The position numbers and the translations under genes were made by a program. Below, in pieces: positions 1-64,000 of a DNA stretch of 64,000 bases (its first letter is position 1; each line of letters opens with the position of its first letter). The notes under the pieces are model-generated. The model worked only from the letters and a program-made list of their open reading frames with translations, ran no database searches and had not been told where the DNA came from. This DNA comes from an uncultured Bacteroidales bacterium. GTDB taxonomy: Bacteria; Bacteroidota; Bacteroidia; Bacteroidales; Bacteroidaceae. Location of the stretch: NCBI GenBank assembly GCA_902800305.1, contig CADCDP010000009.1:61734-125733 (forward strand), written 5' to 3'.

Positions 1-1869
1 GCCGTCCTCAAGGCTCATCCTATCGGCATTCAGCGTCAAATATTGGGTGCGATAGCCATCAGATTTCACTCTGTCCGTTGCCTCCACCAGTTCGATTTTT
101 ATTGAGCCGGAGGGATTATTGTTGCCGCCGCCCATACCGTTCGTCTGGACGATTCCGGAGAAGATGCGGATTATTCCGCCATAGCCACCTTGCTGATTAG
201 GATAAGGAGTACTGCCGCCGCCTATCCCGCCGTTAGCCGTAACCTTGGCACCGATGATGGTGATGTCTCCGCCAGCACCAGAAGTACCGCCGCCAATTCC
301 AGCTGCGCCGCCACTGCCTCCTGTAACATCAATCTCTACGCCGTACAAAAACAGCTCCCCGCAAGCCCCATTGTCATTACCGCCGATACCCGCCTTGTAA
401 TTGTCAACTCCATTGATGATGAGTTTTCCCGTCCCTTTGCTCTGGCCGTAAATGTAAAGCGTGTTATCACTTTCGAGAAGTATTCCTTTGGGAAGATTCA
501 GGGTCGCGCCGTCGCAGAGTATCAGGTGTTTTTTCCCTTTGATTTCAATTCGCCTGTCGATTGTGGTCTCATCGCAGATGTACCACCAGTCGCCTTTAGG
601 GGTGTTCGAGGCGGTGTAGCGTTCTGCCGTGTGGTTCCATTTATTCTTGTAACCGTTCTCACTAATTTGAATATAGGGGATGGCATCCTGTGTGAACACC
701 TCAAACGGCCATGAAACACTGCCCGCGTAAAGTTGTCCCGTCCCTGTAACCTTTAGCGTGTAGTCCCCTGTGGCTGTGATGTTCGTAACGGCGTTTCCGC
801 TGTTGTCCAGAATCTGCGCGGTGTAGTCCGTCCCGCTCCTGAGGGTTTCGCCGTCACACTTGACCTTGTAATCCAGATTCACTCCCGCAGAAAGGTCATA
901 CAATGATGAAAGCCCGTCGATTTCCGCAGTGCCTGTTGCCCAGTACTGATTGTTGTCGGCGGCTGTAACCTTGTTCGTGAAGATGCTGTCCGGAGCTTCA
1001 GTGTAAATGCGTTTACCCTGTAGCTTGTCGAATCGATAGCTCCCGTCTGTTATTATATAATAGCATGACCGCATAAATGAATCACCACCATTGTTGATGT
1101 AGAATGGATTGAAACGGCCGCATGCAGTAACGCTTGCCGGTTCAGAAAGGCAGTCGGTGAAATCGGCATAGGCACGGTAATCGTTTAATCCCACAAAACC
1201 GCTGTTCGATGAAGTGTAGCCCGCGCCTGCAATCCTACCGTTGAACACACAGTTTCTGAACGTGAGAGAGCCTTGGTTCCAGCCGATGAAGCCTCCGTTA
1301 TTACGACTCTCCGTTCTGTTGGAGCTGATAGTGACGGAGCTGGTGCAGTTCTCGATGGTGTTGTTGCCCTCTGCATATCCCGCTATACCGCCCGCAAATC
1401 TCTTACCGACCACGATGGAACCCTCAATCTTGAGGTTCTTGATTGTTGCTCCCGAAATACGTTCGAATGGAGCCGCGGATGCTAACACCAGATTCACATA
1501 GTTGAAAGTCAGGGTATGCCCTCCACCGTCGAACGTTCCTTTAAATCTCTTAACAATCATCCTGTCGAAAGCCTTAGTGTCTTTCGCTAAACTCCAGTTT
1601 CCCTCGATGGTGATGTCGCTGTTGAGCTTGAAGAATTTTCCTGTGTGATTGTCCTCGCTGACATCGCAGAAGTTTACGAATGTCTCCCAGTCCGCTGCGC
1701 TGTTGATGAGGTAGGGGCTGCCCTCCGTGCCGTTTCCGCTCAGCGTACCGTCCGCCCAGGCTGTCACCGCCGTGAGCATCATCACAGCGAGCGTCATCGC
1801 CGCCCGCCTCGCTGCACCGCCCAGCCTCGTGGCTCTCGGTGCCCATGCTTTTTCACTGTTCTTTTTCAT
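1..1869 (-). CDS. Secreted cell-surface protein with GLUG-type repeats. The N-terminal 623 codons are present and the C-terminus lies beyond the left window edge.
   Basis: Absent from the ORF track because it has no in-window stop. I checked every minus-frame codon from the ATG (1869-1867) down to position 1 and found no stop. The N-terminus ...MTLAVMMLTAVTAWA looks like a signal peptide. FAGGIAGYAEGNNTIENC and NGGFIGWNQG resemble GLUG motifs. A Gly-rich GGSGGAAGIGGG tract lies near 190-330. Confidence 0.7.
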   Translation of the reverse strand, partial: MKKNSEKAWAPRATRLGGAARRAAMTLAVMMLTAVTAWADGTLSGNGTEGSPYLINSAADWETFVNFCDVSEDNHTGKFFKLNSDITIEGNWSLAKDTKAFDRMIVKRFKGTFDGGGHTLTFNYVNLVLASAAPFERISGATIKNLKIEGSIVVGKRFAGGIAGYAEGNNTIENCTSSVTISSNRTESRNNGGFIGWNQGSLTFRNCVFNGRIAGAGYTSSNSGFVGLNDYRAYADFTDCLSEPASVTACGRFNPFYINNGGDSFMRSCYYIITDGSYRFDKLQGKRIYTEAPDSIFTNKVTAADNNQYWATGTAEIDGLSSLYDLSAGVNLDYKVKCDGETLRSGTDYTAQILDNSGNAVTNITATGDYTLKVTGTGQLYAGSVSWPFEVFTQDAIPYIQISENGYKNKWNHTAERYTASNTPKGDWWYICDETTIDRRIEIKGKKHLILCDGATLNLPKGILLESDNTLYIYGQSKGTGKLIINGVDNYKAGIGGNDNGACGELFLYGVEIDVTGGSGGAAGIGGGTSGAGGDITIIGAKVTANGGIGGGSTPYPNQQGGYGGIIRIFSGIVQTNGMGGGNNNPSGSIKIELVEATDRVKSDGYRTQYLTLNADRMSLEDG

Positions 1870-1907
1870 ATACATCACAAATTAAAAATTGCTTGTTAAT
1901 TTAGCTA

Positions 1908-1915
1908 CAAAGGTA
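1908..1915 (-). promoter_or_regulatory. Bacteroidetes-type -7 promoter box (TACCTTTG on the minus strand) for the GLUG-repeat protein gene
   Basis: Plus-strand caaaggta, about 40 nt upstream of the ATG at 1869. Matches the TAnnTTTG consensus of Bacteroides sigma-A promoters. Confidence 0.5.
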
Positions 1916-1996
1916 AGTAATCTTTGGGGAATAACGTGCGTTTGGGGCGATAAAAGTACAGAAAGCAGACAATATTTAAACATTGACATAACAGAG

Positions 1997-2197
1997 TTTT
2001 TAAAGTCAAAGAATTTCAAGAATAAAAAGAACCATGCGGCTGGGGTAAAGAAGTCCGCAAGCGCTGAGAATTTTAAGAAAACCATGCGGCTTGTTCCCCA
2101 ACGTTGCGTCAGCCTCTTGAAATTCTCTGCGCCGAAGGCAAATTCTTTGGCACCCTGCATAGCTCTTTAAAATCTTAAAATTCTTTGACTTTAAAAA
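1997..2197. repeat. Imperfect palindromic element of about 200 bp with perfect 19-bp termini (tttttaaagtcaaagaatt / aattctttgactttaaaaa)
   Basis: 1997-2015 is the exact reverse complement of 2179-2197, and the arms extend to about 27 bp with 2 mismatches. The interior is also roughly self-complementary: gaatttcaaga-type motifs occur at 2011 and 2067, with reverse complements at 2116 and 2173, and aaccatgcggct occurs at 2030 and 2081. Confidence 0.8.
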
Positions 2198-2210
2198 ACC
2201 TCTGCCCACA

Positions 2211-2302
2211 TCCACTTCAACCGCCTGCCCGTGTCCACTTCAACCGCCTGCCCGTGTCCACTTCAACCGCCTGCCCATATCCACTTCAACCGCCTGCCCG
2301 TG
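2211..2302. repeat. Tandem repeat, 4 x 23 bp (tccacttcaaccgcctgcccgtg)
   Basis: Units at 2211, 2234, 2257 and 2280. The third unit ends ...ccata instead of ...ccgtg. The units are contiguous with no spacers. Confidence 0.9.
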
Positions 2303-2582
2303 TCAATCTTCAGACACAGTCTGTGTTTGTACAAACTCAGGCTAAGATTATACAAACACAGGCTGTGTCTGTACAAACCCAGACTATGTCTGAAAGTTGC
2401 ATGCGGCTTATGTATGAAGTGGATGACGGCTTTTGTTTCGAGTCGTATATGGCTATAGCATCAAGTGGAATCAAGCAACCTTCTGAAGTTTATTACTCTT
2501 TGGGCGGACGAAGAAAAACAGGTAAAAATAGGCAAAACAGAAATAAATTATTGCGACAAGCTTATAAATGAATATTTTTTCG

Positions 2583-2590
2583 TACCTTTG
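2583..2590 (+). promoter_or_regulatory. -7 promoter box TACCTTTG upstream of panC
   Basis: TAnnTTTG match about 93 nt upstream of the panC ATG. The leader carries a 15-bp direct repeat, gcacccgatttacat, at 2590 and 2659. Confidence 0.45.
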
Positions 2591-2682
2591 CACCCGATTT
2601 ACATCATCAGGGCTGCGCCTTAGCATGGCTTAAGCAAGCTTAGCTCTGCATTCGGCTTGCACCCGATTTACATATTGAAGTA

Positions 2683-3552
2683 ATGGAAATTGTTAATTCA
2701 GTAAAGGAACTCAAGGACAAGGTTTCTGCCCTGAGAACAGACAACAAGACCGTTGGACTCGTGCCAACGATGGGGGCGCTCCATGCAGGTCATGCATCGC
2801 TCGTCGCCCGAAGTGTGAAAGAGAATGACGCTACGGTGGTGAGCGTGTTTGTTAACCCCACCCAATTCAACGACAAGAAGGACTTACAGGCTTATCCACG
2901 CACATTGGATGCCGACTGCGCCCTGCTGGAAAGCATCGGTGCCACGTATGTGTTTGCCCCTACGGTGGAGGAAGTCTATCCAGAGCCTGACACGCGCACG
3001 TTCTCTTATCCTCCTACGGACACAGTGATGGAAGGAGCTTTCCGTCCAGGACACTTCAACGGCGTGTGCCAGATTGTGAGCAAGCTCTTTATGTTCGTGG
3101 AGCCCGACCGTGCCTATTTCGGAGAGAAGGATTTCCAGCAGATTGCTGTCATCAAGGCGATGGTGGCCGACTATGTAGCGAAGGATGCTGAATGGGCAAA
3201 GCGGCTCGAAATCTGTCCCTGCCCTATCGTGCGTGAAGAGGACGGACTGGCACTCTCCAGCCGCAACACGCTTTTGGCTGCCAACGAACGTGCCATTGCT
3301 CCCAGCATCTACAAGGCTCTGAAAGCCAGTGTGGAATACAGCAAGACGCACTCCGTGGAGGAAACGAAGCAGAAGGCCATCGCTGACATCAATGCGGTGG
3401 AAGGTCTTGAAGTGCAGTACTACGACATCGTCAATGCGCTCACCCTTGAAAGCGTTGCCTCATGGGACGATGCAGAACACATCCAAGGCTGCATCACTGT
3501 TTTCTGTGGTGCCACTCCTATCCGACTCATCGACAACATCAACTATAAGTGA
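2683..3552 (+). CDS. panC: Pantoate--beta-alanine ligase
   Basis: 289 aa. [18 protein letters not shown] is the HIGH-type signature of PanC. FGEKDFQQ and SSRN motifs are present. Confidence 0.95.
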
Positions 3553-3838
3553 CTCAACTTTCGGAAGTTGAGATTTCAAGTGGTTATGGAGGACTCGGCG
3601 TACAAGCCGCCAAAACTCCTTAACTCCTAAACTCCTTAGACAAAAACAATAAACTACCAAGAAGTGAAACTGCCGAAACTTAAATTTTTATATATTTTTG
3701 CCTATTTTTTTCTATTTTTTCTTTCCACGCCCCGCAGGGGCATAGGTTAAATTTTAAATGTTAAATGTCAAATGTAAACTTGGATGATTTGCCGCTTTGC
3801 GGCATTAAAAATAAAAATAAATAAAAACAGATAAAAAC

Positions 3839-4210
3839 ATGAAAAAAATAAGTAAAAAAATGCAGATTGAAGTACTGAAATCGAAGTTGCATTGCGTCAA
3901 GGTGACGGAAGCCAACCTCAACTACATGGGCAGCATCACGATTGACGAAGACCTGATGGATGCTGTCGGCATCATTGCCGGCGAACGTGTCTATATCGTC
4001 AACAACAACAACGGCGAACGCTTTGACACCTACGTCATCCGAGGCGAACGTGGAAGCGGCTGCATCTGCCTGAACGGTGCCGCCGCTCGCAAAGTGCAGG
4101 TGGGCGACATCGTCATCATCATGTCTTACGCTCTCATGGACTTCGAGGAAGCCAAGACCTTCACCCCCAAAGTGGTCTTCCCCGACCAGAACACCAATAA
4201 AATCCTGTGA
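3839..4210 (+). CDS. panD: Aspartate 1-decarboxylase
   Basis: 123 aa. [24 protein letters not shown] contains the G-S self-processing site typical of PanD. The true start may be the second Met at 3860 ([11 protein letters not shown]). Confidence 0.9.
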
Positions 4211-4668
4211 AAAAACTGCTTTTTGTCTGTTTGGGAAACATTTGCCGTTCGCCGATGGCTGAGGCCATCATGCGCAAGAAAGTGCATGAACGGGGACTTT
4301 CGGATAGCTATGAAATTGACTCGGCTGGATTGATTGCATACCATGAAGGAGAGGGAGCCGATCCTCGCATGAAGTACCACGCCCGTCGTCACGGGTATCA
4401 TCTCACGCACATCTCACGTCCTATCCGAGAGGTGGACTTCGACCTTTTCGACCTCATCATCAGCATGGACGACAGCAACTGGGAACGCCTACACCGATTG
4501 GCTCCGAGCGTTGAAGCCGAAACAAAGATTGTACGCATGACAGACTACTGCCAGACACACATCATCGACCATGTGCCCGACCCTTATTATGGTGGTGACC
4601 AAGGCTTTGAAAATGTGATTGAAATCCTCGAAGATGCTTGCGAGGGACTGCTCAATGAATGTGAGTAA
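4207..4668 (+). CDS. Low-molecular-weight protein-tyrosine phosphatase family protein
   Basis: 153 aa. The N-terminal [18 protein letters not shown] contains the CX5R(S) P-loop, and a DPYYG motif lies near the C-terminus. It has a GTG start that overlaps the panD stop (GTGA). Confidence 0.85.
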
Positions 4669-4683
4669 TCCGAACAAAGCGGA

Positions 4684-5376
4684 CTACCCTACCCCCAATG
4701 TCATAGCAACAATAATGACGCAGATGTAGTTGAAGAAAATGAGGGTCATAAAGGTGTCCATGTCGCTTTTAAGATAGCCCGTGGAAGTAAACTGTTCGGA
4801 AACGAACCGTTTAAGACCTAAGCGTGGATGGACATAATGTTCCATGACCCAATAGAAAAGGAAACCAAGAATGGCTCCGACCACCCAGCCGACACACACA
4901 TCCCCTAGATAATGAACACCCAGATACAAACGGGTGAAGGTGGTGGTGAATGTCCAGAAAAAGAGTGTGACCGTTACTTTGGGAGAACGGAAGAGCCACG
5001 AGAGGAACATGGCCATGCACATGGTATTGCAGGCATGGCCGGAGAAAAAGCCGAAACGTCCTCCCCGATAGTTGCGCACGACATCCACCAGATACATCAG
5101 CTGCGGGTCTTGGGTGGGGCGCCATCGAGCCACCATCGGCTTGACCAAGCCTGAACAAATGCGGTCGGCCACGATGATAAGCAAGGCAATCGTAATATAG
5201 ACCATCACAGCCTCTTTCCACGTGTTGTTCTTGAAGATGATGATGAGCAACACGATAATGACCAGCGACCAAGAAAAGGTGTCGGTCACCGTGTACATGA
5301 TGTTGTCCCAGAAGAGACTGTTACTGCCGTTAATGGCCAGTGTGAGCTGATGGTCTAATTCATTGATTTCGTTCAT
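4684..5376 (-). CDS. PAP2-family (acid/lipid phosphatase type 2) membrane protein
   Basis: 230 aa and multi-TM. Carries the PAP2 motifs KPMVARWRP, FFSGHA and TRLYLGVHYLGDV. Its start overlaps the end of the BatE-like gene by 4 nt, so it forms the tail of the bat operon. Confidence 0.8.
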   Translation of the reverse strand: MNEINELDHQLTLAINGSNSLFWDNIMYTVTDTFSWSLVIIVLLIIIFKNNTWKEAVMVYITIALLIIVADRICSGLVKPMVARWRPTQDPQLMYLVDVVRNYRGGRFGFFSGHACNTMCMAMFLSWLFRSPKVTVTLFFWTFTTTFTRLYLGVHYLGDVCVGWVVGAILGFLFYWVMEHYVHPRLGLKRFVSEQFTSTGYLKSDMDTFMTLIFFNYICVIIVAMTLGVG

Positions 5377-6125
5377 ATCACTTCTGCGGCGTTGACGGGT
5401 ATCCAGCCTTGCTTGCCTTCTTCAAATTTCACTTCCATCCATTCTTTCATCGATGCGTCGAGAATCTCCACCTTCGAGCCTTCATGGATGAGGAACAGGT
5501 CGGTGCTGGTCTCACTGGGCGAACTTTTCACCGTGATGGCAGGAGCCATGATAATGGCAGTATTTCTGTTTTTCAGCCCGATATGCTGGGAGATGGCGGC
5601 CAGATTGGCTATCACCATCACAACGAACATGACCATCGCGCCATAGACACCCAATTTACGTGCCCATAGTGGAGTGACAAACATATAGAGGAGGACACCC
5701 AGAAGCATCAACACGAAAGACACAATGCCAAGCGTTGCCCATCCGTTCAGATCCATGCAGTTGGTCAAGTTGCGCCACCATGTGACGAAAAACATCTCCG
5801 ACGGTGGCACTACTTTGTCGATGGTCTTTCCCCGAGCCAAAGCAAGATTGGCACGTATATCACTATCGCCTGGATCGAGAAGGAAAGCGCGTTCGTAGTT
5901 CAACACAGCCAATGGAATTTCATCCATCTTATAATAGCAGTTGCCCAAGTTATAGTAAACCTCCGCAGCCACACCACTGGTCTTCAACACCGATTCGTAG
6001 GCGGCAGCCGCTTCCTTATACTTTTCCTTTCCGTAGAGGGCATCTGCCTCAGCTTTCGTGAAAGCGAACGCTACGCTAAATGATAAATGATAAATGATAA
6101 ATGTTAATGTCAGTATCTTTCTCAT
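5373..6125 (-). CDS. batE: BatE-like protein (TPR repeats + TM segments + C-terminal SH3-like domain)
   Basis: 250 aa. Has a TPR-like AEVYYNLGNCYYKMDE, two hydrophobic segments and a C-terminal EWMEVKFEEGKQGWIP (bacterial SH3-like). It is the last bat gene by synteny. Confidence 0.7.
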   Translation of the reverse strand: MRKILTLTFIIYHLSFSVAFAFTKAEADALYGKEKYKEAAAAYESVLKTSGVAAEVYYNLGNCYYKMDEIPLAVLNYERAFLLDPGDSDIRANLALARGKTIDKVVPPSEMFFVTWWRNLTNCMDLNGWATLGIVSFVLMLLGVLLYMFVTPLWARKLGVYGAMVMFVVMVIANLAAISQHIGLKNRNTAIIMAPAITVKSSPSETSTDLFLIHEGSKVEILDASMKEWMEVKFEEGKQGWIPVNAAEVI

Positions 6126-7969
6126 AGGTTATCCTCCATTTTACTAATGGCACCAATGGCACTATTATACACGTTCTCCATATTTTCGTTGGCATCGCCT
6201 GGAGCATAACGGGCAAACTCACAATCGTTCAGCACTTTCAGGAACTGCTGTATCTGTTCGTCGGGCACCTGACGAGAAGCCAACGACTGAACGATGTTCT
6301 CCTTGTTGAGCGACTCCTGCGACATGTTGAACTTATCGCCCACATATCCCCACAAGGCACGAAGCACCTCATCATAGAACAAGCCCTGCTCGTGGCTATC
6401 CAGAAGTTTTTTAGCGGTCTTCATCTTTCGGAGAGCCACCTTGTTGGCCTTCTTACCACGGGAAACAGCCACATTCGCATTCGCTTTCATCCGTTTACGT
6501 CCCAACACAAGCAGCAACACAAACACCAAGAACGGAAGGAAATAGGCGGCTCCGTATTTCCATGTTCCGAAGAATGTATGCCCTGGTTGATGCAACTCCA
6601 CATCACCCGTCTTGATGAAACGGATGTCTTGGTTGAGCTGTTGCACATCCTGTTGCTGCCCACTATAGTTCGAGACATTCTGACCCGTTCCACCCTTTCC
6701 TTTGTTGACTTTCAACGTATAAGCCTCGGTGGTCAACGTCTTGTAAGAACGGGTATCGGTGTCGAAATAGATAAATTTGGCAGCAGGAATCTCGTAGGTG
6801 CCAGCATGGCGTGGCACCACCAAATACTCAAATTCTTTGGAGCCTGCCAGCCCTGTACGAGTCAACTGGAAATTATCATGTACCTTAGCATCGTAAGTCT
6901 CGAAATCTTTCGGGAAATTCACTTCTGGCGTGGAAATCAGCTTCATGTTGCCACTACCCTTCACGTTAATCTTGAGTGTCACGGCATCGTTGGCATCCAC
7001 TTCCTGTGTGCTGATGCTGGATGAAACTGAGAATTTTCCTACTGCACCCGAGAATCCCGCTGGCTTGTTGGGAAGCGGAGATACATTGATGGTGAGAGCT
7101 GGCGTGGTAATCTTCTTCTTCAGTTCCATCAAGCCGCTTTGACCGTTGAAGAATGCCTCTATCGGGTCGATATTGCGATTACGAGTCATCACAACACCTT
7201 CGTAGGTGATGGAAGGAATGGTCAACTTGCCCGACTTCTGAGGAAAGAGCAGGTACTGGCTCCACACTACGGTACGGTAGTTTCGCCCGTTGTATTGCTC
7301 CAGCGAAAATTCCTTGGTGCGTGGCAGCGGAATCTCCTGAATCTGGAACCCATCAAGCGTGGGAAGCTTACCATCCAGTTCGGTTAGGTCAACCAGCGTG
7401 TAAATCTTGTAGGTCAAAAGGATAGCCTCCTGTTCATGGACATTGGTACGTGAAGCAGTAGCAGTCATAAACAAATCCTTGGTGGAAATGCCATTCCCTG
7501 TCGTGACTGGCACGGAAGACTGGCGACCACTGGCCGAGCCATTACTATTGCCACCATTCGACGGCTGCGAAGCACCACCAGAACCTGCGGAAAGCACCCT
7601 CACCTGTACGGGCTTAGACTTAACCGTCTTTCCCTCCGCCTGCACACTGGCACTTCCTATCGTATAAGTGCCAGGAACATCACCCAAAAGCACAAAAGTA
7701 TAAATAGTGCTGCTGCTTTGAGAAGTGCGGCCATTGATAATCTGGAAACTGCTCTGAGAAGAAGTGGCAGGACCATAAATCACTTCAAACCCCTTGAAGT
7801 CAGGCGAATTAAAGTTCGACACATTCTGTGTGTTGACCGTAAATTGTACCCTAAATTTCCCCCCTGCCTCAACGGTGGAAGGGGCAGAAACCCTCAAAGT
7901 CACATCGCCATCGGCAAACGCTCCGATGGACACGCATATACATATAAATAGATGTAATAGTCGTTTCAT
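6122..7969 (-). CDS. batD: BatD-like oxygen-tolerance protein
   Basis: 615 aa. Signal peptide, long beta-rich ectodomain and one C-terminal TM (YFLPFLVFVLLLVLG). It lies between the BatC- and BatE-like genes with 4-nt overlaps. The call rests on operon synteny. Confidence 0.7.
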   Translation of the reverse strand: MKRLLHLFICICVSIGAFADGDVTLRVSAPSTVEAGGKFRVQFTVNTQNVSNFNSPDFKGFEVIYGPATSSQSSFQIINGRTSQSSSTIYTFVLLGDVPGTYTIGSASVQAEGKTVKSKPVQVRVLSAGSGGASQPSNGGNSNGSASGRQSSVPVTTGNGISTKDLFMTATASRTNVHEQEAILLTYKIYTLVDLTELDGKLPTLDGFQIQEIPLPRTKEFSLEQYNGRNYRTVVWSQYLLFPQKSGKLTIPSITYEGVVMTRNRNIDPIEAFFNGQSGLMELKKKITTPALTINVSPLPNKPAGFSGAVGKFSVSSSISTQEVDANDAVTLKINVKGSGNMKLISTPEVNFPKDFETYDAKVHDNFQLTRTGLAGSKEFEYLVVPRHAGTYEIPAAKFIYFDTDTRSYKTLTTEAYTLKVNKGKGGTGQNVSNYSGQQQDVQQLNQDIRFIKTGDVELHQPGHTFFGTWKYGAAYFLPFLVFVLLLVLGRKRMKANANVAVSRGKKANKVALRKMKTAKKLLDSHEQGLFYDEVLRALWGYVGDKFNMSQESLNKENIVQSLASRQVPDEQIQQFLKVLNDCEFARYAPGDANENMENVYNSAIGAISKMEDNL

Positions 7970-8719
7970 TTACCAATCCTTTTCAAGATTACGACGCTTA
8001 TTATTCTGATTCTTATTTACTTTCCGTTGGACGGCTTTCTCATCTTGCTGAGCCGAGTTGAGCAGTTGTTCAGCAGCTTGGTCGCTCATTTCGTCCTTTT
8101 TCTGCTCAGGTTGAGCCTGTTGCTGTTGTTGTTTTTGTTCCTCCTGTTTCTGTTGCTCTTGCTTCTGCTGCTCCTGCTTCTGTTTTTCTTTCTCCTGCTT
8201 GTCCTTATCCTGATTCTTGTCATTATTGCCACCGCCACCGTTTTGGTCTTGGTTCTTCTTCAACTGATACTGAGCCATCGCCAAGTTGTAACGTGTCTCG
8301 TTATCGTCAGGATTGCAACGCAAAGAACTCTTATAGAAGTTCACCGCATTTTGGAAAGCCCCAGCCGCATTACCCCCTTCCTGGTGCATGGCTGCCAAGC
8401 CTTGGGCATACCAGATATTACCCATATTGTGGAAGTTGCGTGCCTTACGCATCGGGTCGTTGGTGCCGATAGAATCTGCCTTCTTATAGTTCTCGAAGGC
8501 GGTGGAATCCTTCTGCTGCATCACGTAAGCATTACCAAGATTGTAATACCCTTCGAACGAAGGAGATTTTTCAATGGACTTCAGGTATAGGGTTTCTGCC
8601 TTGTCGTACTGCTTCAAGCGATAAGCCACATTGCCCAGACGAATGAGGTCGCGAGCACTTTGCGCCATTGCTGGCAGAACAAGTAAAGATACAAATATAC
8701 TAAAGAATAATCGTCTCAT
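7970..8719 (-). CDS. batC: BatC-like TPR protein with a Q/E/K-rich low-complexity tail
   Basis: 249 aa. Signal peptide, TPR-like YYNLGNAY and RYNLAMAQY, and a KQEQQKQEQQKQEEQKQQQQQ tract. Confidence 0.7.
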   Translation of the reverse strand: MRRLFFSIFVSLLVLPAMAQSARDLIRLGNVAYRLKQYDKAETLYLKSIEKSPSFEGYYNLGNAYVMQQKDSTAFENYKKADSIGTNDPMRKARNFHNMGNIWYAQGLAAMHQEGGNAAGAFQNAVNFYKSSLRCNPDDNETRYNLAMAQYQLKKNQDQNGGGGNNDKNQDKDKQEKEKQKQEQQKQEQQKQEEQKQQQQQAQPEQKKDEMSDQAAEQLLNSAQQDEKAVQRKVNKNQNNKRRNLEKDW

Positions 8720-9736
8720 CTACTTAAAAAGCTTAAATTTACTGAACACATGATTCTGTCTCTCCATGATGCAGAACTCCACAACAAGCACGATGAACAG
8801 CAACAAAGCCACAGCCACAAATTGTTCGTCATACTCTGAGTACATCGACTGGGAAATATCCTCCTTCTGCATCTTTTCTATCTCTTTTTCCAATAGCGAT
8901 TGTGCCATATCGGTCTGGTCAACATGCACATACATTCCGCCACCAGCCTGTGCAATACCCTTGCCTATCTGCTCGTTAAGTTTCGTTGTCACCACATTGC
9001 CAGCCAAGTCTTTCTTGAATGTTCCGTCAGTCATCGGAATCGGGCCACCCTGTACGGTGCCGACCGAAAGGACAAAAATCTGTATGCCCTCTTTCCTTGC
9101 CTGTTTAGCCGCCTCAATAGCACCCGCCTCGTTGTCTTCAGCATCGGTAATGAGGATAAGGGCACGACCCACATTCGTTTTCTTGGAAAATCCAGCAGTG
9201 GCACGAGTGATGGCCTCAGCTACATTCGTACCTTGCATCGCCACAGTCGCAGGATTCAGCTGGTCGAGAAACATCTTTGCCGACACGTAATCGCTGGTGA
9301 GTGGCAACAGCGTGATGGCACTTCCAGCAAAAGCCACAAGCCCCACCTTGTCCTCGTCAAACTGTTCAACCAATTTGCTGACAATCATCTTCGACTTTTC
9401 CAAACGGCTCGGACTCACATCACGACAAAGCATCGAGTTTGAGACATCCACAGCAATAGCCACTTCTATACCAGAACGCTTCACTTCTTCGTTACGGGTG
9501 CCATATTGCGGACGTGCCAACACCACAGCCAACAGCCCGAGAGCCAGCATCATCAAAACAAACTTGACATGCCGACGGAGAGGTGACACATCAGGCATGA
9601 GTTGGCGCATCAGTTCAGGGTCGCCAAACTTTTTCACTTGCCGCTTCATCCTGAACTGCACCAGCATATATATAGCCGTCAACACGGGGATGAGCAGCAA
9701 CAAATATAAGTATATAGGACTTGCAAATCTAAACAC
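8720..9736 (-). CDS. batB: vWA-domain membrane protein BatB
   Basis: 338 aa. N-terminal TM pair, MIDAS-type AVDVSNSM, ILITDAEDN and a C-terminal TM. Confidence 0.8.
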   Translation of the reverse strand: MFRFASPIYLYLLLLIPVLTAIYMLVQFRMKRQVKKFGDPELMRQLMPDVSPLRRHVKFVLMMLALGLLAVVLARPQYGTRNEEVKRSGIEVAIAVDVSNSMLCRDVSPSRLEKSKMIVSKLVEQFDEDKVGLVAFAGSAITLLPLTSDYVSAKMFLDQLNPATVAMQGTNVAEAITRATAGFSKKTNVGRALILITDAEDNEAGAIEAAKQARKEGIQIFVLSVGTVQGGPIPMTDGTFKKDLAGNVVTTKLNEQIGKGIAQAGGGMYVHVDQTDMAQSLLEKEIEKMQKEDISQSMYSEYDEQFVAVALLLFIVLVVEFCIMERQNHVFSKFKLFK

Positions 9737-9792
9737 CTTGTTATCTTCTATTTAACCATTTACAAAATTCTATTATCTTCAAGAGGAGGTGA

Positions 9793-10782
9793 TTACGGCA
9801 ATCGCTTCAGCACCACCGTTCTCAACAATATTTCCAGCAACAACACAGCCAAAGCCACGAGGGCAAAAGGCTGGTATAACTCACCTCGGCGACTGAACTG
9901 CTTGACATTGAACTTGGTACGTTCCATCTTGTCGATGTCTTGATAGATGGCATCCAACTCATCATTCTTCTGGGCACGAAAATATTGTCCTCCCGTCTCT
10001 CGCGAAATCTTAGTCATGGTCTGCTCGTCAATCTCGACAGGCAGCATAGCCGTTCCACCCGTCGGGAGGGGATAAGGAGCCATACCATTCCGTCCAATGC
10101 CAATCGTATAGATGCGAATACCATATTTCTTGGCAATCTCAGCAGCCGTCAACGGAGAAATATTACCACTATTGTTCACACCATCCGTCAACAAGATAAT
10201 CACCTTCGACTTCGCCTCACTATCCTTCAGGCGGAGAACAGCATTCATAATACCATCACCAATAGCCGTGCCATCGTCAATAATGCCTCGTGCCGCCATG
10301 TTGCAATCCGCACTATTATAAAGGTTCATCAGTACCACATGGTCTATCGTCAACGGACATTGCGTATATGCTTCACCCGCAAACATCGTCAATCCCATGT
10401 TGTCGTTGGGACGCTTCTCTATAAACCGCTGTGCAATCTCTTTTAACGCCTCCACACGATTGGGCTTAAAATCTTGCGCCAACATAGAAGTGGAGACATC
10501 GACAGCCAACATGATGTCAATACCTTCCACATCCGTATCGCTCCAAGAATGCTTGCTCTGCGGACGTGCTAAGATGCACACCACCAACGAAATAAGCACA
10601 AGGCGCAACAGAAAAGGAAGGTGCATCAAGTATAGGCGAAAAGTCTTTGGAACTCGTACATATTTTGTCGTGTCAGGCACCTTCAACGATGGCAAACTCT
10701 GTTTATATCGGAGCACATACCACACGATGTAGGGCACCAAAGCCAACAACAATAGAAAGAATAAAGGATTCTTAAATTCCAT
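9793..10782 (-). CDS. batA: vWA-domain membrane protein BatA
   Basis: 329 aa. N-terminal TMs, MIDAS AVDVSTSM, ILLTDGVNN and a C-terminal TM. Confidence 0.8.
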   Translation of the reverse strand: MEFKNPLFFLLLLALVPYIVWYVLRYKQSLPSLKVPDTTKYVRVPKTFRLYLMHLPFLLRLVLISLVVCILARPQSKHSWSDTDVEGIDIMLAVDVSTSMLAQDFKPNRVEALKEIAQRFIEKRPNDNMGLTMFAGEAYTQCPLTIDHVVLMNLYNSADCNMAARGIIDDGTAIGDGIMNAVLRLKDSEAKSKVIILLTDGVNNSGNISPLTAAEIAKKYGIRIYTIGIGRNGMAPYPLPTGGTAMLPVEIDEQTMTKISRETGGQYFRAQKNDELDAIYQDIDKMERTKFNVKQFSRRGELYQPFALVALAVLLLEILLRTVVLKRLP

Positions 10783-10783
10783 C

Positions 10784-11875
10784 TTACAACGTCAACATAT
10801 AGATTCTATATCCAATAAATATCAACACACCCAACAACACGATGCTGGCCACCACAATACTGCCAATCAGCACGAACTTAGCCACCTTCGAACGTTTCTC
10901 CTCCACCACAATCACTTCCGGCTGCGGCTTTTGTTCGGGTTCGTCCTGCTTCGTCTGGTTAATATACTCTATGGCATTCACCAGATTGCGGTCATTCTCG
11001 TTGATGAGGGTGCTATACTTCGCAAACTTCACAAGGTCTGCCGTTTGGAAGAGTTCACGCAACTCGGCAATCGCCTCCTCGTCGTTCACTTCCTGCAACC
11101 GCTGGATAATCTCGAACGAAGTCATCTCCATCGCGTTAAAGCCATAACGCTCCTTGATATAATTGCGCAAAGCATCCGTCAGCTGCGTATAATACTCCTT
11201 CGAGTCCTCACTCTGCCAAATCTTCTCCTCCTTGATTTGTTCAATTTTCTGCATGGCCACTTTGTGAGGCGCAAGCCGCTGTTTCGTTCGGATTCGACGG
11301 ATAATCGGCTTATTCGTCCTCAAGCGGTAGATAACGTAAGCCAGCAACGCTGCCAGCAACAACGCCATCACTCCAAACCACATCACCTGTCGCCACTCTG
11401 CCCAATCGAACGGAGGAGCCAATTCTGCCTTGTTTCCAAATATGCTGTCGGCATGGAGGGTGTCTATCTCAAAGGTAAGCACCTTCAACGCCATCTTATC
11501 TTTCGACAAGAAAGACTTACCATCCACCTTCACCTCCACCTGTGGAATCAGATAGAGTGCCGAATCAAAAGAGGTGAAATAGTAACGGCGAGACAACTGA
11601 ACCTGCTTACCATCATTCAGATAGCTCGTATCAGTCTTCTCCGCCCTAACAAACTCCAAACCAGGCACCACCTGCTGCAAGGAATCCCATTCGGGCAATT
11701 CCACCTGCTTCTTCGCATCGGCACTTACTTCAAGCGTCATGCCGATACGCTGACCGATAAAGATGCCAGCAGAGTCTAATTTAGCGTTCACCGTTACTTG
11801 TGCCTTTACTTCCGCAAAAGGCATCAAGCAACAGATTCCCAATATAATATAATACTTCAAAAGCCGCATGGCCAT
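10784..11875 (-). CDS. Membrane protein of the bat operon (DUF4381-like position)
   Basis: 363 aa. Signal peptide, mid-protein TM (VMWFGVMALLLAALLAYVIY) and a C-terminal TM. It lies between the DUF58 and batA genes. No catalytic motif recognised. Confidence 0.55.
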   Translation of the reverse strand: MAMRLLKYYIILGICCLMPFAEVKAQVTVNAKLDSAGIFIGQRIGMTLEVSADAKKQVELPEWDSLQQVVPGLEFVRAEKTDTSYLNDGKQVQLSRRYYFTSFDSALYLIPQVEVKVDGKSFLSKDKMALKVLTFEIDTLHADSIFGNKAELAPPFDWAEWRQVMWFGVMALLLAALLAYVIYRLRTNKPIIRRIRTKQRLAPHKVAMQKIEQIKEEKIWQSEDSKEYYTQLTDALRNYIKERYGFNAMEMTSFEIIQRLQEVNDEEAIAELRELFQTADLVKFAKYSTLINENDRNLVNAIEYINQTKQDEPEQKPQPEVIVVEEKRSKVAKFVLIGSIVVASIVLLGVLIFIGYRIYMLTL

Positions 11876-11934
11876 TCACATTTAGTATTCGTTAAAACGT
11901 CCCATTCATTTCGTTGAACTAAAGGTTCATCACG

Positions 11935-12804
11935 TTAGCTTCTTCGCTTAAACAGGTTCATCAATGCCTTCACATAATCCTCATCGGTACGCACCGAAAT
12001 GTTGTCAATATTGGACTTTGTAAAAGCATTTTTCAACCACGCCTGATGCCCTACCCACCATTCATGATGCGCACGACGAACAGCACCAGAAGACGTGTCG
12101 ATGAAGGTTTCCAAACCAGTTTCTGCATCCAGCATCTTCACGATGCCCACATCGGGCAATTCCATCATGCGGCGGTCGTAAATCTGCAAAGCCACCACAT
12201 CGTGACGACGGTTAGCCACAGTCAACTGACTCGTGTAGTCTTTCGGGTCGAAAAAGTCGCTCAGCAGAAATACTGTACAACGCTTCTTGATGGCGTTCGT
12301 CATAAACTCCACCGCTTGACCCACATCGGTCTTTTGACTATCAGGATGGAAAGTGAGCAGTTCTCTGATGATGAAAAGGATATGCTTTCTTCCCTTCTTC
12401 GGGGGAATGAACTTCTCCACCTTATCAGAGAAGAAGATAACACCAATCTTGTCGTTGTTCTGGATAGCAGAAAAAGCCAACGTTGCTGCAATCTCGGTCA
12501 GCAACTGACGCTTCGACTGCACTTGCGTACCAAAGTCAAGCGAACCGCTGACATCGACCAACAGCATCACCGTCAGCTCACGCTCTTCCTCAAAGACCTT
12601 CACGAAAGGCTTGCCAAAACGAGCCGTGACATTCCAGTCGATGTCGCGCACGTCGTCACCATACTGATACTCGCGCACCTCGCTGAAGGCCATACCCCTA
12701 CCCTTGAAGGCCGAGTGATACTCGCCCGCAAAGATATTGTTCGACAGCCCTTTGGTCTTAATCTCTATTTTCCGGACCTTCTGTAAAAGCTCTTCAGTTT
12801 CCAT
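11935..12804 (-). CDS. DUF58-family protein (vWA-like partner of the MoxR ATPase)
   Basis: 289 aa. SAFKGRGMAFSEVREYQYGDDVRDIDWNVTAR is the characteristic DUF58 signature. Start/stop overlap with the moxR-like gene. Confidence 0.85.
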   Translation of the reverse strand: METEELLQKVRKIEIKTKGLSNNIFAGEYHSAFKGRGMAFSEVREYQYGDDVRDIDWNVTARFGKPFVKVFEEERELTVMLLVDVSGSLDFGTQVQSKRQLLTEIAATLAFSAIQNNDKIGVIFFSDKVEKFIPPKKGRKHILFIIRELLTFHPDSQKTDVGQAVEFMTNAIKKRCTVFLLSDFFDPKDYTSQLTVANRRHDVVALQIYDRRMMELPDVGIVKMLDAETGLETFIDTSSGAVRRAHHEWWVGHQAWLKNAFTKSNIDNISVRTDEDYVKALMNLFKRRS

Positions 12805-13799
12805 TATGGAACCTCTACCTTATTCAAAATCTTACTGATGATTTCTTCGCTGGTCACATTGCTGGCCTCTGCTTCGTAGGTGAGACCAATACGATGACGC
12901 AACACGTCCTGTGCCACGGCTCGCACATCCTCTGGGATGACATAGCCACGATGCTTGATGAAAGCGTAGGAACGGGCAGCAAGAGCCAGATTAATGGAAG
13001 CACGAGGTGAACCACCAAAGCCAATCAGTCCCTTCAAATCTTTCAAGTTATACTTTTCCGGATAACGTGTAGCAAACACAATATCAGCGATGTACTGTTC
13101 TATCTTTTCGTCGAGATAAACCTCACGCACCACCTTACGGGCATCTTCGATTTCGGTCGTTCCCATGATTGGACGAATCTTCTGAGGGTCGCCACCAATG
13201 TTCTGGCGAATAATCTTCTTCTCCTCTTCGAGTTTCGGGTAGTCGATAACCACCTTCAGCATGAAGCGGTCCACTTGTGCCTCTGGCAGTGGATAAGTAC
13301 CTTCCTGCTCGATGGGGTTCTGTGTAGCCAGCACGAGGAAGGGTTTCGGCAATTCAAAGGTAGTCGTTGAAATGGTCACCTGACGCTCCTGCATAGCCTC
13401 TAATAAAGCCGATTGCACCTTGGCTGGCGCACGGTTAATCTCATCGGCCAAGATAAAGTTGGCGAAGATAGGTCCCTTTTTCGACTTAAACTCACCATCT
13501 TTCTGGCTGTAAATCATCGTACCAATCACGTCGGCTGGCAAGAGGTCTGGTGTAAACTGAATACGGCTAAACTGCGCATCAATCAGCGCAGCCAAGGTCT
13601 TGATAGCTTTCGTCTTAGCCAAACCTGGCACACCCTCCAAGAGCACATGCCCATCAGAAAGAAGTCCCAACAACAGGGACTCCACCAAATGCTTTTGACC
13701 GATGATGGCTTGATCCATGCCAGCCATCAGATTGGTCACGAACGCGCTGTGGCGTTCAATTTTTTCGTTCAATTCACGAATGTCAATAGCTTCTGCCAT
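12804..13799 (-). CDS. MoxR-family AAA+ ATPase
   Basis: 331 aa. Walker A GVPGLAKT, Walker B FILADEINRAP, and ATQNPIEQEGTYPLPEAQVDRF typical of MoxR/RavA-type ATPases. Confidence 0.9.
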   Translation of the reverse strand: MAEAIDIRELNEKIERHSAFVTNLMAGMDQAIIGQKHLVESLLLGLLSDGHVLLEGVPGLAKTKAIKTLAALIDAQFSRIQFTPDLLPADVIGTMIYSQKDGEFKSKKGPIFANFILADEINRAPAKVQSALLEAMQERQVTISTTTFELPKPFLVLATQNPIEQEGTYPLPEAQVDRFMLKVVIDYPKLEEEKKIIRQNIGGDPQKIRPIMGTTEIEDARKVVREVYLDEKIEQYIADIVFATRYPEKYNLKDLKGLIGFGGSPRASINLALAARSYAFIKHRGYVIPEDVRAVAQDVLRHRIGLTYEAEASNVTSEEIISKILNKVEVP

Positions 13800-13833
13800 A
13801 TCTGTTTTATAGTTTATATTCTTATTTCGACTA

Positions 13834-13841
13834 CAAAATTA
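13834..13841 (-). promoter_or_regulatory. -7 box TAATTTTG (minus strand) for the moxR-bat operon
   Basis: Plus-strand caaaatta, about 35 nt upstream of the ATG at 13799. Confidence 0.45.
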
Positions 13842-14134
13842 CGACTTTCTCCCCACTTTTTCGCCCTCCCAAATGTGAAAAAACCTTGCATCCCACTCTT
13901 TTTAAGAATAGTTAAAAGTTCACCTGCCTAAAAATGAGTGTTTTCGTTCCATCGTTCAACAAAACACCCCCAAATCATCTTGCTCTTTCGGCACAAACTT
14001 GGAGTCGATTCGCCTCATCTTCCCAATGCTCCAAGCCGAAAAAGCGTCGATGAAGGATGGGAAACCTGTCTGTGTGGAATACCGTATGCCCATCACAATT
14101 CAACGAAGGTAACGAGATTTCGAACTACAGCTAT

Positions 14135-14218
14135 CCTCATAATCGCACCCGTCGGGTACGGTGTGCCGCACCCGACGGGTACGACACGCCGTACCCGACG
14201 GGTGCGACTTTGAGGTAC
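14135..14218. repeat. REP-like palindromic element, copy 1 (three ACCCG-N-CGGGT hairpins inside an outer inverted repeat)
   Basis: cctcataatcgcacccgtcgggtacg...gccgcacccgacgggtacg...gccgtacccgacgggtgcgactttgagg. Closely similar to 46598-46680. Confidence 0.8.
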
Positions 14219-14291
14219 CGAGGTACCTTCCTTGATGATGTACCGCCCTCACAACACTTCGGAGTGAGGACACGCTGAGAGACGCAAGTTT

Positions 14292-15845
14292 TTAAGGCAA
14301 CTTGATGGTTGCCCCTACAGGAACGTTATTGGGGTCGGCAAACTTGTTGGCACGGATAATAGCGTTGACAGAATCCTTTGTACCATAAAAACGTTGAGAA
14401 ATGCGGGTGAGCGACTCGCCTTTCTGCATGATGTAGGTGGCAGGACGCTCTGGCTTCTTTTCTGCCGTTTCCGTCTTCTCCACTGTCTCTGTGTCCGTTT
14501 GCTTTTGTTCCACTTTTACAGAATCCTGCTCTGCAACAGCCGCTTTGTCTTCCTCCTTCACAGACTCTACTTTCTGGACATCCTTTTCTTTTACAGCCTC
14601 AATCGTTTGTATATTTCTTGGCATCCGTTCAACAGATTCTATTGACATAGAAGTTTGATAAAGGAAATAGACGATGACGCCCAATAACAAAATCAATGGA
14701 ATAGCAAACCACGGACTCGATAGAGAAATAAAAGGATAGCCACGACGAGACGAACTGTCATCATCGTCGTCATCATCTTCATCTGGATGCTCCTGCATAT
14801 AACGTTTGAGAGCGGCTTCGCGTCTCTCGGCTATGGACGGTGTAGAGGATGATGCTGGCTGTTCCTCTTCAGCATGAGGCGATGGAGAAGCTGTTTGTTC
14901 CGTTTCTTCCTTGAGAGGTAAAGCCTCCACATTTTCTTCCACCTTTTCGTCATTAGATACTTCAGGCGAAACAGACGTTTCCTCTTCTTCCGTCCCCTCT
15001 TCCGAAGGTTCCTCTTCACTTTCAGGTATCGTATTCGCCTCTAAACGTTCCAACAACTTTTCCAATCGAAGTTTCTCCGAACTGGCTTTACGAGCCTCTT
15101 CGATAGCAGCATCCATTTTCTCTTTGGCTTCTTCGTATTGACGACGCACCTCATCGATGCTCTCAGGAGTGGAAATCAACATATCGATACCACCAAATTC
15201 GTCTTGAGCAGTTTCAACATGTTCGGGAACAGGCACTTGAAGCAGGTCGTCCACTTCCGACTTCTCAGGCACAATTGCAGAAGGAACCTCGGCAAACACG
15301 GCACTCTCAGACAGAACAGTCAAGGGCGTTTCTTCTTCTTTTTGAGGAACTTCCTCTTCCACATCAGGAGTCTCTTCTGGAACAGACACAACAACTTCTT
15401 CTGCAACATTAGCAACAGCTTCTTCCGTAACAGTAGCAACAGCTTCTTCTGCAATAGTAGCAACAGCTTCTTCTGCAACAGTAGCAACAGCCTCTTCCGT
15501 AACGGCAGGTTTTTCTATCTCCACGACCTCCTCAACAACATTTTCCTCCTTAGCATCCTTATTCAAGAAATCAACCACCGCATCCTCTGGCGTGAAAGAG
15601 ACCTTTTTATATCCAGGAATGACGATTCTCTCCCCATTCGTCACATTCACACTTTCGCGACTCTCAACAGACACAAGCTTAAAAACGCCCAATCCCTTCA
15701 CTTTGATGGATTCTTCGCCCATATAGAGAGCCTCAACAATCGTATCGAAGAATGCTTTGGAGAATGTTTCTGCCACTTTCTTCGATACACCAGCCTTCAA
15801 CGTGAGCGCATCGACGATATTCTGAAAAGACAATTTTTCGTTCAT
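14292..15845 (-). CDS. HU-fold DNA-binding domain / acidic repeat linker / TM / LysM fusion protein
   Basis: 517 aa. The N-terminal 90 aa are HU/IHF-like (KVKGLGVFKLVSVESRESVNVTNGERIVIPGYKKVSFTP). A long E/V/A-rich region follows, then a D-run, then a TM (WFAIPLILLLGVIVYFLY). The C-terminus is LysM-like (YIMQKGESLTRISQRFYG...VPVGATIKLP). Confidence 0.75.
   Translation of the reverse strand: MNEKLSFQNIVDALTLKAGVSKKVAETFSKAFFDTIVEALYMGEESIKVKGLGVFKLVSVESRESVNVTNGERIVIPGYKKVSFTPEDAVVDFLNKDAKEENVVEEVVEIEKPAVTEEAVATVAEEAVATIAEEAVATVTEEAVANVAEEVVVSVPEETPDVEEEVPQKEEETPLTVLSESAVFAEVPSAIVPEKSEVDDLLQVPVPEHVETAQDEFGGIDMLISTPESIDEVRRQYEEAKEKMDAAIEEARKASSEKLRLEKLLERLEANTIPESEEEPSEEGTEEEETSVSPEVSNDEKVEENVEALPLKEETEQTASPSPHAEEEQPASSSTPSIAERREAALKRYMQEHPDEDDDDDDDSSSRRGYPFISLSSPWFAIPLILLLGVIVYFLYQTSMSIESVERMPRNIQTIEAVKEKDVQKVESVKEEDKAAVAEQDSVKVEQKQTDTETVEKTETAEKKPERPATYIMQKGESLTRISQRFYGTKDSVNAIIRANKFADPNNVPVGATIKLP
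15395..15509. repeat. In-frame 24-bp tandem repeat (about 4.8 units) encoding (EEAVATVA)n within the HU-LysM gene
   Basis: Units cttcttctgcaacagtagcaacag at 15395, 15419, 15443 and 15467, plus a partial fifth unit. Confidence 0.85.
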
Positions 15846-15849
15846 AAGG

Positions 15850-16128
15850 CTACTCCATGTTTAGTCTCTCCTTTAAGGCTGCACTCATCTTATAGCTAAG
15901 TGTCGTCTTAGGAGGCACGATGATAAATGTCTTCGTTGTCGGATTAAACACCTTCCGACGCGCTTTCTCACGAGGCTCAAACACACCAAATCCTTGAATC
16001 GTAATGCTATCGCCCTCAGCAATATCGCCGAGCACGACCTCGATAAGCGCAGAGGTGAGCATCTTTACATCCTCGGTCTCAAAGTTGGTCTTCAAAGAGA
16101 CTTTGTCTATAAATTCCTTATTATTCAT
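15850..16128 (-). CDS. HU/IHF-family DNA-binding protein
   Basis: 92 aa. ITIQGFGVFEPREKARRKVFNPTTKTFIIVPPKTTLSYK matches the HU beta-arm pattern. Confidence 0.85.
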   Translation of the reverse strand: MNNKEFIDKVSLKTNFETEDVKMLTSALIEVVLGDIAEGDSITIQGFGVFEPREKARRKVFNPTTKTFIIVPPKTTLSYKMSAALKERLNME

Positions 16129-16137
16129 GAGTCATCA

Positions 16138-17445
16138 CTATTTTATTTTCCCATATAAATCGAAATCGTCGGCATCGACTATTTCCACGTCGTAGAAACA
16201 TCCCCGACGCAACTGGCCATCAGCCACAGGAATCAGCACTTCGGGATCCACCTCGGGCGAGTCATATTCGGTACGTCCCACATAGTATTCCCCTTCCTTG
16301 CGGTCGATGATGACCTTGAGCACCTGCCCCACCTTCTGAGCTTGTACTTCTGCCGAAATGCTCTGCTGGATGTCCATCAACTCCGAAAGTCGTTGCTGCT
16401 TCACCTCGTCTAGCACCTCATCCTTATAGTTCAGCTGGGCGGGCGTTCCTTCTTCCTCCGAATAGGCAAAAGCACCCATTCTGTCGAACTTTGCCCAACG
16501 AACAAAGTCTTTCAATTCCTCAAATTCAGCTTCGCCCTCACCTGGGAATCCCACCATTAAGGTGGTACGGAGTGCGATGCCGGGCACTTCCTTCCGAATG
16601 CGTTCTATCAGCGTGTAAGTCTCTTCTTTATTGACGTGACGCTGCATCTGAGTAAGCACTTTTGTACTAATGTGTTGCAGGGCTATGTCAAGATACTTGC
16701 AGACATTCTTCCGTTCACGAATCACACGCAGTAAATCCCAAGGGAAGTTCATCGGATAGGCATAGTGCAGACGAATCCACTTCACGCCTTTCACATCGCT
16801 AATCCGTTCCACCAACTCGCAGATTTTCTGCTCTCCATAAAGGTCTAAACCATAGTAGGTTAATTCCTGTGCAATCACCTGAAACTCCTTCACACCTTCC
16901 CCGACCAGATGCTCTACCTCTGCCACGATGTCCTCGATGGGACGGCTCTGATGACGACCTGTAATGATGGGGATGGCACAATAGGCACAATGCCGGTCGC
17001 AACCCTCCGAGATTTTCAAATAAGCATAATGTTTCGGCGTGGTGAGACGACGTTCATATTGACGTTCCTTCTGATACACCTTGCCGAGGTCATGCAGCAA
17101 TTCTGTCCAATTAAACTTACCATAGAATTTATCCACCTGTGGTATTTCGTGCCCCAACTCCTTCATAAAACGCTGGGAAAGGCATCCCATCACATAAACC
17201 TGCCGAATGCGTCCTTCTTCTTTCGCCTGACACAACTGCAAAATCATGTTGACACTCTCTTCCTGAGCATCAGCAATAAAGCCACAAGTGTTCACCACCG
17301 CTATTTCACCCTGTGGATGGTCGCTATCATGTGTGACATGGTAGCCATTCAGTTCCAACTGACGGATAAGCCGCTCCGAATCAACCAGATTCTTCGAGCA
17401 ACCAAGGGTGATAATATCGATGGTGTTTTTCCTCATACTTTTCAA
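16138..17445 (-). CDS. rimO: Ribosomal protein S12 methylthiotransferase
   Basis: 435 aa. N-terminal UPF0004 domain (LGCSKNLVDSE, NTCGFI), radical-SAM CAYCAIP and a C-terminal TRAM-like domain. Confidence 0.9.
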   Translation of the reverse strand: MKSMRKNTIDIITLGCSKNLVDSERLIRQLELNGYHVTHDSDHPQGEIAVVNTCGFIADAQEESVNMILQLCQAKEEGRIRQVYVMGCLSQRFMKELGHEIPQVDKFYGKFNWTELLHDLGKVYQKERQYERRLTTPKHYAYLKISEGCDRHCAYCAIPIITGRHQSRPIEDIVAEVEHLVGEGVKEFQVIAQELTYYGLDLYGEQKICELVERISDVKGVKWIRLHYAYPMNFPWDLLRVIRERKNVCKYLDIALQHISTKVLTQMQRHVNKEETYTLIERIRKEVPGIALRTTLMVGFPGEGEAEFEELKDFVRWAKFDRMGAFAYSEEEGTPAQLNYKDEVLDEVKQQRLSELMDIQQSISAEVQAQKVGQVLKVIIDRKEGEYYVGRTEYDSPEVDPEVLIPVADGQLRRGCFYDVEIVDADDFDLYGKIK

Positions 17446-17481
17446 TTATTTAGGCTTATAGTCCCTATAAAACCTATAAAA

Positions 17482-18438
17482 TCACTCTCCAAACAAGCTA
17501 TCCACAAAAGCCCTGCGGTTAAACGCCTGCAAATCCTCCATCCCTTCACCAAGACCGATGTAACGAACGGGAATCTTGAACTGGTCACTGATGCCTATGA
17601 CTACCCCACCCTTGGCCGTTCCATCCAACTTTGTGATAGCCATCGAAGTCACTTCCGTCGCCTTCGTAAATTGTTTCGCCTGTTCGAATGCGTTCTGCCC
17701 TGTGGAACCATCCAACACAAGCATCACGTCATCAGCCTCATAACCAGCGGCTTTCTTCACCGCATTCTTTATCTTCGTCAACTCGTTCATCAAGCCCACC
17801 TTGTTGTGCAGACGACCAGCCGTGTCGATAATCACCACATCGGCTTCATTCGCTTTGGCTGAACTCACGGAGTCGTATGCCACACTGGCAGGGTCGCTTC
17901 CCATCTGTTGCTTCACCACAGGAACTCCCACTCGTTCGCCCCAAATACATATCTGTTCGACAGCAGCAGCTCGGAAAGTGTCAGCCGCACCAAGATAAAC
18001 CTTCAATCCTGCTTGTTTGAACTGGTATGCCAACTTTCCGATGGTCGTTGTCTTGCCCACACCATTCACACCCACCACAAGGATGATATAAGGTTTATGG
18101 GCATCAGCAGGGAGTTGGAAACCTTCCGTATCGTCACTATTGTTTTCTGTCAACAACGCAGCTATTTCCTCGCGAAGAATCCTGTTCAATTCATCCGTAC
18201 CGACATACTTATCACGAGCCACACGTTCCTCGATGCGACGAATGATTTCAAGCGTCGTGTCAACCCCCACATCACTCGTGATGAGCACTTCCTCCAAGTT
18301 ATCCAACACATCTTCATCCACTTTCGATTTACCAGCCACAGCACGGGCAATCTTACCAAAAACGCTTTCCTTCGTCTTGGCAAGCCCATTATCGAGTGTT
18401 TCTTTCTTCTTTTTCGTGAATAAATCAAAGAATCCCAT
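17482..18438 (-). CDS. ftsY: Signal recognition particle receptor FtsY
   Basis: 318 aa. GVNGVGKTTTIGKLA, DTAGRLHNK and TKLDGTAKGG GTPase motifs. Confidence 0.95.
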   Translation of the reverse strand: MGFFDLFTKKKKETLDNGLAKTKESVFGKIARAVAGKSKVDEDVLDNLEEVLITSDVGVDTTLEIIRRIEERVARDKYVGTDELNRILREEIAALLTENNSDDTEGFQLPADAHKPYIILVVGVNGVGKTTTIGKLAYQFKQAGLKVYLGAADTFRAAAVEQICIWGERVGVPVVKQQMGSDPASVAYDSVSSAKANEADVVIIDTAGRLHNKVGLMNELTKIKNAVKKAAGYEADDVMLVLDGSTGQNAFEQAKQFTKATEVTSMAITKLDGTAKGGVVIGISDQFKIPVRYIGLGEGMEDLQAFNRRAFVDSLFGE

Positions 18439-18476
18439 ACGTTACATAGTTTTTGATGAATAACAACAATAAAGTA

Positions 18477-18484
18477 CAAAGGTA
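18477..18484 (-). promoter_or_regulatory. -7 box TACCTTTG (minus strand) for ftsY
   Basis: Plus-strand caaaggta, about 40 nt upstream of the ftsY ATG. Confidence 0.5.
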
Positions 18485-18503
18485 ACGTTTTTCGGCGAAA
18501 GCA

Positions 18504-18535
18504 CAAAAAAACCTCCCCAAAAAATGGAGAGGTTT
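18504..18535 (-). terminator. Hairpin followed by a T-run, downstream of the DUF4295/L33/L28 genes
   Basis: The minus strand reads aaacctctcc-attttttg-gggaggttt followed by ttttttt. Confidence 0.55.
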
Positions 18536-18615
18536 CGTGATTTTATACCTTAACCTTGCATTGCCAAATGTTAAATGCACATTTTACATCCCACATTTAA
18601 CGCCGCAAAGTGCTT

Positions 18616-18768
18616 TTACTTCTTCAGATAGTCCTTCACCTGTTCTGCAGGAACCATCTTCTCGTCAAAAGCGTATGCACCAGTCTTTGGAGACTTGAAC
18701 ATCTTGATAACTTTTGTATATGAACGCCCGTCCTTATTTTGGAGGGTTGCCACGGTTTTTTTTGCCAT
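18616..18768 (-). CDS. Small DUF4295-family protein (50 aa), below the ORF-track size cut-off
   Basis: Hand translation gives MAKKTVATLQNKDGRSYTKVIKMFKSPKTGAYAFDEKMVPAEQVKDYLKK. It lies directly downstream of rpmG, as is usual in Bacteroidetes. Confidence 0.7.
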   Translation of the reverse strand: MAKKTVATLQNKDGRSYTKVIKMFKSPKTGAYAFDEKMVPAEQVKDYLKK

Positions 18769-18779
18769 AGTTCTCTGTT

Positions 18780-18968
18780 TTATTTAATTTCCTTATGAAC
18801 TGTCATTCTCTTAAGGATGGGGTTATACTTCTTCAACTCCAAACGGTCGGGAGTGTTCTTGCGGTTCTTTGTAGTGATGTAACGTGATGTTCCAGGAAGA
18901 CCGCTATCCTTCATCTCTGTGCATTCAAGGATTACCTGTACACGATTGCCTTTAGCTTTCTTTGCCAT
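18780..18968 (-). CDS. rpmG: 50S ribosomal protein L33
   Basis: 62 aa: [18 protein letters not shown]...[21 protein letters not shown]. Confidence 0.95.
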
Positions 18969-18992
18969 TGTCTTTTCTCCTTACTTTAATGA

Positions 18993-19253
18993 TTAGCCAA
19001 TAACCTGGATGTCTTTCCACTCGCAGTAGCCCTTTGCCACAGCCTGCTTCAGGGCTGCATCAAGACCAATACGGTTGATGATTCTGAGACCAGCTGCACT
19101 CACCTTGAGCACAATCCAGCAATCCTCCTCTACATAGTAGAATTTCTTGGTGAACAAATTGATGTCGAAACGTCTCTTTGTTCTGCGCATTGAGTGGGAC
19201 ACGTTGTTACCCACCGCAGGCTTCTTGCCTGTAATCTGACAAATTCTTGACAT
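18993..19253 (-). CDS. rpmB: 50S ribosomal protein L28
   Basis: 86 aa: [29 protein letters not shown]. Confidence 0.95.
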
Positions 19254-19514
19254 TTTCTTGTTATTCTTTTGTTAATTTTCAAATCTAATTTTACTTGGAG
19301 AAGTACAGGTTGTCACGAATCCTACGGGCCCGCAATGCCCGTTTTGCGAAATTGGAACGCTCGACCCTTTTTGTTTTTGAAAATTAGGGGTGTTTTCTTC
19401 TTTTGTTGTTGGGATTACATATCCCTTGCCCTGCCACGGGCTATCTGACAAATTCTCTTTTTCTCTTTCGGAACTGTAAGCAAGCTTCCGTCCCTCATTT
19501 CAAAGAGTCTTTTG

Positions 19515-19588
19515 TGATCCGGTTGGGATTCGAACCCAAGACCCACAGCTTAGAAGGCTGTTGCTCTATCCAGCTGAGCTACCGGACC
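19515..19588 (-). tRNA. tRNA-Arg (anticodon TCT)
   Basis: The minus strand reads GGTCCGG-TA-GCTC-AGCTGGATA-GAGC-A-ACAGC-CTTCTAA-GCTGT-GGGTC-TTGGG-TTCGAAT-CCCAA-CCGGATC-A. This folds into a cloverleaf with one G-U pair in the acceptor stem and a TCT anticodon in a 7-nt loop. CCA is not encoded. Confidence 0.9.
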
Positions 19589-19664
19589 ATCCTCTACCGG
19601 ACTTTGTGCAGAAATAACCGCACAAACACATTTGCACAGGCAGTACCCACGCAATTTGCGGATG

Positions 19665-19672
19665 CAAAGGTA
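19665..19672 (-). promoter_or_regulatory. -7 box TACCTTTG (minus strand) upstream of tRNA-Arg
   Basis: Plus-strand caaaggta, about 77 nt upstream of the mature tRNA 5' end. A second identical box lies at 19820-19827. Confidence 0.4.
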
Positions 19673-19845
19673 CGCTTTTTATTCCATTCCCACAAATATA
19701 ATCGGAATTATTTTTCTTGATGGGACGATTTTTCGCAAACAATCAGAGAAACAAGGTCTTTTTGTTCTTGTTTAATCTTTATTGTGACGTTTTCATGTCG
19801 TGCTCCGAAGAACACGTAGCAAAGGTATTCCGTTTTCTGGAACAC

Positions 19846-20316
19846 CTAAAATTCACCAGCATAATAACTCTGAGCGATGTATGGAGAAGGCTCATAGTAG
19901 GCACTGCTATTATAATTGTCGATGGTCTCACAAATCGGATTGTTATAAACCCGAAGGATAGCGTCAGCAAAGTCTTCGCCATCCTGTAGCGTGGAAAGTA
20001 TCAAACGTTTATACACTTTCCCCATCTGTGTCTCGGTCGGGATACGGTTACAAAGTTCCGTATTCACAGCAGTCACGTCATAAAGCCCTTTCTGCAAGTC
20101 AAACTCCTCTATCCATTCAGCAGCCACAGCCAAAGGATTCTCCGAATGCAGCACACTGGCAAGCGACAACTTCTTCGCCAGCTCATCATGTCCCATCCTA
20201 TTCGCCACATATTTATTAGGTTGTTTCAACTGACGGGCAACCCTTTCAATCATGTAGCAAACAAAATACAAGTCATTCACTGTGACCTCTTCATCTGGGA
20301 AATACACATTCTTCAT
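19846..20316 (-). CDS. Hypothetical protein, DUF3791-like (tentative), partner of the DUF3990-like gene
   Basis: 156 aa. Its start overlaps the stop of the upstream gene by 4 nt. The family call is a weak recollection only (LASVLHSENPLAVAAEWIEEF region). Confidence 0.4.
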   Translation of the reverse strand: MKNVYFPDEEVTVNDLYFVCYMIERVARQLKQPNKYVANRMGHDELAKKLSLASVLHSENPLAVAAEWIEEFDLQKGLYDVTAVNTELCNRIPTETQMGKVYKRLILSTLQDGEDFADAILRVYNNPICETIDNYNSSAYYEPSPYIAQSYYAGEF

Positions 20317-20798
20317 AGGCTGTAACTCCTTTCATACTTGAGGGTCTTCAATGCCCTATTGGTACAGAACACTATCTGATGAGTCGGGTACTTGAACTTA
20401 ACCAGCACCCAGAAAGCCTCCCTCGTGATGCTACCATCCATAAAGTCCTCTACATAATCCCATATCTGGTCATCAGCCATAGGACCTTCCACAATGTCAT
20501 AGTCATGCTTCACGCCCCGACGACATGCCACCACAAAATCAAGCCACTCATCTGTCATCTCGGGGAATGAAAGAACATTCATCTTCTCATCAATGGTATA
20601 TTGATACACAGAAACAACATGTTCAAACCTTTTCGTCAAAGCCCATTTCTGCGCCTGCTTCTCCAAATTGGTACAATAAAATCCATAGCCAAAGTCCTTA
20701 TTAAAGCCTCTGACAAGAATTTCAGGCACTTCAACTTTCACGTTGCTGCCATGATATAATGTAACACTTTCTTTCATCAAGGGCAAAGGTACAAACAT
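20313..20798 (-). CDS. DUF3990-like protein
   Basis: 161 aa. LYHGSNVKVEVPEI...NKDFGYGFYCTNLEKQAQKWA matches my recollection of the DUF3990 N-terminal signature. Confidence 0.55.
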   Translation of the reverse strand: MFVPLPLMKESVTLYHGSNVKVEVPEILVRGFNKDFGYGFYCTNLEKQAQKWALTKRFEHVVSVYQYTIDEKMNVLSFPEMTDEWLDFVVACRRGVKHDYDIVEGPMADDQIWDYVEDFMDGSITREAFWVLVKFKYPTHQIVFCTNRALKTLKYERSYSL

Positions 20799-21019
20799 TT
20801 TTCTTCACAAGCAAACAAAAACAAGAAATTTGTACGCTATAACTTATTCGTCACAAAGTTCCTCGTAAAAATCGTATATCCAAGTGGTGGGCCTGTCCGT
20901 GTCTACCAAGGTCTCTGGTGACAACTAAGCCCAATGTCCTCCCACAACTGTGCATGAATACTACTAATATTTGTACATACGAGCAGTTATATCTATCTTT
21001 ATGTTCGGTTAATTATCTA

Positions 21020-21283
21020 TCACCATTCTCTACCCCAGCAAGCCTCTGGGTCATCCTCAAAAGCGTCACGATAACTGCACCCCCAATCACGAGTTTCTCG
21101 ATAGGCTTCACGCATCTGATTCATCAATGAACGCCATTCAGAAATTGTATCATGACCAATCTTTGGCAAACAGGGGTCCTCTTCCTCAACATACGAGTCA
21201 AGATAGTCCCAAATGTAGTCCATATCCTTCAGACCCATTCCTGGTTTCATCTCCTTCTTTGCTGGAATTTTCATTGTACTCAT
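21020..21283 (-). CDS. Small acidic, Trp-rich hypothetical protein (87 aa) co-transcribed with the aspartic-protease-like gene
   Basis: 12-nt gap after the upstream gene. No recognisable motifs. Confidence 0.4.
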   Translation of the reverse strand: MSTMKIPAKKEMKPGMGLKDMDYIWDYLDSYVEEEDPCLPKIGHDTISEWRSLMNQMREAYRETRDWGCSYRDAFEDDPEACWGREW

Positions 21284-21295
21284 GTTCTCATCAAA

Positions 21296-22195
21296 TTAAA
21301 TGGTTTGACACTTACGTTTATATATCACTTTCTGGGCAAAGTCCAACACCCAGCCTTGCTTGGCCATAAAGGGCGAGCCAATCAGCCCTTCGAGGGGCTG
21401 ACACTCTTGTTCATGCACATATCCCTCCATGATTGGATGGTTAATAACAAAAAATGAATCATGAAAGAGAACGCCTTCCGTACCATTTGCCCGAAGCGTC
21501 AGGAGCTGAAAACGCACATTAGCACTTACAACATCAGACCTCCCTTTCAACCCGTTCAAAGCGTTATTCTCACCCGTGTATTCACAATTCAAATGGCATT
21601 GACTGATGCAATCAGTTGACACAACATTTGCAATACTGCCAGTATCGGCAATGACTGCCACATCCTTGTCCTCATGATGGATGGCCAGCACAGGAACACC
21701 ATAGTTCTTCAGTCCAATTTCCATCGGGAACATGAACTCACAATCACTTGAACAGAGATTCGCATGCGACACATTTGAGGTGTGCACGGTAAAGGTACTG
21801 TAATCAATGGCAAGTCCGTGCTTTTGCATAAATTCATTACCCAACAAGCCAATGATCGGCACATTATCGATAGTACCAAGGTGGTAATCCTTTTTGATGC
21901 CAAAATCCTCACTAAATTGTTTACCACCAAAAGCAAACGAAAAGTGTACATTGTCGGCAATCACTACTTCGCCCACACAATCTGTTATCTCCAACTCAGA
22001 ATCTTCATATCTGCACAATTCGCCAATATATCTATCTGCTGAGTTCGAAAGGAAATTAACATTACTCCCAGAATCTAGCATCATAAATCCTGTATGCTCC
22101 ACTGCATCCTTATCCACATAATACACCTCAATGAATGGATTCAAGTCGCCTTCCACTCTAAACATTTCCACTTTGATTTCTTTTTCTTTTTTCAT
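21296..22195 (-). CDS. Tandem (two-lobe) retropepsin-like aspartic protease
   Basis: There are two D-S/T-G-S motifs (FMMLDSGSNVNF and AVIADTGSIANV). Each is followed about 70-100 aa later by an I/L-G-x-x-F motif (IIGLLGNEFMQKHGLAIDY and LIGSPFMAKQGWVLDF). I moved the start to Met14 (22195) because a TACCTTTG box at 22222-22229 lies inside the longer ORF. Confidence 0.6.
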   Translation of the reverse strand: MKKEKEIKVEMFRVEGDLNPFIEVYYVDKDAVEHTGFMMLDSGSNVNFLSNSADRYIGELCRYEDSELEITDCVGEVVIADNVHFSFAFGGKQFSEDFGIKKDYHLGTIDNVPIIGLLGNEFMQKHGLAIDYSTFTVHTSNVSHANLCSSDCEFMFPMEIGLKNYGVPVLAIHHEDKDVAVIADTGSIANVVSTDCISQCHLNCEYTGENNALNGLKGRSDVVSANVRFQLLTLRANGTEGVLFHDSFFVINHPIMEGYVHEQECQPLEGLIGSPFMAKQGWVLDFAQKVIYKRKCQTI

Positions 22196-22221
22196 GTTGC
22201 GCTCGTTTTGGTTTGACGAGG

Positions 22222-22229
22222 CAAAGGTA
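22222..22229 (-). promoter_or_regulatory. -7 box TACCTTTG (minus strand) for the protease-like gene
   Basis: Plus-strand caaaggta, about 27 nt upstream of the ATG at 22195. Confidence 0.5.
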
Positions 22230-22268
22230 CACATTGTGGATTATTGTTCCTAACGATATAGTATCAAG

Positions 22269-22295
22269 AATGGTTCTTTTCTTTGAAGAACCATT
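22269..22295 (-). terminator. 10-bp perfect hairpin directly after the WYL gene stop
   Basis: aatggttctt-ttctttg-aagaaccatt, 6 nt downstream of the stop at 22301-22303. No clear U-tract. Confidence 0.5.
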
Positions 22296-22300
22296 TCCCA

Positions 22301-23371
22301 CTATCCATAATAGCCAGACATGGTCTTCACAGACTCTCTTATCTTGTTTACCAAACTTTCTGGCGACATCACTCTCAGTTCCTCTCCATAAGTCAGAATC
22401 TTACCTCTCAACTCACGATTATGCTCCACATTTAGTACATACTCACCATAAGTGCCATCATCATGATTTCCATACATCTTCGTTTCTTTTTGGGAATGGT
22501 GAAGTTTCTTGGATTTCATCAACTCATGCATATATAGCGACTGTGTTCTTATGACAACAGGCTCAACACCATTAGTATCTTTCTCATGACTCACCCCTAC
22601 GATGTTCGCAAAGTAATCTTTATATGTGCCAACAGGTGCAGGCAGATATTCTATGCCATCAACAATCTGTGGTTCCGTCTCAATCCTGTCAAGGGCAAAA
22701 TTCGTTACTTTTGTTTTTTTGTCAATATAACCAAACAAGAACCAGCGTCCATTATATTCTTTCAAAAAATGCGGGTGCATAATGATAGCTTCCGGATCTT
22801 TCCCATACGGATGATAAACAAACGAAAGCACGTGCCGATCTGTAATATGCTCGTTTAATATAGGAAGACGTTCTATACCTCGCAATTCTTGCTCCATATT
22901 TGTTTGTATATGAGCAATGCCTGCATCTTTCTCATGTCTCATTTCTAATAGTAATTGGGTGTTCTCAAAGAAGTACGAGAACCATTCCATTGGGAATATA
23001 CCAGAAGACTGCTTGCAGAAACGCACGTAATCTTGGAGAGTACTTTTAACGAACACTTGCTTTTCTTCAAAAAAAGGATCGTCTGACTTTCCTAAATATC
23101 GGAACGTCTTTCCTTTGCCGTATTTGCTTTCCACCACACATCCTGGTTCATAAGCATCCAACGCATTCTTTACACACAGAAAGGCTTTGACTAACTTTCT
23201 ATAATGCTCTTCATTAGACAAAGAATGACTTTTCAGATAATCATCGTCTACAGATGGCTTATAGATTTGATAAACATCCTTATAAGACACCTCCTTCCTT
23301 GTCATCAGCAAACGATATAGTATCCCAATAAACCGGCCTTTTATACCTTCGCAGAGAAACATATTGCTCAT
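22301..23371 (-). CDS. WYL-domain transcriptional regulator (BrxR/CapW-like architecture)
   Basis: 356 aa. The central HPHFLKEYNGRWFLFGYIDKKTKVTNFALDRIE is a WYL-domain signature. The flanking N- and C-terminal regions fit an HTH-WYL-WCX layout. Confidence 0.75.
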   Translation of the reverse strand: MSNMFLCEGIKGRFIGILYRLLMTRKEVSYKDVYQIYKPSVDDDYLKSHSLSNEEHYRKLVKAFLCVKNALDAYEPGCVVESKYGKGKTFRYLGKSDDPFFEEKQVFVKSTLQDYVRFCKQSSGIFPMEWFSYFFENTQLLLEMRHEKDAGIAHIQTNMEQELRGIERLPILNEHITDRHVLSFVYHPYGKDPEAIIMHPHFLKEYNGRWFLFGYIDKKTKVTNFALDRIETEPQIVDGIEYLPAPVGTYKDYFANIVGVSHEKDTNGVEPVVIRTQSLYMHELMKSKKLHHSQKETKMYGNHDDGTYGEYVLNVEHNRELRGKILTYGEELRVMSPESLVNKIRESVKTMSGYYG

Positions 23372-23375
23372 TTTC

Positions 23376-24497
23376 TTACTGGCTCTCGAAATTTAAAAAA
23401 TTAGATTCCATATCTCCATAGATAAATCTTTTTGTATCCGTTTCAGACCTATCGCTAGAACCACATTTATTAATCACGTGTTGAATGTCACGAATAACAT
23501 TCAAGAAAACTAAATAATTATCTCTATCAGAAAGTGAACCGACTGTTGCCCATAACCCTTTAGAGGAATACTTATTATCTTTATCAAAGTAAGTAAATGA
23601 ATTTCCGCTAGCTATCATACGATAATTTGTTATAATATAACGGTCGTGCTGTTCATCTTTTATTGTAGAATCCCTTTTCTTTAGTTCTTTAATGTTAGGT
23701 TTTATAAATGTAACTTTAGCATGATATTCTGTATTTATGTGTTTTTTTATAACATCAAACTCAGGAGAAACAAGGCTGGGAAATTCCTGGTAATATTGAG
23801 TATAAAAAACGATGTTAACCCCTTTGTTCCCATTGCACAATGAATCTATAATCGCATAGATGTTCGTTTTGTATGGATGTTCTTCTTTTTTAGAGAACAC
23901 ATATGGGTCTGAAATAAGAATATCTGTACAAGGAATACCACAATATCCTTCCTTCATCGCCACCCGTCCTTCTTCATCTCTTAAATAATATATCTTAGAA
24001 GGTATGTATTTCTCGTTTATGAATAATTTTTGAAGCGTTTCAACTTCAAACGTTGGAATCGAAGATAGCAACCCCAATTGTTTAATCTTATTGCATTCAT
24101 ATTTCTTTTTACTTTGAAATACGACAGATGTATACCACCTATAATGTTTATCTTCTAATGTGAGCATAGAATCATCTCTAGTACTAAAACCTGGAGATTT
24201 AAGAGAGAATTCTTTCTCGTATTCAATAGAATGTCCATGAGTGCCCTCTGTCATCATACCCATCCAGTGACTTATTTTCACTCTTTTCTCTCTTTCTCTA
24301 TCATCTAATTTATCAATTTGCTCCCTAGAACAATAATCTATCAGTTCTTTTTCAGAAAAAGAAAAGAACAAATCACATTGTTCTTGCAACATATTATCAA
24401 TATCGCGATACTCCCGACATATCCGATTATTGCAATCCATCACCCTGTTTATATAAGATTTCAAATTATCTTTATCAAAATATACATCCATAATCAA
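23376..24497 (-). CDS. Uncharacterised 373-aa protein, the candidate effector partner of the upstream ATPase
   Basis: Start overlaps the ATPase stop by 4 nt (ATGA). AT-rich. I see no HNH, Toprim or PD-(D/E)xK motif. The ordered motifs ILISDPYVF ... VNIVFYTQ ... HDRYIITNYRMIASGNSF resemble the PLD-superfamily MIT_C-type pattern. That is recollection, not a search result. Confidence 0.6.
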   Translation of the reverse strand: MIMDVYFDKDNLKSYINRVMDCNNRICREYRDIDNMLQEQCDLFFSFSEKELIDYCSREQIDKLDDREREKRVKISHWMGMMTEGTHGHSIEYEKEFSLKSPGFSTRDDSMLTLEDKHYRWYTSVVFQSKKKYECNKIKQLGLLSSIPTFEVETLQKLFINEKYIPSKIYYLRDEEGRVAMKEGYCGIPCTDILISDPYVFSKKEEHPYKTNIYAIIDSLCNGNKGVNIVFYTQYYQEFPSLVSPEFDVIKKHINTEYHAKVTFIKPNIKELKKRDSTIKDEQHDRYIITNYRMIASGNSFTYFDKDNKYSSKGLWATVGSLSDRDNYLVFLNVIRDIQHVINKCGSSDRSETDTKRFIYGDMESNFLNFESQ

Positions 24498-26500
24498 AAG
24501 ACTTGTATTGCTAATTCTGTTGCTTCATCAAAGAATCCAAACCCAAAACGTTCATAGAATCTTCCATCTTTACAATACCTCATATCGTAAGGCTTCGTTT
24601 TCTTATCATTCTTAGAAGGGAAATAATAAGTCCGAAAGGGAATATCATTTATATTCCCTCCATTCTTGCAATATTCCTTTACCAAGACTTGGGACTTTCT
24701 TATAATATACTCAGAATGAGTCTCCACAAGAATCTTTAGAGTTGCATTATGGCTTTGGTTTAAATAGACCTTGTCTATTATGACCCGATGATTTCCAGTC
24801 GAAATCTCAGCAAACAAATCAGATAGGTCTATTAAAAAGTTAGCAATATGGCTTTGTAACATTGGATGAAGATTTTGTTCAGGCTCTTCTATCAGAACAA
24901 TGGGGGAATATGCATTCCCTGCATTTGCATCAACAATGACCATCAGTTGCAAACAGAGGATAAAGAAATGTATTGTACCAGATCCCATGTCACAAAGATC
25001 CGTTTCTTTTCCGTAATCATTTATTATTTTGACCATGTATGAATTACTTGTATGGTCTTTTCGGATAATAAAATCCTGCCCCATTTCCATTCTGTCAAGC
25101 CATTTGTTAACGAATTGATGGTAAATTTTTTCATTATTATACCAATTATTCTCATAATAACACCTAATGGCTCCCTCCACTATTTCAGCAGGCATAAAAC
25201 TATTAATCTGACGAATGATGTTAATTGCATCATATGGTTCCATGGAATTTGGAAATAGTGGGTTCTCATCATATATTTTTTTTGCAATGGGGGCAAACAC
25301 ACGTAATCTTGTAACTGCACTACTTGTTGTTACAGCCTTATCAACCGATGAATACATATCATTTGCAGCATCCTGTTGCGATTCGGAAAGACTTTTGTCT
25401 ACGTATAAGGTATTCATCAGAGGAATCATGAGAGTGTCAAAACCTCCAGAATGTTCAGATTCTTCTGGAGTGTCTTTGTCAAGTTCATTTGTAAGGTACG
25501 TTTTTGATAAAAGATCTGCAATTTCAATTGTTGCAGATTCCTTATTAAAGACAAACCTAGAAGCATTACTAATGTTACACAAAACAATCTCTTCAATAAT
25601 TGCATTGTTCTTTATCATCAATGAGATATTCCACAGTCCAGAAGTTATTCTCAACTCTATAGGTTGCGAAGAAGGTGTATAAATGTTATGGTACTTTTGA
25701 TAATTTTCTGCTTGCTTTTCATATTTATCACTTTCGTCAAAGCGAAAGAATGGTTGTCCTTCGGATGTGAAGCTTAAATTGTACAAATTACTTGTCAACA
25801 TCTCTATAGCATCCAGCAATGTGGATTTTCCTGCATTGTTCTTTCCCACCAAGAAAGTAATTCTACTTGACAAGTCAATCTTTGCCGCTTCTATATATTT
25901 TTTAAAATTTGTCACTTCAATTTTATCAATGGAGTTGGGACTTTCTTCAATTTTTTTGTTGTTCATCTCAGACAACTCATTCCTTAATTTTTCCAAGAAA
26001 ATACCAACTGTTACACCATTTATTTCGCTTGGTATATGTTTTCTATTCTTTCCATAAAAATTCCACAAGATATCATATTGAGGTGCTACAAGTTCTTCTA
26101 TTTTCACTTTATCATCAATCTTGTACATACCTATGATTCCCCATTTCTTCTTACCTTCAATAATCCTATATACACGTGCAAGACCTCCATCAAAGCCGTC
26201 AATGAAATCATATTCATGTGGAATATTGATTTCTTTAACATCATTAAAGCCTTTTATCTCAATTACACCTCGAACATAATTATCACTTTTTTCTGAATAT
26301 TTGTTGTAGGTCGCAACAATTGGCAAGCCATACCGTGTGTTACATCTTGATGGAAGTAAAGACGTATAACCATTCTTTTTTGCTGCAACAAGAATATACA
26401 CATCAGCTTCATTACCTGTTTTCTTTTTTCGGAGACCGTAATAAGACCCTCCGTTATAGGTAACAATGCTATTTTCTTCCAATTTGTTTATTTCTTTCAT
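24494..26500 (-). CDS. WG-repeat N-terminal domain fused to an ABC-type (AAA_15/DUF3696-like) ATPase
   Basis: 668 aa.
- Walker A: FLVGKNNAGKSTLLDAIE
- Signature-like motif: DMGSGTIHFF
- Walker B: PIVLIEEPEQNLHP
- H-loop: VETHSEYIIR
- C-terminal motif: FGFGFFDEATE
- N-terminal region: YDFIDGFDGGLARVYRIIEGKKKWGIIG, which resembles WG beta-repeats. Confidence 0.8.
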   Translation of the reverse strand: MKEINKLEENSIVTYNGGSYYGLRKKKTGNEADVYILVAAKKNGYTSLLPSRCNTRYGLPIVATYNKYSEKSDNYVRGVIEIKGFNDVKEINIPHEYDFIDGFDGGLARVYRIIEGKKKWGIIGMYKIDDKVKIEELVAPQYDILWNFYGKNRKHIPSEINGVTVGIFLEKLRNELSEMNNKKIEESPNSIDKIEVTNFKKYIEAAKIDLSSRITFLVGKNNAGKSTLLDAIEMLTSNLYNLSFTSEGQPFFRFDESDKYEKQAENYQKYHNIYTPSSQPIELRITSGLWNISLMIKNNAIIEEIVLCNISNASRFVFNKESATIEIADLLSKTYLTNELDKDTPEESEHSGGFDTLMIPLMNTLYVDKSLSESQQDAANDMYSSVDKAVTTSSAVTRLRVFAPIAKKIYDENPLFPNSMEPYDAINIIRQINSFMPAEIVEGAIRCYYENNWYNNEKIYHQFVNKWLDRMEMGQDFIIRKDHTSNSYMVKIINDYGKETDLCDMGSGTIHFFILCLQLMVIVDANAGNAYSPIVLIEEPEQNLHPMLQSHIANFLIDLSDLFAEISTGNHRVIIDKVYLNQSHNATLKILVETHSEYIIRKSQVLVKEYCKNGGNINDIPFRTYYFPSKNDKKTKPYDMRYCKDGRFYERFGFGFFDEATELAIQVF

Positions 26501-26524
26501 ATCTGCTTGATTTCAAATTTTTCT

Positions 26525-26532
26525 GCAAAATT
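26525..26532 (-). promoter_or_regulatory. -7 box TAATTTTG (minus strand) for the ATPase operon
   Basis: Plus-strand caaaatta, about 25 nt upstream of the ATG at 26500. Confidence 0.5.
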
Positions 26533-26954
26533 ACAGAAAGACATTTATATCTGCGTCATTTTATGGAAATCAAATAGTTCTTTTTTATCAGGAACCATTT
26601 TTATATTTCTTCTTCTTTTTCCTTTGACAGCAGATAGTCGCTCTACCAATCGCATCTTACCGTCAGCAGCTTGAAGTTTCAACTGGTTACAATTTGTCAC
26701 CGTTTCATTTCCATTTTCTCCGAGGCAGTTGTATTGCTTGTTTCTTGGTCATGTTTTGTTGCTTTCAGATTGTTATTAATTTTCCGTGTGCAAATATAAT
26801 ATGTCTATCGAAGAAAAACAAATAGTAAGGGAGGAAAATACAATAATCCCATAAGAAAAACTGCTATGAACCATCTTATCGCAGCACCTGGTAGTGCGAG
26901 GAAGGTGGAGAATGGCCTTGTAGAGAAGTGGTGAGTGGAAGCAATGGCTTAGTT

Positions 26955-27101
26955 GGTTACAGTTACAGTTGTTACAGTTAAAAAAAGGGGTATGGTATTC
27001 CTTTAAATACTTTATAAATTATTAATATATAAATAGTTATATATATAATATAAGGGATGGCACCCCTCAAAAAAACAACTGTAACAACTGTAACTGTAAC
27101 C
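26955..27101. repeat. Perfect 25-bp inverted repeat (ggttacagttacagttgttacagtt / aactgtaacaactgtaactgtaacc) flanking a 97-bp very AT-rich spacer
   Basis: 26955-26979 is the exact reverse complement of 27077-27101. Each arm holds three GTTACAG-like iterations. Confidence 0.9.
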
Positions 27102-27452
27102 GCAGACCTATAATTTTTTATTTAAAAGGCTAAGAATCAACAAGGTACAACATTATTAAACACAAGATTCTCAAGATACTAACCCTCGTAAGGTTACAAA
27201 AAGCGTGGAATTTCGGCTATTTTAGGCCTCGAAAGGCTTGTTTTAACCTCATTTTCGATGCTTTTTCCCTCTCTTTGCGAACGTATGAGCGACGCGGAAT
27301 TTCACTATTTCGTCCTCATTTGGAAGGAACTTTGTGGACAAATGGCCTATCTGGTGGCATACAACAGGAAAAACAGCCATAATCGATGTCGTCGGCATCG
27401 GGTGACCGACGCCAACGACATTGATTCAGGAGATTACATCTTTACATGAGTG

Positions 27453-28106
27453 TTATACTTGCGAGATGTCTTCCTCGTCATCCATAAAGAACTTCTCTGA
27501 TTTTGCCTTTGAAAAATGCACACCTTCGGCCAACTTTTCGTAAAATACACTACGTGCTAATTTCTCTTTCAAGAACATACACTTCGTACCTTTGCTATCG
27601 GAACGGAAATTCATGCTATGGTCTATTCCCATGTTTTTGGCTACAGCCAGCGCATCTTGGTTGGCTCCAATATAGGTGAAAAGCCAGTTCGTTTTTTTCA
27701 GTTCCTCCACTAATTGAAGGATTTGCTGACGATTCCACTCGATGGAAGAGTTCTCGTACCCGTCTGTAATGATGGTCACCAGTACATTGTCATCCTCTTC
27801 GATATGACGGCGCAAGTGAGTGATGGAATTGCCCATCGCATCGTAGAGCGGTGTGTTGTCTGTCGGCTGGTAATCCCTTTCGTTGAAGTCTGGCACATTT
27901 GCAATGGGCATGCGGTCATACACGGTGGTGATGCTGCTACCATTAAACACAACCAGGCTTAGCAATTGTTCTTGATTCGCATTCTTCTCTTGCGCAGAAC
28001 GGATGGTCTGAACGGTTTCTACTACGCCAGCAATGGCTTCTTGGCGAATGGCATACATGGAGCCAGAGGCATCCAATACGATTAAGTTATAAATTTTCTG
28101 TTTCAT
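27453..28106 (-). CDS. Stand-alone von Willebrand factor A (vWA) domain protein
   Basis: 217 aa. MIDAS-type LIVLDASGSM at the N-terminus and VTIITDGYEN. No signal peptide or TM. Confidence 0.75.
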   Translation of the reverse strand: MKQKIYNLIVLDASGSMYAIRQEAIAGVVETVQTIRSAQEKNANQEQLLSLVVFNGSSITTVYDRMPIANVPDFNERDYQPTDNTPLYDAMGNSITHLRRHIEEDDNVLVTIITDGYENSSIEWNRQQILQLVEELKKTNWLFTYIGANQDALAVAKNMGIDHSMNFRSDSKGTKCMFLKEKLARSVFYEKLAEGVHFSKAKSEKFFMDDEEDISQV

Positions 28107-28160
28107 GTTGTTGAATTGTTTTTGGATTAATAATCAATTTTTTCAACTTTCGTATGTATC

Positions 28161-28393
28161 TTTTCACCACAAAGAAAACAGAGAGCACGGAGATGCACGG
28201 AGAATTATTTTTTCCTTTTGAAAAGGAGAACACATGAGAAACCTAAAGGTTTTTCACAGAGCCATTCGGGGAAGAAGGGTCGCGCAGCCTCTCTGTGTAA
28301 GAGCCTGTAGGCTCCTCTGACCATCTCCACCTGATATACAAAAAGTGTTCCTCTGTGTTCCTCTGTGCTCTTGTGAAAACTCTGTGTTGAAAA
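28161..28393. repeat. MITE-like intergenic element with imperfect terminal inverted repeats rich in CACAGAG/CACGGAG
   Basis: The left end agagcacggagatgcacggagaa matches the reverse complement of the right end (agagcacagaggaacacagaggaa). Internal palindromes include tccttttgaaaagga and gagcctgtaggctc. Confidence 0.5.
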
Positions 28394-28430
28394 GAATTCA
28401 GCAACTTGCGAAACTTAAATCAATTTTCTT

Positions 28431-28856
28431 TTATACATTTTTCTTCAAGTAGATATAAGCGGGGTATGTGCCGAGCACGAACAGGGTGACGGGGCATAGC
28501 CAGATTTTTCTGGTAAATCCGTCTATTCCCAAGACCTCGTAATGGGCACCATCTGTCAGCGAGTGGTCGAGACGGCGCAATTCCGCATATCCTTCGAGTT
28601 GCTTACGCTTGGTCGAGGGCATCACTTTGACGCGTGTCTCCAAACCGTCGTCAGAGAGGTGGGCACAAAGTTCATCTGCTCCAGCCACCATCATCAGATT
28701 GTGGTGGTCAAAAGGCCAGTTGGGGAAATCGACATACCAACAGCCATCTGATTCATGATTGAACTTAAGTGCATACTCACTCTTTTTGCCAAATACGCTC
28801 TTCTGAATCAGAGAGGCCGCACTCTTCAGATTTTTCATTGAATAATCCATTTTCAT
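28431..28856 (-). CDS. Hypothetical protein (141 aa) with a C-terminal hydrophobic segment
   Basis: Preceded by its own TAACTTTG box. CWYVDFPNWPFDHHNLMMVAGADELC is a distinctive block, but I cannot assign a family. Confidence 0.5.
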   Translation of the reverse strand: MKMDYSMKNLKSAASLIQKSVFGKKSEYALKFNHESDGCWYVDFPNWPFDHHNLMMVAGADELCAHLSDDGLETRVKVMPSTKRKQLEGYAELRRLDHSLTDGAHYEVLGIDGFTRKIWLCPVTLFVLGTYPAYIYLKKNV

Positions 28857-28893
28857 TCTCGAATTAAAAAGTTAAACATCGACTTTGACAATG

Positions 28894-28901
28894 CAAAGTT
28901 A
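28894..28901 (-). promoter_or_regulatory. -7 box TAACTTTG (minus strand)
   Basis: Plus-strand caaagtta, about 38 nt upstream of the ATG at 28856. Confidence 0.5.
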
Positions 28902-28994
28902 CTCTATAATATATAGCACATCAAAATCCCTGCAAGGCTTGCAGAGTATGCAAGGCTTGCAGGGATTAGCAATAGACTCTTGACAATCAAGAAA

Positions 28995-30152
28995 TTATTC
29001 CCAAGAAACCATCTCTCTTGGCAACAATATCTTCTTAGGTTCTCCCCTTCCACCAGTGATGTAGTAGTTACGGGCAATGCTGTCATCAAATTCTCGCAAG
29101 AAGGCCTGCTTGATGCGAGAACATTTCTCGTTGATGGAATTGCGTGTGGGGTCGGTCACGTCATCAATGCTCCTACGAATGTCTTCACGGCTATCACGTC
29201 CGGACATCAACTCGTACATACGCAACAGTTCTTTTCGATAGTCGGGCAGATCTGAAAATGAAATACCTTCTGGATGACGCAAGAAGAGCAGATAAAGTGC
29301 TTTTGACAATGGATGCATCCTAATCTCCATATTGTTGTAATCCGTCAGGAAAATGCGACCACAGCGAACTGTCATTCGGCTTAATTGCTTGGTTGGCTTA
29401 AACAAGCGCTGAAGGGCTACTTCGCCCACTCCGCTCTGCCTGAGTCGCTCTACCAGAATCTGTACTTCGCTCATCATGTCCTCCACACTTGGCTCATCCG
29501 GCATCTCAATGGGAGCAGAAGTCTCCCGTCTGCTTTGTTCTGCGGAATCATTTCGCATGAACCTCGACAACGAATGCCAAAAAGACGGACGTTCGAAGGC
29601 AGCTTGTTCACATTGTACTTCACAGTTTTTAGGAACACCAGCTTCATCATAAAAGACAGCAGCAGCACTTCCTACATCAAAGAGGTTTCTGGCTACACCA
29701 TGCTCACTCACATACCTTGCAATGAATTCATCAGGGCAATCGTCGAAAGATCTGGGTATTGGGGTATAAGCATAGGTATAGGTATCTTCCTCGTCGAAAT
29801 CCTCACCCATGTATTGGATGAGTCCTGGTTCCATACGTTCTCTATCGTAATCGGCAACCACATATTCCAACAAATCGCGGTCATCATAGGGGATATACGG
29901 GACGTGGTCATTGGAACCTGCCTGAGGATTGAAGTAATGGTAGATTTTGGCGAGATCCATGTCGCATGCAATCTTGGGCAAGAAACAAAATTCCAATCCA
30001 CCACTATGGAATTTACTCTCAATATACTTATAGTGTTGATAAAGAGCATCGTAATAGAGCTTCCTGCTTATACCTGTGACATCAAAATAGATGACCACAT
30101 TTGTCTTTGGCTTAAAAGGCAGTCGTTCCTTGTAAAAACTGATGTATTGCAT
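28995..30152 (-). CDS. Hypothetical protein (385 aa); the C-terminal third may be a helix-turn-helix-like module
   Basis: Coherent ORF with its own promoter box. The C-terminus LSKALYLLFLRHPEGISFSDLPDYRKELLRMYE...NSINEKCSRIKQAF looks like a DNA-binding/regulatory module. That is inference only. Confidence 0.55.
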   Translation of the reverse strand: MQYISFYKERLPFKPKTNVVIYFDVTGISRKLYYDALYQHYKYIESKFHSGGLEFCFLPKIACDMDLAKIYHYFNPQAGSNDHVPYIPYDDRDLLEYVVADYDRERMEPGLIQYMGEDFDEEDTYTYAYTPIPRSFDDCPDEFIARYVSEHGVARNLFDVGSAAAVFYDEAGVPKNCEVQCEQAAFERPSFWHSLSRFMRNDSAEQSRRETSAPIEMPDEPSVEDMMSEVQILVERLRQSGVGEVALQRLFKPTKQLSRMTVRCGRIFLTDYNNMEIRMHPLSKALYLLFLRHPEGISFSDLPDYRKELLRMYELMSGRDSREDIRRSIDDVTDPTRNSINEKCSRIKQAFLREFDDSIARNYYITGGRGEPKKILLPREMVSWE

Positions 30153-30190
30153 ATTAGTACGTTAATCCGAGCATTTGGTATTTTCTTTTG

Positions 30191-30198
30191 CAAATATA
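30191..30198 (-). promoter_or_regulatory. -7 box TATATTTG (minus strand)
   Basis: Plus-strand caaatata, about 39 nt upstream of the ATG at 30152. Confidence 0.5.
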
Positions 30199-30642
30199 CA
30201 ACTTATTATTCACATCCATACATTTGGGGAGAAAAAAGTGTTTCCACAAGGTTTGTGAACAATTTATTTAGTTTAAATTTGAAGCAATGCTTCTCACGTT
30301 CAAACTTTTTCCAGTTTTTTCACTTAGACCTACCTTATATATGCGTCACCTTCCATTTCTTTCCTTTTGCAAGGGCAACGTCGTTGCCTCGAATGACTCT
30401 TCGTCGTTGAGTCACGTGACTCTTCGTCGTTGCCCCTCGAGACTCAACGTCGAAGACTCATCGGAAGTTTTGGCGTGAAAGCACACGAAGCAATGCTCAT
30501 ACAAGGGGCATCAACTTTACGTCAAGCCCTGCAACGTAATTACGATGAACGGGGTAACATAATTACGATGCAGGGCTTAAGGTAAATACGATAAAGGCTG
30601 TGATAAGGTGCTATCACTTACAAGTACGGAAGCGGGGAACTA

Positions 30643-32664
30643 CTATTTCGACAGACGCTTTATCTGCACTTCGACTTCATCGAAATTCAGCGGGAAGTTG
30701 AGGTCGTGCAAGTTACCCTTGGGGTCAACGAGTTTGTAGGTGGGATAGCCATGTACTCCGATGTAGGCCTCGACGGCTTTCTGCTGCTCGTCTGGCAGGT
30801 TGTAGTGGGCGACATTCTTGCCCATCACGTTGTACTCCCTGATGACGTTCTTCCACGATTTTTCAGGGGAGGTATTGGCCAAATACAGATAGACGATGTC
30901 ATAGGCTTTCAGCCGCTCGTATTCCTCCTGCGAATGGGAAAGCCCCTCTTTGCAAGGAACACACCATGTGCCCCAAACGTCTATCAAGACAAACTTACCC
31001 TTGTATGGCTCTATCATCTTTTTCAGCATCTTTTCGCCATCGGTCATGCCCTTCACCACATCGTTTGACTTGAGGATATTGCTGTCAATCTTTCGGTTAG
31101 CGATTTCTTTGTACTTATCGTTCATGGCACGGATAACGGTTTTGGCTGCCTCTATCTGGATAGTGGAATGAGCGAAGGAAAGCATTTCCTTGTCCAAGGG
31201 GTTACGGCTCCAGTCGATATAGTGGCAAAGGCAATGGCAGAGATAGAGGTCTTGGGCATTTTTACTCCAACCACGCTCTTCCATTTCTTTCACCATCTGC
31301 TCCATATCACGCATCGCGAACTGCCTCTCAGCATAATCCTGGTAACCCTTGCGACTGGTAATCTCGTTAATGGTTTTCATGAAGCCGTTCTTGCTAAACT
31401 CATCATCCAGCACCTTCTGCAAACTGTCAGGGGTATTCTTCCTTTTTTCCCAATACGCTGGATATGCCAAATCACACTGCTTGATGGCTTCTCTGTCCTG
31501 AGCCGACAATTTGAGGATGCCATCCTTTTCAGCCCTGTCCATAATCCATTGGAGTTGCCACACATTTTTGTTGCGAACCTCCGTCTCCAGATTCTGGTAG
31601 TACTTAACGCAGAAATTGGAGAAGTCATAACCCATCATCGTGAATGGCTCGTGCATTTTCTGGACATATTCTTCCTCGACAGCCTTCAAAAATGCCTCGG
31701 GCACCCGATACCCGGGCATTAGGAAACGGCATCGCATCAGAGCATCTGCATTGATAGGCAGAATCTTGTTCGTTTGATACGTCTTATACCGCTCCGAAAG
31801 TGTGGGATGTTGACGGCACATCTCGTCCAGTTTCTGCAATTCTTCATCTGTCTCTTTCTTGATAAAACGGAGAATGTCCTCCTTGCCGCCTTTTTCCTTT
31901 AATTCTGAATCGCTATGGAACGGCACACCGAGGTAGTGAGCGGAAATCTCGTTCTGCAAACGTGCTTTCTTGCCCATGAAGAGTTTCTTGTCTTTCATAG
32001 GGTCAATCATCACGAAATAGGTCTCATTAGGCTCTGCCAGAATCATCGTTTCCCCTCTGCGACTCTTCAGATAGAGAGACATGGTGTTTTCTATCGGCAC
32101 TCGCAACATAAAATGTCCTTCGGCATCTACAGGTGCTTTGAACGACAGTTCCTGACCGTTGTAAATGCTGCTCATCTCTGCCACCACCTCATCATCGCTC
32201 AACTTCACCTCATCGGCAACATCCAAAAGCCATGCAACAATCGGATTCAGAGGCTTCATCCATCCGACGATGGTCACGCTGTCACCCTCACAATAGTTGT
32301 TATTGGCGATAGTGTCGATGGCATCTTTTTCGGGATAGTCGGGAAGACATGTGCCGTCGATGATGCTACATTCTGCTTCTTTCCCATCGATGGTGATGGT
32401 GCGCTTGCCAGCCTCAACTTTACTCATGTGTACCAAGAGTTTCACACCTTCGTTCTCAGCTTCGATGGTGTAGGCATCCTCTTTGTCTGTCTGCGAGGTG
32501 ATGTTCCACACCTTGCAGTCGTAAATCACTTTGTTCTCCGTCAAACCGATGAACCATTCGCCTGTCTTGTCGTTGCGCCAATAGGTGTCTGTGATGCTGT
32601 CGCCATTGCATCCGCACAGGACGAAGAGCATCATCACAAGGAAAAATAAAATCAGTTTCTTCAT
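30643..32664 (-). CDS. Lipoprotein with a C-terminal TlpA/AhpC-like thioredoxin-fold domain
   Basis: I moved the start to Met42 (MKKLILFFLVMMLFVLCGCNG, a lipobox) because a TATCTTTG box at 32687-32694 lies inside the longer ORF. CxxC motif in FVLIDVWGTWCVPCKEG. Confidence 0.8.
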   Translation of the reverse strand: MKKLILFFLVMMLFVLCGCNGDSITDTYWRNDKTGEWFIGLTENKVIYDCKVWNITSQTDKEDAYTIEAENEGVKLLVHMSKVEAGKRTITIDGKEAECSIIDGTCLPDYPEKDAIDTIANNNYCEGDSVTIVGWMKPLNPIVAWLLDVADEVKLSDDEVVAEMSSIYNGQELSFKAPVDAEGHFMLRVPIENTMSLYLKSRRGETMILAEPNETYFVMIDPMKDKKLFMGKKARLQNEISAHYLGVPFHSDSELKEKGGKEDILRFIKKETDEELQKLDEMCRQHPTLSERYKTYQTNKILPINADALMRCRFLMPGYRVPEAFLKAVEEEYVQKMHEPFTMMGYDFSNFCVKYYQNLETEVRNKNVWQLQWIMDRAEKDGILKLSAQDREAIKQCDLAYPAYWEKRKNTPDSLQKVLDDEFSKNGFMKTINEITSRKGYQDYAERQFAMRDMEQMVKEMEERGWSKNAQDLYLCHCLCHYIDWSRNPLDKEMLSFAHSTIQIEAAKTVIRAMNDKYKEIANRKIDSNILKSNDVVKGMTDGEKMLKKMIEPYKGKFVLIDVWGTWCVPCKEGLSHSQEEYERLKAYDIVYLYLANTSPEKSWKNVIREYNVMGKNVAHYNLPDEQQKAVEAYIGVHGYPTYKLVDPKGNLHDLNFPLNFDEVEVQIKRLSK

Positions 32665-32686
32665 ATCTGAGTTTTTAATGGATTTG

Positions 32687-32694
32687 CAAAGATA
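32687..32694 (-). promoter_or_regulatory. -7 box TATCTTTG (minus strand)
   Basis: Plus-strand caaagata, about 23 nt upstream of the ATG at 32664. Confidence 0.5.
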
Positions 32695-32789
32695 GCGCGT
32701 TTTCTCTGGAACAACAAATCTTTGATACAAAAAATGCCCCAAAGCCGTATGATTGACTTTGGAGCATTCTGTTTTTGCGATATGCATTC

Positions 32790-33965
32790 TTACCCTATCA
32801 GCGCATCTGCCAGCACTTTCAGATCTTCGATGGTCTTGGCTTTTACCGTCGATTCCACCGTGACGATAGGCTCAATGATGGTGATGTTCTTCATCGCCTC
32901 CATCTGCTCACGCATCTTCTTACCCGATGCAGGTGCCCAAGTGCCGTTCTCGACAAATGCGACTTTGCGGTTCTGGTAGGTCTTGATGCGGAGGTGGTTG
33001 ATGAAGTCCTCCATGATGGGCATGATACCACCATCGTAGGTAGGCGCACAAAGCACCATGCGGTCATAACGGAAAGCATCTTCGACGGCTTCGTGGAGGT
33101 CATCACGGGCAATATCAGAAATGGAAACCTTCACGTCGCTCTTCTCTTTGATGATGTCGGCCAACTTCAAAGCGGCTTGTGCCGTATTACCATGCAGAGA
33201 GCAGTAAGCGATGAAGACACCCTCATTTTCAGGCTCATACTTGCTCCATGTATCGTAGAGACCAATGTAGTAGCCAAGGTCTTCGGAAAGGATAGGACCA
33301 TGCAGCGGACAAATCTGCTGGATGTCGAGAGTGGCAGCCTTCTTCAAGAGATTTTGCACCATCGCACCATACTTGCCCACGATGTTGAAGTAGTAGCGAC
33401 GAGCCTCACATGCCCAACCTTCGTCATCTTCTTCCTCCTTGCAAAGCGCACCGAACTTGCCGAAAGCATCAGCAGCAAAGAGCACTTTTGTCTTCTGGTC
33501 GTAGGTAACCATCACTTCTGGCCAATGTACCATCGGAGCCATGAAGAACTGCAAGGTGTGCTGTCCCAATGAGAGGGTTTCGCCTTCCTTCACCACCTGA
33601 ATACGTGCGCTGAAATCTGTCTCGAAGAAACGTTTGAACATCGCCACAGCTTTCTGCGAGCAGACAGCAATCATGTTGGGGTATTTCTCCATGATGTGCT
33701 GCACACTACCTCCGTGGTCGGGTTCGAGGTGCTGCACAATCAAGTAGTCAGGAGTTTTGCCTCCAAGTGCTGCCTCAAGGTTTTTCTCCCATTCAGCGGT
33801 CTTCGTGGCATCCACCGTATCCATGATGGCGACTTTCTCATCAAGAATCAGATAGGAATTGTAGGACATACCAAGTGGTACGTCATACTGCCCTTCAAAG
33901 AGGTCTATGTCGAGGTCATCCACACCGATGTACTTCACATCAGGTGCAATCAAATCGTATTTCAT
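32790..33965 (-). CDS. Flavodiiron protein (FprA/ROO-type: metallo-beta-lactamase-like + flavodoxin-like domains)
   Basis: 391 aa. IVQHLEPDHGGS di-iron motif, and a C-terminal flavodoxin-like GVFIAYCSLHGNTAQAA. Confidence 0.85.
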   Translation of the reverse strand: MKYDLIAPDVKYIGVDDLDIDLFEGQYDVPLGMSYNSYLILDEKVAIMDTVDATKTAEWEKNLEAALGGKTPDYLIVQHLEPDHGGSVQHIMEKYPNMIAVCSQKAVAMFKRFFETDFSARIQVVKEGETLSLGQHTLQFFMAPMVHWPEVMVTYDQKTKVLFAADAFGKFGALCKEEEDDEGWACEARRYYFNIVGKYGAMVQNLLKKAATLDIQQICPLHGPILSEDLGYYIGLYDTWSKYEPENEGVFIAYCSLHGNTAQAALKLADIIKEKSDVKVSISDIARDDLHEAVEDAFRYDRMVLCAPTYDGGIMPIMEDFINHLRIKTYQNRKVAFVENGTWAPASGKKMREQMEAMKNITIIEPIVTVESTVKAKTIEDLKVLADALIG

Positions 33966-33989
33966 CGTCTATATTATATATAATGTGTA

Positions 33990-35324
33990 TTACTTCAGTC
34001 TTTCCTGAATGGCTTTGCTTTCAGCCTCGTAGCCAGGCTTGTTGAGGAGGGCAAACATATTCTTCTTGTATGCCTCCACACCTGGTTGGTTGAACGGATT
34101 GACACCAAGGATAAGACCTGAGATGCCACAACCCTTCTCGAAGAAGTAGATGAGCTGACCGAGATTGTACTCATCGAGCTTCTCGATGGAAATCTTGATG
34201 TTGGGAACACCACCATCCACATGAGCCAGCTGTGTGCCAAGTTCTGCCATCTTGTTCACTTCGTCGATGCGCTTGCCAGCAAGGAAGTTCAAGCCATCAA
34301 GGTTCTCTTCATCAGAAGGAACAGCAAGACAAGTGTTGGGCTTCTCTACAGAGATAACGGTCTCGAAAATGGTGCGTTCGCCATCCTGAATCCATTGCCC
34401 CATCGAGTGGAGGTCGGTCGTGAGGTCAACAGATGCAGGGAAGATGCCCTTTCCATCCTTACCCTCACTCTCGCCGTAAAGCTGCTTCCACCATTCGCCG
34501 AGATTATGGAGTTTTGGCTGATAGTTTGCCATAATTTCAATCTTCTTACCACTCTGATAGATGGCATTGCGAGTAGCGGCATAGACAGCAGCAGGATTCT
34601 CAGCACAAGGCACGTCAAGCGCACACGACTTCTCCATATCCTGAGCACCCTTCACAAGGGCTGCGATGTCGAAACCTGCCACAGCGATGGGCAACAGACC
34701 GACAGGAGTGAGCACAGAGAAGCGGCCACCCACATTGTCGGGGATGACGAAGGACTTGTAACCCTCTTTATCTGCCGTTGTACGTGCCGCACCCTTCTTA
34801 GCGTCCGTAATGGCTACAATCACCTTCTTTGCCTCTTCCTTACCACGCTGGTCTTCACACATCTTCTTCAAGAGACGGAACGTGATAGCTGTTTCAGTCG
34901 TTGTACCCGACTTGGAAATGTTGATGACACCAAACTTCACACCCTTCAGGTAATCAATCATCTCAGAGAGATAATCCTCACCGATGTTGTTGCCTGCAAA
35001 GAGGATGCGTGGAGCTTTCGATGGCTTCAGCCATCCGAATGTGTTGGATAAAGCATCTATCACCATACGGGCACCCAGATAGGAGCCTCCGATACCAGCC
35101 ACAACAACAGCTTCACAATTCTCCTGCAACACCTTTGCCGTAGCGTTCAACTCAGCAATAAATTCTGGTGTGATGGAACTTGGGAGATGCATCCATCCCA
35201 AGAAATCGTTACCAGCACATGTACCTTGCTCAAGAGCTTCTTGAGCAGCCTTCACCTGAGGTTCCAAAGCCTCAATTGCACCTGCCTTCACAAACGAGGC
35301 AGCCTTCGAAATGTCAATTCTCAT
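33990..35324 (-). CDS. pgi: Glucose-6-phosphate isomerase
   Basis: 444 aa. [22 protein letters not shown] and [12 protein letters not shown] motifs. Confidence 0.95.
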
Positions 35325-35341
35325 AGTTTTATTTGTTTAGT

Positions 35342-36343
35342 TTATCTCAAAGAATCACTTAATATCTTAATTTCCACACTTGGCGCAATCTTCTCATACA
35401 GAATGTTATACACGGCATCCAGTATCGGCATGTTCACATGATACCGCTTGTTGAGCACCTTCATACAATTCGTGCCATAATAACCTTCCGCAATCATTTC
35501 CATCTCCAATTGTGCCGTTTTCACGCTATACCCCTGCCCTATCATCGTACCAAACACACGGTTGCGAGAGAAGTTGGAGTACATCGTCACCAGCAAGTCA
35601 CCCAGATAAGCTGAATCGCTCACATGGCGGTCTTCTGGTTGGACAGCTTTCAAGAAACGCTTCATCTCTTGCAAAGCATTTGCCACCAGCACTGCTTGGA
35701 AGTTGTCGCCCAACTTCAAACCATGACAGACACCAGCGGCAATAGCATACACATTCTTCAAAACCGACGAATATTCGATACCCTCTATGTCGGGAGAGAC
35801 ATTGGTCTTCACATACTTGTTGGCCAACAAATCGGCTACCACCTGAGCATTATCCAAGTCACGACATCCCACAGTCAGATAACACAAGCGGTCGAGTGCT
35901 ACTTCCTCCGCATGGCTGGGACCTCCGATGCAAGCGACCTGCTCTTCTGGCACATTATATTGACGCTCAAAGTATCGGCTCACTGTCAGGCTCTCTTCAG
36001 GCACAATACCTTTAATGGCTGTCACCACCATCTTTTCCCTCATGTTCGCCTTCAACTTCTTCAAGTGGCTCTTGATGTAAGGCGAAGGAATGACGAAGAT
36101 GAGCGTGTCGTTGTTCTTCACCACATCGTTCAGATCACTCGAAAAGTTGATTCTGTCCACATCGAAGTAAAGACCCGTCAAGTAAGCCGGATTGTGGTGC
36201 ATACGCTTGAAGTCCTCGATGCGGTCATCCCTGCGCATATACCACGTTATCCTTTCTTCATGGTGCATGACAATCTTCGCGATAGCTGTCGCCCAGCTAC
36301 CACCTCCTAAGACTGCCACTCTGCCACAAGATTGAAACTGCAT
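35342..36343 (-). CDS. gpsA: NAD(P)H-dependent glycerol-3-phosphate dehydrogenase
   Basis: 333 aa. VAVLGGGSWATAIAK Rossmann motif, GPSHAEEV and LKNVYAIAAG. Confidence 0.9.
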   Translation of the reverse strand: MQFQSCGRVAVLGGGSWATAIAKIVMHHEERITWYMRRDDRIEDFKRMHHNPAYLTGLYFDVDRINFSSDLNDVVKNNDTLIFVIPSPYIKSHLKKLKANMREKMVVTAIKGIVPEESLTVSRYFERQYNVPEEQVACIGGPSHAEEVALDRLCYLTVGCRDLDNAQVVADLLANKYVKTNVSPDIEGIEYSSVLKNVYAIAAGVCHGLKLGDNFQAVLVANALQEMKRFLKAVQPEDRHVSDSAYLGDLLVTMYSNFSRNRVFGTMIGQGYSVKTAQLEMEMIAEGYYGTNCMKVLNKRYHVNMPILDAVYNILYEKIAPSVEIKILSDSLR

Positions 36344-36440
36344 AATTATTATATTTTAAGTGAAAAAGGAAAAGTGAAAAGTGAAAAATCTATATTACCC
36401 GCCATCCGAATGGAAGGTAACTTAGATTTTTCACTTTTCA

Positions 36441-38201
36441 CTATTCACTTTTAACTTTCGAAATAATCTCGCTTAGTTCGTCCACACTTGGTTTCTTGAT
36501 GTCCAGCTTGTATTTCTTCAGCACTTCGCCAATCTGCTGCTGTATTTTCTGTGGATTTCCCCCTTCGAGGTCACTCACGAGGTTATAACCTACTTTGTAG
36601 AGCACAGGAACGATGTCCTCAGAGAATCCGAGTTCTACAAACTTCTCCACACTATCACGAGGAGCCTTCTTTTCTGGCTTCATCGTTGGGAACAGAAGCA
36701 CCTCTTGAATGGTTGGCTGACCGGTCATCAAGATAGCCAAGCGGTCGATACCAATGCCGATGCCCGATGTGGGAGGCATACCATACTGCAAGGCACGGAG
36801 GAAGTCGTGGTCAATCACCATTGCTTCGTCATCACCCTTGTCTGCCAGCTTCATCTGCTCCACGAAACGCTCTTCCTGATCGATGGGGTCGTTCAGCTCC
36901 GAATAAGCATTAGCCAATTCCTTTCCGTTCACCATCAGTTCAAAACGTTCCGTCAATCCAGCTTTCGAGCGATGCATCTTCGTCAGCGGAGACATCTCCA
37001 CAGGATAGTCGGTGATGAAGGTTGGCTGGATGAAGGTGCCTTCGCAGAATTCTCCAAAGAGTTCGTCGATAAGCTTACCCTTACCCATCGTCTCGTCTAT
37101 TTCCATGCCTTTCTCTTGACAGAAAGCGCGGATTTCCTCTTCAGACTTCCCTTCGCAATCAAACCCGGTCTTTTCCTTGATGGCATCCAAGATGGGCAAA
37201 CGGCGATAGGGAGCCTTAAAGCTGACCATATTGTCGCCTATCTTCACTTCGGTAGTGCCATTCACAGCCATACAAATCTTTTCCAGCAACTGCTCTGTGA
37301 ACGACATCATCCAGTTGTAATCTTTATACGCCACATACAGCTCCATGCAGGTAAACTCAGGATTGTGGCTTCTGTCCATACCCTCATTACGGAAGTTACG
37401 ACCAATCTCATACACTCCCTCAAAACCGCCCACAATCAGACGTTTCAGATACAATTCCGTCGCGATGCGGAGATACAAATCAACATTCAGCGCGTTGTGA
37501 TGGGTGATGAACGGACGAGCCGATGCGCCACCTGCAATCTGCTGCAAGATAGGTGTCTCCACCTCCGTGAAACCAGCCTCATCAAACACCTGACGCATGG
37601 TGCGCAAGATGGTGGCACGCTTCAAGAACGTGTCCTTCACACCGTTGTTCACCACCAAATCGACATAACGCTGGCGGTATCTCAGTTCGGGATCGTCAAA
37701 GGCATCAAACACCTGGTCGTCTTTTTCCTTCACCACAGGCAACGGTTTCAAACTCTTGGCCAATATGGTGAGCGACTTGGCGTGTACGCTTATTTCGCCC
37801 GTCTGGGTACGAAAAACAAAACCCGTCACACCGATAAAGTCACCCAAATCGAGCAACTTCTTAAACACCACATTGTACAAATCCTTGTTATCCTCAGGAC
37901 AGATGTCATCACGCTTCACATACACCTGAATCCTGCCCTTCGAGTCTTGCAACTCCACAAAACTGGCCTTGCCCATCACACGACGGCTCATCATACGACC
38001 AGCGATGCACACCTCTCTCAGTGGCTCCTTAGGGTTACCTTCTTCATCCACCTCAGGGTCTTTGAAGTCAGCTATGATTTCAGTTGAAAAAGCATCTGTT
38101 GGATATTCTGCGGCTGGATAAGGGTTAATCCCCATATCCTTCAATGCCTGGAGATTCGCCCTGCGGTTCATCTCCTGCTCCGAAAGTTCGAGTACGTTCA
38201 T
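36441..38201 (-). CDS. lysS: Lysine--tRNA ligase (class II)
   Basis: Start moved to MNVLELSEQEMNRRANL (38201) because a TACCTTTG box at 38226-38233 lies inside the longer ORF. Class II motifs FRNEGMDRSHNPEFT and GIGIGIDRL. Carries a C-terminal extension. Confidence 0.95.
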   Translation of the reverse strand: MNVLELSEQEMNRRANLQALKDMGINPYPAAEYPTDAFSTEIIADFKDPEVDEEGNPKEPLREVCIAGRMMSRRVMGKASFVELQDSKGRIQVYVKRDDICPEDNKDLYNVVFKKLLDLGDFIGVTGFVFRTQTGEISVHAKSLTILAKSLKPLPVVKEKDDQVFDAFDDPELRYRQRYVDLVVNNGVKDTFLKRATILRTMRQVFDEAGFTEVETPILQQIAGGASARPFITHHNALNVDLYLRIATELYLKRLIVGGFEGVYEIGRNFRNEGMDRSHNPEFTCMELYVAYKDYNWMMSFTEQLLEKICMAVNGTTEVKIGDNMVSFKAPYRRLPILDAIKEKTGFDCEGKSEEEIRAFCQEKGMEIDETMGKGKLIDELFGEFCEGTFIQPTFITDYPVEMSPLTKMHRSKAGLTERFELMVNGKELANAYSELNDPIDQEERFVEQMKLADKGDDEAMVIDHDFLRALQYGMPPTSGIGIGIDRLAILMTGQPTIQEVLLFPTMKPEKKAPRDSVEKFVELGFSEDIVPVLYKVGYNLVSDLEGGNPQKIQQQIGEVLKKYKLDIKKPSVDELSEIISKVKSE

Positions 38202-38225
38202 GTTTTCTACTATATATATTGTGTG

Positions 38226-38233
38226 CAAAGGTA
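38226..38233 (-). promoter_or_regulatory. -7 box TACCTTTG (minus strand) for lysS
   Basis: Plus-strand caaaggta, about 25 nt upstream of the ATG at 38201. Confidence 0.5.
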
Positions 38234-38340
38234 CAACTTTTATTCCACTCCACAAAAACATTCCCCTATTTTCTGTCATCAACTGCCAATCACAAGCACA
38301 TTTCTACCGCACCCACCATCGTAATATGAAAAATAATCCG

Positions 38341-38348
38341 TAACTTTG
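38341..38348 (+). promoter_or_regulatory. -7 box TAACTTTG for the mscS-like gene
   Basis: About 30 nt upstream of the ATG at 38378. Confidence 0.5.
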
Positions 38349-38377
38349 CACCTCGAATCAAGGTAAAAAACGTTTTT

Positions 38378-39247
38378 ATGGAAGAAAATAACATCGGATC
38401 AGGACAGGACATTGTATCGGAGTTGGCAAATCTGGATTTCAACAAACTGGCCATGAGCGACATTATTGGTTACATCACCCAATTCGGGAAAAATGTGGTG
38501 ATTGCGCTTATCGTTTACTTCGTGGGACGATTGGTTATAAAATATACCGTCAAGGCGCTGAGAGCCATCACACAGAAGCGACAAGTGGAGGCTTCGCTCA
38601 CCTCGTTCCTGAACAGCCTCGTTTCTATCTCGCTCAACCTTTTGCTGGCCATCATCATCATTGGGATTTTGGGCATCGACACCAGTTCCTTCCTCGCAGT
38701 GTTCGCCTCAGCAGGTATCGCCGTAGGTATGGCACTCAGCGGCACCCTACAAAACTTCGCAGGAGGTGTGCTGATACTGATTCTCAAGCCTTACAAGGTG
38801 GGCGATTATATTGAAGCACAAGGATTTGGAGGAACAGTAAGAGAGATACAGATATTCAACACGGTGCTCACCACCCCCGACAACCAAACCATCATTATCC
38901 CCAACGGCCCTTTGGCAACAGGAAGCCTGAAAAACTCCACCAAAGCAACCACAAGGAGGGTGGACATCGATGTGGAAGTAGCTTACGGAACCAAGCCCGA
39001 CGATGTGCGTCAAGTGCTCATGGGCATCATCGATGCTGACGAGCGCATCCTCCGCGACAAAGAACTTGCCCCCATCATCCCCATGACCGCCATGTCCACC
39101 AGCAGCATCATCTTCCAGATGCGCTTTTGGGCAAAAGCATCCGACTATTGGGTTGTGAAATTCGACACCACAGAGAAAGTCTATAAGGAGCTGATGGCCA
39201 ATGGCATCGAAATACCTTTCCCACAAATGGATGTACACTTGAAGTGA
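38378..39247 (+). CDS. Small-conductance mechanosensitive channel (MscS family)
   Basis: 289 aa. Three TMs followed by GGVLILILKPYKVGDYIEAQGFGGTVREIQIFNTVLTTPDNQTIIIPNG. Confidence 0.85.
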   Translation: MEENNIGSGQDIVSELANLDFNKLAMSDIIGYITQFGKNVVIALIVYFVGRLVIKYTVKALRAITQKRQVEASLTSFLNSLVSISLNLLLAIIIIGILGIDTSSFLAVFASAGIAVGMALSGTLQNFAGGVLILILKPYKVGDYIEAQGFGGTVREIQIFNTVLTTPDNQTIIIPNGPLATGSLKNSTKATTRRVDIDVEVAYGTKPDDVRQVLMGIIDADERILRDKELAPIIPMTAMSTSSIIFQMRFWAKASDYWVVKFDTTEKVYKELMANGIEIPFPQMDVHLK

Positions 39248-39322
39248 TTTTCAATTTGACTATTTACAATTTACACACTCCAAAACTTCAATTTTTCAAT
39301 CTGTCAATCTTTCTTACACACC

Positions 39323-40024
39323 ATGATAAAAAACATTATCTTCGACCTCGGTGGTGTTCTTCTCGACATCGACCTCCCCTATTGCATGAAACAGGTGCAA
39401 TCACTTGGCATCAACCTCGATGACTTTTCAGCCAAGACAACAGCCACCACTCCCCCATCCTCGTCAAAACCAGCCGTGATGGGTGAAGGCATCATAGCCA
39501 ACGGCATCATCAACCTCTACCAAGTCGGAGCCATCACCACCGAAGTTTTTTTCAGCACCATCCAACAGCACTGCCGTCCTGGCACCACCCTCCAGCAAGT
39601 GCTTGATGCTTGGAACTCCTGCTGCATCGGCATTCCCCAATACCGTCTCGACAAAGTAATGGAACTCAAGCAAAAAGGCTACCACACCTACATGCTGTCT
39701 AACACCAACGATGCCCATTGGATAGACATCGTGAACCGCTGTTTCGGAGGTCAACAGCAAGTCAATCGCTACTTCGACCGCGTGTTCCTCTCCCAAGAGA
39801 TGCATCTGGCCAAACCCAACGATGACATCTACCTGGAGGTGCTACAGAAAATCCAAGCCCAACCCGACGAGTGCCTCTTCATCGATGATTCCACACCCAA
39901 CATCGAAGCCGCCCAAGCACTTGGATTCCACACCATCCATGCCAGTGTCTCCCTCACCCGAGAAGGCAAGGTCATAGATCCCCCTGAGAGCGACTGGACA
40001 ACCAGCATCGACGATATGCTGTGA
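39323..40024 (+). CDS. HAD-superfamily hydrolase
   Basis: 233 aa. Motif I IIFDLGGVLL, SNTN, and LFIDDS (motif IV). Confidence 0.8.
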   Translation: MIKNIIFDLGGVLLDIDLPYCMKQVQSLGINLDDFSAKTTATTPPSSSKPAVMGEGIIANGIINLYQVGAITTEVFFSTIQQHCRPGTTLQQVLDAWNSCCIGIPQYRLDKVMELKQKGYHTYMLSNTNDAHWIDIVNRCFGGQQQVNRYFDRVFLSQEMHLAKPNDDIYLEVLQKIQAQPDECLFIDDSTPNIEAAQALGFHTIHASVSLTREGKVIDPPESDWTTSIDDML

Positions 40025-40111
40025 ACGAATCAACAAGACGCAAGTGCTCCACCCCGATTCTTCGGAGTGGAGCACTTTTGTTGAGAGCTTATAGGTTGAG
40101 ACATGAGGGGA

Positions 40112-42199
40112 TTACTGCTCGAATGCAAGTTCTTCGCCCTGTGCCTTAACGGTGACGGTCTTCTCGTGGTCAATCTCACCGCTGATGATGCGCTTGGAGA
40201 GCTGGTTGAGCAGTTTGTCCTGAATGGCTCGCTTGACGGGACGGGCACCAAACTGTGGGTCGAATCCAGCCTTGGCGATGAGACGGATGGCTTCGTCGGT
40301 GACTTGGAGCGTGATGCCGTTGTTGGCCACCATCTTGACAACCTTATCGACTTGCAGACGCACAATCTGCTGGATTTCAGCCTCGTTGAGGGGCGAGAAG
40401 GTGATGATGTCGTCGATTCGGTTGAGGAACTCTGGACGGAAGATGCTGCGGAGCTGTTCACGCTGGGCGTTGCTGGTCATGATGATGATGGTGTTCTTGA
40501 AGTTCACCACTCGACCCTTGTTGTCAGTCAGACGACCATCATCGAGCACCTGAAGTAAGGTGTTGAAAACGTCGGGATGCGCTTTCTCAATCTCGTCGAA
40601 GAGCACAACGCTGTAAGGCTTGCGACGCACTGCCTCGGTGAGCTGTCCACCCTCTTCATAACCGATGTATCCTGGAGGCGCACCGATGAGTCGAGTGACG
40701 CTGAATTTCTCCTGATACTCGCTCATGTCGATGCGGGTCATCATGGTTTCGTCATCAAAGAGGTAGTCGGCGAGAGCCTTGGCAAGTTCGGTCTTGCCCA
40801 CACCTGTGGTGCCGAGGAAGATGAACGAGCCGATGGGTCGCTTGGGGTCTTGGAGTCCTGCACGACTACGGCGCACAGCATCGCTAACGGCACGGATGGC
40901 CTCGTCTTGACCGATGACACGCTTGTGCAGTTCTTCTTCGAGGTGGATGAGCTTGGTGCGTTCGGAGGTCTGCATCTTGCTCACAGGGATGCCTGTCCAG
41001 CGGCTCACCACATCAGCGATGTCTTCACTCTCGACCTCTTCCTTCACGAGGGCTGCCCCACCCTGCGCTTCAGCCAACTTCGCCTGCACAGCCTTGATGT
41101 CTTCTTCAAGGTGTTGAAGCTTACCGTAGCGGATTTCGGCCACACGTCCGTAGTTGCCTTCACGCTCAGCCTTGTCAGCTTCAAACTTCAGTTGCTCGAT
41201 TTGCTGCTTATCGCTCTGGATTTGGTTGAGCAAAGCCTTCTCACCTTCCCACTTGGCACGCTGCTTCTGTTCATCAGCACGGAGGGTGTCGATGATTTTG
41301 TTGAGTTCGGCAAGCTTCTCCTTGTCACCCTCACGCTTGATGGCCTCACGTTCAATCTCCATCTGCTTCAGACGGCGGCTGAGTTCGTCAATCTCTTCAG
41401 GCACAGAGTCACGCTCCATACGGAGTTTGGCGGCGGCTTCATCCATCAAGTCGATGGCCTTGTCGGGCAAGAAACGGTCGGTGATGTAACGGTTGGAGAG
41501 TTCGACGGCAGCGATGATGGCTTCGTCCTTGATACGCACCTTGTGGTGGTTCTCGTAGCGTTCCTTCAAACCTCGCAGGATGGAAATGGACGACGGCACA
41601 TCTGGCTCATCCACCATGACCGTCTGGAAACGACGTTCGAGTGCCTTGTCCTTCTCGAAATACTTCTGGTATTCGTCGAGGGTGGTGGCACCGATGGAAC
41701 GAAGTTCGCCACGTGCCAAAGCTGGCTTCAAGATGTTGGCAGCATCCATCGCACCGCTCGTCTGACCAGCACCCACAAGGGTATGGATTTCGTCGATAAA
41801 GAGGATAATTTGCCCTTGGCTCTCCACGACAGCCTTAACGACGGCTTTGAGTCGCTCCTCAAATTCACCTTGATACTTAGCTCCTGCGATGAGGGCACCC
41901 ATATCGAGGGAGTAGAGCTGCTTGTCCTTGAGGTTTTCGGGCACATCTCCTCGGACGATACGACGTGCAAGACCTTCGACAATGGCGGTCTTACCCGTAC
42001 CTGGTTCGCCGATGAGGATAGGGTTGTTTTTGGTACGACGACTGAGAATCTGGAGGATGCGACGGATTTCTTCGTCACGGCCGATGACAGGGTCAAGCTT
42101 ACCATTCTTCGCCCTCTCTACGAGGTTCGTTGCATATCGTTCAAGAACCTCCTTGCCAGTCGGCTGCTGGTTTTGATTGTTCTGATAATTATTGTTCAT
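40112..42199 (-). CDS. ClpB-type AAA+ disaggregase lacking the N-terminal domain
   Basis: 695 aa. It begins at the equivalent of the ClpB NTD-NBD1 linker ([29 protein letters not shown]). Two Walker A motifs (GEPGTGKT and GTTGVGKT) and a coiled-coil M-domain are present. Confidence 0.85.
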
Positions 42200-42246
42200 A
42201 GTTGTAGTGGTTTTAGTTTGTTTCTCACCAAAACCTCCAGCAACTC

Positions 42247-43608
42247 TTATTCCACAGACCCTTCTTCTGCCGAATTGTCCGATTCTTCTTCGTTTTCGCT
42301 GACATCTTGTCCGATTCCACGGATTCTTTGGATGGCTGTGTATAGCAATATTTCATTTACCGTACCATACCCACCAAGGTAGAGGTACTCAAGCTCCTTG
42401 AGTGTTTCGGTGGGGGTGATGCTGCCATAATCGTAGTCGCCATTGCCATCTGCCACGTAAGCGACGACGGGATAGAGATGTACATAATACTGATACCCCA
42501 CCTCTTCGGTCATCACGTTCTGCCCTTGGGTGGCTTCACCCAACAGATAGACATTCTCTGCGCCCATCGTATGCTGGAGGGAATGGATGAGCCACTCGGC
42601 AGCACCTTGTGTATAGCTTCCCGTGATAATGTAGAGGCGACTTAAACCCAAGTTACCTAACGAGGTATCGTAAGACAAGGTGATATTTTCCGAAGTATGG
42701 TTCTCGTTCCTGTACGTCTTCACGAATGTCTCGCCAAGATATTGGGGAGCAACCACATAGCTGGCCAATCTTTGAGCCATGTCAAGTGTGCCGTAGTTGC
42801 AAAGACGGAGGTCGAGCACAAACTCAGTCACCCCACTTTGCTTCATCTTCTGCATGATTTGGTCGAGCTTGTCACGATAAGTCGTGTCGCTGGTGCGCCC
42901 TGTTCCCTTTTCCTCCGGATAGGCCAACAGGCGTGTACACATAAGATAACCCACTCTTACACCCTCCACATCGAGGATGGAAGAAACAGGGAAAGCATCG
43001 TCCTCCACGTAGGTGGATGCACTCATCGAAAGGGTGGTTGTATCGCTCCAATAAAATACACCTTCGTCATCTACTTCCAAATGGCGCACTTCCAACGAAC
43101 GCGCCACCCCTTTCTGGAGTTTCGACACATTATTGCTGGTGATTTTGTAGGAGTCATACGAACAAATATAGTCGTTACGTTTTAACCCAGCTTGTTCGGC
43201 AGGGCTTCCTGGATAGACCGTCAGCACACGCAAGACAGACTTGGTCGTCTGCCCTGTTGGGTCGGTCATCAGCTTAAAATCGTAACCGTAAGTGTTGATG
43301 TGGTTGAAGTAGCCACGTTCATGGCTGTCAGAAGCAATGGTGTCCACTTCCACATACGACCAAGAATCGGATTGGCCTGTCTTCGAGGTTAAAGTGGAAA
43401 GGAACTCCGATGGCTTGGCAAAAAAGCTCTTCCATGTAGGTTCATACGATGCCAGCGTGTCTGCCCAAAGATACTGGTCGAGCATCACTTCCAACATCCA
43501 TTGATTGTGCTGGGTCTTTTCTTCATACTCGTATGTACGGTCTTCTCCGCATGAGTAAATAGTAAGTAACGATAAAAAGATACCTATATAAGCTATAACC
43601 TTATTCAT
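42247..43608 (-). CDS. Lipoprotein with a PDZ domain and an S41 (C-terminal processing peptidase)-like region
   Basis: 453 aa. Lipobox LLTIYSCGE and PDZ-like [18 protein letters not shown]. The S41-like block [20 protein letters not shown] is divergent. Confidence 0.55.
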
Positions 43609-45755
43609 TCACCTTCTGTAGTTTTTTCCTCTTTTTCAACAGGCAGAGTCAGGATGAAACATGCTCCCTTCGTGTAACTGGTGTCGAGCACAACATCGCC
43701 TCCCAAACGGCGAGCCAAGCCTCTTGCAACCGTCAAGCCGATGCCTGTTCCATCATAATATTCGTCTAATTGTACAAATTTCTCAAACACATGCTCGGCT
43801 TCTTCCGGAGGAATGCCAACACCCGTATCTTCCACCACGTAGGCGATAGAATTCTCCCACAAACACATCTTCAGATTCACGTGTTGTTTGTCCGTCACCT
43901 CCACCTCTCCCGTGGCTTCAGCCGGACGGGTAAACTTGCAGGCATTTTCAAGCAAAAGCGTCAAAATACGTACTGCATGGCGTTGGCTGGTGAGCAACAT
44001 GGCGAAGTCAGCCCCTTCTGCCTGCAAAAAGTCGAACGTAAGATGATTCGCTTCCAAAATACGGGACTCCTCAATGGCCGCCATCGCAATATCGCCAGCA
44101 GCAACCTGTTCCGTTCGTTCGATGACAGTTTGGCTACTGGCATCACTCAGTTCCAGCATCTTGTTCACCAATCCCGTGATACGATCGGTGTTTTTGATGA
44201 TGTCTCTACTGATTTCTACTTTTTCTTCATCCGTCAGTTCCATTCCTGGTGTGGTCACAATTTGGGTAAAGCCCGACAAGATGTTCAGCGGTGTTCGTAT
44301 CTCATGCGACATCTGTTCTATAAAATCCGTCTTCATCCTCGACGACTCTTCGGCACGCTCATTGGCCACCAACAAGTCGGCATTCTTTTGTGCCAACTGC
44401 TTATTGAGCTTCTCCAGATTTCGGTTGGCATTCTCCAGCAAATCATGCGCTTGGCGCAATTTCTTATGTTCCATATTCAAGCGCCGCGTTGCATGGTAAC
44501 GATAAACTGAATAGACAGCCAAGAAAATCAACACCAATGCCACTATGACAACGGTTGTAACCAGACGATGCCGCGAAAGTTTTGCATTTTGCTCTGCTAT
44601 CTTCGCCTCCTTTTCCTGAGTCTCATAGATGGTGGCCAACTCCGCCGAATCGTTTTTTCGCTGCCACACAATGGCAGAATCCAAGGCTTCGCAAATACGC
44701 TGACCCACCACAACAGCATCGTCCAACCGCCTCAACATCAGAAAAGTACGGAACTGCGGAGTAAGCATCAATTGTATATTGTCTAAGGTCAACGGGACAC
44801 CTCGTTGCTGCATCAGCGAATCAAGTGCCACGTATGTTTCAGCAGCATCTTCCCAACGTCCGACAGCCTCCAGATAGCTGCCAGCATCAATATTTCCGTC
44901 GGGAGTACGCCCATAGTGGGTGGACATAGCCCTTTCATACGACTCCTTTGCCTCCGACAAACGCCCCATGTGTGCCAAAGCATCGGCTTTCATGAAACTT
45001 ACCCTACTTCGAGCCATGTCTAAGAATACCGTATCCACTCGTTCACAAATGGGGTCTTCCAACAACTGCTCCATTTCCTCTATCCACGGCATAGCCCTCT
45101 CATATTGATACTCATTCATATAGGCTATCGTCGCATTAATGATATAACGCATCATCGACCTTGTTTCCTGTCCCGTTGTGTCTGGCTCAGTCAACAATCG
45201 CTGCATCTGAATACTCTGCGTCAAATTTTTCTCACCCTCATCAAATCTACCCATTTCCACTTCACATTGTCCTATGGTATTCAAAAGTGCAGCTACCTCG
45301 GTCTTATCCATATCCTCCATGCGCTCCTTCGCCACAGCGTATGCACGAGTCGCAATGTCGATGGCCTCATCATACTCCTGCCTTGGCAACAACAATCCCG
45401 ATGCCACCATGCTTGACATGTTCACAAATGTACGTGGATTTTCCTCTAACAATGTATTATCGGCAACGGCTTTCTTAAAATAATATTCTGATGTACGGAA
45501 TTGTTTATCGATATAATATACAGAACCACGCATACCGTTCGCCATCGCATCCGATATAAAGCCCACGTCCTCCAAACTGTCCACCACCTTCAATGCACCT
45601 TCTGGGTCTCCGTTCCTCGACAATTCACGCACACGATGGTTGAATTCATCCAACTGTGTAGTTTGGTTCTCCCCTTTCTTATCATCACAAGCTACACAGA
45701 GAAGAAGTGCAAACATCGTCGCAATAAAAGCCAATATATATTGTTTACTTTTCAT
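43605..45755 (-). CDS. TPR-containing sensor histidine kinase
   Basis: Start moved to MKSKQYILAFIATMFALLLCVAC (45755), with a TATCTTTG box at 45777-45784. H-box FIEQMSHEIRTPLN, and an HATPase region EDTGVGIP...GTGIGL. Confidence 0.8.
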   Translation of the reverse strand: MKSKQYILAFIATMFALLLCVACDDKKGENQTTQLDEFNHRVRELSRNGDPEGALKVVDSLEDVGFISDAMANGMRGSVYYIDKQFRTSEYYFKKAVADNTLLEENPRTFVNMSSMVASGLLLPRQEYDEAIDIATRAYAVAKERMEDMDKTEVAALLNTIGQCEVEMGRFDEGEKNLTQSIQMQRLLTEPDTTGQETRSMMRYIINATIAYMNEYQYERAMPWIEEMEQLLEDPICERVDTVFLDMARSRVSFMKADALAHMGRLSEAKESYERAMSTHYGRTPDGNIDAGSYLEAVGRWEDAAETYVALDSLMQQRGVPLTLDNIQLMLTPQFRTFLMLRRLDDAVVVGQRICEALDSAIVWQRKNDSAELATIYETQEKEAKIAEQNAKLSRHRLVTTVVIVALVLIFLAVYSVYRYHATRRLNMEHKKLRQAHDLLENANRNLEKLNKQLAQKNADLLVANERAEESSRMKTDFIEQMSHEIRTPLNILSGFTQIVTTPGMELTDEEKVEISRDIIKNTDRITGLVNKMLELSDASSQTVIERTEQVAAGDIAMAAIEESRILEANHLTFDFLQAEGADFAMLLTSQRHAVRILTLLLENACKFTRPAEATGEVEVTDKQHVNLKMCLWENSIAYVVEDTGVGIPPEEAEHVFEKFVQLDEYYDGTGIGLTVARGLARRLGGDVVLDTSYTKGACFILTLPVEKEEKTTEGE

Positions 45756-45776
45756 CTTTTGTATCTGTAATAGTTG

Positions 45777-45784
45777 CAAAGATA
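45777..45784 (-). promoter_or_regulatory. -7 box TATCTTTG (minus strand) for the histidine kinase operon
   Basis: Plus-strand caaagata, about 22 nt upstream of the ATG at 45755. Confidence 0.5.
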
Positions 45785-45912
45785 CACTTTTTATTTGCAA
45801 CTTTGATGATTTATAATTTACAAATTTACCTCTAAAGACAAAAAAAATAGAAAAAAACATTCTATGAGGTAAAATTGCCAATCTCAAATCGACAATTTGA
45901 CACGAAAATCGT

Positions 45913-45920
45913 TACCTTTG
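45913..45920 (+). promoter_or_regulatory. -7 box TACCTTTG
   Basis: About 62 nt upstream of the ATG at 45982. Confidence 0.45.
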
Positions 45921-45981
45921 CAACCGTTATCGCCATGAAGCGACAACTCTATTTGTTAAACATTAAAAAGTAAAAGCAAAA

Positions 45982-46557
45982 ATGAAAAAGATTTTCTTTG
46001 CTGTGATGGCTGTAGCTGCCATCACTTTCTCAGCCTGCAACAATGGCACGGCTAAGAGCGACTCTGTGAATGACTCTATCCCCGCAGACTCTGTGGTGAC
46101 CATTGAAGAACCTATTGCCAATGTTGACGAAACCATCAGCGCACTTACTGCTGCTCTCGAATCAGCTGACGCCGAACAGGCTCAGTCACTCCTTCAGAAG
46201 GCACAAGAATACATCGCCAAACTTCAGGCAGAAGGCAAACTCGAAGAGTACAAGGCATACGTAGCCAAGATTAAGGAGTTTGTTGTAGCCAACGAAGAGA
46301 AGATTTCCTCTCTTTCTGGTGGCAACCAGACCGTTGCAAACCTCGTATCTGCTGTGAAAGCTATCCCTGCCGATGTGGCTGATGCCGCTACCGATGCTGC
46401 CGACAACGTGAAGAATGCTGCCAACGAAGCTGTGAACGATGCCAAGGAGAAAGCTAACGAGGCTGCCGCAGCCGCTCAAGAGAAGGCTAAGGAAGAAGCT
46501 GGAAAGGCTGTTGACAATGCTGCCAACGCTGTGAAAGGCAAACTCGGCATCAAATAA
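45982..46557 (+). CDS. Ala/Glu/Lys-rich helical lipoprotein, function unknown
   Basis: 191 aa. Lipobox AITFSACNN. Compositionally biased and predicted helical. Confidence 0.6.
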   Translation: MKKIFFAVMAVAAITFSACNNGTAKSDSVNDSIPADSVVTIEEPIANVDETISALTAALESADAEQAQSLLQKAQEYIAKLQAEGKLEEYKAYVAKIKEFVVANEEKISSLSGGNQTVANLVSAVKAIPADVADAATDAADNVKNAANEAVNDAKEKANEAAAAAQEKAKEEAGKAVDNAANAVKGKLGIK

Positions 46558-46597
46558 CATCCACATAAAGGCATACCACTCATCGGTACGCTCGTCA

Positions 46598-46680
46598 CCT
46601 CTTAATCGCACCCGTCGGGTACGCCATGCCGCACCCGACGGGTGCGATGCGTCGGACCCGACGGGTGCGATTAAGAGGTA
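46598..46680. repeat. REP-like palindromic element, copy 2
   Basis: acctcttaatcgcacccgtcgggtacg..gccgcacccgacgggtgcg..cggacccgacgggtgcgattaagaggt. The outer arms are mutually complementary. It sits between convergent gene ends. Confidence 0.8.
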
Positions 46681-46755
46681 CACGGCTCTCGTAATATAAC
46701 AAGACCAGCCTTCGAAATGAAAGACTGGCCTTGTTCGAGAAATGTGTTCGCGACT

Positions 46756-48096
46756 TTACTCTTTCTGGGCTTCTATCTTCACACAAGCGGTGACAGCGAA
46801 AGTCACTAAACAGAATGCCATAACAAGCCAGAAAAAGTTTTGGTAGCCGATATTCTCGGAAATCAAACCGGACACCATGCCAGGGAGCATCACACCGCCA
46901 AAATACTGACCAGCGGTGCAGATAGAGAAGACAGCGGTGGAACGTTCACCCCGAGAGAAATGAACAAGGAAGAGGGTGTAGGCAGCGAAGCCAAGTCCGT
47001 AGCCAATTTGCTCGATGCAGACACAGGTGCCAATAAGCCACACTTGGTCGGTGGGGACGTAACTGAGATAGACATAGACGATGTCGGGCAGCGTGATACA
47101 GAGCACCAAGGGCCAGAGGCATTTCTTCAATCCCCATTTCGACACAGCCCATCCTCCCACGATGCCACCCAGCAACAAGCCAATGACACCGAGCGTGCCA
47201 TAGATGAAACCAAAATCCACGTCACTCATAGCAAGACCACCTTCAGCTGTACTGCGAGTAAGGAAAAGTGGCACAATCTTGGTCAGGAGTCCCTCGGGCA
47301 GACGGAACAGGAGGATGAAGCAGAGGGCTGAAATGAGGTGTGGCTTGTCGACGAACACATTCAAGGTACGTTCAAACTCACGCAGCTGCTCCTTAAAATT
47401 GAAACGGTCATGCACCGCCGTCTCCACCTTGGGCAGAATGAAAGCATGATACAAGCCCAAGAGGAACATCAGGATGCCGAGGATGAGGAATACCACTATC
47501 CAAGAGATGGAGATAGGTGAAAAATGGAAAGATTCTAAAATTGAAAAACGATAAGGGGAAAGTGAAAATGAAAAATCCGAGTTACCTGACTCCTTTGCCC
47601 ATGTTTGCAAGTAGCCAGCAAGGAGCACGAGTCCTCCCTGTCCGATGACCATGCCGATGCGGTAGAACGTGTTACGTACACCGACATAGAGTTCCTGCTC
47701 TTTGTCAGGAAGTCCAATGATGTAGAAGCCATCGGCAGAGATGTCGTGAGTGGCACTGGCAAAGGCAATGAGCATGAAGATGGCGAAAGAGCCTTGTAGC
47801 CAGAAATTAGTAGGCAAGGTGAATGCCACCAATGCCAAAGCAATGCCCATGAGGAACTGCATGGACACAATCCACCAGCGTTTCGTCTTCAGATTGTCGA
47901 TAATAGGACTCCAGATGGGCTTGATGACCCACGGAAGACCGAGCCAACCCGTGTAAAGCGTTATCTGTCCGTCCCTCAACCCCATTTCTTTGAACATAAT
48001 GACGGAGATGAGCATCACCGCCGAAAATGGCAACGCTTCACCCAGATAGAGACTGGGCACCCAAGCGTATGGCCTTGATTCATTGATTGTTTTCAT
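46756..48096 (-). CDS. AmpG-family MFS permease (muropeptide-transporter family)
   Basis: 446 aa with about 12-14 TMs. The N-terminal LGLPWVIKPIWSPIIDN matches the AmpG-family signature as I recall it. Confidence 0.75.
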   Translation of the reverse strand: MKTINESRPYAWVPSLYLGEALPFSAVMLISVIMFKEMGLRDGQITLYTGWLGLPWVIKPIWSPIIDNLKTKRWWIVSMQFLMGIALALVAFTLPTNFWLQGSFAIFMLIAFASATHDISADGFYIIGLPDKEQELYVGVRNTFYRIGMVIGQGGLVLLAGYLQTWAKESGNSDFSFSLSPYRFSILESFHFSPISISWIVVFLILGILMFLLGLYHAFILPKVETAVHDRFNFKEQLREFERTLNVFVDKPHLISALCFILLFRLPEGLLTKIVPLFLTRSTAEGGLAMSDVDFGFIYGTLGVIGLLLGGIVGGWAVSKWGLKKCLWPLVLCITLPDIVYVYLSYVPTDQVWLIGTCVCIEQIGYGLGFAAYTLFLVHFSRGERSTAVFSICTAGQYFGGVMLPGMVSGLISENIGYQNFFWLVMAFCLVTFAVTACVKIEAQKE

Positions 48097-49378
48097 ATAT
48101 TGTTAAAATTTTTTTCATTCCACAAAGCTTCACGATAACCCAAGATACAGGAGCCATCGCAACGCACACGCTGAAGAAGCACGAATAACCCAACAACGTG
48201 GAGAGCCATCCCGACAACATCATCGGGACAAACATCGCACTTGCCACTAAAGGCACATAAAGGTAATTGATGGTATTGCGGTATCTGCCGCCTGAAGTGT
48301 AACGCACAAAAGCACCACAGACGTTAAGTCCTATTCCAAAAAGAATCTGGGCAAAGAATGTCATACAACAAAGCAAGAAAAGGTCGTCTGGCTGTGGAAC
48401 GTGCGACATCAGCATATACGAAAGAGGGGACAGGGTTAGTGCCGTAACCATTCCCCAAAACATCTTGCGAACCCCATAGCGGTTCATCCAAAAACGCCCC
48501 ACCCCAAGACCTACGGAAAAAGCAATGACACCCACGGTGCCTTGAGCAAAGCCCACCTCTTGCACCGAACAATCCAAGCCACCTTCGTCAACCGAAGCTA
48601 ACAGAAAAAAAACACGCGTGTTGAACATCAAGGCTTGCGGCAACAACAAGAAGAACAGGCTGAGCAACAGCTTTACCACATGTGGTTTCTGCCGAATGCG
48701 TTCCACCACACGCCACTCGTGCTGCACAGCACCAGCAAACGTTTCTCGCCGATAATGACCATGATGCCGAAATGTCTGCACCACGACCACATTCAACACA
48801 CAGAACACCAAAAAGCCTCCTGCCACAAGAGAACTTTCCATGGCCCACGCTTTCTGGTAGCTGCGGAAGAAGACCTCAAAGAAACCTGCCACGATAATGA
48901 GCAAGCCATAGGTCATCACCAAGGAGACCTGAGAGGCAATCATCTTGGTGTTGCCATAGACGCGCTGCTCACGCGGTGTCAACATTCTATTATAATATAA
49001 ACGGGAAAGAAGTTCGTGCCATGCACATAGGAACGAAAGCACAAACATAAAAAGGAATAGCACCCACGCCTCCACCCTATAATCGTTCAGATAGATGGCA
49101 ATGAGCATCAAGCAGGCAAACATCAGCAGTTCCACCAAATGAATGCGCCGCTTGAACGCTTGGGGCTTCATCATATTCACCTTTGTATAGAAATAGGACT
49201 TCAAGACCCAAGGCAAAAAAAGCAATCCACTAAAGAGAGATGCCATGGTCTCGTCTGCTCCGAACTGCAGGAACATGAGTAGTGCTACAAACACTACCAC
49301 TGCGGAAGGTATCTCTTCTGCCGCAAACAGGCATGGAATCCAAAGCCAAGGGCTAAATCTCTTTCTCACAGAAATCAT
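48080..49378 (-). CDS. Second, divergent AmpG-like MFS permease
   Basis: 432 aa and multi-TM. LLFLPWVLKSYF is in the equivalent position. It overlaps the downstream paralog by 17 nt. Confidence 0.65.
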   Translation of the reverse strand: MISVRKRFSPWLWIPCLFAAEEIPSAVVVFVALLMFLQFGADETMASLFSGLLFLPWVLKSYFYTKVNMMKPQAFKRRIHLVELLMFACLMLIAIYLNDYRVEAWVLFLFMFVLSFLCAWHELLSRLYYNRMLTPREQRVYGNTKMIASQVSLVMTYGLLIIVAGFFEVFFRSYQKAWAMESSLVAGGFLVFCVLNVVVVQTFRHHGHYRRETFAGAVQHEWRVVERIRQKPHVVKLLLSLFFLLLPQALMFNTRVFFLLASVDEGGLDCSVQEVGFAQGTVGVIAFSVGLGVGRFWMNRYGVRKMFWGMVTALTLSPLSYMLMSHVPQPDDLFLLCCMTFFAQILFGIGLNVCGAFVRYTSGGRYRNTINYLYVPLVASAMFVPMMLSGWLSTLLGYSCFFSVCVAMAPVSWVIVKLCGMKKILTIYENNQ

Positions 49379-49429
49379 GGAAGTGCAGTTTTCATTAACA
49401 TTCTATCATCCTATCATGAGTTTTCCATC

Positions 49430-50623
49430 TCACCACATCTTCGTCAGTTCGGCATGGGGGTAGTAATGCGTAAGGATGGCTGTGTAAGGAATACCTTTCT
49501 CACCCATCACCGCAGCACCAATCTGGCACAGACCTACTCCATGCCCCCACCCTCTTCCGTGAAGCACGAAACCGTCGGCAGTCTTCTCCACTTCGAATGC
49601 GGAAGAATAAAGGTGGCTCTCACTAAGCCATTTCCTGATTTCCAGTTCCTTGCCAACTGTAACGGAACGTTTCTCTCCAACGATTCTCAGTCTTATCAGC
49701 CGACCGGATGCACCTCTTTCCACGGGCACAAGGTCGAAAATCCGTCCAAAGTCGATGCCAGACTTTCTCCGCACCAACTCGCTTAATTCTTCTGTCGTGT
49801 AACGCACCGTCCAACGATAGAAATCAACTGTTTCCTGATCGTAGCTGTTCAACACTTGACGGAGAATCCGCTGGTCGGTCGTATTGCAATAGGGGTCATG
49901 CTTTGCCACAAGATATGGGTGATGCACGGACTCCCAACAACTCTCAAAGAGTTCTGTCATGCCACCACAGCACTTGGAGAAACGCGCATCACAAATCTTT
50001 CCATCGTAAGTCAACACCTGTCCTCGGGTTGCCTCGATGGCTTTCTCCACATTCGGGTTCAACTGGCGTGTAATGCCTTGATACCGCTGGCAATGGTCGT
50101 CGGCACACACATCAAAACCCGTATGCGCCTCGCTGTCATACCAACGGAGAATGCTATCCACTCCCACCTGCTCATGGAATGAAGGCATACGCTCACCCTT
50201 CGTTCGCAACTCCGCTTTCTGCATCATCGCCAACAACCAACTGCGAGAAATCACGGCATGGGCTTTCAGCAATTCGAGCGACGCATTCGCACTCATCTCA
50301 CTACTAATGACACTGGCCAAATAGGCTTCGACAGGCAACACATTCACAGCTCTTATCAACCCGTCCTCCATCTGCAACTCCAAGGCACCCCGAAACGTCT
50401 GCTCCTCCTTCCGCTCCCAATGGAAACCAATACCAATGGTTACGTCCTTCAATGTGAAGGAAGCATCCTGGCGGTCGGGCAGAAACAGCCCCATCGCATC
50501 TGACAGAGAAAAAGTGCGTTCACCCACATATTCCTCTTTTCCCAACCTGTAAACAGAATGGAAAACCACCGTCAGCACAGAGCCTTTCACTATGCCCACT
50601 CTAACACGTCGTTCTTGCCCCAT
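49430..50623 (-). CDS. SpoIID/LytB-domain protein
   Basis: 397 aa. YLASVISSEM, CADDHCQRYQG and GRGWGHGVGLCQIGA are typical of SpoIID/LytB. Confidence 0.8.
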   Translation of the reverse strand: MGQERRVRVGIVKGSVLTVVFHSVYRLGKEEYVGERTFSLSDAMGLFLPDRQDASFTLKDVTIGIGFHWERKEEQTFRGALELQMEDGLIRAVNVLPVEAYLASVISSEMSANASLELLKAHAVISRSWLLAMMQKAELRTKGERMPSFHEQVGVDSILRWYDSEAHTGFDVCADDHCQRYQGITRQLNPNVEKAIEATRGQVLTYDGKICDARFSKCCGGMTELFESCWESVHHPYLVAKHDPYCNTTDQRILRQVLNSYDQETVDFYRWTVRYTTEELSELVRRKSGIDFGRIFDLVPVERGASGRLIRLRIVGEKRSVTVGKELEIRKWLSESHLYSSAFEVEKTADGFVLHGRGWGHGVGLCQIGAAVMGEKGIPYTAILTHYYPHAELTKMW

Positions 50624-50663
50624 ACGAGTCTCCTCAAAACATCATCTTAGGCACCAGCGTTAA

Positions 50664-53150
50664 TCACCCCTTGAATTTCAGTACGACAGCAAGCTCATCA
50701 TCGAGGGAGATGCCGCATTCTTGGATGATGTCCACAGCCTTCTCCTCATCCACCTTCCTGAAGTCTTCTTCACAAGGTGTAATGAGCATTCCAGCCATGT
50801 CAAGTGCACCAGGACTAACGAGCATTCTTTCTTTCCCCTTCTTGAAGTAGCAATCAGGACGATGCTTGGAACGAGGTATGATAATGCTCACAAATCTTGG
50901 AGAATGGTCAAGCAAACTGGGCTGAATCCATGCCAAAATGTTCATCATGGGTTCATAATGCCCTTCAGGAATAGGCAATGCCTCATAGACCTTATCGAAG
51001 AGCGACTTATTGGCACGAGGGGTACGAGTGATGATGACGATTCCCGGACACACATAATTGCGAAGACTGAACACACCAGTGTCTTCATCTGTTTCCTTCA
51101 TCGATATTGCTTCAAGCGTCTCTTCCTCCGTGATAGGCCATACACGCGAACGATTGAAAAAATAATGCTCCATCCAGTCACGCTCCAATGGCACGATGCC
51201 GCGACTTCCAGCCTGGAAGTGCATGTGGTCGGGCGCACTCGCACCACAATGTGGCCCATTGTAAAACACCAGCATATCACCAAGCTTGGCAACAATGTCC
51301 ATCATGTCTTCATAATAGTCTTTTATTTGCTGCTGGCGATGATGGCGCAATGGAATCGTGAAATGTCGAGGGAGAATAGGATTGGGATTCACCAAAAGCT
51401 GGTACTTCTTCAGCATCGGCTTAGACTTTTGTTCCTCTGGACGGTTGATTTCGCACAAGAAACACGGACGTCGGCGAATGGTTTCAGCATCCACCTTTGC
51501 TCCCGTGGAGTCGATGCGAGCAGGATTGAACTGCACCAAGAGGCGACAATTGTTCTTTTCCAGATTCTTTACCTGTACATCCTTCAACTGCTCATAACGC
51601 TTCCCTGCCAATGGCCACACCTTCTTCTGCGAGTCGAAGAACTGACTTATTGACTCTATCGTGGTACCCGTCTGCCAGAAATCATTCAGTTGGCGACGGT
51701 CAAGAATCTCCATCGTGCGAAGGCTATCTTTATAAATGTTGTTCCTATTCACTTGGTCTGGCGTCAAGTCGGCATCGCTGTTCCCTTCCCATCGACGGCA
51801 CAGATACAGCTGTTCGTAGATTCTGCCAACCTTATACTTTCGGCAGAAAGCCAAACCTACAGCATAATCCTCACCGTAGGAAGTATTGGGCATTCCTATC
51901 TTACGGAGCAATGGAGTAAAGAAAGCACGTGGAGCACCAAAGCCATTGACTCTAAGAACATTATTGTGTCCATTTGCATCCGTCCACTCACGATGGTCAA
52001 TCAAGCCTGGAGGGAGTGTTTCGAGTTGGAAATTACACATGCCGTAAGAACCCACCACCATGCCACAATGCTCTTTGTGGAATTTATCCACAATCTTTTG
52101 CAAGGTGTCCGTACCGCTGTAGAGGTCGTCACTATCAAGCTGCACGGCAAAGCGTCCGCATCGATGGTCGTTGAAAGCCAAACTCCAGCAACCGCCGATA
52201 TAAAGGTCTTTGCGGTTGGGAATGATGTGAACCACACGCGAATCGGTCTTAGCAATCTTCTCAATGACTTCCGTGGTGCCATCTGTAGAAAGGTTGTCCA
52301 CCACCAGCACATTGAACTCGAAAGTGGTTCGCTGCGACAAAGCACTCTTAATGGCATCAGCAATCGTCTTCACACGATTCTTCACAGGAATAATCACAGA
52401 GGCTTCCTTATCGAACTCCGCACGTTCCACCATCACATCCATGATGCTGTCGGGATCGATGTAGGCACCAATCTGTTTAAGATGCTTGGTACACACCTCT
52501 TCCTTCTCTATCTGCACCTCACGATTACGTGGGTCAACGTAGTCAAACTGCTTTTCCCCACTCTTCCTCAAATCAAGCTCTTCCTCCGTGTACAAATACT
52601 CACGCAAATGGAAGAGCGAAGCCGAACGCTTGCGTCGCAAGGCGAAAAGTTGCAGGTCGTAAAATCCCGAATAAAGATATTTGTCTGCTGTCCGATGGAT
52701 GTATTCCTGCAATGTCGATGCTGAGAGCAAGGTGATGGAACCAAAATCGAAGTCATCACGCACACATCCGTAATAGAAGTCCATCGTAGGATATTGCACC
52801 ATCTTCCCGTTCTTGATGGCACAATGGTCTGAATACACAATCGCTGGGGTAATGCTCTCAGCCACCATCAGGAGGCGTTGTATAGCCTTATACCCAAAGG
52901 TCACCGCCGACTTCGCCATGCAAATCAGCGCATACTGTGTTGTCAACGCCTTATGAATTTGCCGAAGCGTTTCCGTGCTTCGAATGTTATCCACCCGTAT
53001 CGTGCCACATCCCATAAACGGGCTTGACTTTTCGTCGGGCATCAATACATATATATTATTTACCAGTGGTTCCTCTTTCAGCTGTTTCAACGTCACCAGT
53101 GTGGCCTCTGCACCAGCATACACCACGAAACAGTCCAAGCCTTTTTCCAT
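50664..53150 (-). CDS. Fusion protein: family-2 glycosyltransferase domain + C-terminal DUF4922-like (HIT/GalT-like nucleotidyl-transferase/phosphorylase) domain
   Basis: 828 aa. GT-A block [24 protein letters not shown]...[10 protein letters not shown]...LDSDD. The C-terminal part has [13 protein letters not shown] (an HxHxQ-type motif). Confidence 0.7.
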
Positions 53151-53337
53151 ACCCTTTACTTATTTTTAAGTGTTGAATTTTGCAAATGTACACAAAATTA
53201 TTGATTGATACGCCTGTTGCCATCAAAAAATGAAAGGATTGGAACAAATTATTGATATTTGGGGGTATTTTTTGTGTTTCCAAGCCGACAATAGAAGTTT
53301 TTTTATCGTAAGTAACTTCTCAATCAATATTTTTATG

Positions 53338-53345
53338 TACTTTTG
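53338..53345 (+). promoter_or_regulatory. -7 box TACTTTTG for the yhhQ-queF operon
   Basis: It lies inside the over-long track ORF 53230..54162. It places the TSS about 10-15 nt before the putative riboswitch. Confidence 0.5.
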
Positions 53346-53361
53346 CAGCCGAATTCAAAAT

Positions 53362-53424
53362 CCGAGTGCTGGAACACCTCGTCAAAAAACCAGCGAGTGC
53401 TTGATAAACCTCGTAAAAAACAAG
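53362..53424 (+). promoter_or_regulatory. Two tandem preQ1-I-like riboswitch aptamers (H-type pseudoknots)
   Basis: - Aptamer 1: P1 is CGAG (53363-66) / CUCG (53378-81). The loop is UGCUGGAACAC and the tail is UCAAAAAACCAGC. The loop GCUGG pairs with the tail CCAGC.
- Aptamer 2: P1 is CGAG (53394-97) / CUCG (53410-13). The loop is UGCUUGAUAAAC and the tail is UAAAAAACAAG. The loop CUUG pairs with the tail CAAG. It ends 7 nt before the ATG. Confidence 0.6.
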
Positions 53425-53430
53425 AACAAT

Positions 53431-54162
53431 ATGAATAAAGCAAACAAGCAAGTGAGCGTTTCCTTCATGCTGACAGGAATCGTCTTCTGCATCTGCCTCG
53501 TGGCATCCAATCTTCTTGAAACCAAAGTATTCCGTGCATGGGGTTCCATCACACTGACATGTGGTTTCTTAGTCTTCCCCATTTCCTACATACTCAATGA
53601 TGTCATCGCTGAAGTGTGGGGTTACCGAAAAGCTCGACTCATCATCTGGATGGGATTCCTGATGAACTTCTTCGTCGTGGCATTAGGCGGCATAGCCTGC
53701 GCCCTGCCTCCAGCAGTTGAGGGCAGCGATGAAGCCTTCAAGCAAGTATTCGCCTTTGCGCCCCAAGTGGCAGTAGCCAGTTTGCTTGCATTCATCGTCG
53801 GTTCGCTCCTCAACGCAATGGTAATGAGTAAGATGAAGATGGCAGACCGTAACAAGGGACACTTCTCCTACTACTTCTCCCTCCGCGCTATCTTCTCCAC
53901 CATCGTGGGTGAAAGTGCTGATTCCATCATCTTCTTTCCCCTCGCATTTTATATTTTTCCATTCATCTTCACAGGTGCACCCATGCTGACGTTCGACATC
54001 GTAGTGGAACTCATGCTCACGCAAGTGATAGCCAAGACGCTCTACGAAATCATCGTCTTGCCCATCACCATCCAAGTGGTCAAATTCGTCAAACGAGCCG
54101 ACGGCACCGATGCCTACGACGAGCACATCAGCTACAGCGCATTCAAAATCAAAGAAATCTAA
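53431..54162 (+). CDS. yhhQ: Queuosine-precursor transporter (YhhQ/DUF165, VUT family)
   Basis: Start moved to MNKANKQVSVSF (53431), downstream of the promoter and leader. About 6 TMs. Carries FPISYILNDVIAEVWGYRKAR and STIVGESADSIIFFPLAF blocks typical of DUF165. Confidence 0.8.
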   Translation: MNKANKQVSVSFMLTGIVFCICLVASNLLETKVFRAWGSITLTCGFLVFPISYILNDVIAEVWGYRKARLIIWMGFLMNFFVVALGGIACALPPAVEGSDEAFKQVFAFAPQVAVASLLAFIVGSLLNAMVMSKMKMADRNKGHFSYYFSLRAIFSTIVGESADSIIFFPLAFYIFPFIFTGAPMLTFDIVVELMLTQVIAKTLYEIIVLPITIQVVKFVKRADGTDAYDEHISYSAFKIKEI

Positions 54163-54165
54163 CGC

Positions 54166-54630
54166 ATGACCAATCAACGAGAAAACGAAGGGCTTTCAGC
54201 ACTCGGCAAGAAAACCCTCTATCGTCAAGACTACGCTCCCGAAGTGCTGGAAACCTTCCAGAACAAGCACCCCGAGAACGACTACTGGGTACAGTTTAAC
54301 TGCCCCGAATTTACCTCCCTCTGCCCCATTACGGGACAGCCAGACTTTGCCGAAATCCGCATCTCCTACCTGCCCGACCAGCGCATGGTGGAGAGCAAGT
54401 CGCTGAAGCTCTACCTCTTCTCCTTCCGCAACCACGGCGACTTCCACGAAGACTGTGTGAACATCATTATGAAAGACCTCATCCGACTGATGAATCCTAA
54501 ATATATCGAAGTCACTGGCATCTTCACCCCACGCGGCGGCATCAGCATCTACCCCTACGCCAACTATGGCCGCCCTGGAACGAAGTACGAAGAGATGGCT
54601 ACGTATCGGATGATGAACCACGGTATGTGA
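54166..54630 (+). CDS. queF: NADPH-dependent 7-cyano-7-deazaguanine (preQ0) reductase
   Basis: 154 aa. [14 protein letters not shown] (catalytic Cys) and [16 protein letters not shown] (QueF motif). Confidence 0.95.
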
Positions 54631-54723
54631 TTCACACCCCACAACAAAAAAGCGGAGCCGCACTCCATCATGGAATGCGGCTCCGCTTTTTTGTTGTTAA
54701 TGCTTTTTTCAACCACCTTATGA

Positions 54724-56229
54724 TTACATCAAACGAAGTGTGAAGTAACCCAACAGCATACCGACGATACCGATGACGATACCCACCTTCAGCATCTCGT
54801 TCTGCTTCACCAAACCCGTCGAGTGGGCAATAGCGTTAGGTGGTGTACTGATGGGCAGACACATCGAAACGGAAGCCGTGATTGCGATGGCGATGAGCAT
54901 GGTGGTCACGCCGCCGATGCTTTCAAGACGGTCGCCCATACCCTTGCACACCACAGCGAGCACAGGCACAAGAAGTGCAGTCGTGGCGGTGTTGCTGATG
55001 AAGTTCGACATGGCATAGCATACCAGCATGGCGATGATGAGGATGACGAGTGGTGACCACTGGTCGAATGGGATGCTCTTGATGGCATTCTCTGCCAAAC
55101 CTGACTCGTTGAGGGCGACACCAAGGGCAAAACCTCCTGCCACCATCCAGAGCACACTCCAGTTTACACCCTGAAGGTCTTTAGCGGTGATGACACCCGT
55201 AGCGGCAAACACCGCAATAGGAATCATGGCCACGGTGTTGGCGTTCACACCCGTCACTTTGTCGAAGAGCCAGAAGAGTATCGTGACAATAAACGTGATG
55301 ATGACCACCGTAGTGCGCCAGTTGTGCTGGATGTTGCCCTCGATGTTCAGTTCAATCGTCTTCTGCTTGAAGGGGAAGAGCTTCAACAACAGCCACCAAC
55401 CGAAAAGGAGCAGGATGAAGGTCATGGGCACCATGTACATCATCCACTCGCCGAAGCCGATGTTAAGGTTCATGCCCTCGGGGTCGTTCAGATACTTCAG
55501 CGCAATCATGTTGGGGGGTGTACCGATAGGCGTACCGATACCACCGATATTGGCACCCAATGGGATGGCCATCGTCAAGGCGATACGTCCCTTACCATCG
55601 GCAGGAAGAGCCTTGAACACAGGTGCCAGAAACGTGAGCATCATGGCTGCCGTAGCAGTGTTGCTGATGAACATGGAGAAAAGACCCGTGATGAGGATGA
55701 AGCCCAAAAGCACCACCTCACTCCGCTTGCCGAAGGGCTTAAGCAGATAGCGTGCCATCACCACATCGAGTCCACTCTTTGTGGTGGCAATGGCCAAGAC
55801 GAAGCCACCCAAGAACAGGATGATGATGGGGTCAGCAAACGTTGCCATCAACACCTTGTAGCTGAGCAATTCCGATTTCTCCAAACCTGAGGAATAGAAA
55901 CTCAGGGCACTGTCCGACGTGGCGAACAGCAACATGCAGATGAGGCACACCGACGTGGCCCATGCAGGAATGGCTTCTGTGAGCCACATAAGCGTGGCAA
56001 ACACGAAAATGGAAATAATACGTTGCTGCACCACCGTCAGCCCCTCAATGCCGAAACTGTCGGTAGGTAAACATGCCACCACTACTGTGGCGATGACCGA
56101 AATGAGCGATGCCAAAAACTGTTTATTATTAAACCTGCTCGACATCTTGTTGGCGAACTTTCCGCCTCTCTGAGGTTCCAACCTGTTGAACAAATGAAGG
56201 TGGAACAATTTGTTGTTGAATACAGACAT
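54724..56229 (-). CDS. SLC13/DASS-family anion:sodium symporter
   Basis: Multi-TM with two NTATAAM/NTATTAL-type hairpin motifs (FISNTATAAMM and FISNTATTALL). The track start at 56247 is TTG; the first ATG is 56229. Confidence 0.8.
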   Translation of the reverse strand: MSVFNNKLFHLHLFNRLEPQRGGKFANKMSSRFNNKQFLASLISVIATVVVACLPTDSFGIEGLTVVQQRIISIFVFATLMWLTEAIPAWATSVCLICMLLFATSDSALSFYSSGLEKSELLSYKVLMATFADPIIILFLGGFVLAIATTKSGLDVVMARYLLKPFGKRSEVVLLGFILITGLFSMFISNTATAAMMLTFLAPVFKALPADGKGRIALTMAIPLGANIGGIGTPIGTPPNMIALKYLNDPEGMNLNIGFGEWMMYMVPMTFILLLFGWWLLLKLFPFKQKTIELNIEGNIQHNWRTTVVIITFIVTILFWLFDKVTGVNANTVAMIPIAVFAATGVITAKDLQGVNWSVLWMVAGGFALGVALNESGLAENAIKSIPFDQWSPLVILIIAMLVCYAMSNFISNTATTALLVPVLAVVCKGMGDRLESIGGVTTMLIAIAITASVSMCLPISTPPNAIAHSTGLVKQNEMLKVGIVIGIVGMLLGYFTLRLM

Positions 56230-56300
56230 ATAGTTATAATTTATCAAAAATTGTCGTATTAGCGAACACCAATATTACCCCTGCAACAGCAAAAGCGGTA

Positions 56301-56319
56301 CAAAGTTAGGGATTTTAAT
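56301..56319 (-). promoter_or_regulatory. Promoter core containing TAACTTTG (minus strand) for the SLC13 gene. It is the exact inverted copy of the phoH promoter core.
   Basis: caaagttagggattttaat is the reverse complement of 56445-56463. Confidence 0.5.
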
Positions 56320-56444
56320 TCATACAACCTCATTCAATCGTTCATAATTTACCGTATAACCTATTCTCAGCACGAAAAAACACCCCGAATAACTAATTAT
56401 GAATGACGAAAGAAGAATTATGAATGAAAAAACAAGAATTACGC

Positions 56445-56463
56445 ATTAAAATCCCTAACTTTG
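56445..56463 (+). promoter_or_regulatory. Promoter core attaaaatccctaactttg (TAACTTTG) for phoH
   Basis: It ends 5 nt before the ATG at 56468. phoH may therefore be near-leaderless or start at Met5 (56480). Confidence 0.5.
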
Positions 56464-56467
56464 CAGC

Positions 56468-57439
56468 ATGATTGAGAAAATGATAGTTCTGGAGGACATT
56501 GACCTCGTGACATTCTACGGAGTGCAGAATGTCCACTTGCAAATGATTAAGGCTCTCTATCCGAAATTGAGGATTGTAGCTCGTGGCAACATCATCAAAG
56601 TGATGGGCGATGAAGAAGAGATGTGCGCCTTCGAGGAGAACATCCAGAAGATGCAGGAACATTGCGCCAAGTATAATTCGCTGAACGAAGAGACCATTCT
56701 ACAGATTGTGAAAGGAGAAGTGCCCAACGGTCATGCCTCCGATGGAAATGCCATCTGCTACAGCGTGACAGGCAAGGCGATTGCTCCACGTTCGGAGAAT
56801 CAGAAGACGCTGGTGGATGCCTATTACGAAAACGACATGCTGTTTGCCACCGGTCCTGCTGGTTCGGGCAAGACATACGTCTCGATAGCCTTAGCTGTGA
56901 GAGCCTTGAAGAATAAAGAAATACGGAAAATCATCTTGTGCCGTCCTGCGGTGGAGGCAGGTGAGAAATTAGGATTCCTGCCTGGCGACATGCGAGAGAA
57001 GATAGACCCCTACCTGCAACCGCTCTATGATGCCTTGCAGGACATGATTCCTGCACAGAAGCTAACGGAGTACATGGAGCAGAACGTCATCCAGATTGCC
57101 CCCTTAGCTTTCATGCGTGGACGAACCCTCAACGATGCCGTGGTCATCCTCGACGAGGCACAGAACACGACGACCCAACAAATCAAGATGTTCCTCACAC
57201 GCATGGGACAGAACACCAAAATGATTATCACGGGCGACCTGACGCAGATTGACCTACCCCGCAACGTGAAGAGCGGATTAAAAGAGGCAAAAGAAGTGCT
57301 GAAAGACGTAAAAGGCATCGCATTCGTAGAGATGGACGAACGCGACATTGTGCGCCACAAATTAGTGACAAGAATCGTCAATGCCTATCACAAATACGAA
57401 GGCGAAAAGAAATATCCGCTATTCAATGACATGAAATGA
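56468..57439 (+). CDS. phoH: PhoH-family ATPase
   Basis: 323 aa. Walker A GPAGSGKTY, Walker B VILDEAQN, and ITGDLTQIDLP. Confidence 0.9.
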   Translation: MIEKMIVLEDIDLVTFYGVQNVHLQMIKALYPKLRIVARGNIIKVMGDEEEMCAFEENIQKMQEHCAKYNSLNEETILQIVKGEVPNGHASDGNAICYSVTGKAIAPRSENQKTLVDAYYENDMLFATGPAGSGKTYVSIALAVRALKNKEIRKIILCRPAVEAGEKLGFLPGDMREKIDPYLQPLYDALQDMIPAQKLTEYMEQNVIQIAPLAFMRGRTLNDAVVILDEAQNTTTQQIKMFLTRMGQNTKMIITGDLTQIDLPRNVKSGLKEAKEVLKDVKGIAFVEMDERDIVRHKLVTRIVNAYHKYEGEKKYPLFNDMK

Positions 57440-57505
57440 GGATCGCCAGTCCTCGCACCAGTCCTACAGAATGAGTACTCCAGTACTTGCTCGTTAGGAC
57501 TCAAG

Positions 57506-57559
57506 TCATCCTTCGGCAGGATTGCAGTCCTACCGAAGGATGACTGCAATCCTGCCGAA
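57506..57559. repeat. Perfect 16-bp stem (57512-57527 / 57544-57559) with a competing 11-bp stem (57506-57516 / 57533-57543)
   Basis: ttcggcaggattgcag ... ctgcaatcctgccgaa is the main stem. The alternative is tcatccttcgg ... ccgaaggatga. The two helices share 57512-57516. Confidence 0.8.
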
Positions 57560-57656
57560 CAACGACTACGGTGTTACCGAAAGAATACTAAAGTATTCAC
57601 AAATAAGTATTTAAGTACACACCCTCATCCCGTCCAGTTGATACGGAACCCTTGTA

Positions 57657-57750
57657 GGGAAAGTACAATAGGGAAGTATAGGAAATGTACATGGGAGAGG
57701 TCGGGAATGTACAATTGGGAGAAGTCGGGGATGAACAAAAGGGGGATGTG
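57657..57750. repeat. Four imperfect tandem repeats of about 23 bp, each with a core GGGAAWGTACA
   Basis: gggaaagtacaat (57657), ggaaatgtacatg (57681), gggaatgtacaat (57703), ggggatgaacaaa (57727). Confidence 0.7.
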
Positions 57751-57861
57751 GCTCTTGGGATGAGACACAAGAGAAACGAAATTCAGTACTATTTGCCGAT
57801 AATTTGTTCCGATAATTAGAAGTTTTTGATGGGGGGAGACTGATAAGTCAATATTTTTATG

Positions 57862-57869
57862 TAGCTTTG
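57862..57869 (+). promoter_or_regulatory. -7 box TAGCTTTG for purC
   Basis: About 74 nt upstream of the ATG at 57943. The upstream context caatatttttatgta is shared with the yhhQ promoter. Confidence 0.45.
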
Positions 57870-57942
57870 CACCAAGATTGAGGCGATTTTATAAAGTTTA
57901 ATGTTAAGAGTTTAAAGTTTAAAGAAAATAGTAAATAATAAG

Positions 57943-58890
57943 ATGAAAGCTTTAACAAGAACAGATTTTAACTTCCCCGGTCAGAAGGAAGTGTATCACG
58001 GCAAAGTTCGTGACGTGTATAACATCAACGACGACCTGATGGTGATGGTCGCCACCGACCGCATTTCGGCGTTCGACGTGGTGCTGCCCAAGGGCATCCC
58101 TTTCAAGGGACAGGTGCTCAACCAAATTGCAGCAAAGTTTCTCGATGCCTCTGCCGACATCGTGCCGAACTGGAAATTGGCCACGCCTGACCCCATGGTG
58201 ACGGTAGGTTTGAAATGTGAGGGTTTCCGTGTGGAGATGATTATCCGTGGCTACCTCACTGGCTCCGCATGGCGTGAGTACAAGGCTGGCAATCGCACCC
58301 TCTGTGGCATCACGCTCCCCGAAGGCATGAAGGAGAACCAGAAGTTCCCGAAGCCCATCATCACACCGACCACCAAGGCTGACGAGGGTCACGACGAGAA
58401 CATCTCGAAAGAGGAAATCATTGCTCAGGGTCTTGTCAGCAAGGAGGACTACGAGGTGATGGAGAAATATACCTACGCCCTCTTCGAATTGGGCACGAAG
58501 ATGGCAGCCGAGAAGGGCCTCATCTTGGTCGATACAAAGTATGAGTTTGGCAAGCGTGATGGTAAAGTGTATCTGATTGACGAGGTACACACGCCCGACT
58601 CCAGCCGTTACTTCTATGCCGACGGCTACGAGGAGAAGTTTGCGAAGGGAGAGCCTCAGAAGCAGCTCTCCAAGGAGTTTGTGCGCCAGTGGCTTATCGA
58701 CCACAACTTCATGAACCAGCCAGGACAAGTGATGCCCGAGATTACCGATGAATATGCAGAGTCTGTGAGCGACCGCTACATTGAACTCTACGAGCACATC
58801 ATCGGCGAGAAGTTCGTGAAGGAGACGAGCGACGAGGACATCGCTAAGCGTATCGAGAAGAATGTGAATGCTTACTTAGCAAACAAATAA
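57943..58890 (+). CDS. purC: Phosphoribosylaminoimidazole-succinocarboxamide (SAICAR) synthase
   Basis: 315 aa. [18 protein letters not shown] and LVDTKYEFG motifs. Confidence 0.95.
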
Positions 58891-59631
58891 GTGTACAAGC
58901 AAGAGCAGATAAAGCCTTACGGCGAAGAAGGGACGAAACGTGAGCAAGTGGAGCAGATGTTTGACAACATCGCCCATTCTTACGACACACTGAACCATAC
59001 CCTCAGTTTTGGCGTTGACCGCATCTGGCGCAAGGCTGCCATCGACTATCTACTCAAGAACAGAACCAGCACGGATAGCGTACTCGACATTGCCACAGGC
59101 ACTGGCGATTTTGCTATCCTTGCTTGCCAAAAGCTGCATCCTCAACATATTGTGGGGTGTGACATCAGCGAGGGGATGATGCAGATAGGCAGGGAGAAAG
59201 TGGAGAAACTGGGACTTTCCGACACAATCACATTTCAGAATGAAGATTGTGCGAAGATGTCCTTTGAAACAAATTCTTTCGATGCTGTCATTTCAGCCTT
59301 TGCCTTAAGGAACTTCCAAAACCTTGACGAGTGCCTGAAGGAGATGCACCGAGTGCTGAAAGAAGACGGACATTTGTCGGTTGTGGATCTCTGCACACCT
59401 GTTTCGTTCCCCATGAAGCAGCTTTTCTATATATATAAAAAGGTGGTGATGCCTGTGTTGGGAAAACTCTTCTCGAAGGACAACACCGCTTATTCCTATC
59501 TGCCCGAGACGATGGATGCCGTGCCCCAAGCGGAACGCATGCAAAGCATCATCCAGCATGCAGGATTCCACAACGTGAACTTCAAACGCCTTGCCTTCGG
59601 CATGTGCATCCTTTATACCGCAGAAAAATAA
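58891..59631 (+). CDS. ubiE: Demethylmenaquinone / ubiquinone-family C-methyltransferase
   Basis: 246 aa with a GTG start. [18 protein letters not shown] and SAM motif [12 protein letters not shown]. Confidence 0.9.
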
Positions 59632-59638
59632 TGGAGAC

Positions 59639-60883
59639 ATGAGCGAACCGAATGAGACACACCACATGGGGCGCCGATGTCAGAAGAAGAACTACCGTTG
59701 GCCTGGTACTTACCACATCACCATGAATGTGGCAGAACGGCAATGGCAACCGTTGGGACAGGTGGTCGGAAATCTTGACAAGCCTGATGACTCACCTGAT
59801 GCACCAAGGGTGAAACTGACAATCATCGGAAAGATGGTGGAAGAAGAATTGACGAAAAGCATTACGGCACACTATCCTATGATTGAGGTACAGGATTATG
59901 TGGTGATGCCTGAACATTTACACTTCATCCTCATGGTGCACAACAGCATCATCAGTCGAAATGGAAGAGAGACCCACCTTGGGCAAGTCATCGCAGGCTT
60001 CAAAAAAGGCTGCAATCGTCGCTATTGGGAAATGACTGGCATGGCGGCCAATGAGCAGCAGGGCAAACCTGCTGACGCAAGCAACAAGCCCCAATGCAGC
60101 GACGCAAGCAGCAACCAAGAAAGCACAAGCCCCTTGCGCCATGCGGTTCACCCGCATGGGTTCAAAGTTCCCTCCTCAGGCACCACCAACCGTCCGCCCC
60201 TTTTCGCCTACGGTTATGTCGACGTGATGCCGCTACAACCAGGCCAACTTGAAACCCAGCGCCGCTACATCCACAACAACCCGCGCAGTCGCCTCATGCG
60301 CACCGGCAAACGCAACCTGCAAAGCCCACAACGAGGTGATATCAATACCGCCCTCAAGCTCCCAGCTCTGAAAGGCTATCTGCAACGCGAATGCGGCACA
60401 TCCCTCTTTGATGAAGACAAATGGGAAAGCATCCAAAAGCGGCTGCTCATTAACGATGGCATGGTGACCTGCGACAGTTATGGTAACCGTCAATTGTTGC
60501 AATGCCACCTGCTTCCTGTGGTGTGCCATCGCAAGGACAAAGCCTCCTTCACCCAACAAAAACAGCGATGCCTTACAGCTGCATCAGAAGGAGCCATTCT
60601 CGTCTCTGCCCGCATAGCTAAAGGCGAACAAGAAATTATTGACACAGCCATCCAACAAGGATTCCCTGTCATCACTATAGAAGACAACGGATTACCAGAA
60701 CGATACCACCCCTCGGAGCGACGCATAGACCTATGTGCCACTAACAAACTGCTCATCGTCACCCCGTGGCGTTACATTTATCGACATACCCACGAACCCA
60801 TCTCTGTGGCTGAATGCAAGACTATGAATTGCATTGTCCAAGCTTTGTGCCGCACAAAAGACTCTTGGTGGAAAACAAAATAA
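59639..60883 (+). CDS. RAYT-like HUH/Y1 (IS200-like) transposase domain fused to an uncharacterised C-terminal domain of about 170 aa
   Basis: Start taken at MSEPNETHH (59639). GTYHITMNV, the HUH motif VVMPEHLHFILMV, and the Tyr motif RRYIHNNPRSRL are present. A low-complexity insert lies between the HUH and Tyr motifs. I did not recognise the C-terminal domain. Confidence 0.65.
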   Translation: MSEPNETHHMGRRCQKKNYRWPGTYHITMNVAERQWQPLGQVVGNLDKPDDSPDAPRVKLTIIGKMVEEELTKSITAHYPMIEVQDYVVMPEHLHFILMVHNSIISRNGRETHLGQVIAGFKKGCNRRYWEMTGMAANEQQGKPADASNKPQCSDASSNQESTSPLRHAVHPHGFKVPSSGTTNRPPLFAYGYVDVMPLQPGQLETQRRYIHNNPRSRLMRTGKRNLQSPQRGDINTALKLPALKGYLQRECGTSLFDEDKWESIQKRLLINDGMVTCDSYGNRQLLQCHLLPVVCHRKDKASFTQQKQRCLTAASEGAILVSARIAKGEQEIIDTAIQQGFPVITIEDNGLPERYHPSERRIDLCATNKLLIVTPWRYIYRHTHEPISVAECKTMNCIVQALCRTKDSWWKTK

Positions 60884-60906
60884 AACACCATAAATAAAAA
60901 CCTATT

Positions 60907-62010
60907 ATGATTAAAAGACTATTTTTACTAAAACACATTATCGCAGCATTGCTGCTCACAGCCAACTGTATCACCTATGCAGCCGTGCCTGACAGCATTC
61001 GTAAGAACTTGGAAGATTTCAAAGCAGTTATCCATCTGGCTGAGCACGACTACGCTCCATTCAAATTCAAAGTGACGAATAAGAACAAGAAAGAGTACAA
61101 TGCTTTGAAGAAACGGCTTGTGAAAGACCTTACGAAAGGCAGACGGACTTGGCAGGATGCTGTTTGTGCATACGTGGGATGGTTTGGAGATTTTCACTTT
61201 GGTGTCTATGGCAATGATGATATCACGGCTAACTATTTTAAATATACAAGAAAACGTATCGACTACCGTGAGTTGATAGAGCATTACGACCCAAAGATGT
61301 TGTCATACAAGATTAACAAGGATACATATCTCATCCGTTTCCCATCATGCAACGGAACTCAGGAATTGGCAGAGAGATTCGTACAGGAATACAAAGCTTC
61401 GGGATGCCCAAATCTTATCATTGACATCCGTGGGAATTTGGGCGGACAGGACGAGAGTTTTGAACCATTACTGAAATTGCTGTATGATTATCCCGAAGGA
61501 AAGCGAGATGGCGTCGTATTTCGCTATACTAAGGCATCTATTGAACGATCCGAGTGGACAATAGAGGACTTGGAAGACTTAGGCTATCCGACAGACATTG
61601 AACACGCTCCCGAATATGTCGTCAAAATAGCAGACGGTTCTCCTTTGACGTTCGATACCATCTATGAATACCCAAAGAAAGCGGCACTCATCATCGACAA
61701 TATGGTTGCCAGTTCTGGCGAACAAGCGGTCTTGAACACCAGATTGGCCAGTCACCGTACTACGATTTATGGACGCGACAATACGATGGGTTGCATTGAT
61801 ACTGGTAATTGTTGCGTTTACGAGTCTGCCCGCAAACCGCTCATAATACAATATCCGACAACCTATTCCACGCGCTATGAGAAAGGTACTACTGTTGACC
61901 TCACAGGCATAATCCCAGATGTTCGCATAACCTTAACTTATCCCAATCGCCTCACCAACAACATCGACGAGTGGGTGCTGTGGGTGGCAGATGATTTGAA
62001 GAAACAATAA
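60907..62010 (+). CDS. Secreted S41-family peptidase-like protein
   Basis: 367 aa. Signal peptide. IIDIRGNLGGQDESF and ALIIDNMVASSGEQAVL resemble S41 core blocks. Confidence 0.7.
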   Translation: MIKRLFLLKHIIAALLLTANCITYAAVPDSIRKNLEDFKAVIHLAEHDYAPFKFKVTNKNKKEYNALKKRLVKDLTKGRRTWQDAVCAYVGWFGDFHFGVYGNDDITANYFKYTRKRIDYRELIEHYDPKMLSYKINKDTYLIRFPSCNGTQELAERFVQEYKASGCPNLIIDIRGNLGGQDESFEPLLKLLYDYPEGKRDGVVFRYTKASIERSEWTIEDLEDLGYPTDIEHAPEYVVKIADGSPLTFDTIYEYPKKAALIIDNMVASSGEQAVLNTRLASHRTTIYGRDNTMGCIDTGNCCVYESARKPLIIQYPTTYSTRYEKGTTVDLTGIIPDVRITLTYPNRLTNNIDEWVLWVADDLKKQ

Positions 62011-62027
62011 AAAAAACTAAAAGAAAC

Positions 62028-62762
62028 ATGAACACATACGGACTCATTGGATATCCCCTGGGACATTCGTTCTCTCGCAAGTTCTTCACGGAGAAATTCG
62101 AGAAGGAGGGGATTGACGCACAGTATCTGAACTTTGAAATTCCAAGCATAGAGGACTTTCCCAACATCATCCAGAGCCATCCCAACCTTCGAGGGCTGAA
62201 TGTCACCATCCCCTACAAGCAGCAGGTGATGCAGTATCTGGATGAGATAAGCCCCGAAGCGAAAGCGATTGGGGCAGTGAATGTCATAAAGATAGCCCCC
62301 CTTTGGAAGTTGGGGGGCTACAACAGCGATGTCATCGGTTTTGTCAACAGCATCCGACCCCTCCTGAAGCCTCATCATCGGAAAGCCCTCATCCTCGGAA
62401 CGGGTGGTGCATCGAAGGCCATCCACTACGGATTGAGAGAGAAGTTGGGGATGGATACGCTCTTCGTCAGTCGAACAGGGCGGGAAGGCATTATCACGTA
62501 TGACGATGTGACTGCCGAGGTACTGAAAGAGTACACCATCATCGTCAACTGTTCTCCCGTCGGTATGTACCCCCACGTGGACGAGTGTCCCACCCTGCCC
62601 TACGAAGCCATGACTGAGCGTCACCTCCTCTACGACCTCGTTTATAATCCCGAAGAAACGCTCTTCATGAAGAAAGGTGCCACATACGGAGCCACCGTAA
62701 AGAACGGCCTCGAAATGCTCCATCTGCAAGCTTTGGCTGCTTGGGAGATATGGAACTTTTAG
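62028..62762 (+). CDS. aroE: Shikimate dehydrogenase
   Basis: 244 aa. YGLIGYPLGHSFS, GLNVTIPYK, GAVNV and ILGTGGASKA motifs. Confidence 0.9.
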   Translation: MNTYGLIGYPLGHSFSRKFFTEKFEKEGIDAQYLNFEIPSIEDFPNIIQSHPNLRGLNVTIPYKQQVMQYLDEISPEAKAIGAVNVIKIAPLWKLGGYNSDVIGFVNSIRPLLKPHHRKALILGTGGASKAIHYGLREKLGMDTLFVSRTGREGIITYDDVTAEVLKEYTIIVNCSPVGMYPHVDECPTLPYEAMTERHLLYDLVYNPEETLFMKKGATYGATVKNGLEMLHLQALAAWEIWNF

Positions 62763-62793
62763 TAAAGGCATTTTTACGCTTCGCGTGACGAAA

Positions 62794-62868
62794 GAAAAAC
62801 AGGTAAAAACAGATAAAAACAATTAAAAATAAGTCTTTCTTGTTTTTTCTGTTTTTACCTGTTTTTTC
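62794..62868. terminator. Near-perfect 27-bp inverted repeat (A-rich/T-rich arms) between the convergent aroE and downstream genes. It belongs to a dispersed repeat family.
   Basis: gaaaaacaggtaaaaacagataaaaac pairs with gttttttctgtttttacctgttttttc, including a 19-nt perfect core. Related copies lie at 2484-2545 and 3691-3731. Confidence 0.55.
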
Positions 62869-62934
62869 TTCGTCCGCCAAAGGCGTATAAACTACCGAAA
62901 GTCAGCTAAAGTTTACAAATCAATCTTCTTCATC

Positions 62935-64000
62935 TTAGTCGGAATCAGTCACGCTTGGGTTCCATTCCGTCCGTTGACTCACGCCGTCGCCATCCTTGTA
63001 GATGGTGTAGCTATCCAGCGTCTTGGTGCCCTCCACATCGACCGCTGCATAGTGCAAGTTCTTGATGGTATTGCCGTCTTTCTCGCCCGAGACAAGGATG
63101 CCCGCCTGACTCTTCTTGCCGTTGTTGGTGAATTCCATAATCCACGACATCGTGAACAAGTTGTCACTACCAGCCACGTATGCTTTACGGCCAGCATCTT
63201 TGTACGCAGGAGCACCAGCCACACCATTCTGCAAAACGTAGTAATTGAAGTACACATAGCCATCCCCTGATGCGCTGAACATGAACACCAAGCCTAGGTC
63301 ACCCGTCGGCAGGTCATCCTCGTCGAAATCGGATGTGGCCATCAGCTTGATGGGCGAAGCCTCATAGACACCCATGATGGATGGAGCGGATGTGCCACGA
63401 TGGATGGGCATACCAACTTCTTCCAATGCGGTCAGCACTTTCTCGTCTGGCAACTCGGCTTTTTCCGTCGAACCATACAATCCATTGTCAGCAGGTTGTA
63501 TCACGGTGATGCGGCGAGTCAACGTCGTGCCATCAGGTTTCTTGCCCGTCAGATAGATATAGCCCACACGCTCTTTGTCCGTTCTGTTCCTTTCGAATAT
63601 GACACAAAACTCCTTTCTATCTAAATCGATGTCTTCAATCCTCAGCCACTCGTCGCTGGTAATCGTCACATCTGAAAGATTGGTCACATAATCTATCCAC
63701 ACGTTGTACCAATCGTCCCCCACGTTAATCACGTCATATTCAGGTTCAAGCAGCCAAACTCCTTCTGGCAGAGCCAATTTGATGCCCACACTCCAGTATT
63801 TCGAGTTGTCCCAATCGCCCTGAGCAGCCGTAAAGGAAGTGACTGTCTCATATTTCGAACCTATCTTCCTCTTTTCCATGAAGCTTGCCTTGAAGTTCGC
63901 AATGTAATCGTCCAACGTGTGGATGCCGCCGCTATGGCTGAACGAGACACCCGCCGTGGAAACACCCATGTAATACGTGTCTATTGTCTTCACATCATAC
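62935..64000 (-). CDS. Hypothetical protein, probably 5'-truncated by the right window edge
   Basis: The track start at 63993 is GTG and the frame stays open to position 64000. There is no signal peptide at the apparent N-terminus. No family recognised. Confidence 0.5.
   Translation of the reverse strand, partial: YDVKTIDTYYMGVSTAGVSFSHSGGIHTLDDYIANFKASFMEKRKIGSKYETVTSFTAAQGDWDNSKYWSVGIKLALPEGVWLLEPEYDVINVGDDWYNVWIDYVTNLSDVTITSDEWLRIEDIDLDRKEFCVIFERNRTDKERVGYIYLTGKKPDGTTLTRRITVIQPADNGLYGSTEKAELPDEKVLTALEEVGMPIHRGTSAPSIMGVYEASPIKLMATSDFDEDDLPTGDLGLVFMFSASGDGYVYFNYYVLQNGVAGAPAYKDAGRKAYVAGSDNLFTMSWIMEFTNNGKKSQAGILVSGEKDGNTIKNLHYAAVDVEGTKTLDSYTIYKDGDGVSQRTEWNPSVTDSD

Follow-up and report, generated by a model that had tools for sequence, protein, structure and literature searches.

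The NsnC effectors of the Menshen system combine an inPIN domain with a PB-PLD1 domain (Li et al., NAR 2025, PMC12065111). The latter is MIT_C-like and is characterized by "D/E after beta2 and HDR before beta5", and NsnB4-NsnC2 complexes have been predicted in which the C-terminal tails of the ATPase clamp the N-terminal domain of NsnC (PMC12065111). DUF262 served as the seed of the Menshen survey, in which WYL is never mentioned (PMC12065111). MITD1-like PLD domains are also found in DruE, where they constitute a working nuclease: the D1740A mutation abolishes ssDNA cleavage, and defense is lost in D1740A, D1917A, and R1918A (bioRxiv 10.64898/2026.05.13.724313).

Here, we analyzed an operon located in a genomic island within a 64-kb stretch of Bacteroidales DNA (the window). 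The sequence-only reading had concluded that the operon matches no named system. That claim was too strong, as the ATPase-effector pair corresponds to the NsnB-NsnC module of Menshen. What has no match is the NsnA-less, WYL-linked arrangement, for which we found no name or description in the sources that were searchable. Judged from its sequence, we regard this arrangement as a real and probably defensive Menshen variant, not as a categorically new system.

The three minus-strand ORFs were confirmed at 24494-26500 (668 aa), 23376-24497 (373 aa), and 22301-23371 (356 aa). ORF1 encodes an OLD-type ABC ATPase core that is NsnB-like and preceded by an N-terminal extension specific to the subfamily, ORF2 an NsnC-like effector, and ORF3 a WYL-WCX protein. 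The overlap at the ORF1/ORF2 junction had been read as ATGA, but its letters are TTGA; in homologues and database gene calls, ORF2 starts at the ATG at 24491 (23376-24491, 371 aa, MDVYF...), 2 nt past the ORF1 stop. The 4-nt gap ahead of ORF3 holds if translation begins at the ATG at 23371; with the following ATG (353 aa), chosen in database gene calls, the gap after ORF2 is 13 nt. The proposed promoter box, TAATTTTG, is present on the minus strand at 26533-26526, which shifts it by one base from the position first given and places it 26 nt ahead of the ORF1 start codon. We consider it a putative promoter element, judged only by its match to the Bacteroidetes -7 consensus TAnnTTTG; a second TAnnTTTG occurs at 26798. 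At the other end, 5 nt past the ORF3 stop, the minus-strand hairpin at 22269-22295 is real, with a 10-bp core stem and a delta-G of -14.9 kcal/mol (22255-22305; z = -3.55 versus shuffles). It is a possible terminator or attenuator that lacks a downstream U-tract and went uncalled in the terminator scan. The operon lies in an AT-rich trough, as had been estimated, with a GC content of 33.6-38.4% (1-kb windows, 22001-27000) compared with 46-55% in most of the 64-kb window.

All of the motifs claimed for the three proteins were found in their translations: Walker A GKNNAGKST (residue 219), Walker B IVLIEEPEQNLHP, ETHSEY, KWGIIG, and the C-terminal GFGFFDE in ORF1; ILISDPYVF, VNIVFYT, and HDRYIITNYRMIASGNSF in ORF2; and YNGRWFLFGY in ORF3. 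The assignment of ORF1 to the AAA_15/AAA_21 ABC-type ATPases was likewise upheld (Pfam AAA_15, 4.4e-24; AAA_21, 5.6e-18). PADLOC matched ORF1 to AriA (1e-23) and NsnB (6.9e-23). The AriA match spans residues 191-600, as does the generic Pfam AAA_15 model, and NsnB, the Menshen ATPase, is the best system-specific match. Against structures, the ORF1-family profile matched OLD (4e-13) and PtuA (9e-11), as well as Rad50 and SMC heads. Within the ATPase core (residues ~191-668), the family invariants are G219, K225, and S226 of Walker A, D504-x-G506-x-G508, E538-E539-P540-E541, and E593-T594-H595-S596. The C-terminal tail PYxMxYRxDGxFxNxFGxGFFDEA is common to ORF1 and 26/26 relatives, including the NsnA-linked ATPase of locus L018. 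The ~190-aa N-terminal extension (25931-26500, minus strand) occurs only in the window and at L004 and L006; the other 24 ATPases (24/24) have Walker A at residues 28-52. Although the KWGIIG of the proposed WG repeat is present here, Pfam WG_beta_rep stays below threshold (3.2e-4; 21.1 bits versus a gathering score of 25.6), and a PF14903 protein of 293 aa (E = 4e-3) is the sole outside relative. The extension is a possible WG-repeat-like beta domain and a candidate sensor module.

ORF2 had no match in four HMM libraries (Pfam, PADLOC, NCBIfam, and PHROG). An exhaustive search gave a family of 285 cluster representatives, and an AF2 model was obtained from a 118-sequence alignment (pLDDT 92, pTM 0.91). 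The protein consists of an N-terminal alpha/beta domain (~1-185), which had no significant Foldseek match, and a C-terminal MIT_C-type PLD-fold domain (~186-371). The top PDB match of the model was MITD1 (4a5z/2ymb; E 1.5e-4, probability 1.00, target-normalised TM 0.60), followed for the C-terminal half by PLD3/4, NgoAVII, and PLD1/2. Among the 118 family members, 14 matched Pfam MIT_C and 5 matched PADLOC NsnC, with ORF2 itself falling below both. Together, the MIT_C matches and the model support the MIT_C-type PLD fold suggested from the sequence. The pocket is formed by D190/D195...H282-D283-R284-Y285. Conservation is complete at H282 and R284 and nearly so at D190, D195, N210, N226, D283, T288, N289, Y290, and G296; the DPY...HDR residues singled out earlier are the invariant core of the family. 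With this conserved Asp...His-Asp-Arg-Tyr pocket in its MIT_C-type half, ORF2 is a predicted PLD-fold nuclease. MITD1, the canonical MIT_C protein, binds membrane and is not known to be an enzyme, and catalysis by ORF2 is therefore not guaranteed. By class, ORF2 is a PB-PLD1 effector, as in Menshen NsnC (Li et al. 2025, PMC12065111).

ORF3 contains the expected WYL domain (Pfam, 1.2e-11, residues 169-231) together with WCX (2.2e-6, residues 298-351), and both domains were present in 19/19 relatives tested. The label "regulator" is unsupported: no HTH was detected in ORF3 by Pfam, a profile search of PDB, or hhalign, and its N-terminal ~160 aa have diverged. In PDB, the WYL-family profile matched PafB/C (6e-10), 8tp8 (1e-5), BrxR (0.014), and CapW (0.035). 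The 8tp8 chain, labeled "DeoR-family transcriptional regulator", is presumably DriD.

To place the operon among its relatives, we surveyed 29 distant loci, comprising genome-collection loci and two plasmids. The pair had two plasmid copies and no phage copies. The ATPase and effector genes were adjacent, with gaps of 1-9 nt, at 26/26 genome loci with upstream DNA and on both plasmids. Because the trio recurs in independent contigs, and ATPase-ORF2 adjacency at each distant locus whose upstream sequence was available, the trio is not a product of chance. A related WYL gene lay upstream in 19 of the 29 loci: 17 of the 26 genome-collection loci with ORF2 called, where it was on the same strand as the pair, L030, where the ORF table showed it, and Prevotella pE2-28. 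In the window the WYL gene does lie downstream, but this position is a quirk of a narrow subfamily that also differs in a diverged WYL N terminus and the ATPase extension; the family norm is upstream. An NsnA-like gene (DUF262/GmrSD_N) was found at one locus only (1/29), L018, in an NsnA-like-ATPase-effector operon of canonical Menshen arrangement that includes an ORF2-family member. In the effector tree, this member nests among WYL-linked and partner-less relatives (46-55% identity). Mantel tests gave r = 0.66 for ORF1-ORF2, 0.53 for ORF1-ORF3, and 0.48 for ORF2-ORF3 (all p = 0.0002), correlations that are confounded by shared host phylogeny.

The context likewise favors the defense-island setting proposed earlier. 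The island holding the operon, at ~34% GC compared with 47-50% outside it, adjoins a tRNA, the window contains the candidate defense neighbors PDC-M10A/B and PDC-M08B-like, and relatives adjoin type I R-M genes. Read from this context, the role of the operon is probably defensive.

On balance, we lean toward the operon being an anti-phage module, probably of the abortive-infection type, with a core homologous to Menshen NsnB-NsnC and lacking the ParB/DUF262 sensor NsnA. In such a module, an ORF1 oligomer would bind the N-terminal alpha/beta domain of ORF2 and keep the single PLD domain monomeric and inactive. A phage cue, which in the window's subfamily may be read by the beta-rich N-terminal domain of ORF1, the WYL domain, or both, would alter the nucleotide state of the ATPase. 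ORF2 would then be released or repositioned, so that two PLD domains could build a composite active site; cleavage of nucleic acid there, most likely of DNA, would end the infection. The WYL protein could act like BrxR/CapW, repressing the operon as long as no nucleic-acid ligand is present, or serve as a ligand-sensing subunit, the role of NsnA in canonical Menshen.

It is possible, though we think it doubtful, that the system is the ATPase-effector pair only, with the WYL protein acting as a generic BrxR-type regulator of the island, for example of an adjacent type I R-M system. No WYL gene lies within 5-8 kb at L016, L017, L018, L024, L031, L033, and L037, unrelated genes separate it from the ATPase at L008, L009, L013, L019, and L036, and BrxR-family regulators are found upstream of many unrelated defense systems, including type I R-M (PMC9122601). 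Nevertheless, the linked WYL proteins of the distant loci form one coherent family (E = 6e-10 to 5e-28 versus ORF3) that co-varies with the ATPase (r = 0.39 to 0.53, p <= 0.002, with the same phylogenetic confounding). Moreover, the WYL gene of the window's subfamily begins 4-13 nt after ORF2, with R-M not nearby, and the ORF3 N terminus is not detectably HTH. By analogy with PrrC/EcoprrI, the pair might instead guard type I R-M, remaining silent while R-M is intact and being triggered by phage anti-restriction proteins. This would fit the presence of hsdM-hsdS-hsdR directly downstream of the effector gene, on the same strand, in 9/29 distant loci and of an HsdM-like methyltransferase in two more, as well as the sensing of Ocr by the OLD-type ABC ATPase of PARIS (summarised in PMC12839542). 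We consider it unlikely, as there is no R-M gene anywhere in the 64 kb of the window, many relatives are similarly without one, and the adjacency may be mere defense-island clustering.

The nature of ORF2 allows another reading, to which we assign a slightly lower probability still: that it is not a nuclease but binds or hydrolyzes membrane phospholipids as a MITD1-like protein, killing by membrane damage. Its best structural matches are MITD1 chains, whose PLD-fold domain is lipid-binding; the phospholipases PLD1/2 and phosphatidylserine synthase are among the Foldseek matches, and the best matches in the viral library are poxvirus envelope lipases (E = 0.016). However, the PLD3/4 5' exonucleases and the NgoAVII R-protein score equally well, DruE has a proven nuclease site with the same Asp plus D-R-Y pocket, the cited partners of OLD-type ABC ATPases are all nucleases, and no hydrophobic or amphipathic membrane segment is obvious in the ORF2 translation. 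A role outside defense, in housekeeping or mobile-element maintenance, such as a repair ATPase-nuclease accompanied by a PafBC/DriD-like DNA-damage regulator, appears very improbable. The closest solved relatives of the WYL family by sequence are PafB/C and 8tp8, PafB/C and DriD being DNA-damage regulators, and the ATPase profile also matches Rad50 and SMC heads. Against this stand the patchy distribution, the location in an AT-rich island, the copies on plasmids, and neighbors of R-M or PDC type, the defense proteins NsnB, OLD, and PtuA as closest specific ATPase matches, and an effector family shared with the Menshen-arranged, NsnA-containing operon at L018.

Our preferred reading, the NsnA-less Menshen-type module, can be set against other known systems. 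PARIS (AriA-AriB), Septu (PtuA-PtuB), and Gabija (GajA-GajB) likewise pair an OLD-type ABC ATPase with a nuclease effector, likely held or regulated by the ATPase oligomer. ORF2, however, is neither Toprim/DUF4435 (AriB, the fused GajA domain) nor HNH (PtuB), it has no AriB, PtuB, or GajB match in PADLOC, and the operon lacks a UvrD helicase partner. ORF3 and its relatives resemble BrxR/CapW and PafBC/DriD (wHTH-WYL-WCX) in having WYL and WCX in 330-370 aa and, in most relatives, a gene upstream of and co-directional with the defense operon. ORF3 differs in having no detectable HTH and its gene in being last in the operon, not first; its family is only marginally similar in sequence to BrxR and CapW (E = 0.014-0.035). 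The fold and HDR(Y)-plus-Asp pocket of ORF2 are shared with the MIT_C-type PLD domains of human MITD1 and of the C termini of BrxL and the Druantia helicase-nuclease DruE. MITD1 dimerises, and DruE carries two PLD domains per chain, compared with one in ORF2. The ORF2 domain is fused to an alpha/beta adaptor, not to a MIT, Lon-like, or helicase module, and lacks the classical HxK(x)4D motif.

Compared with Menshen itself, the window operon lacks NsnA (ParB-DUF262 plus ParBDB) and has a WYL-WCX gene in its place; this gene precedes the pair in most relatives and follows it in the window. The tail domain of NsnB, DUF3696, was not detected in ORF1 and gave weak signals in only 2/27 ATPases, Walker B is EE where NsnB is reported as EN, and ORF1 has the extra 190-aa N-terminal domain. 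The likeness nevertheless extends across the pair: an OLD/AAA_15-type ABC ATPase with the GxG signature motif reported for NsnB, and NsnB as its top system-specific match, is followed after 1-9 nt by a two-domain effector of ~320-370 aa, whose MIT_C-like C-terminal domain carries an acidic residue and the HDR motif, whose family includes five NsnC matches, and of which one member, at L018, resides within an NsnA-like-ATPase-effector operon.

The operon consists of three minus-strand genes, all present at exactly the coordinates listed in a sequence-only reading of the window: ORF1 (24494-26500, 668 aa), encoding an ABC-type ATPase; ORF2 (23376-24497, 373 aa), encoding a predicted PLD-fold effector; and ORF3 (22301-23371, 356 aa), encoding a WYL-WCX protein. 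Every peptide motif quoted in that reading was found in the translations. The operon is AT-rich, as described, with 33.6-38.4% GC in the 1-kb windows of 22001-27000 and 46-55% across most of the 64 kb. The 4-nt gap between ORF2 and ORF3 holds with the first ATG of ORF3. The junction of ORF1 and ORF2 had been read as an ATGA overlap but is TTGA; homologues and database gene calls place the ORF2 start at an ATG at 24491, 2 nt past the ORF1 stop. The promoter-like box TAATTTTG is present, but its position had to be corrected to 26533-26526. Another TAnnTTTG promoter-like box, TATATTTG, is present on the minus strand at 26791-26798, approximately 290 nt ahead of ORF1. The hairpin at 22269-22295 was confirmed (delta-G -14.9 kcal/mol, z = -3.55); no U-tract follows it, and a terminator scan did not call it.

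ORF2 had no match in Pfam, PADLOC, NCBIfam, or PHROGs. A word-indexed database returned 6-10 relatives, none of them named and six with at least 70% identity, and an exhaustive HMMER profile search recovered 285 cluster representatives of the family, mostly 320-350 aa long, 119 of them at E <= 1e-10. RefSeq labels the homologues "hypothetical protein," no database source searched gives them a name, and no phage-borne homologue was found. In an alignment of 118 sequences, His-282 and Arg-284 are invariant, and Asp-190, Asp-195, Asn-210, Asn-226, Asp-283, Thr-288, Asn-289, Tyr-290, and Gly-296 are at least 90% conserved. The DPY...HDR motifs picked out in the sequence-only reading therefore represent the true core of the family. 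The Pfam MIT_C model matched 14 family members (best E 2.2e-6), and the family profile found nothing in the PDB by sequence, the best hit (E 0.12) being spurious.

A prediction of ORF2 with AlphaFold from a shallow alignment of six close homologues reached a pLDDT of only 38.6 and was discarded; the deep alignment yielded a model with a pLDDT of 92.0 and a pTM of 0.91. In a Foldseek search of the PDB, MITD1 chains ranked first (E = 1.5e-4, probability 1.00, target TM 0.60), followed by TrmBL2, the PLD3/PLD4 exonucleases, the NgoAVII R-protein, and PLD1/2, which agrees well with the earlier assignment to an MIT_C-type PLD fold. Viral structures gave only weak PLD-fold matches (best E 0.016). 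The first 185 residues fold as a distinct alpha/beta domain, for which Foldseek gave no significant match in the PDB; this domain is presumably compatible with a PIN-like Rossmannoid.

ORF1 residues 191-600 matched the Pfam families AAA_15 (4.4e-24) and AAA_21 (5.6e-18). The top PADLOC match, "AriA," covers the same span as the generic AAA_15 model, and the best system-specific match is NsnB, the Menshen ATPase (6.9e-23). For the most part, matches to GajA and PtuA models stay within the N-terminal P-loop region; with some models there is a further short stretch or a weaker match over the full length. The nearest solved structures to the ORF1 profile are an OLD-family nuclease (4e-13) and the Septu/retron PtuA (9e-11). 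An alignment with 26 relatives showed that the Walker A residues, a D-x-G-x-G replacing the ABC signature, hhhEEPE..LHP, and ETHSEY are the invariants of the family, with Asp-504, Gly-506, and Gly-508 of ORF1 invariant or near-invariant and Walker B reading EE in every member. The C-terminal tail PYxMxYRxDGxFxNxFGxGFFDEAxNLAFxIL is likewise invariant. DUF3696 matched 2 of 27 relatives weakly (0.006) and did not match ORF1 at E <= 0.1. Residues 1-190 are an add-on restricted to the close subfamily (the window and its relatives L004 and L006); the other 24 ATPases lack it and begin directly at the Walker A strand. This N-terminal domain has almost no homologues, and the WG_beta_rep model scores below threshold on it (21.1 bits versus a gathering score of 25.6).

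ORF3 contains WYL (1.2e-11) and WCX (2.2e-6) domains, like BrxR/CapW-type WYL regulators. Such regulators also have a winged HTH at the N terminus, which binds an operator upstream of the operon under their control. A family profile built from 20 linked WYL proteins matched PafB/C (6e-10) and the 8tp8 "DeoR-family transcriptional regulator" chain (1e-5), which we take to be DriD; matches to BrxR (0.014) and CapW (0.035) were weaker, and all of these alignments cover the WYL-WCX part only. Pfam detected no HTH in any of the 20 members, and a profile of their N-terminal region found nothing relevant in the PDB. Residues 1-80 of ORF3 could not be aligned with the N termini of the distant relatives (hhalign E = 0.21), in which an RRTIxxDL-like motif, presumably HTH-like, is present. 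The island surrounding the three genes is of low GC content. BrxR-type WYL regulators precede many defence systems, type I R-M included (PMC9122601).

The island lies between thioredoxin-like and PGI genes at one end and a tRNA gene together with ribosomal-protein/ftsY genes at the other. The tRNA gene (19515-19588, minus strand; Rfam 69 bits) marks its edge, consistent with a tRNA-adjacent integration hotspot. Among contigs encoding an identical flanking thioredoxin-like protein, every one long enough to be informative has this same island. On the minus strand, downstream of the operon, lie an overlapping pair comprising a 161-aa DUF3990 protein and a 156-aa partner (19846-20316 and 20313-20798), which match the PADLOC candidate PDC-M10A/B (6e-78 and 3e-77); an 87-aa ORF (21020-21283); and a 312-aa protein with two retropepsin-like halves (21296-22234; PDC-M08B-like in PADLOC at 2.7e-10, weak Pfam Asp_protease_2). 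The retropepsin-like gene and the 87-aa ORF directly follow the WYL gene, an arrangement kept in close relatives only, and L004 has an extra retropepsin-like copy upstream of the ATPase. Upstream of ORF1, 952 bp of non-coding DNA precede a gene for a vWA-like 217-aa protein (27453-28106, minus strand) with a DxSxS motif and weak Pfam vWA matches only, followed by a DUF6717 protein (28431-28856, minus strand) and a 385-aa protein of no family (28995-30152, minus strand). The earlier interpretation of the operon as a candidate defence locus holds up well.

A perfect 25-bp inverted repeat, GGTTACAGTTACAGTTGTTACAGTT, occupies 26955-26979 and 27077-27101, 455 bp upstream of ORF1, with a 97-nt AT-rich spacer between its arms in an inverton-like geometry. 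The inverton reading is unsupported because the segment has the same orientation in all three other assemblies and contains no TAnnTTTG promoter motif. Contig L003 stops exactly at this repeat.

The three close relatives of the window (L004-L006, 70-76% identity) retain the order ATPase, ORF2, WYL, retropepsin-like gene, and 87-aa ORF. Scanning one genome per species with a 21-sequence ORF2 alignment as query added 27 distant loci, mostly from Bacteroidales and Flavobacteriales with three from Clostridia, and two RefSeq plasmids brought a further two. Wherever upstream sequence is available, an ORF1-like ATPase gene precedes the ORF2-like gene with a gap of 1-9 nt. Of the 26 genome-collection loci with a called ORF2, 17 have an ORF3-like WYL gene upstream in the same orientation, and in 13 of these it is adjacent. 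Two further upstream cases are L030, which lacks an ORF2 call, and Prevotella pE2-28; seven loci have no WYL gene within 5-8 kb. The downstream WYL gene, noted earlier, is a peculiarity of the window's subfamily, the only one in which it occurs; in most relatives the gene is upstream. By Mantel test, the three proteins have correlated distance matrices (r = 0.66, 0.53, and 0.48; p = 0.0002 in each case), also when the close subfamily is left out; host phylogeny is a confounder here.

Only one locus, L018 of Polaribacter sp. R77954, has a gene resembling NsnA, the DUF262 sensor of Menshen. Directly upstream of its ATPase, which shares the invariant C-terminal tail of the ORF1 family, it encodes a 715-aa GmrSD_N/DUF262 protein (4.5e-29) with a DGxQR motif, reproducing the order of a canonical Menshen operon. 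This NsnA-like protein (4108-6255 of L018) also carries a C-terminal Schlafen AlbA_2 domain (3.6e-17). The L018 effector belongs to a flavobacterial clade with those of L016 (55% identity, no partner), L022 (46%, WYL upstream), and L024 (45%, no partner).

Type I R-M genes recur beside the pair. In nine loci (L010, L014, L016, L018, L020, L022, L024, L036, and L037) hsdM-hsdS-hsdR directly follow the effector gene in the same direction as a complete R-M operon, the arrangement lying at about 8000-15000 of each locus, and an HsdM-like methyltransferase follows the effector in two more (L013 and L019). A NERD-UvrD helicase is found downstream in L015 and L021. In the L013 island the first pair is followed 2.5 kb on by another ORF1-like ATPase gene (544 aa, E = 4e-16) and, downstream of that, a 337-aa gene (11447-14091).

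The domain identities, the conserved pocket, the obligate adjacency of ATPase and effector, the frequent WYL linkage, and the island and R-M context are directly established. The mechanism that we favor alongside them is moderately probable as an overall picture, and any single step of it considerably less so. An oligomer of ORF1 would sequester monomeric ORF2 through the ORF2 N-domain, and a phage cue would alter ATP binding or hydrolysis by ORF1. Detection of the cue could fall to the ATPase (in this subfamily perhaps by way of the additional N-terminal domain), to the WYL domain, or to both. Once released, ORF2 would dimerize, assemble a composite PLD site, and degrade nucleic acid. The WYL protein could be a ligand-responsive repressor, or a sensor as NsnA is elsewhere. 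A stronger version, which we consider unlikely, is that the WYL-WCX protein is not a transcription factor and has replaced NsnA as the nucleic-acid-sensing subunit of a Menshen-type machine of ATPase and effector, physically gating an MIT_C-type PLD nuclease. The window's subfamily might then have completed the transition, having lost the HTH, coupled the WYL gene translationally behind the effector, and fused a WG-like sensor to the ATPase. If true, the locus would stand for a separate defence system that so far has no name, widespread among Bacteroidota and in many cases adjacent to type I R-M.

Menshen so far has one experimentally validated example, and its mechanism is not solved. Its census (1,997 loci) was seeded on NsnA/DUF262 (PMC12065111), so NsnA-less variants were invisible to it. 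Our data reveal that the core of NsnB and NsnC, the Menshen ATPase and effector, circulates on its own in its PB-PLD1 form; its usual companion in Bacteroidota is a dedicated WYL protein, and it often lies immediately 5' of type I R-M. This NsnA-less core has no name in PADLOC 2.0, Pfam, NCBIfam, or RefSeq. Specialists would expect the modularity of OLD-ABC ATPases and nucleases; the WYL-for-NsnA swap, the recurrent type I R-M adjacency, and the single-domain MIT_C-type PLD effector offer testable handles on an unsolved system. If functional, the core would add a common defence module to gut and rumen Bacteroidales, and its alternative upstream partners (NsnA, WYL, or none) would provide a natural test of sensor versus regulator only. 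It would also offer a compact single-domain system in which to ask if PLD domains of the MIT_C-type "HDR" kind are nucleases, a question that bears on BrxL, DruE, and human MITD1.

ORF2 shares the PLD fold with nucleases of the PLD (HKD) superfamily, as its matches to MITD1, PLD3/4, NgoAVII, and PLD1/2 indicate, but lacks the canonical HxK(x)4D and has the invariant H-D-R of His-282, Asp-283, and Arg-284 instead. H-D-R in place of HxK is the MIT_C/PB-PLD1 variant (PMC12065111). In Druantia DruE, two MITD1-like PLD domains make a working nuclease site lined by Asp-1740, His-1830, Asp-1917-Arg-1918-Tyr-1919, and His-1999/Arg-2001; D1740A abolishes ssDNA cleavage, and D1740A, D1917A, and R1918A abolish defence (bioRxiv 10.64898/2026.05.13.724313). 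Compared without superposition, Asp-190/Asp-195 and His-282-Asp-283-Arg-284-Tyr-285 of ORF2 resemble this pocket.

Among the ATPase systems, PARIS would call for the nuclease AriB (DUF4435/Toprim), which is missing here, ORF2 having a PLD-like fold and no Pfam or PADLOC match. Septu would call for the HNH protein PtuB, and Gabija for a Toprim domain fused within GajA plus the UvrD helicase GajB; ORF1-3 gave no HNH, Toprim, or UvrD match. The operon is thus none of these three because the effector fold is wrong. Menshen comes closer, and the claim that no named system fits was too strong. It consists of NsnA (ParB-DUF262 plus ParBDB), NsnB (an OLD-type ABC ATPase plus DUF3696, with a GxG signature and Walker B EN), and NsnC, which joins an N-terminal inactive-PIN (inPIN) domain to a variable C-terminal effector; the PB-PLD1 effector class resembles MIT_C and has a conserved D/E following beta2 and HDR preceding beta5 (PMC12065111). 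AF3 models place the NsnC N-domain between the C-terminal tails of the NsnB dimer, by analogy with Septu/PARIS, and WYL is not mentioned in the Menshen paper (PMC12065111).

ORF1 is likewise an ABC ATPase of the OLD/AAA_15 type whose signature is GxG instead of SGG, and ORF2 fits the PB-PLD1 description (MIT_C-like, D/E plus HDR), so that the pair corresponds to NsnB and a PB-PLD1 effector; Walker B is EE in ORF1 versus EN in NsnB. No NsnA gene stands immediately upstream of the ATPase, the window contains no homologue of the L018 NsnA-like protein, and the PADLOC NsnA model matched none of ORF1-3 and seven flanking island proteins. The lone ORF with DGxQR in the window (38402-38707) is a spurious 102-aa frame. 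Because it is without NsnA, the locus falls outside the definition of Menshen. With an NsnB-type ATPase and a PB-PLD1-type effector and no NsnA, it therefore probably works like the transducer-effector core of Menshen, yet does not qualify as a Menshen operon under that definition.
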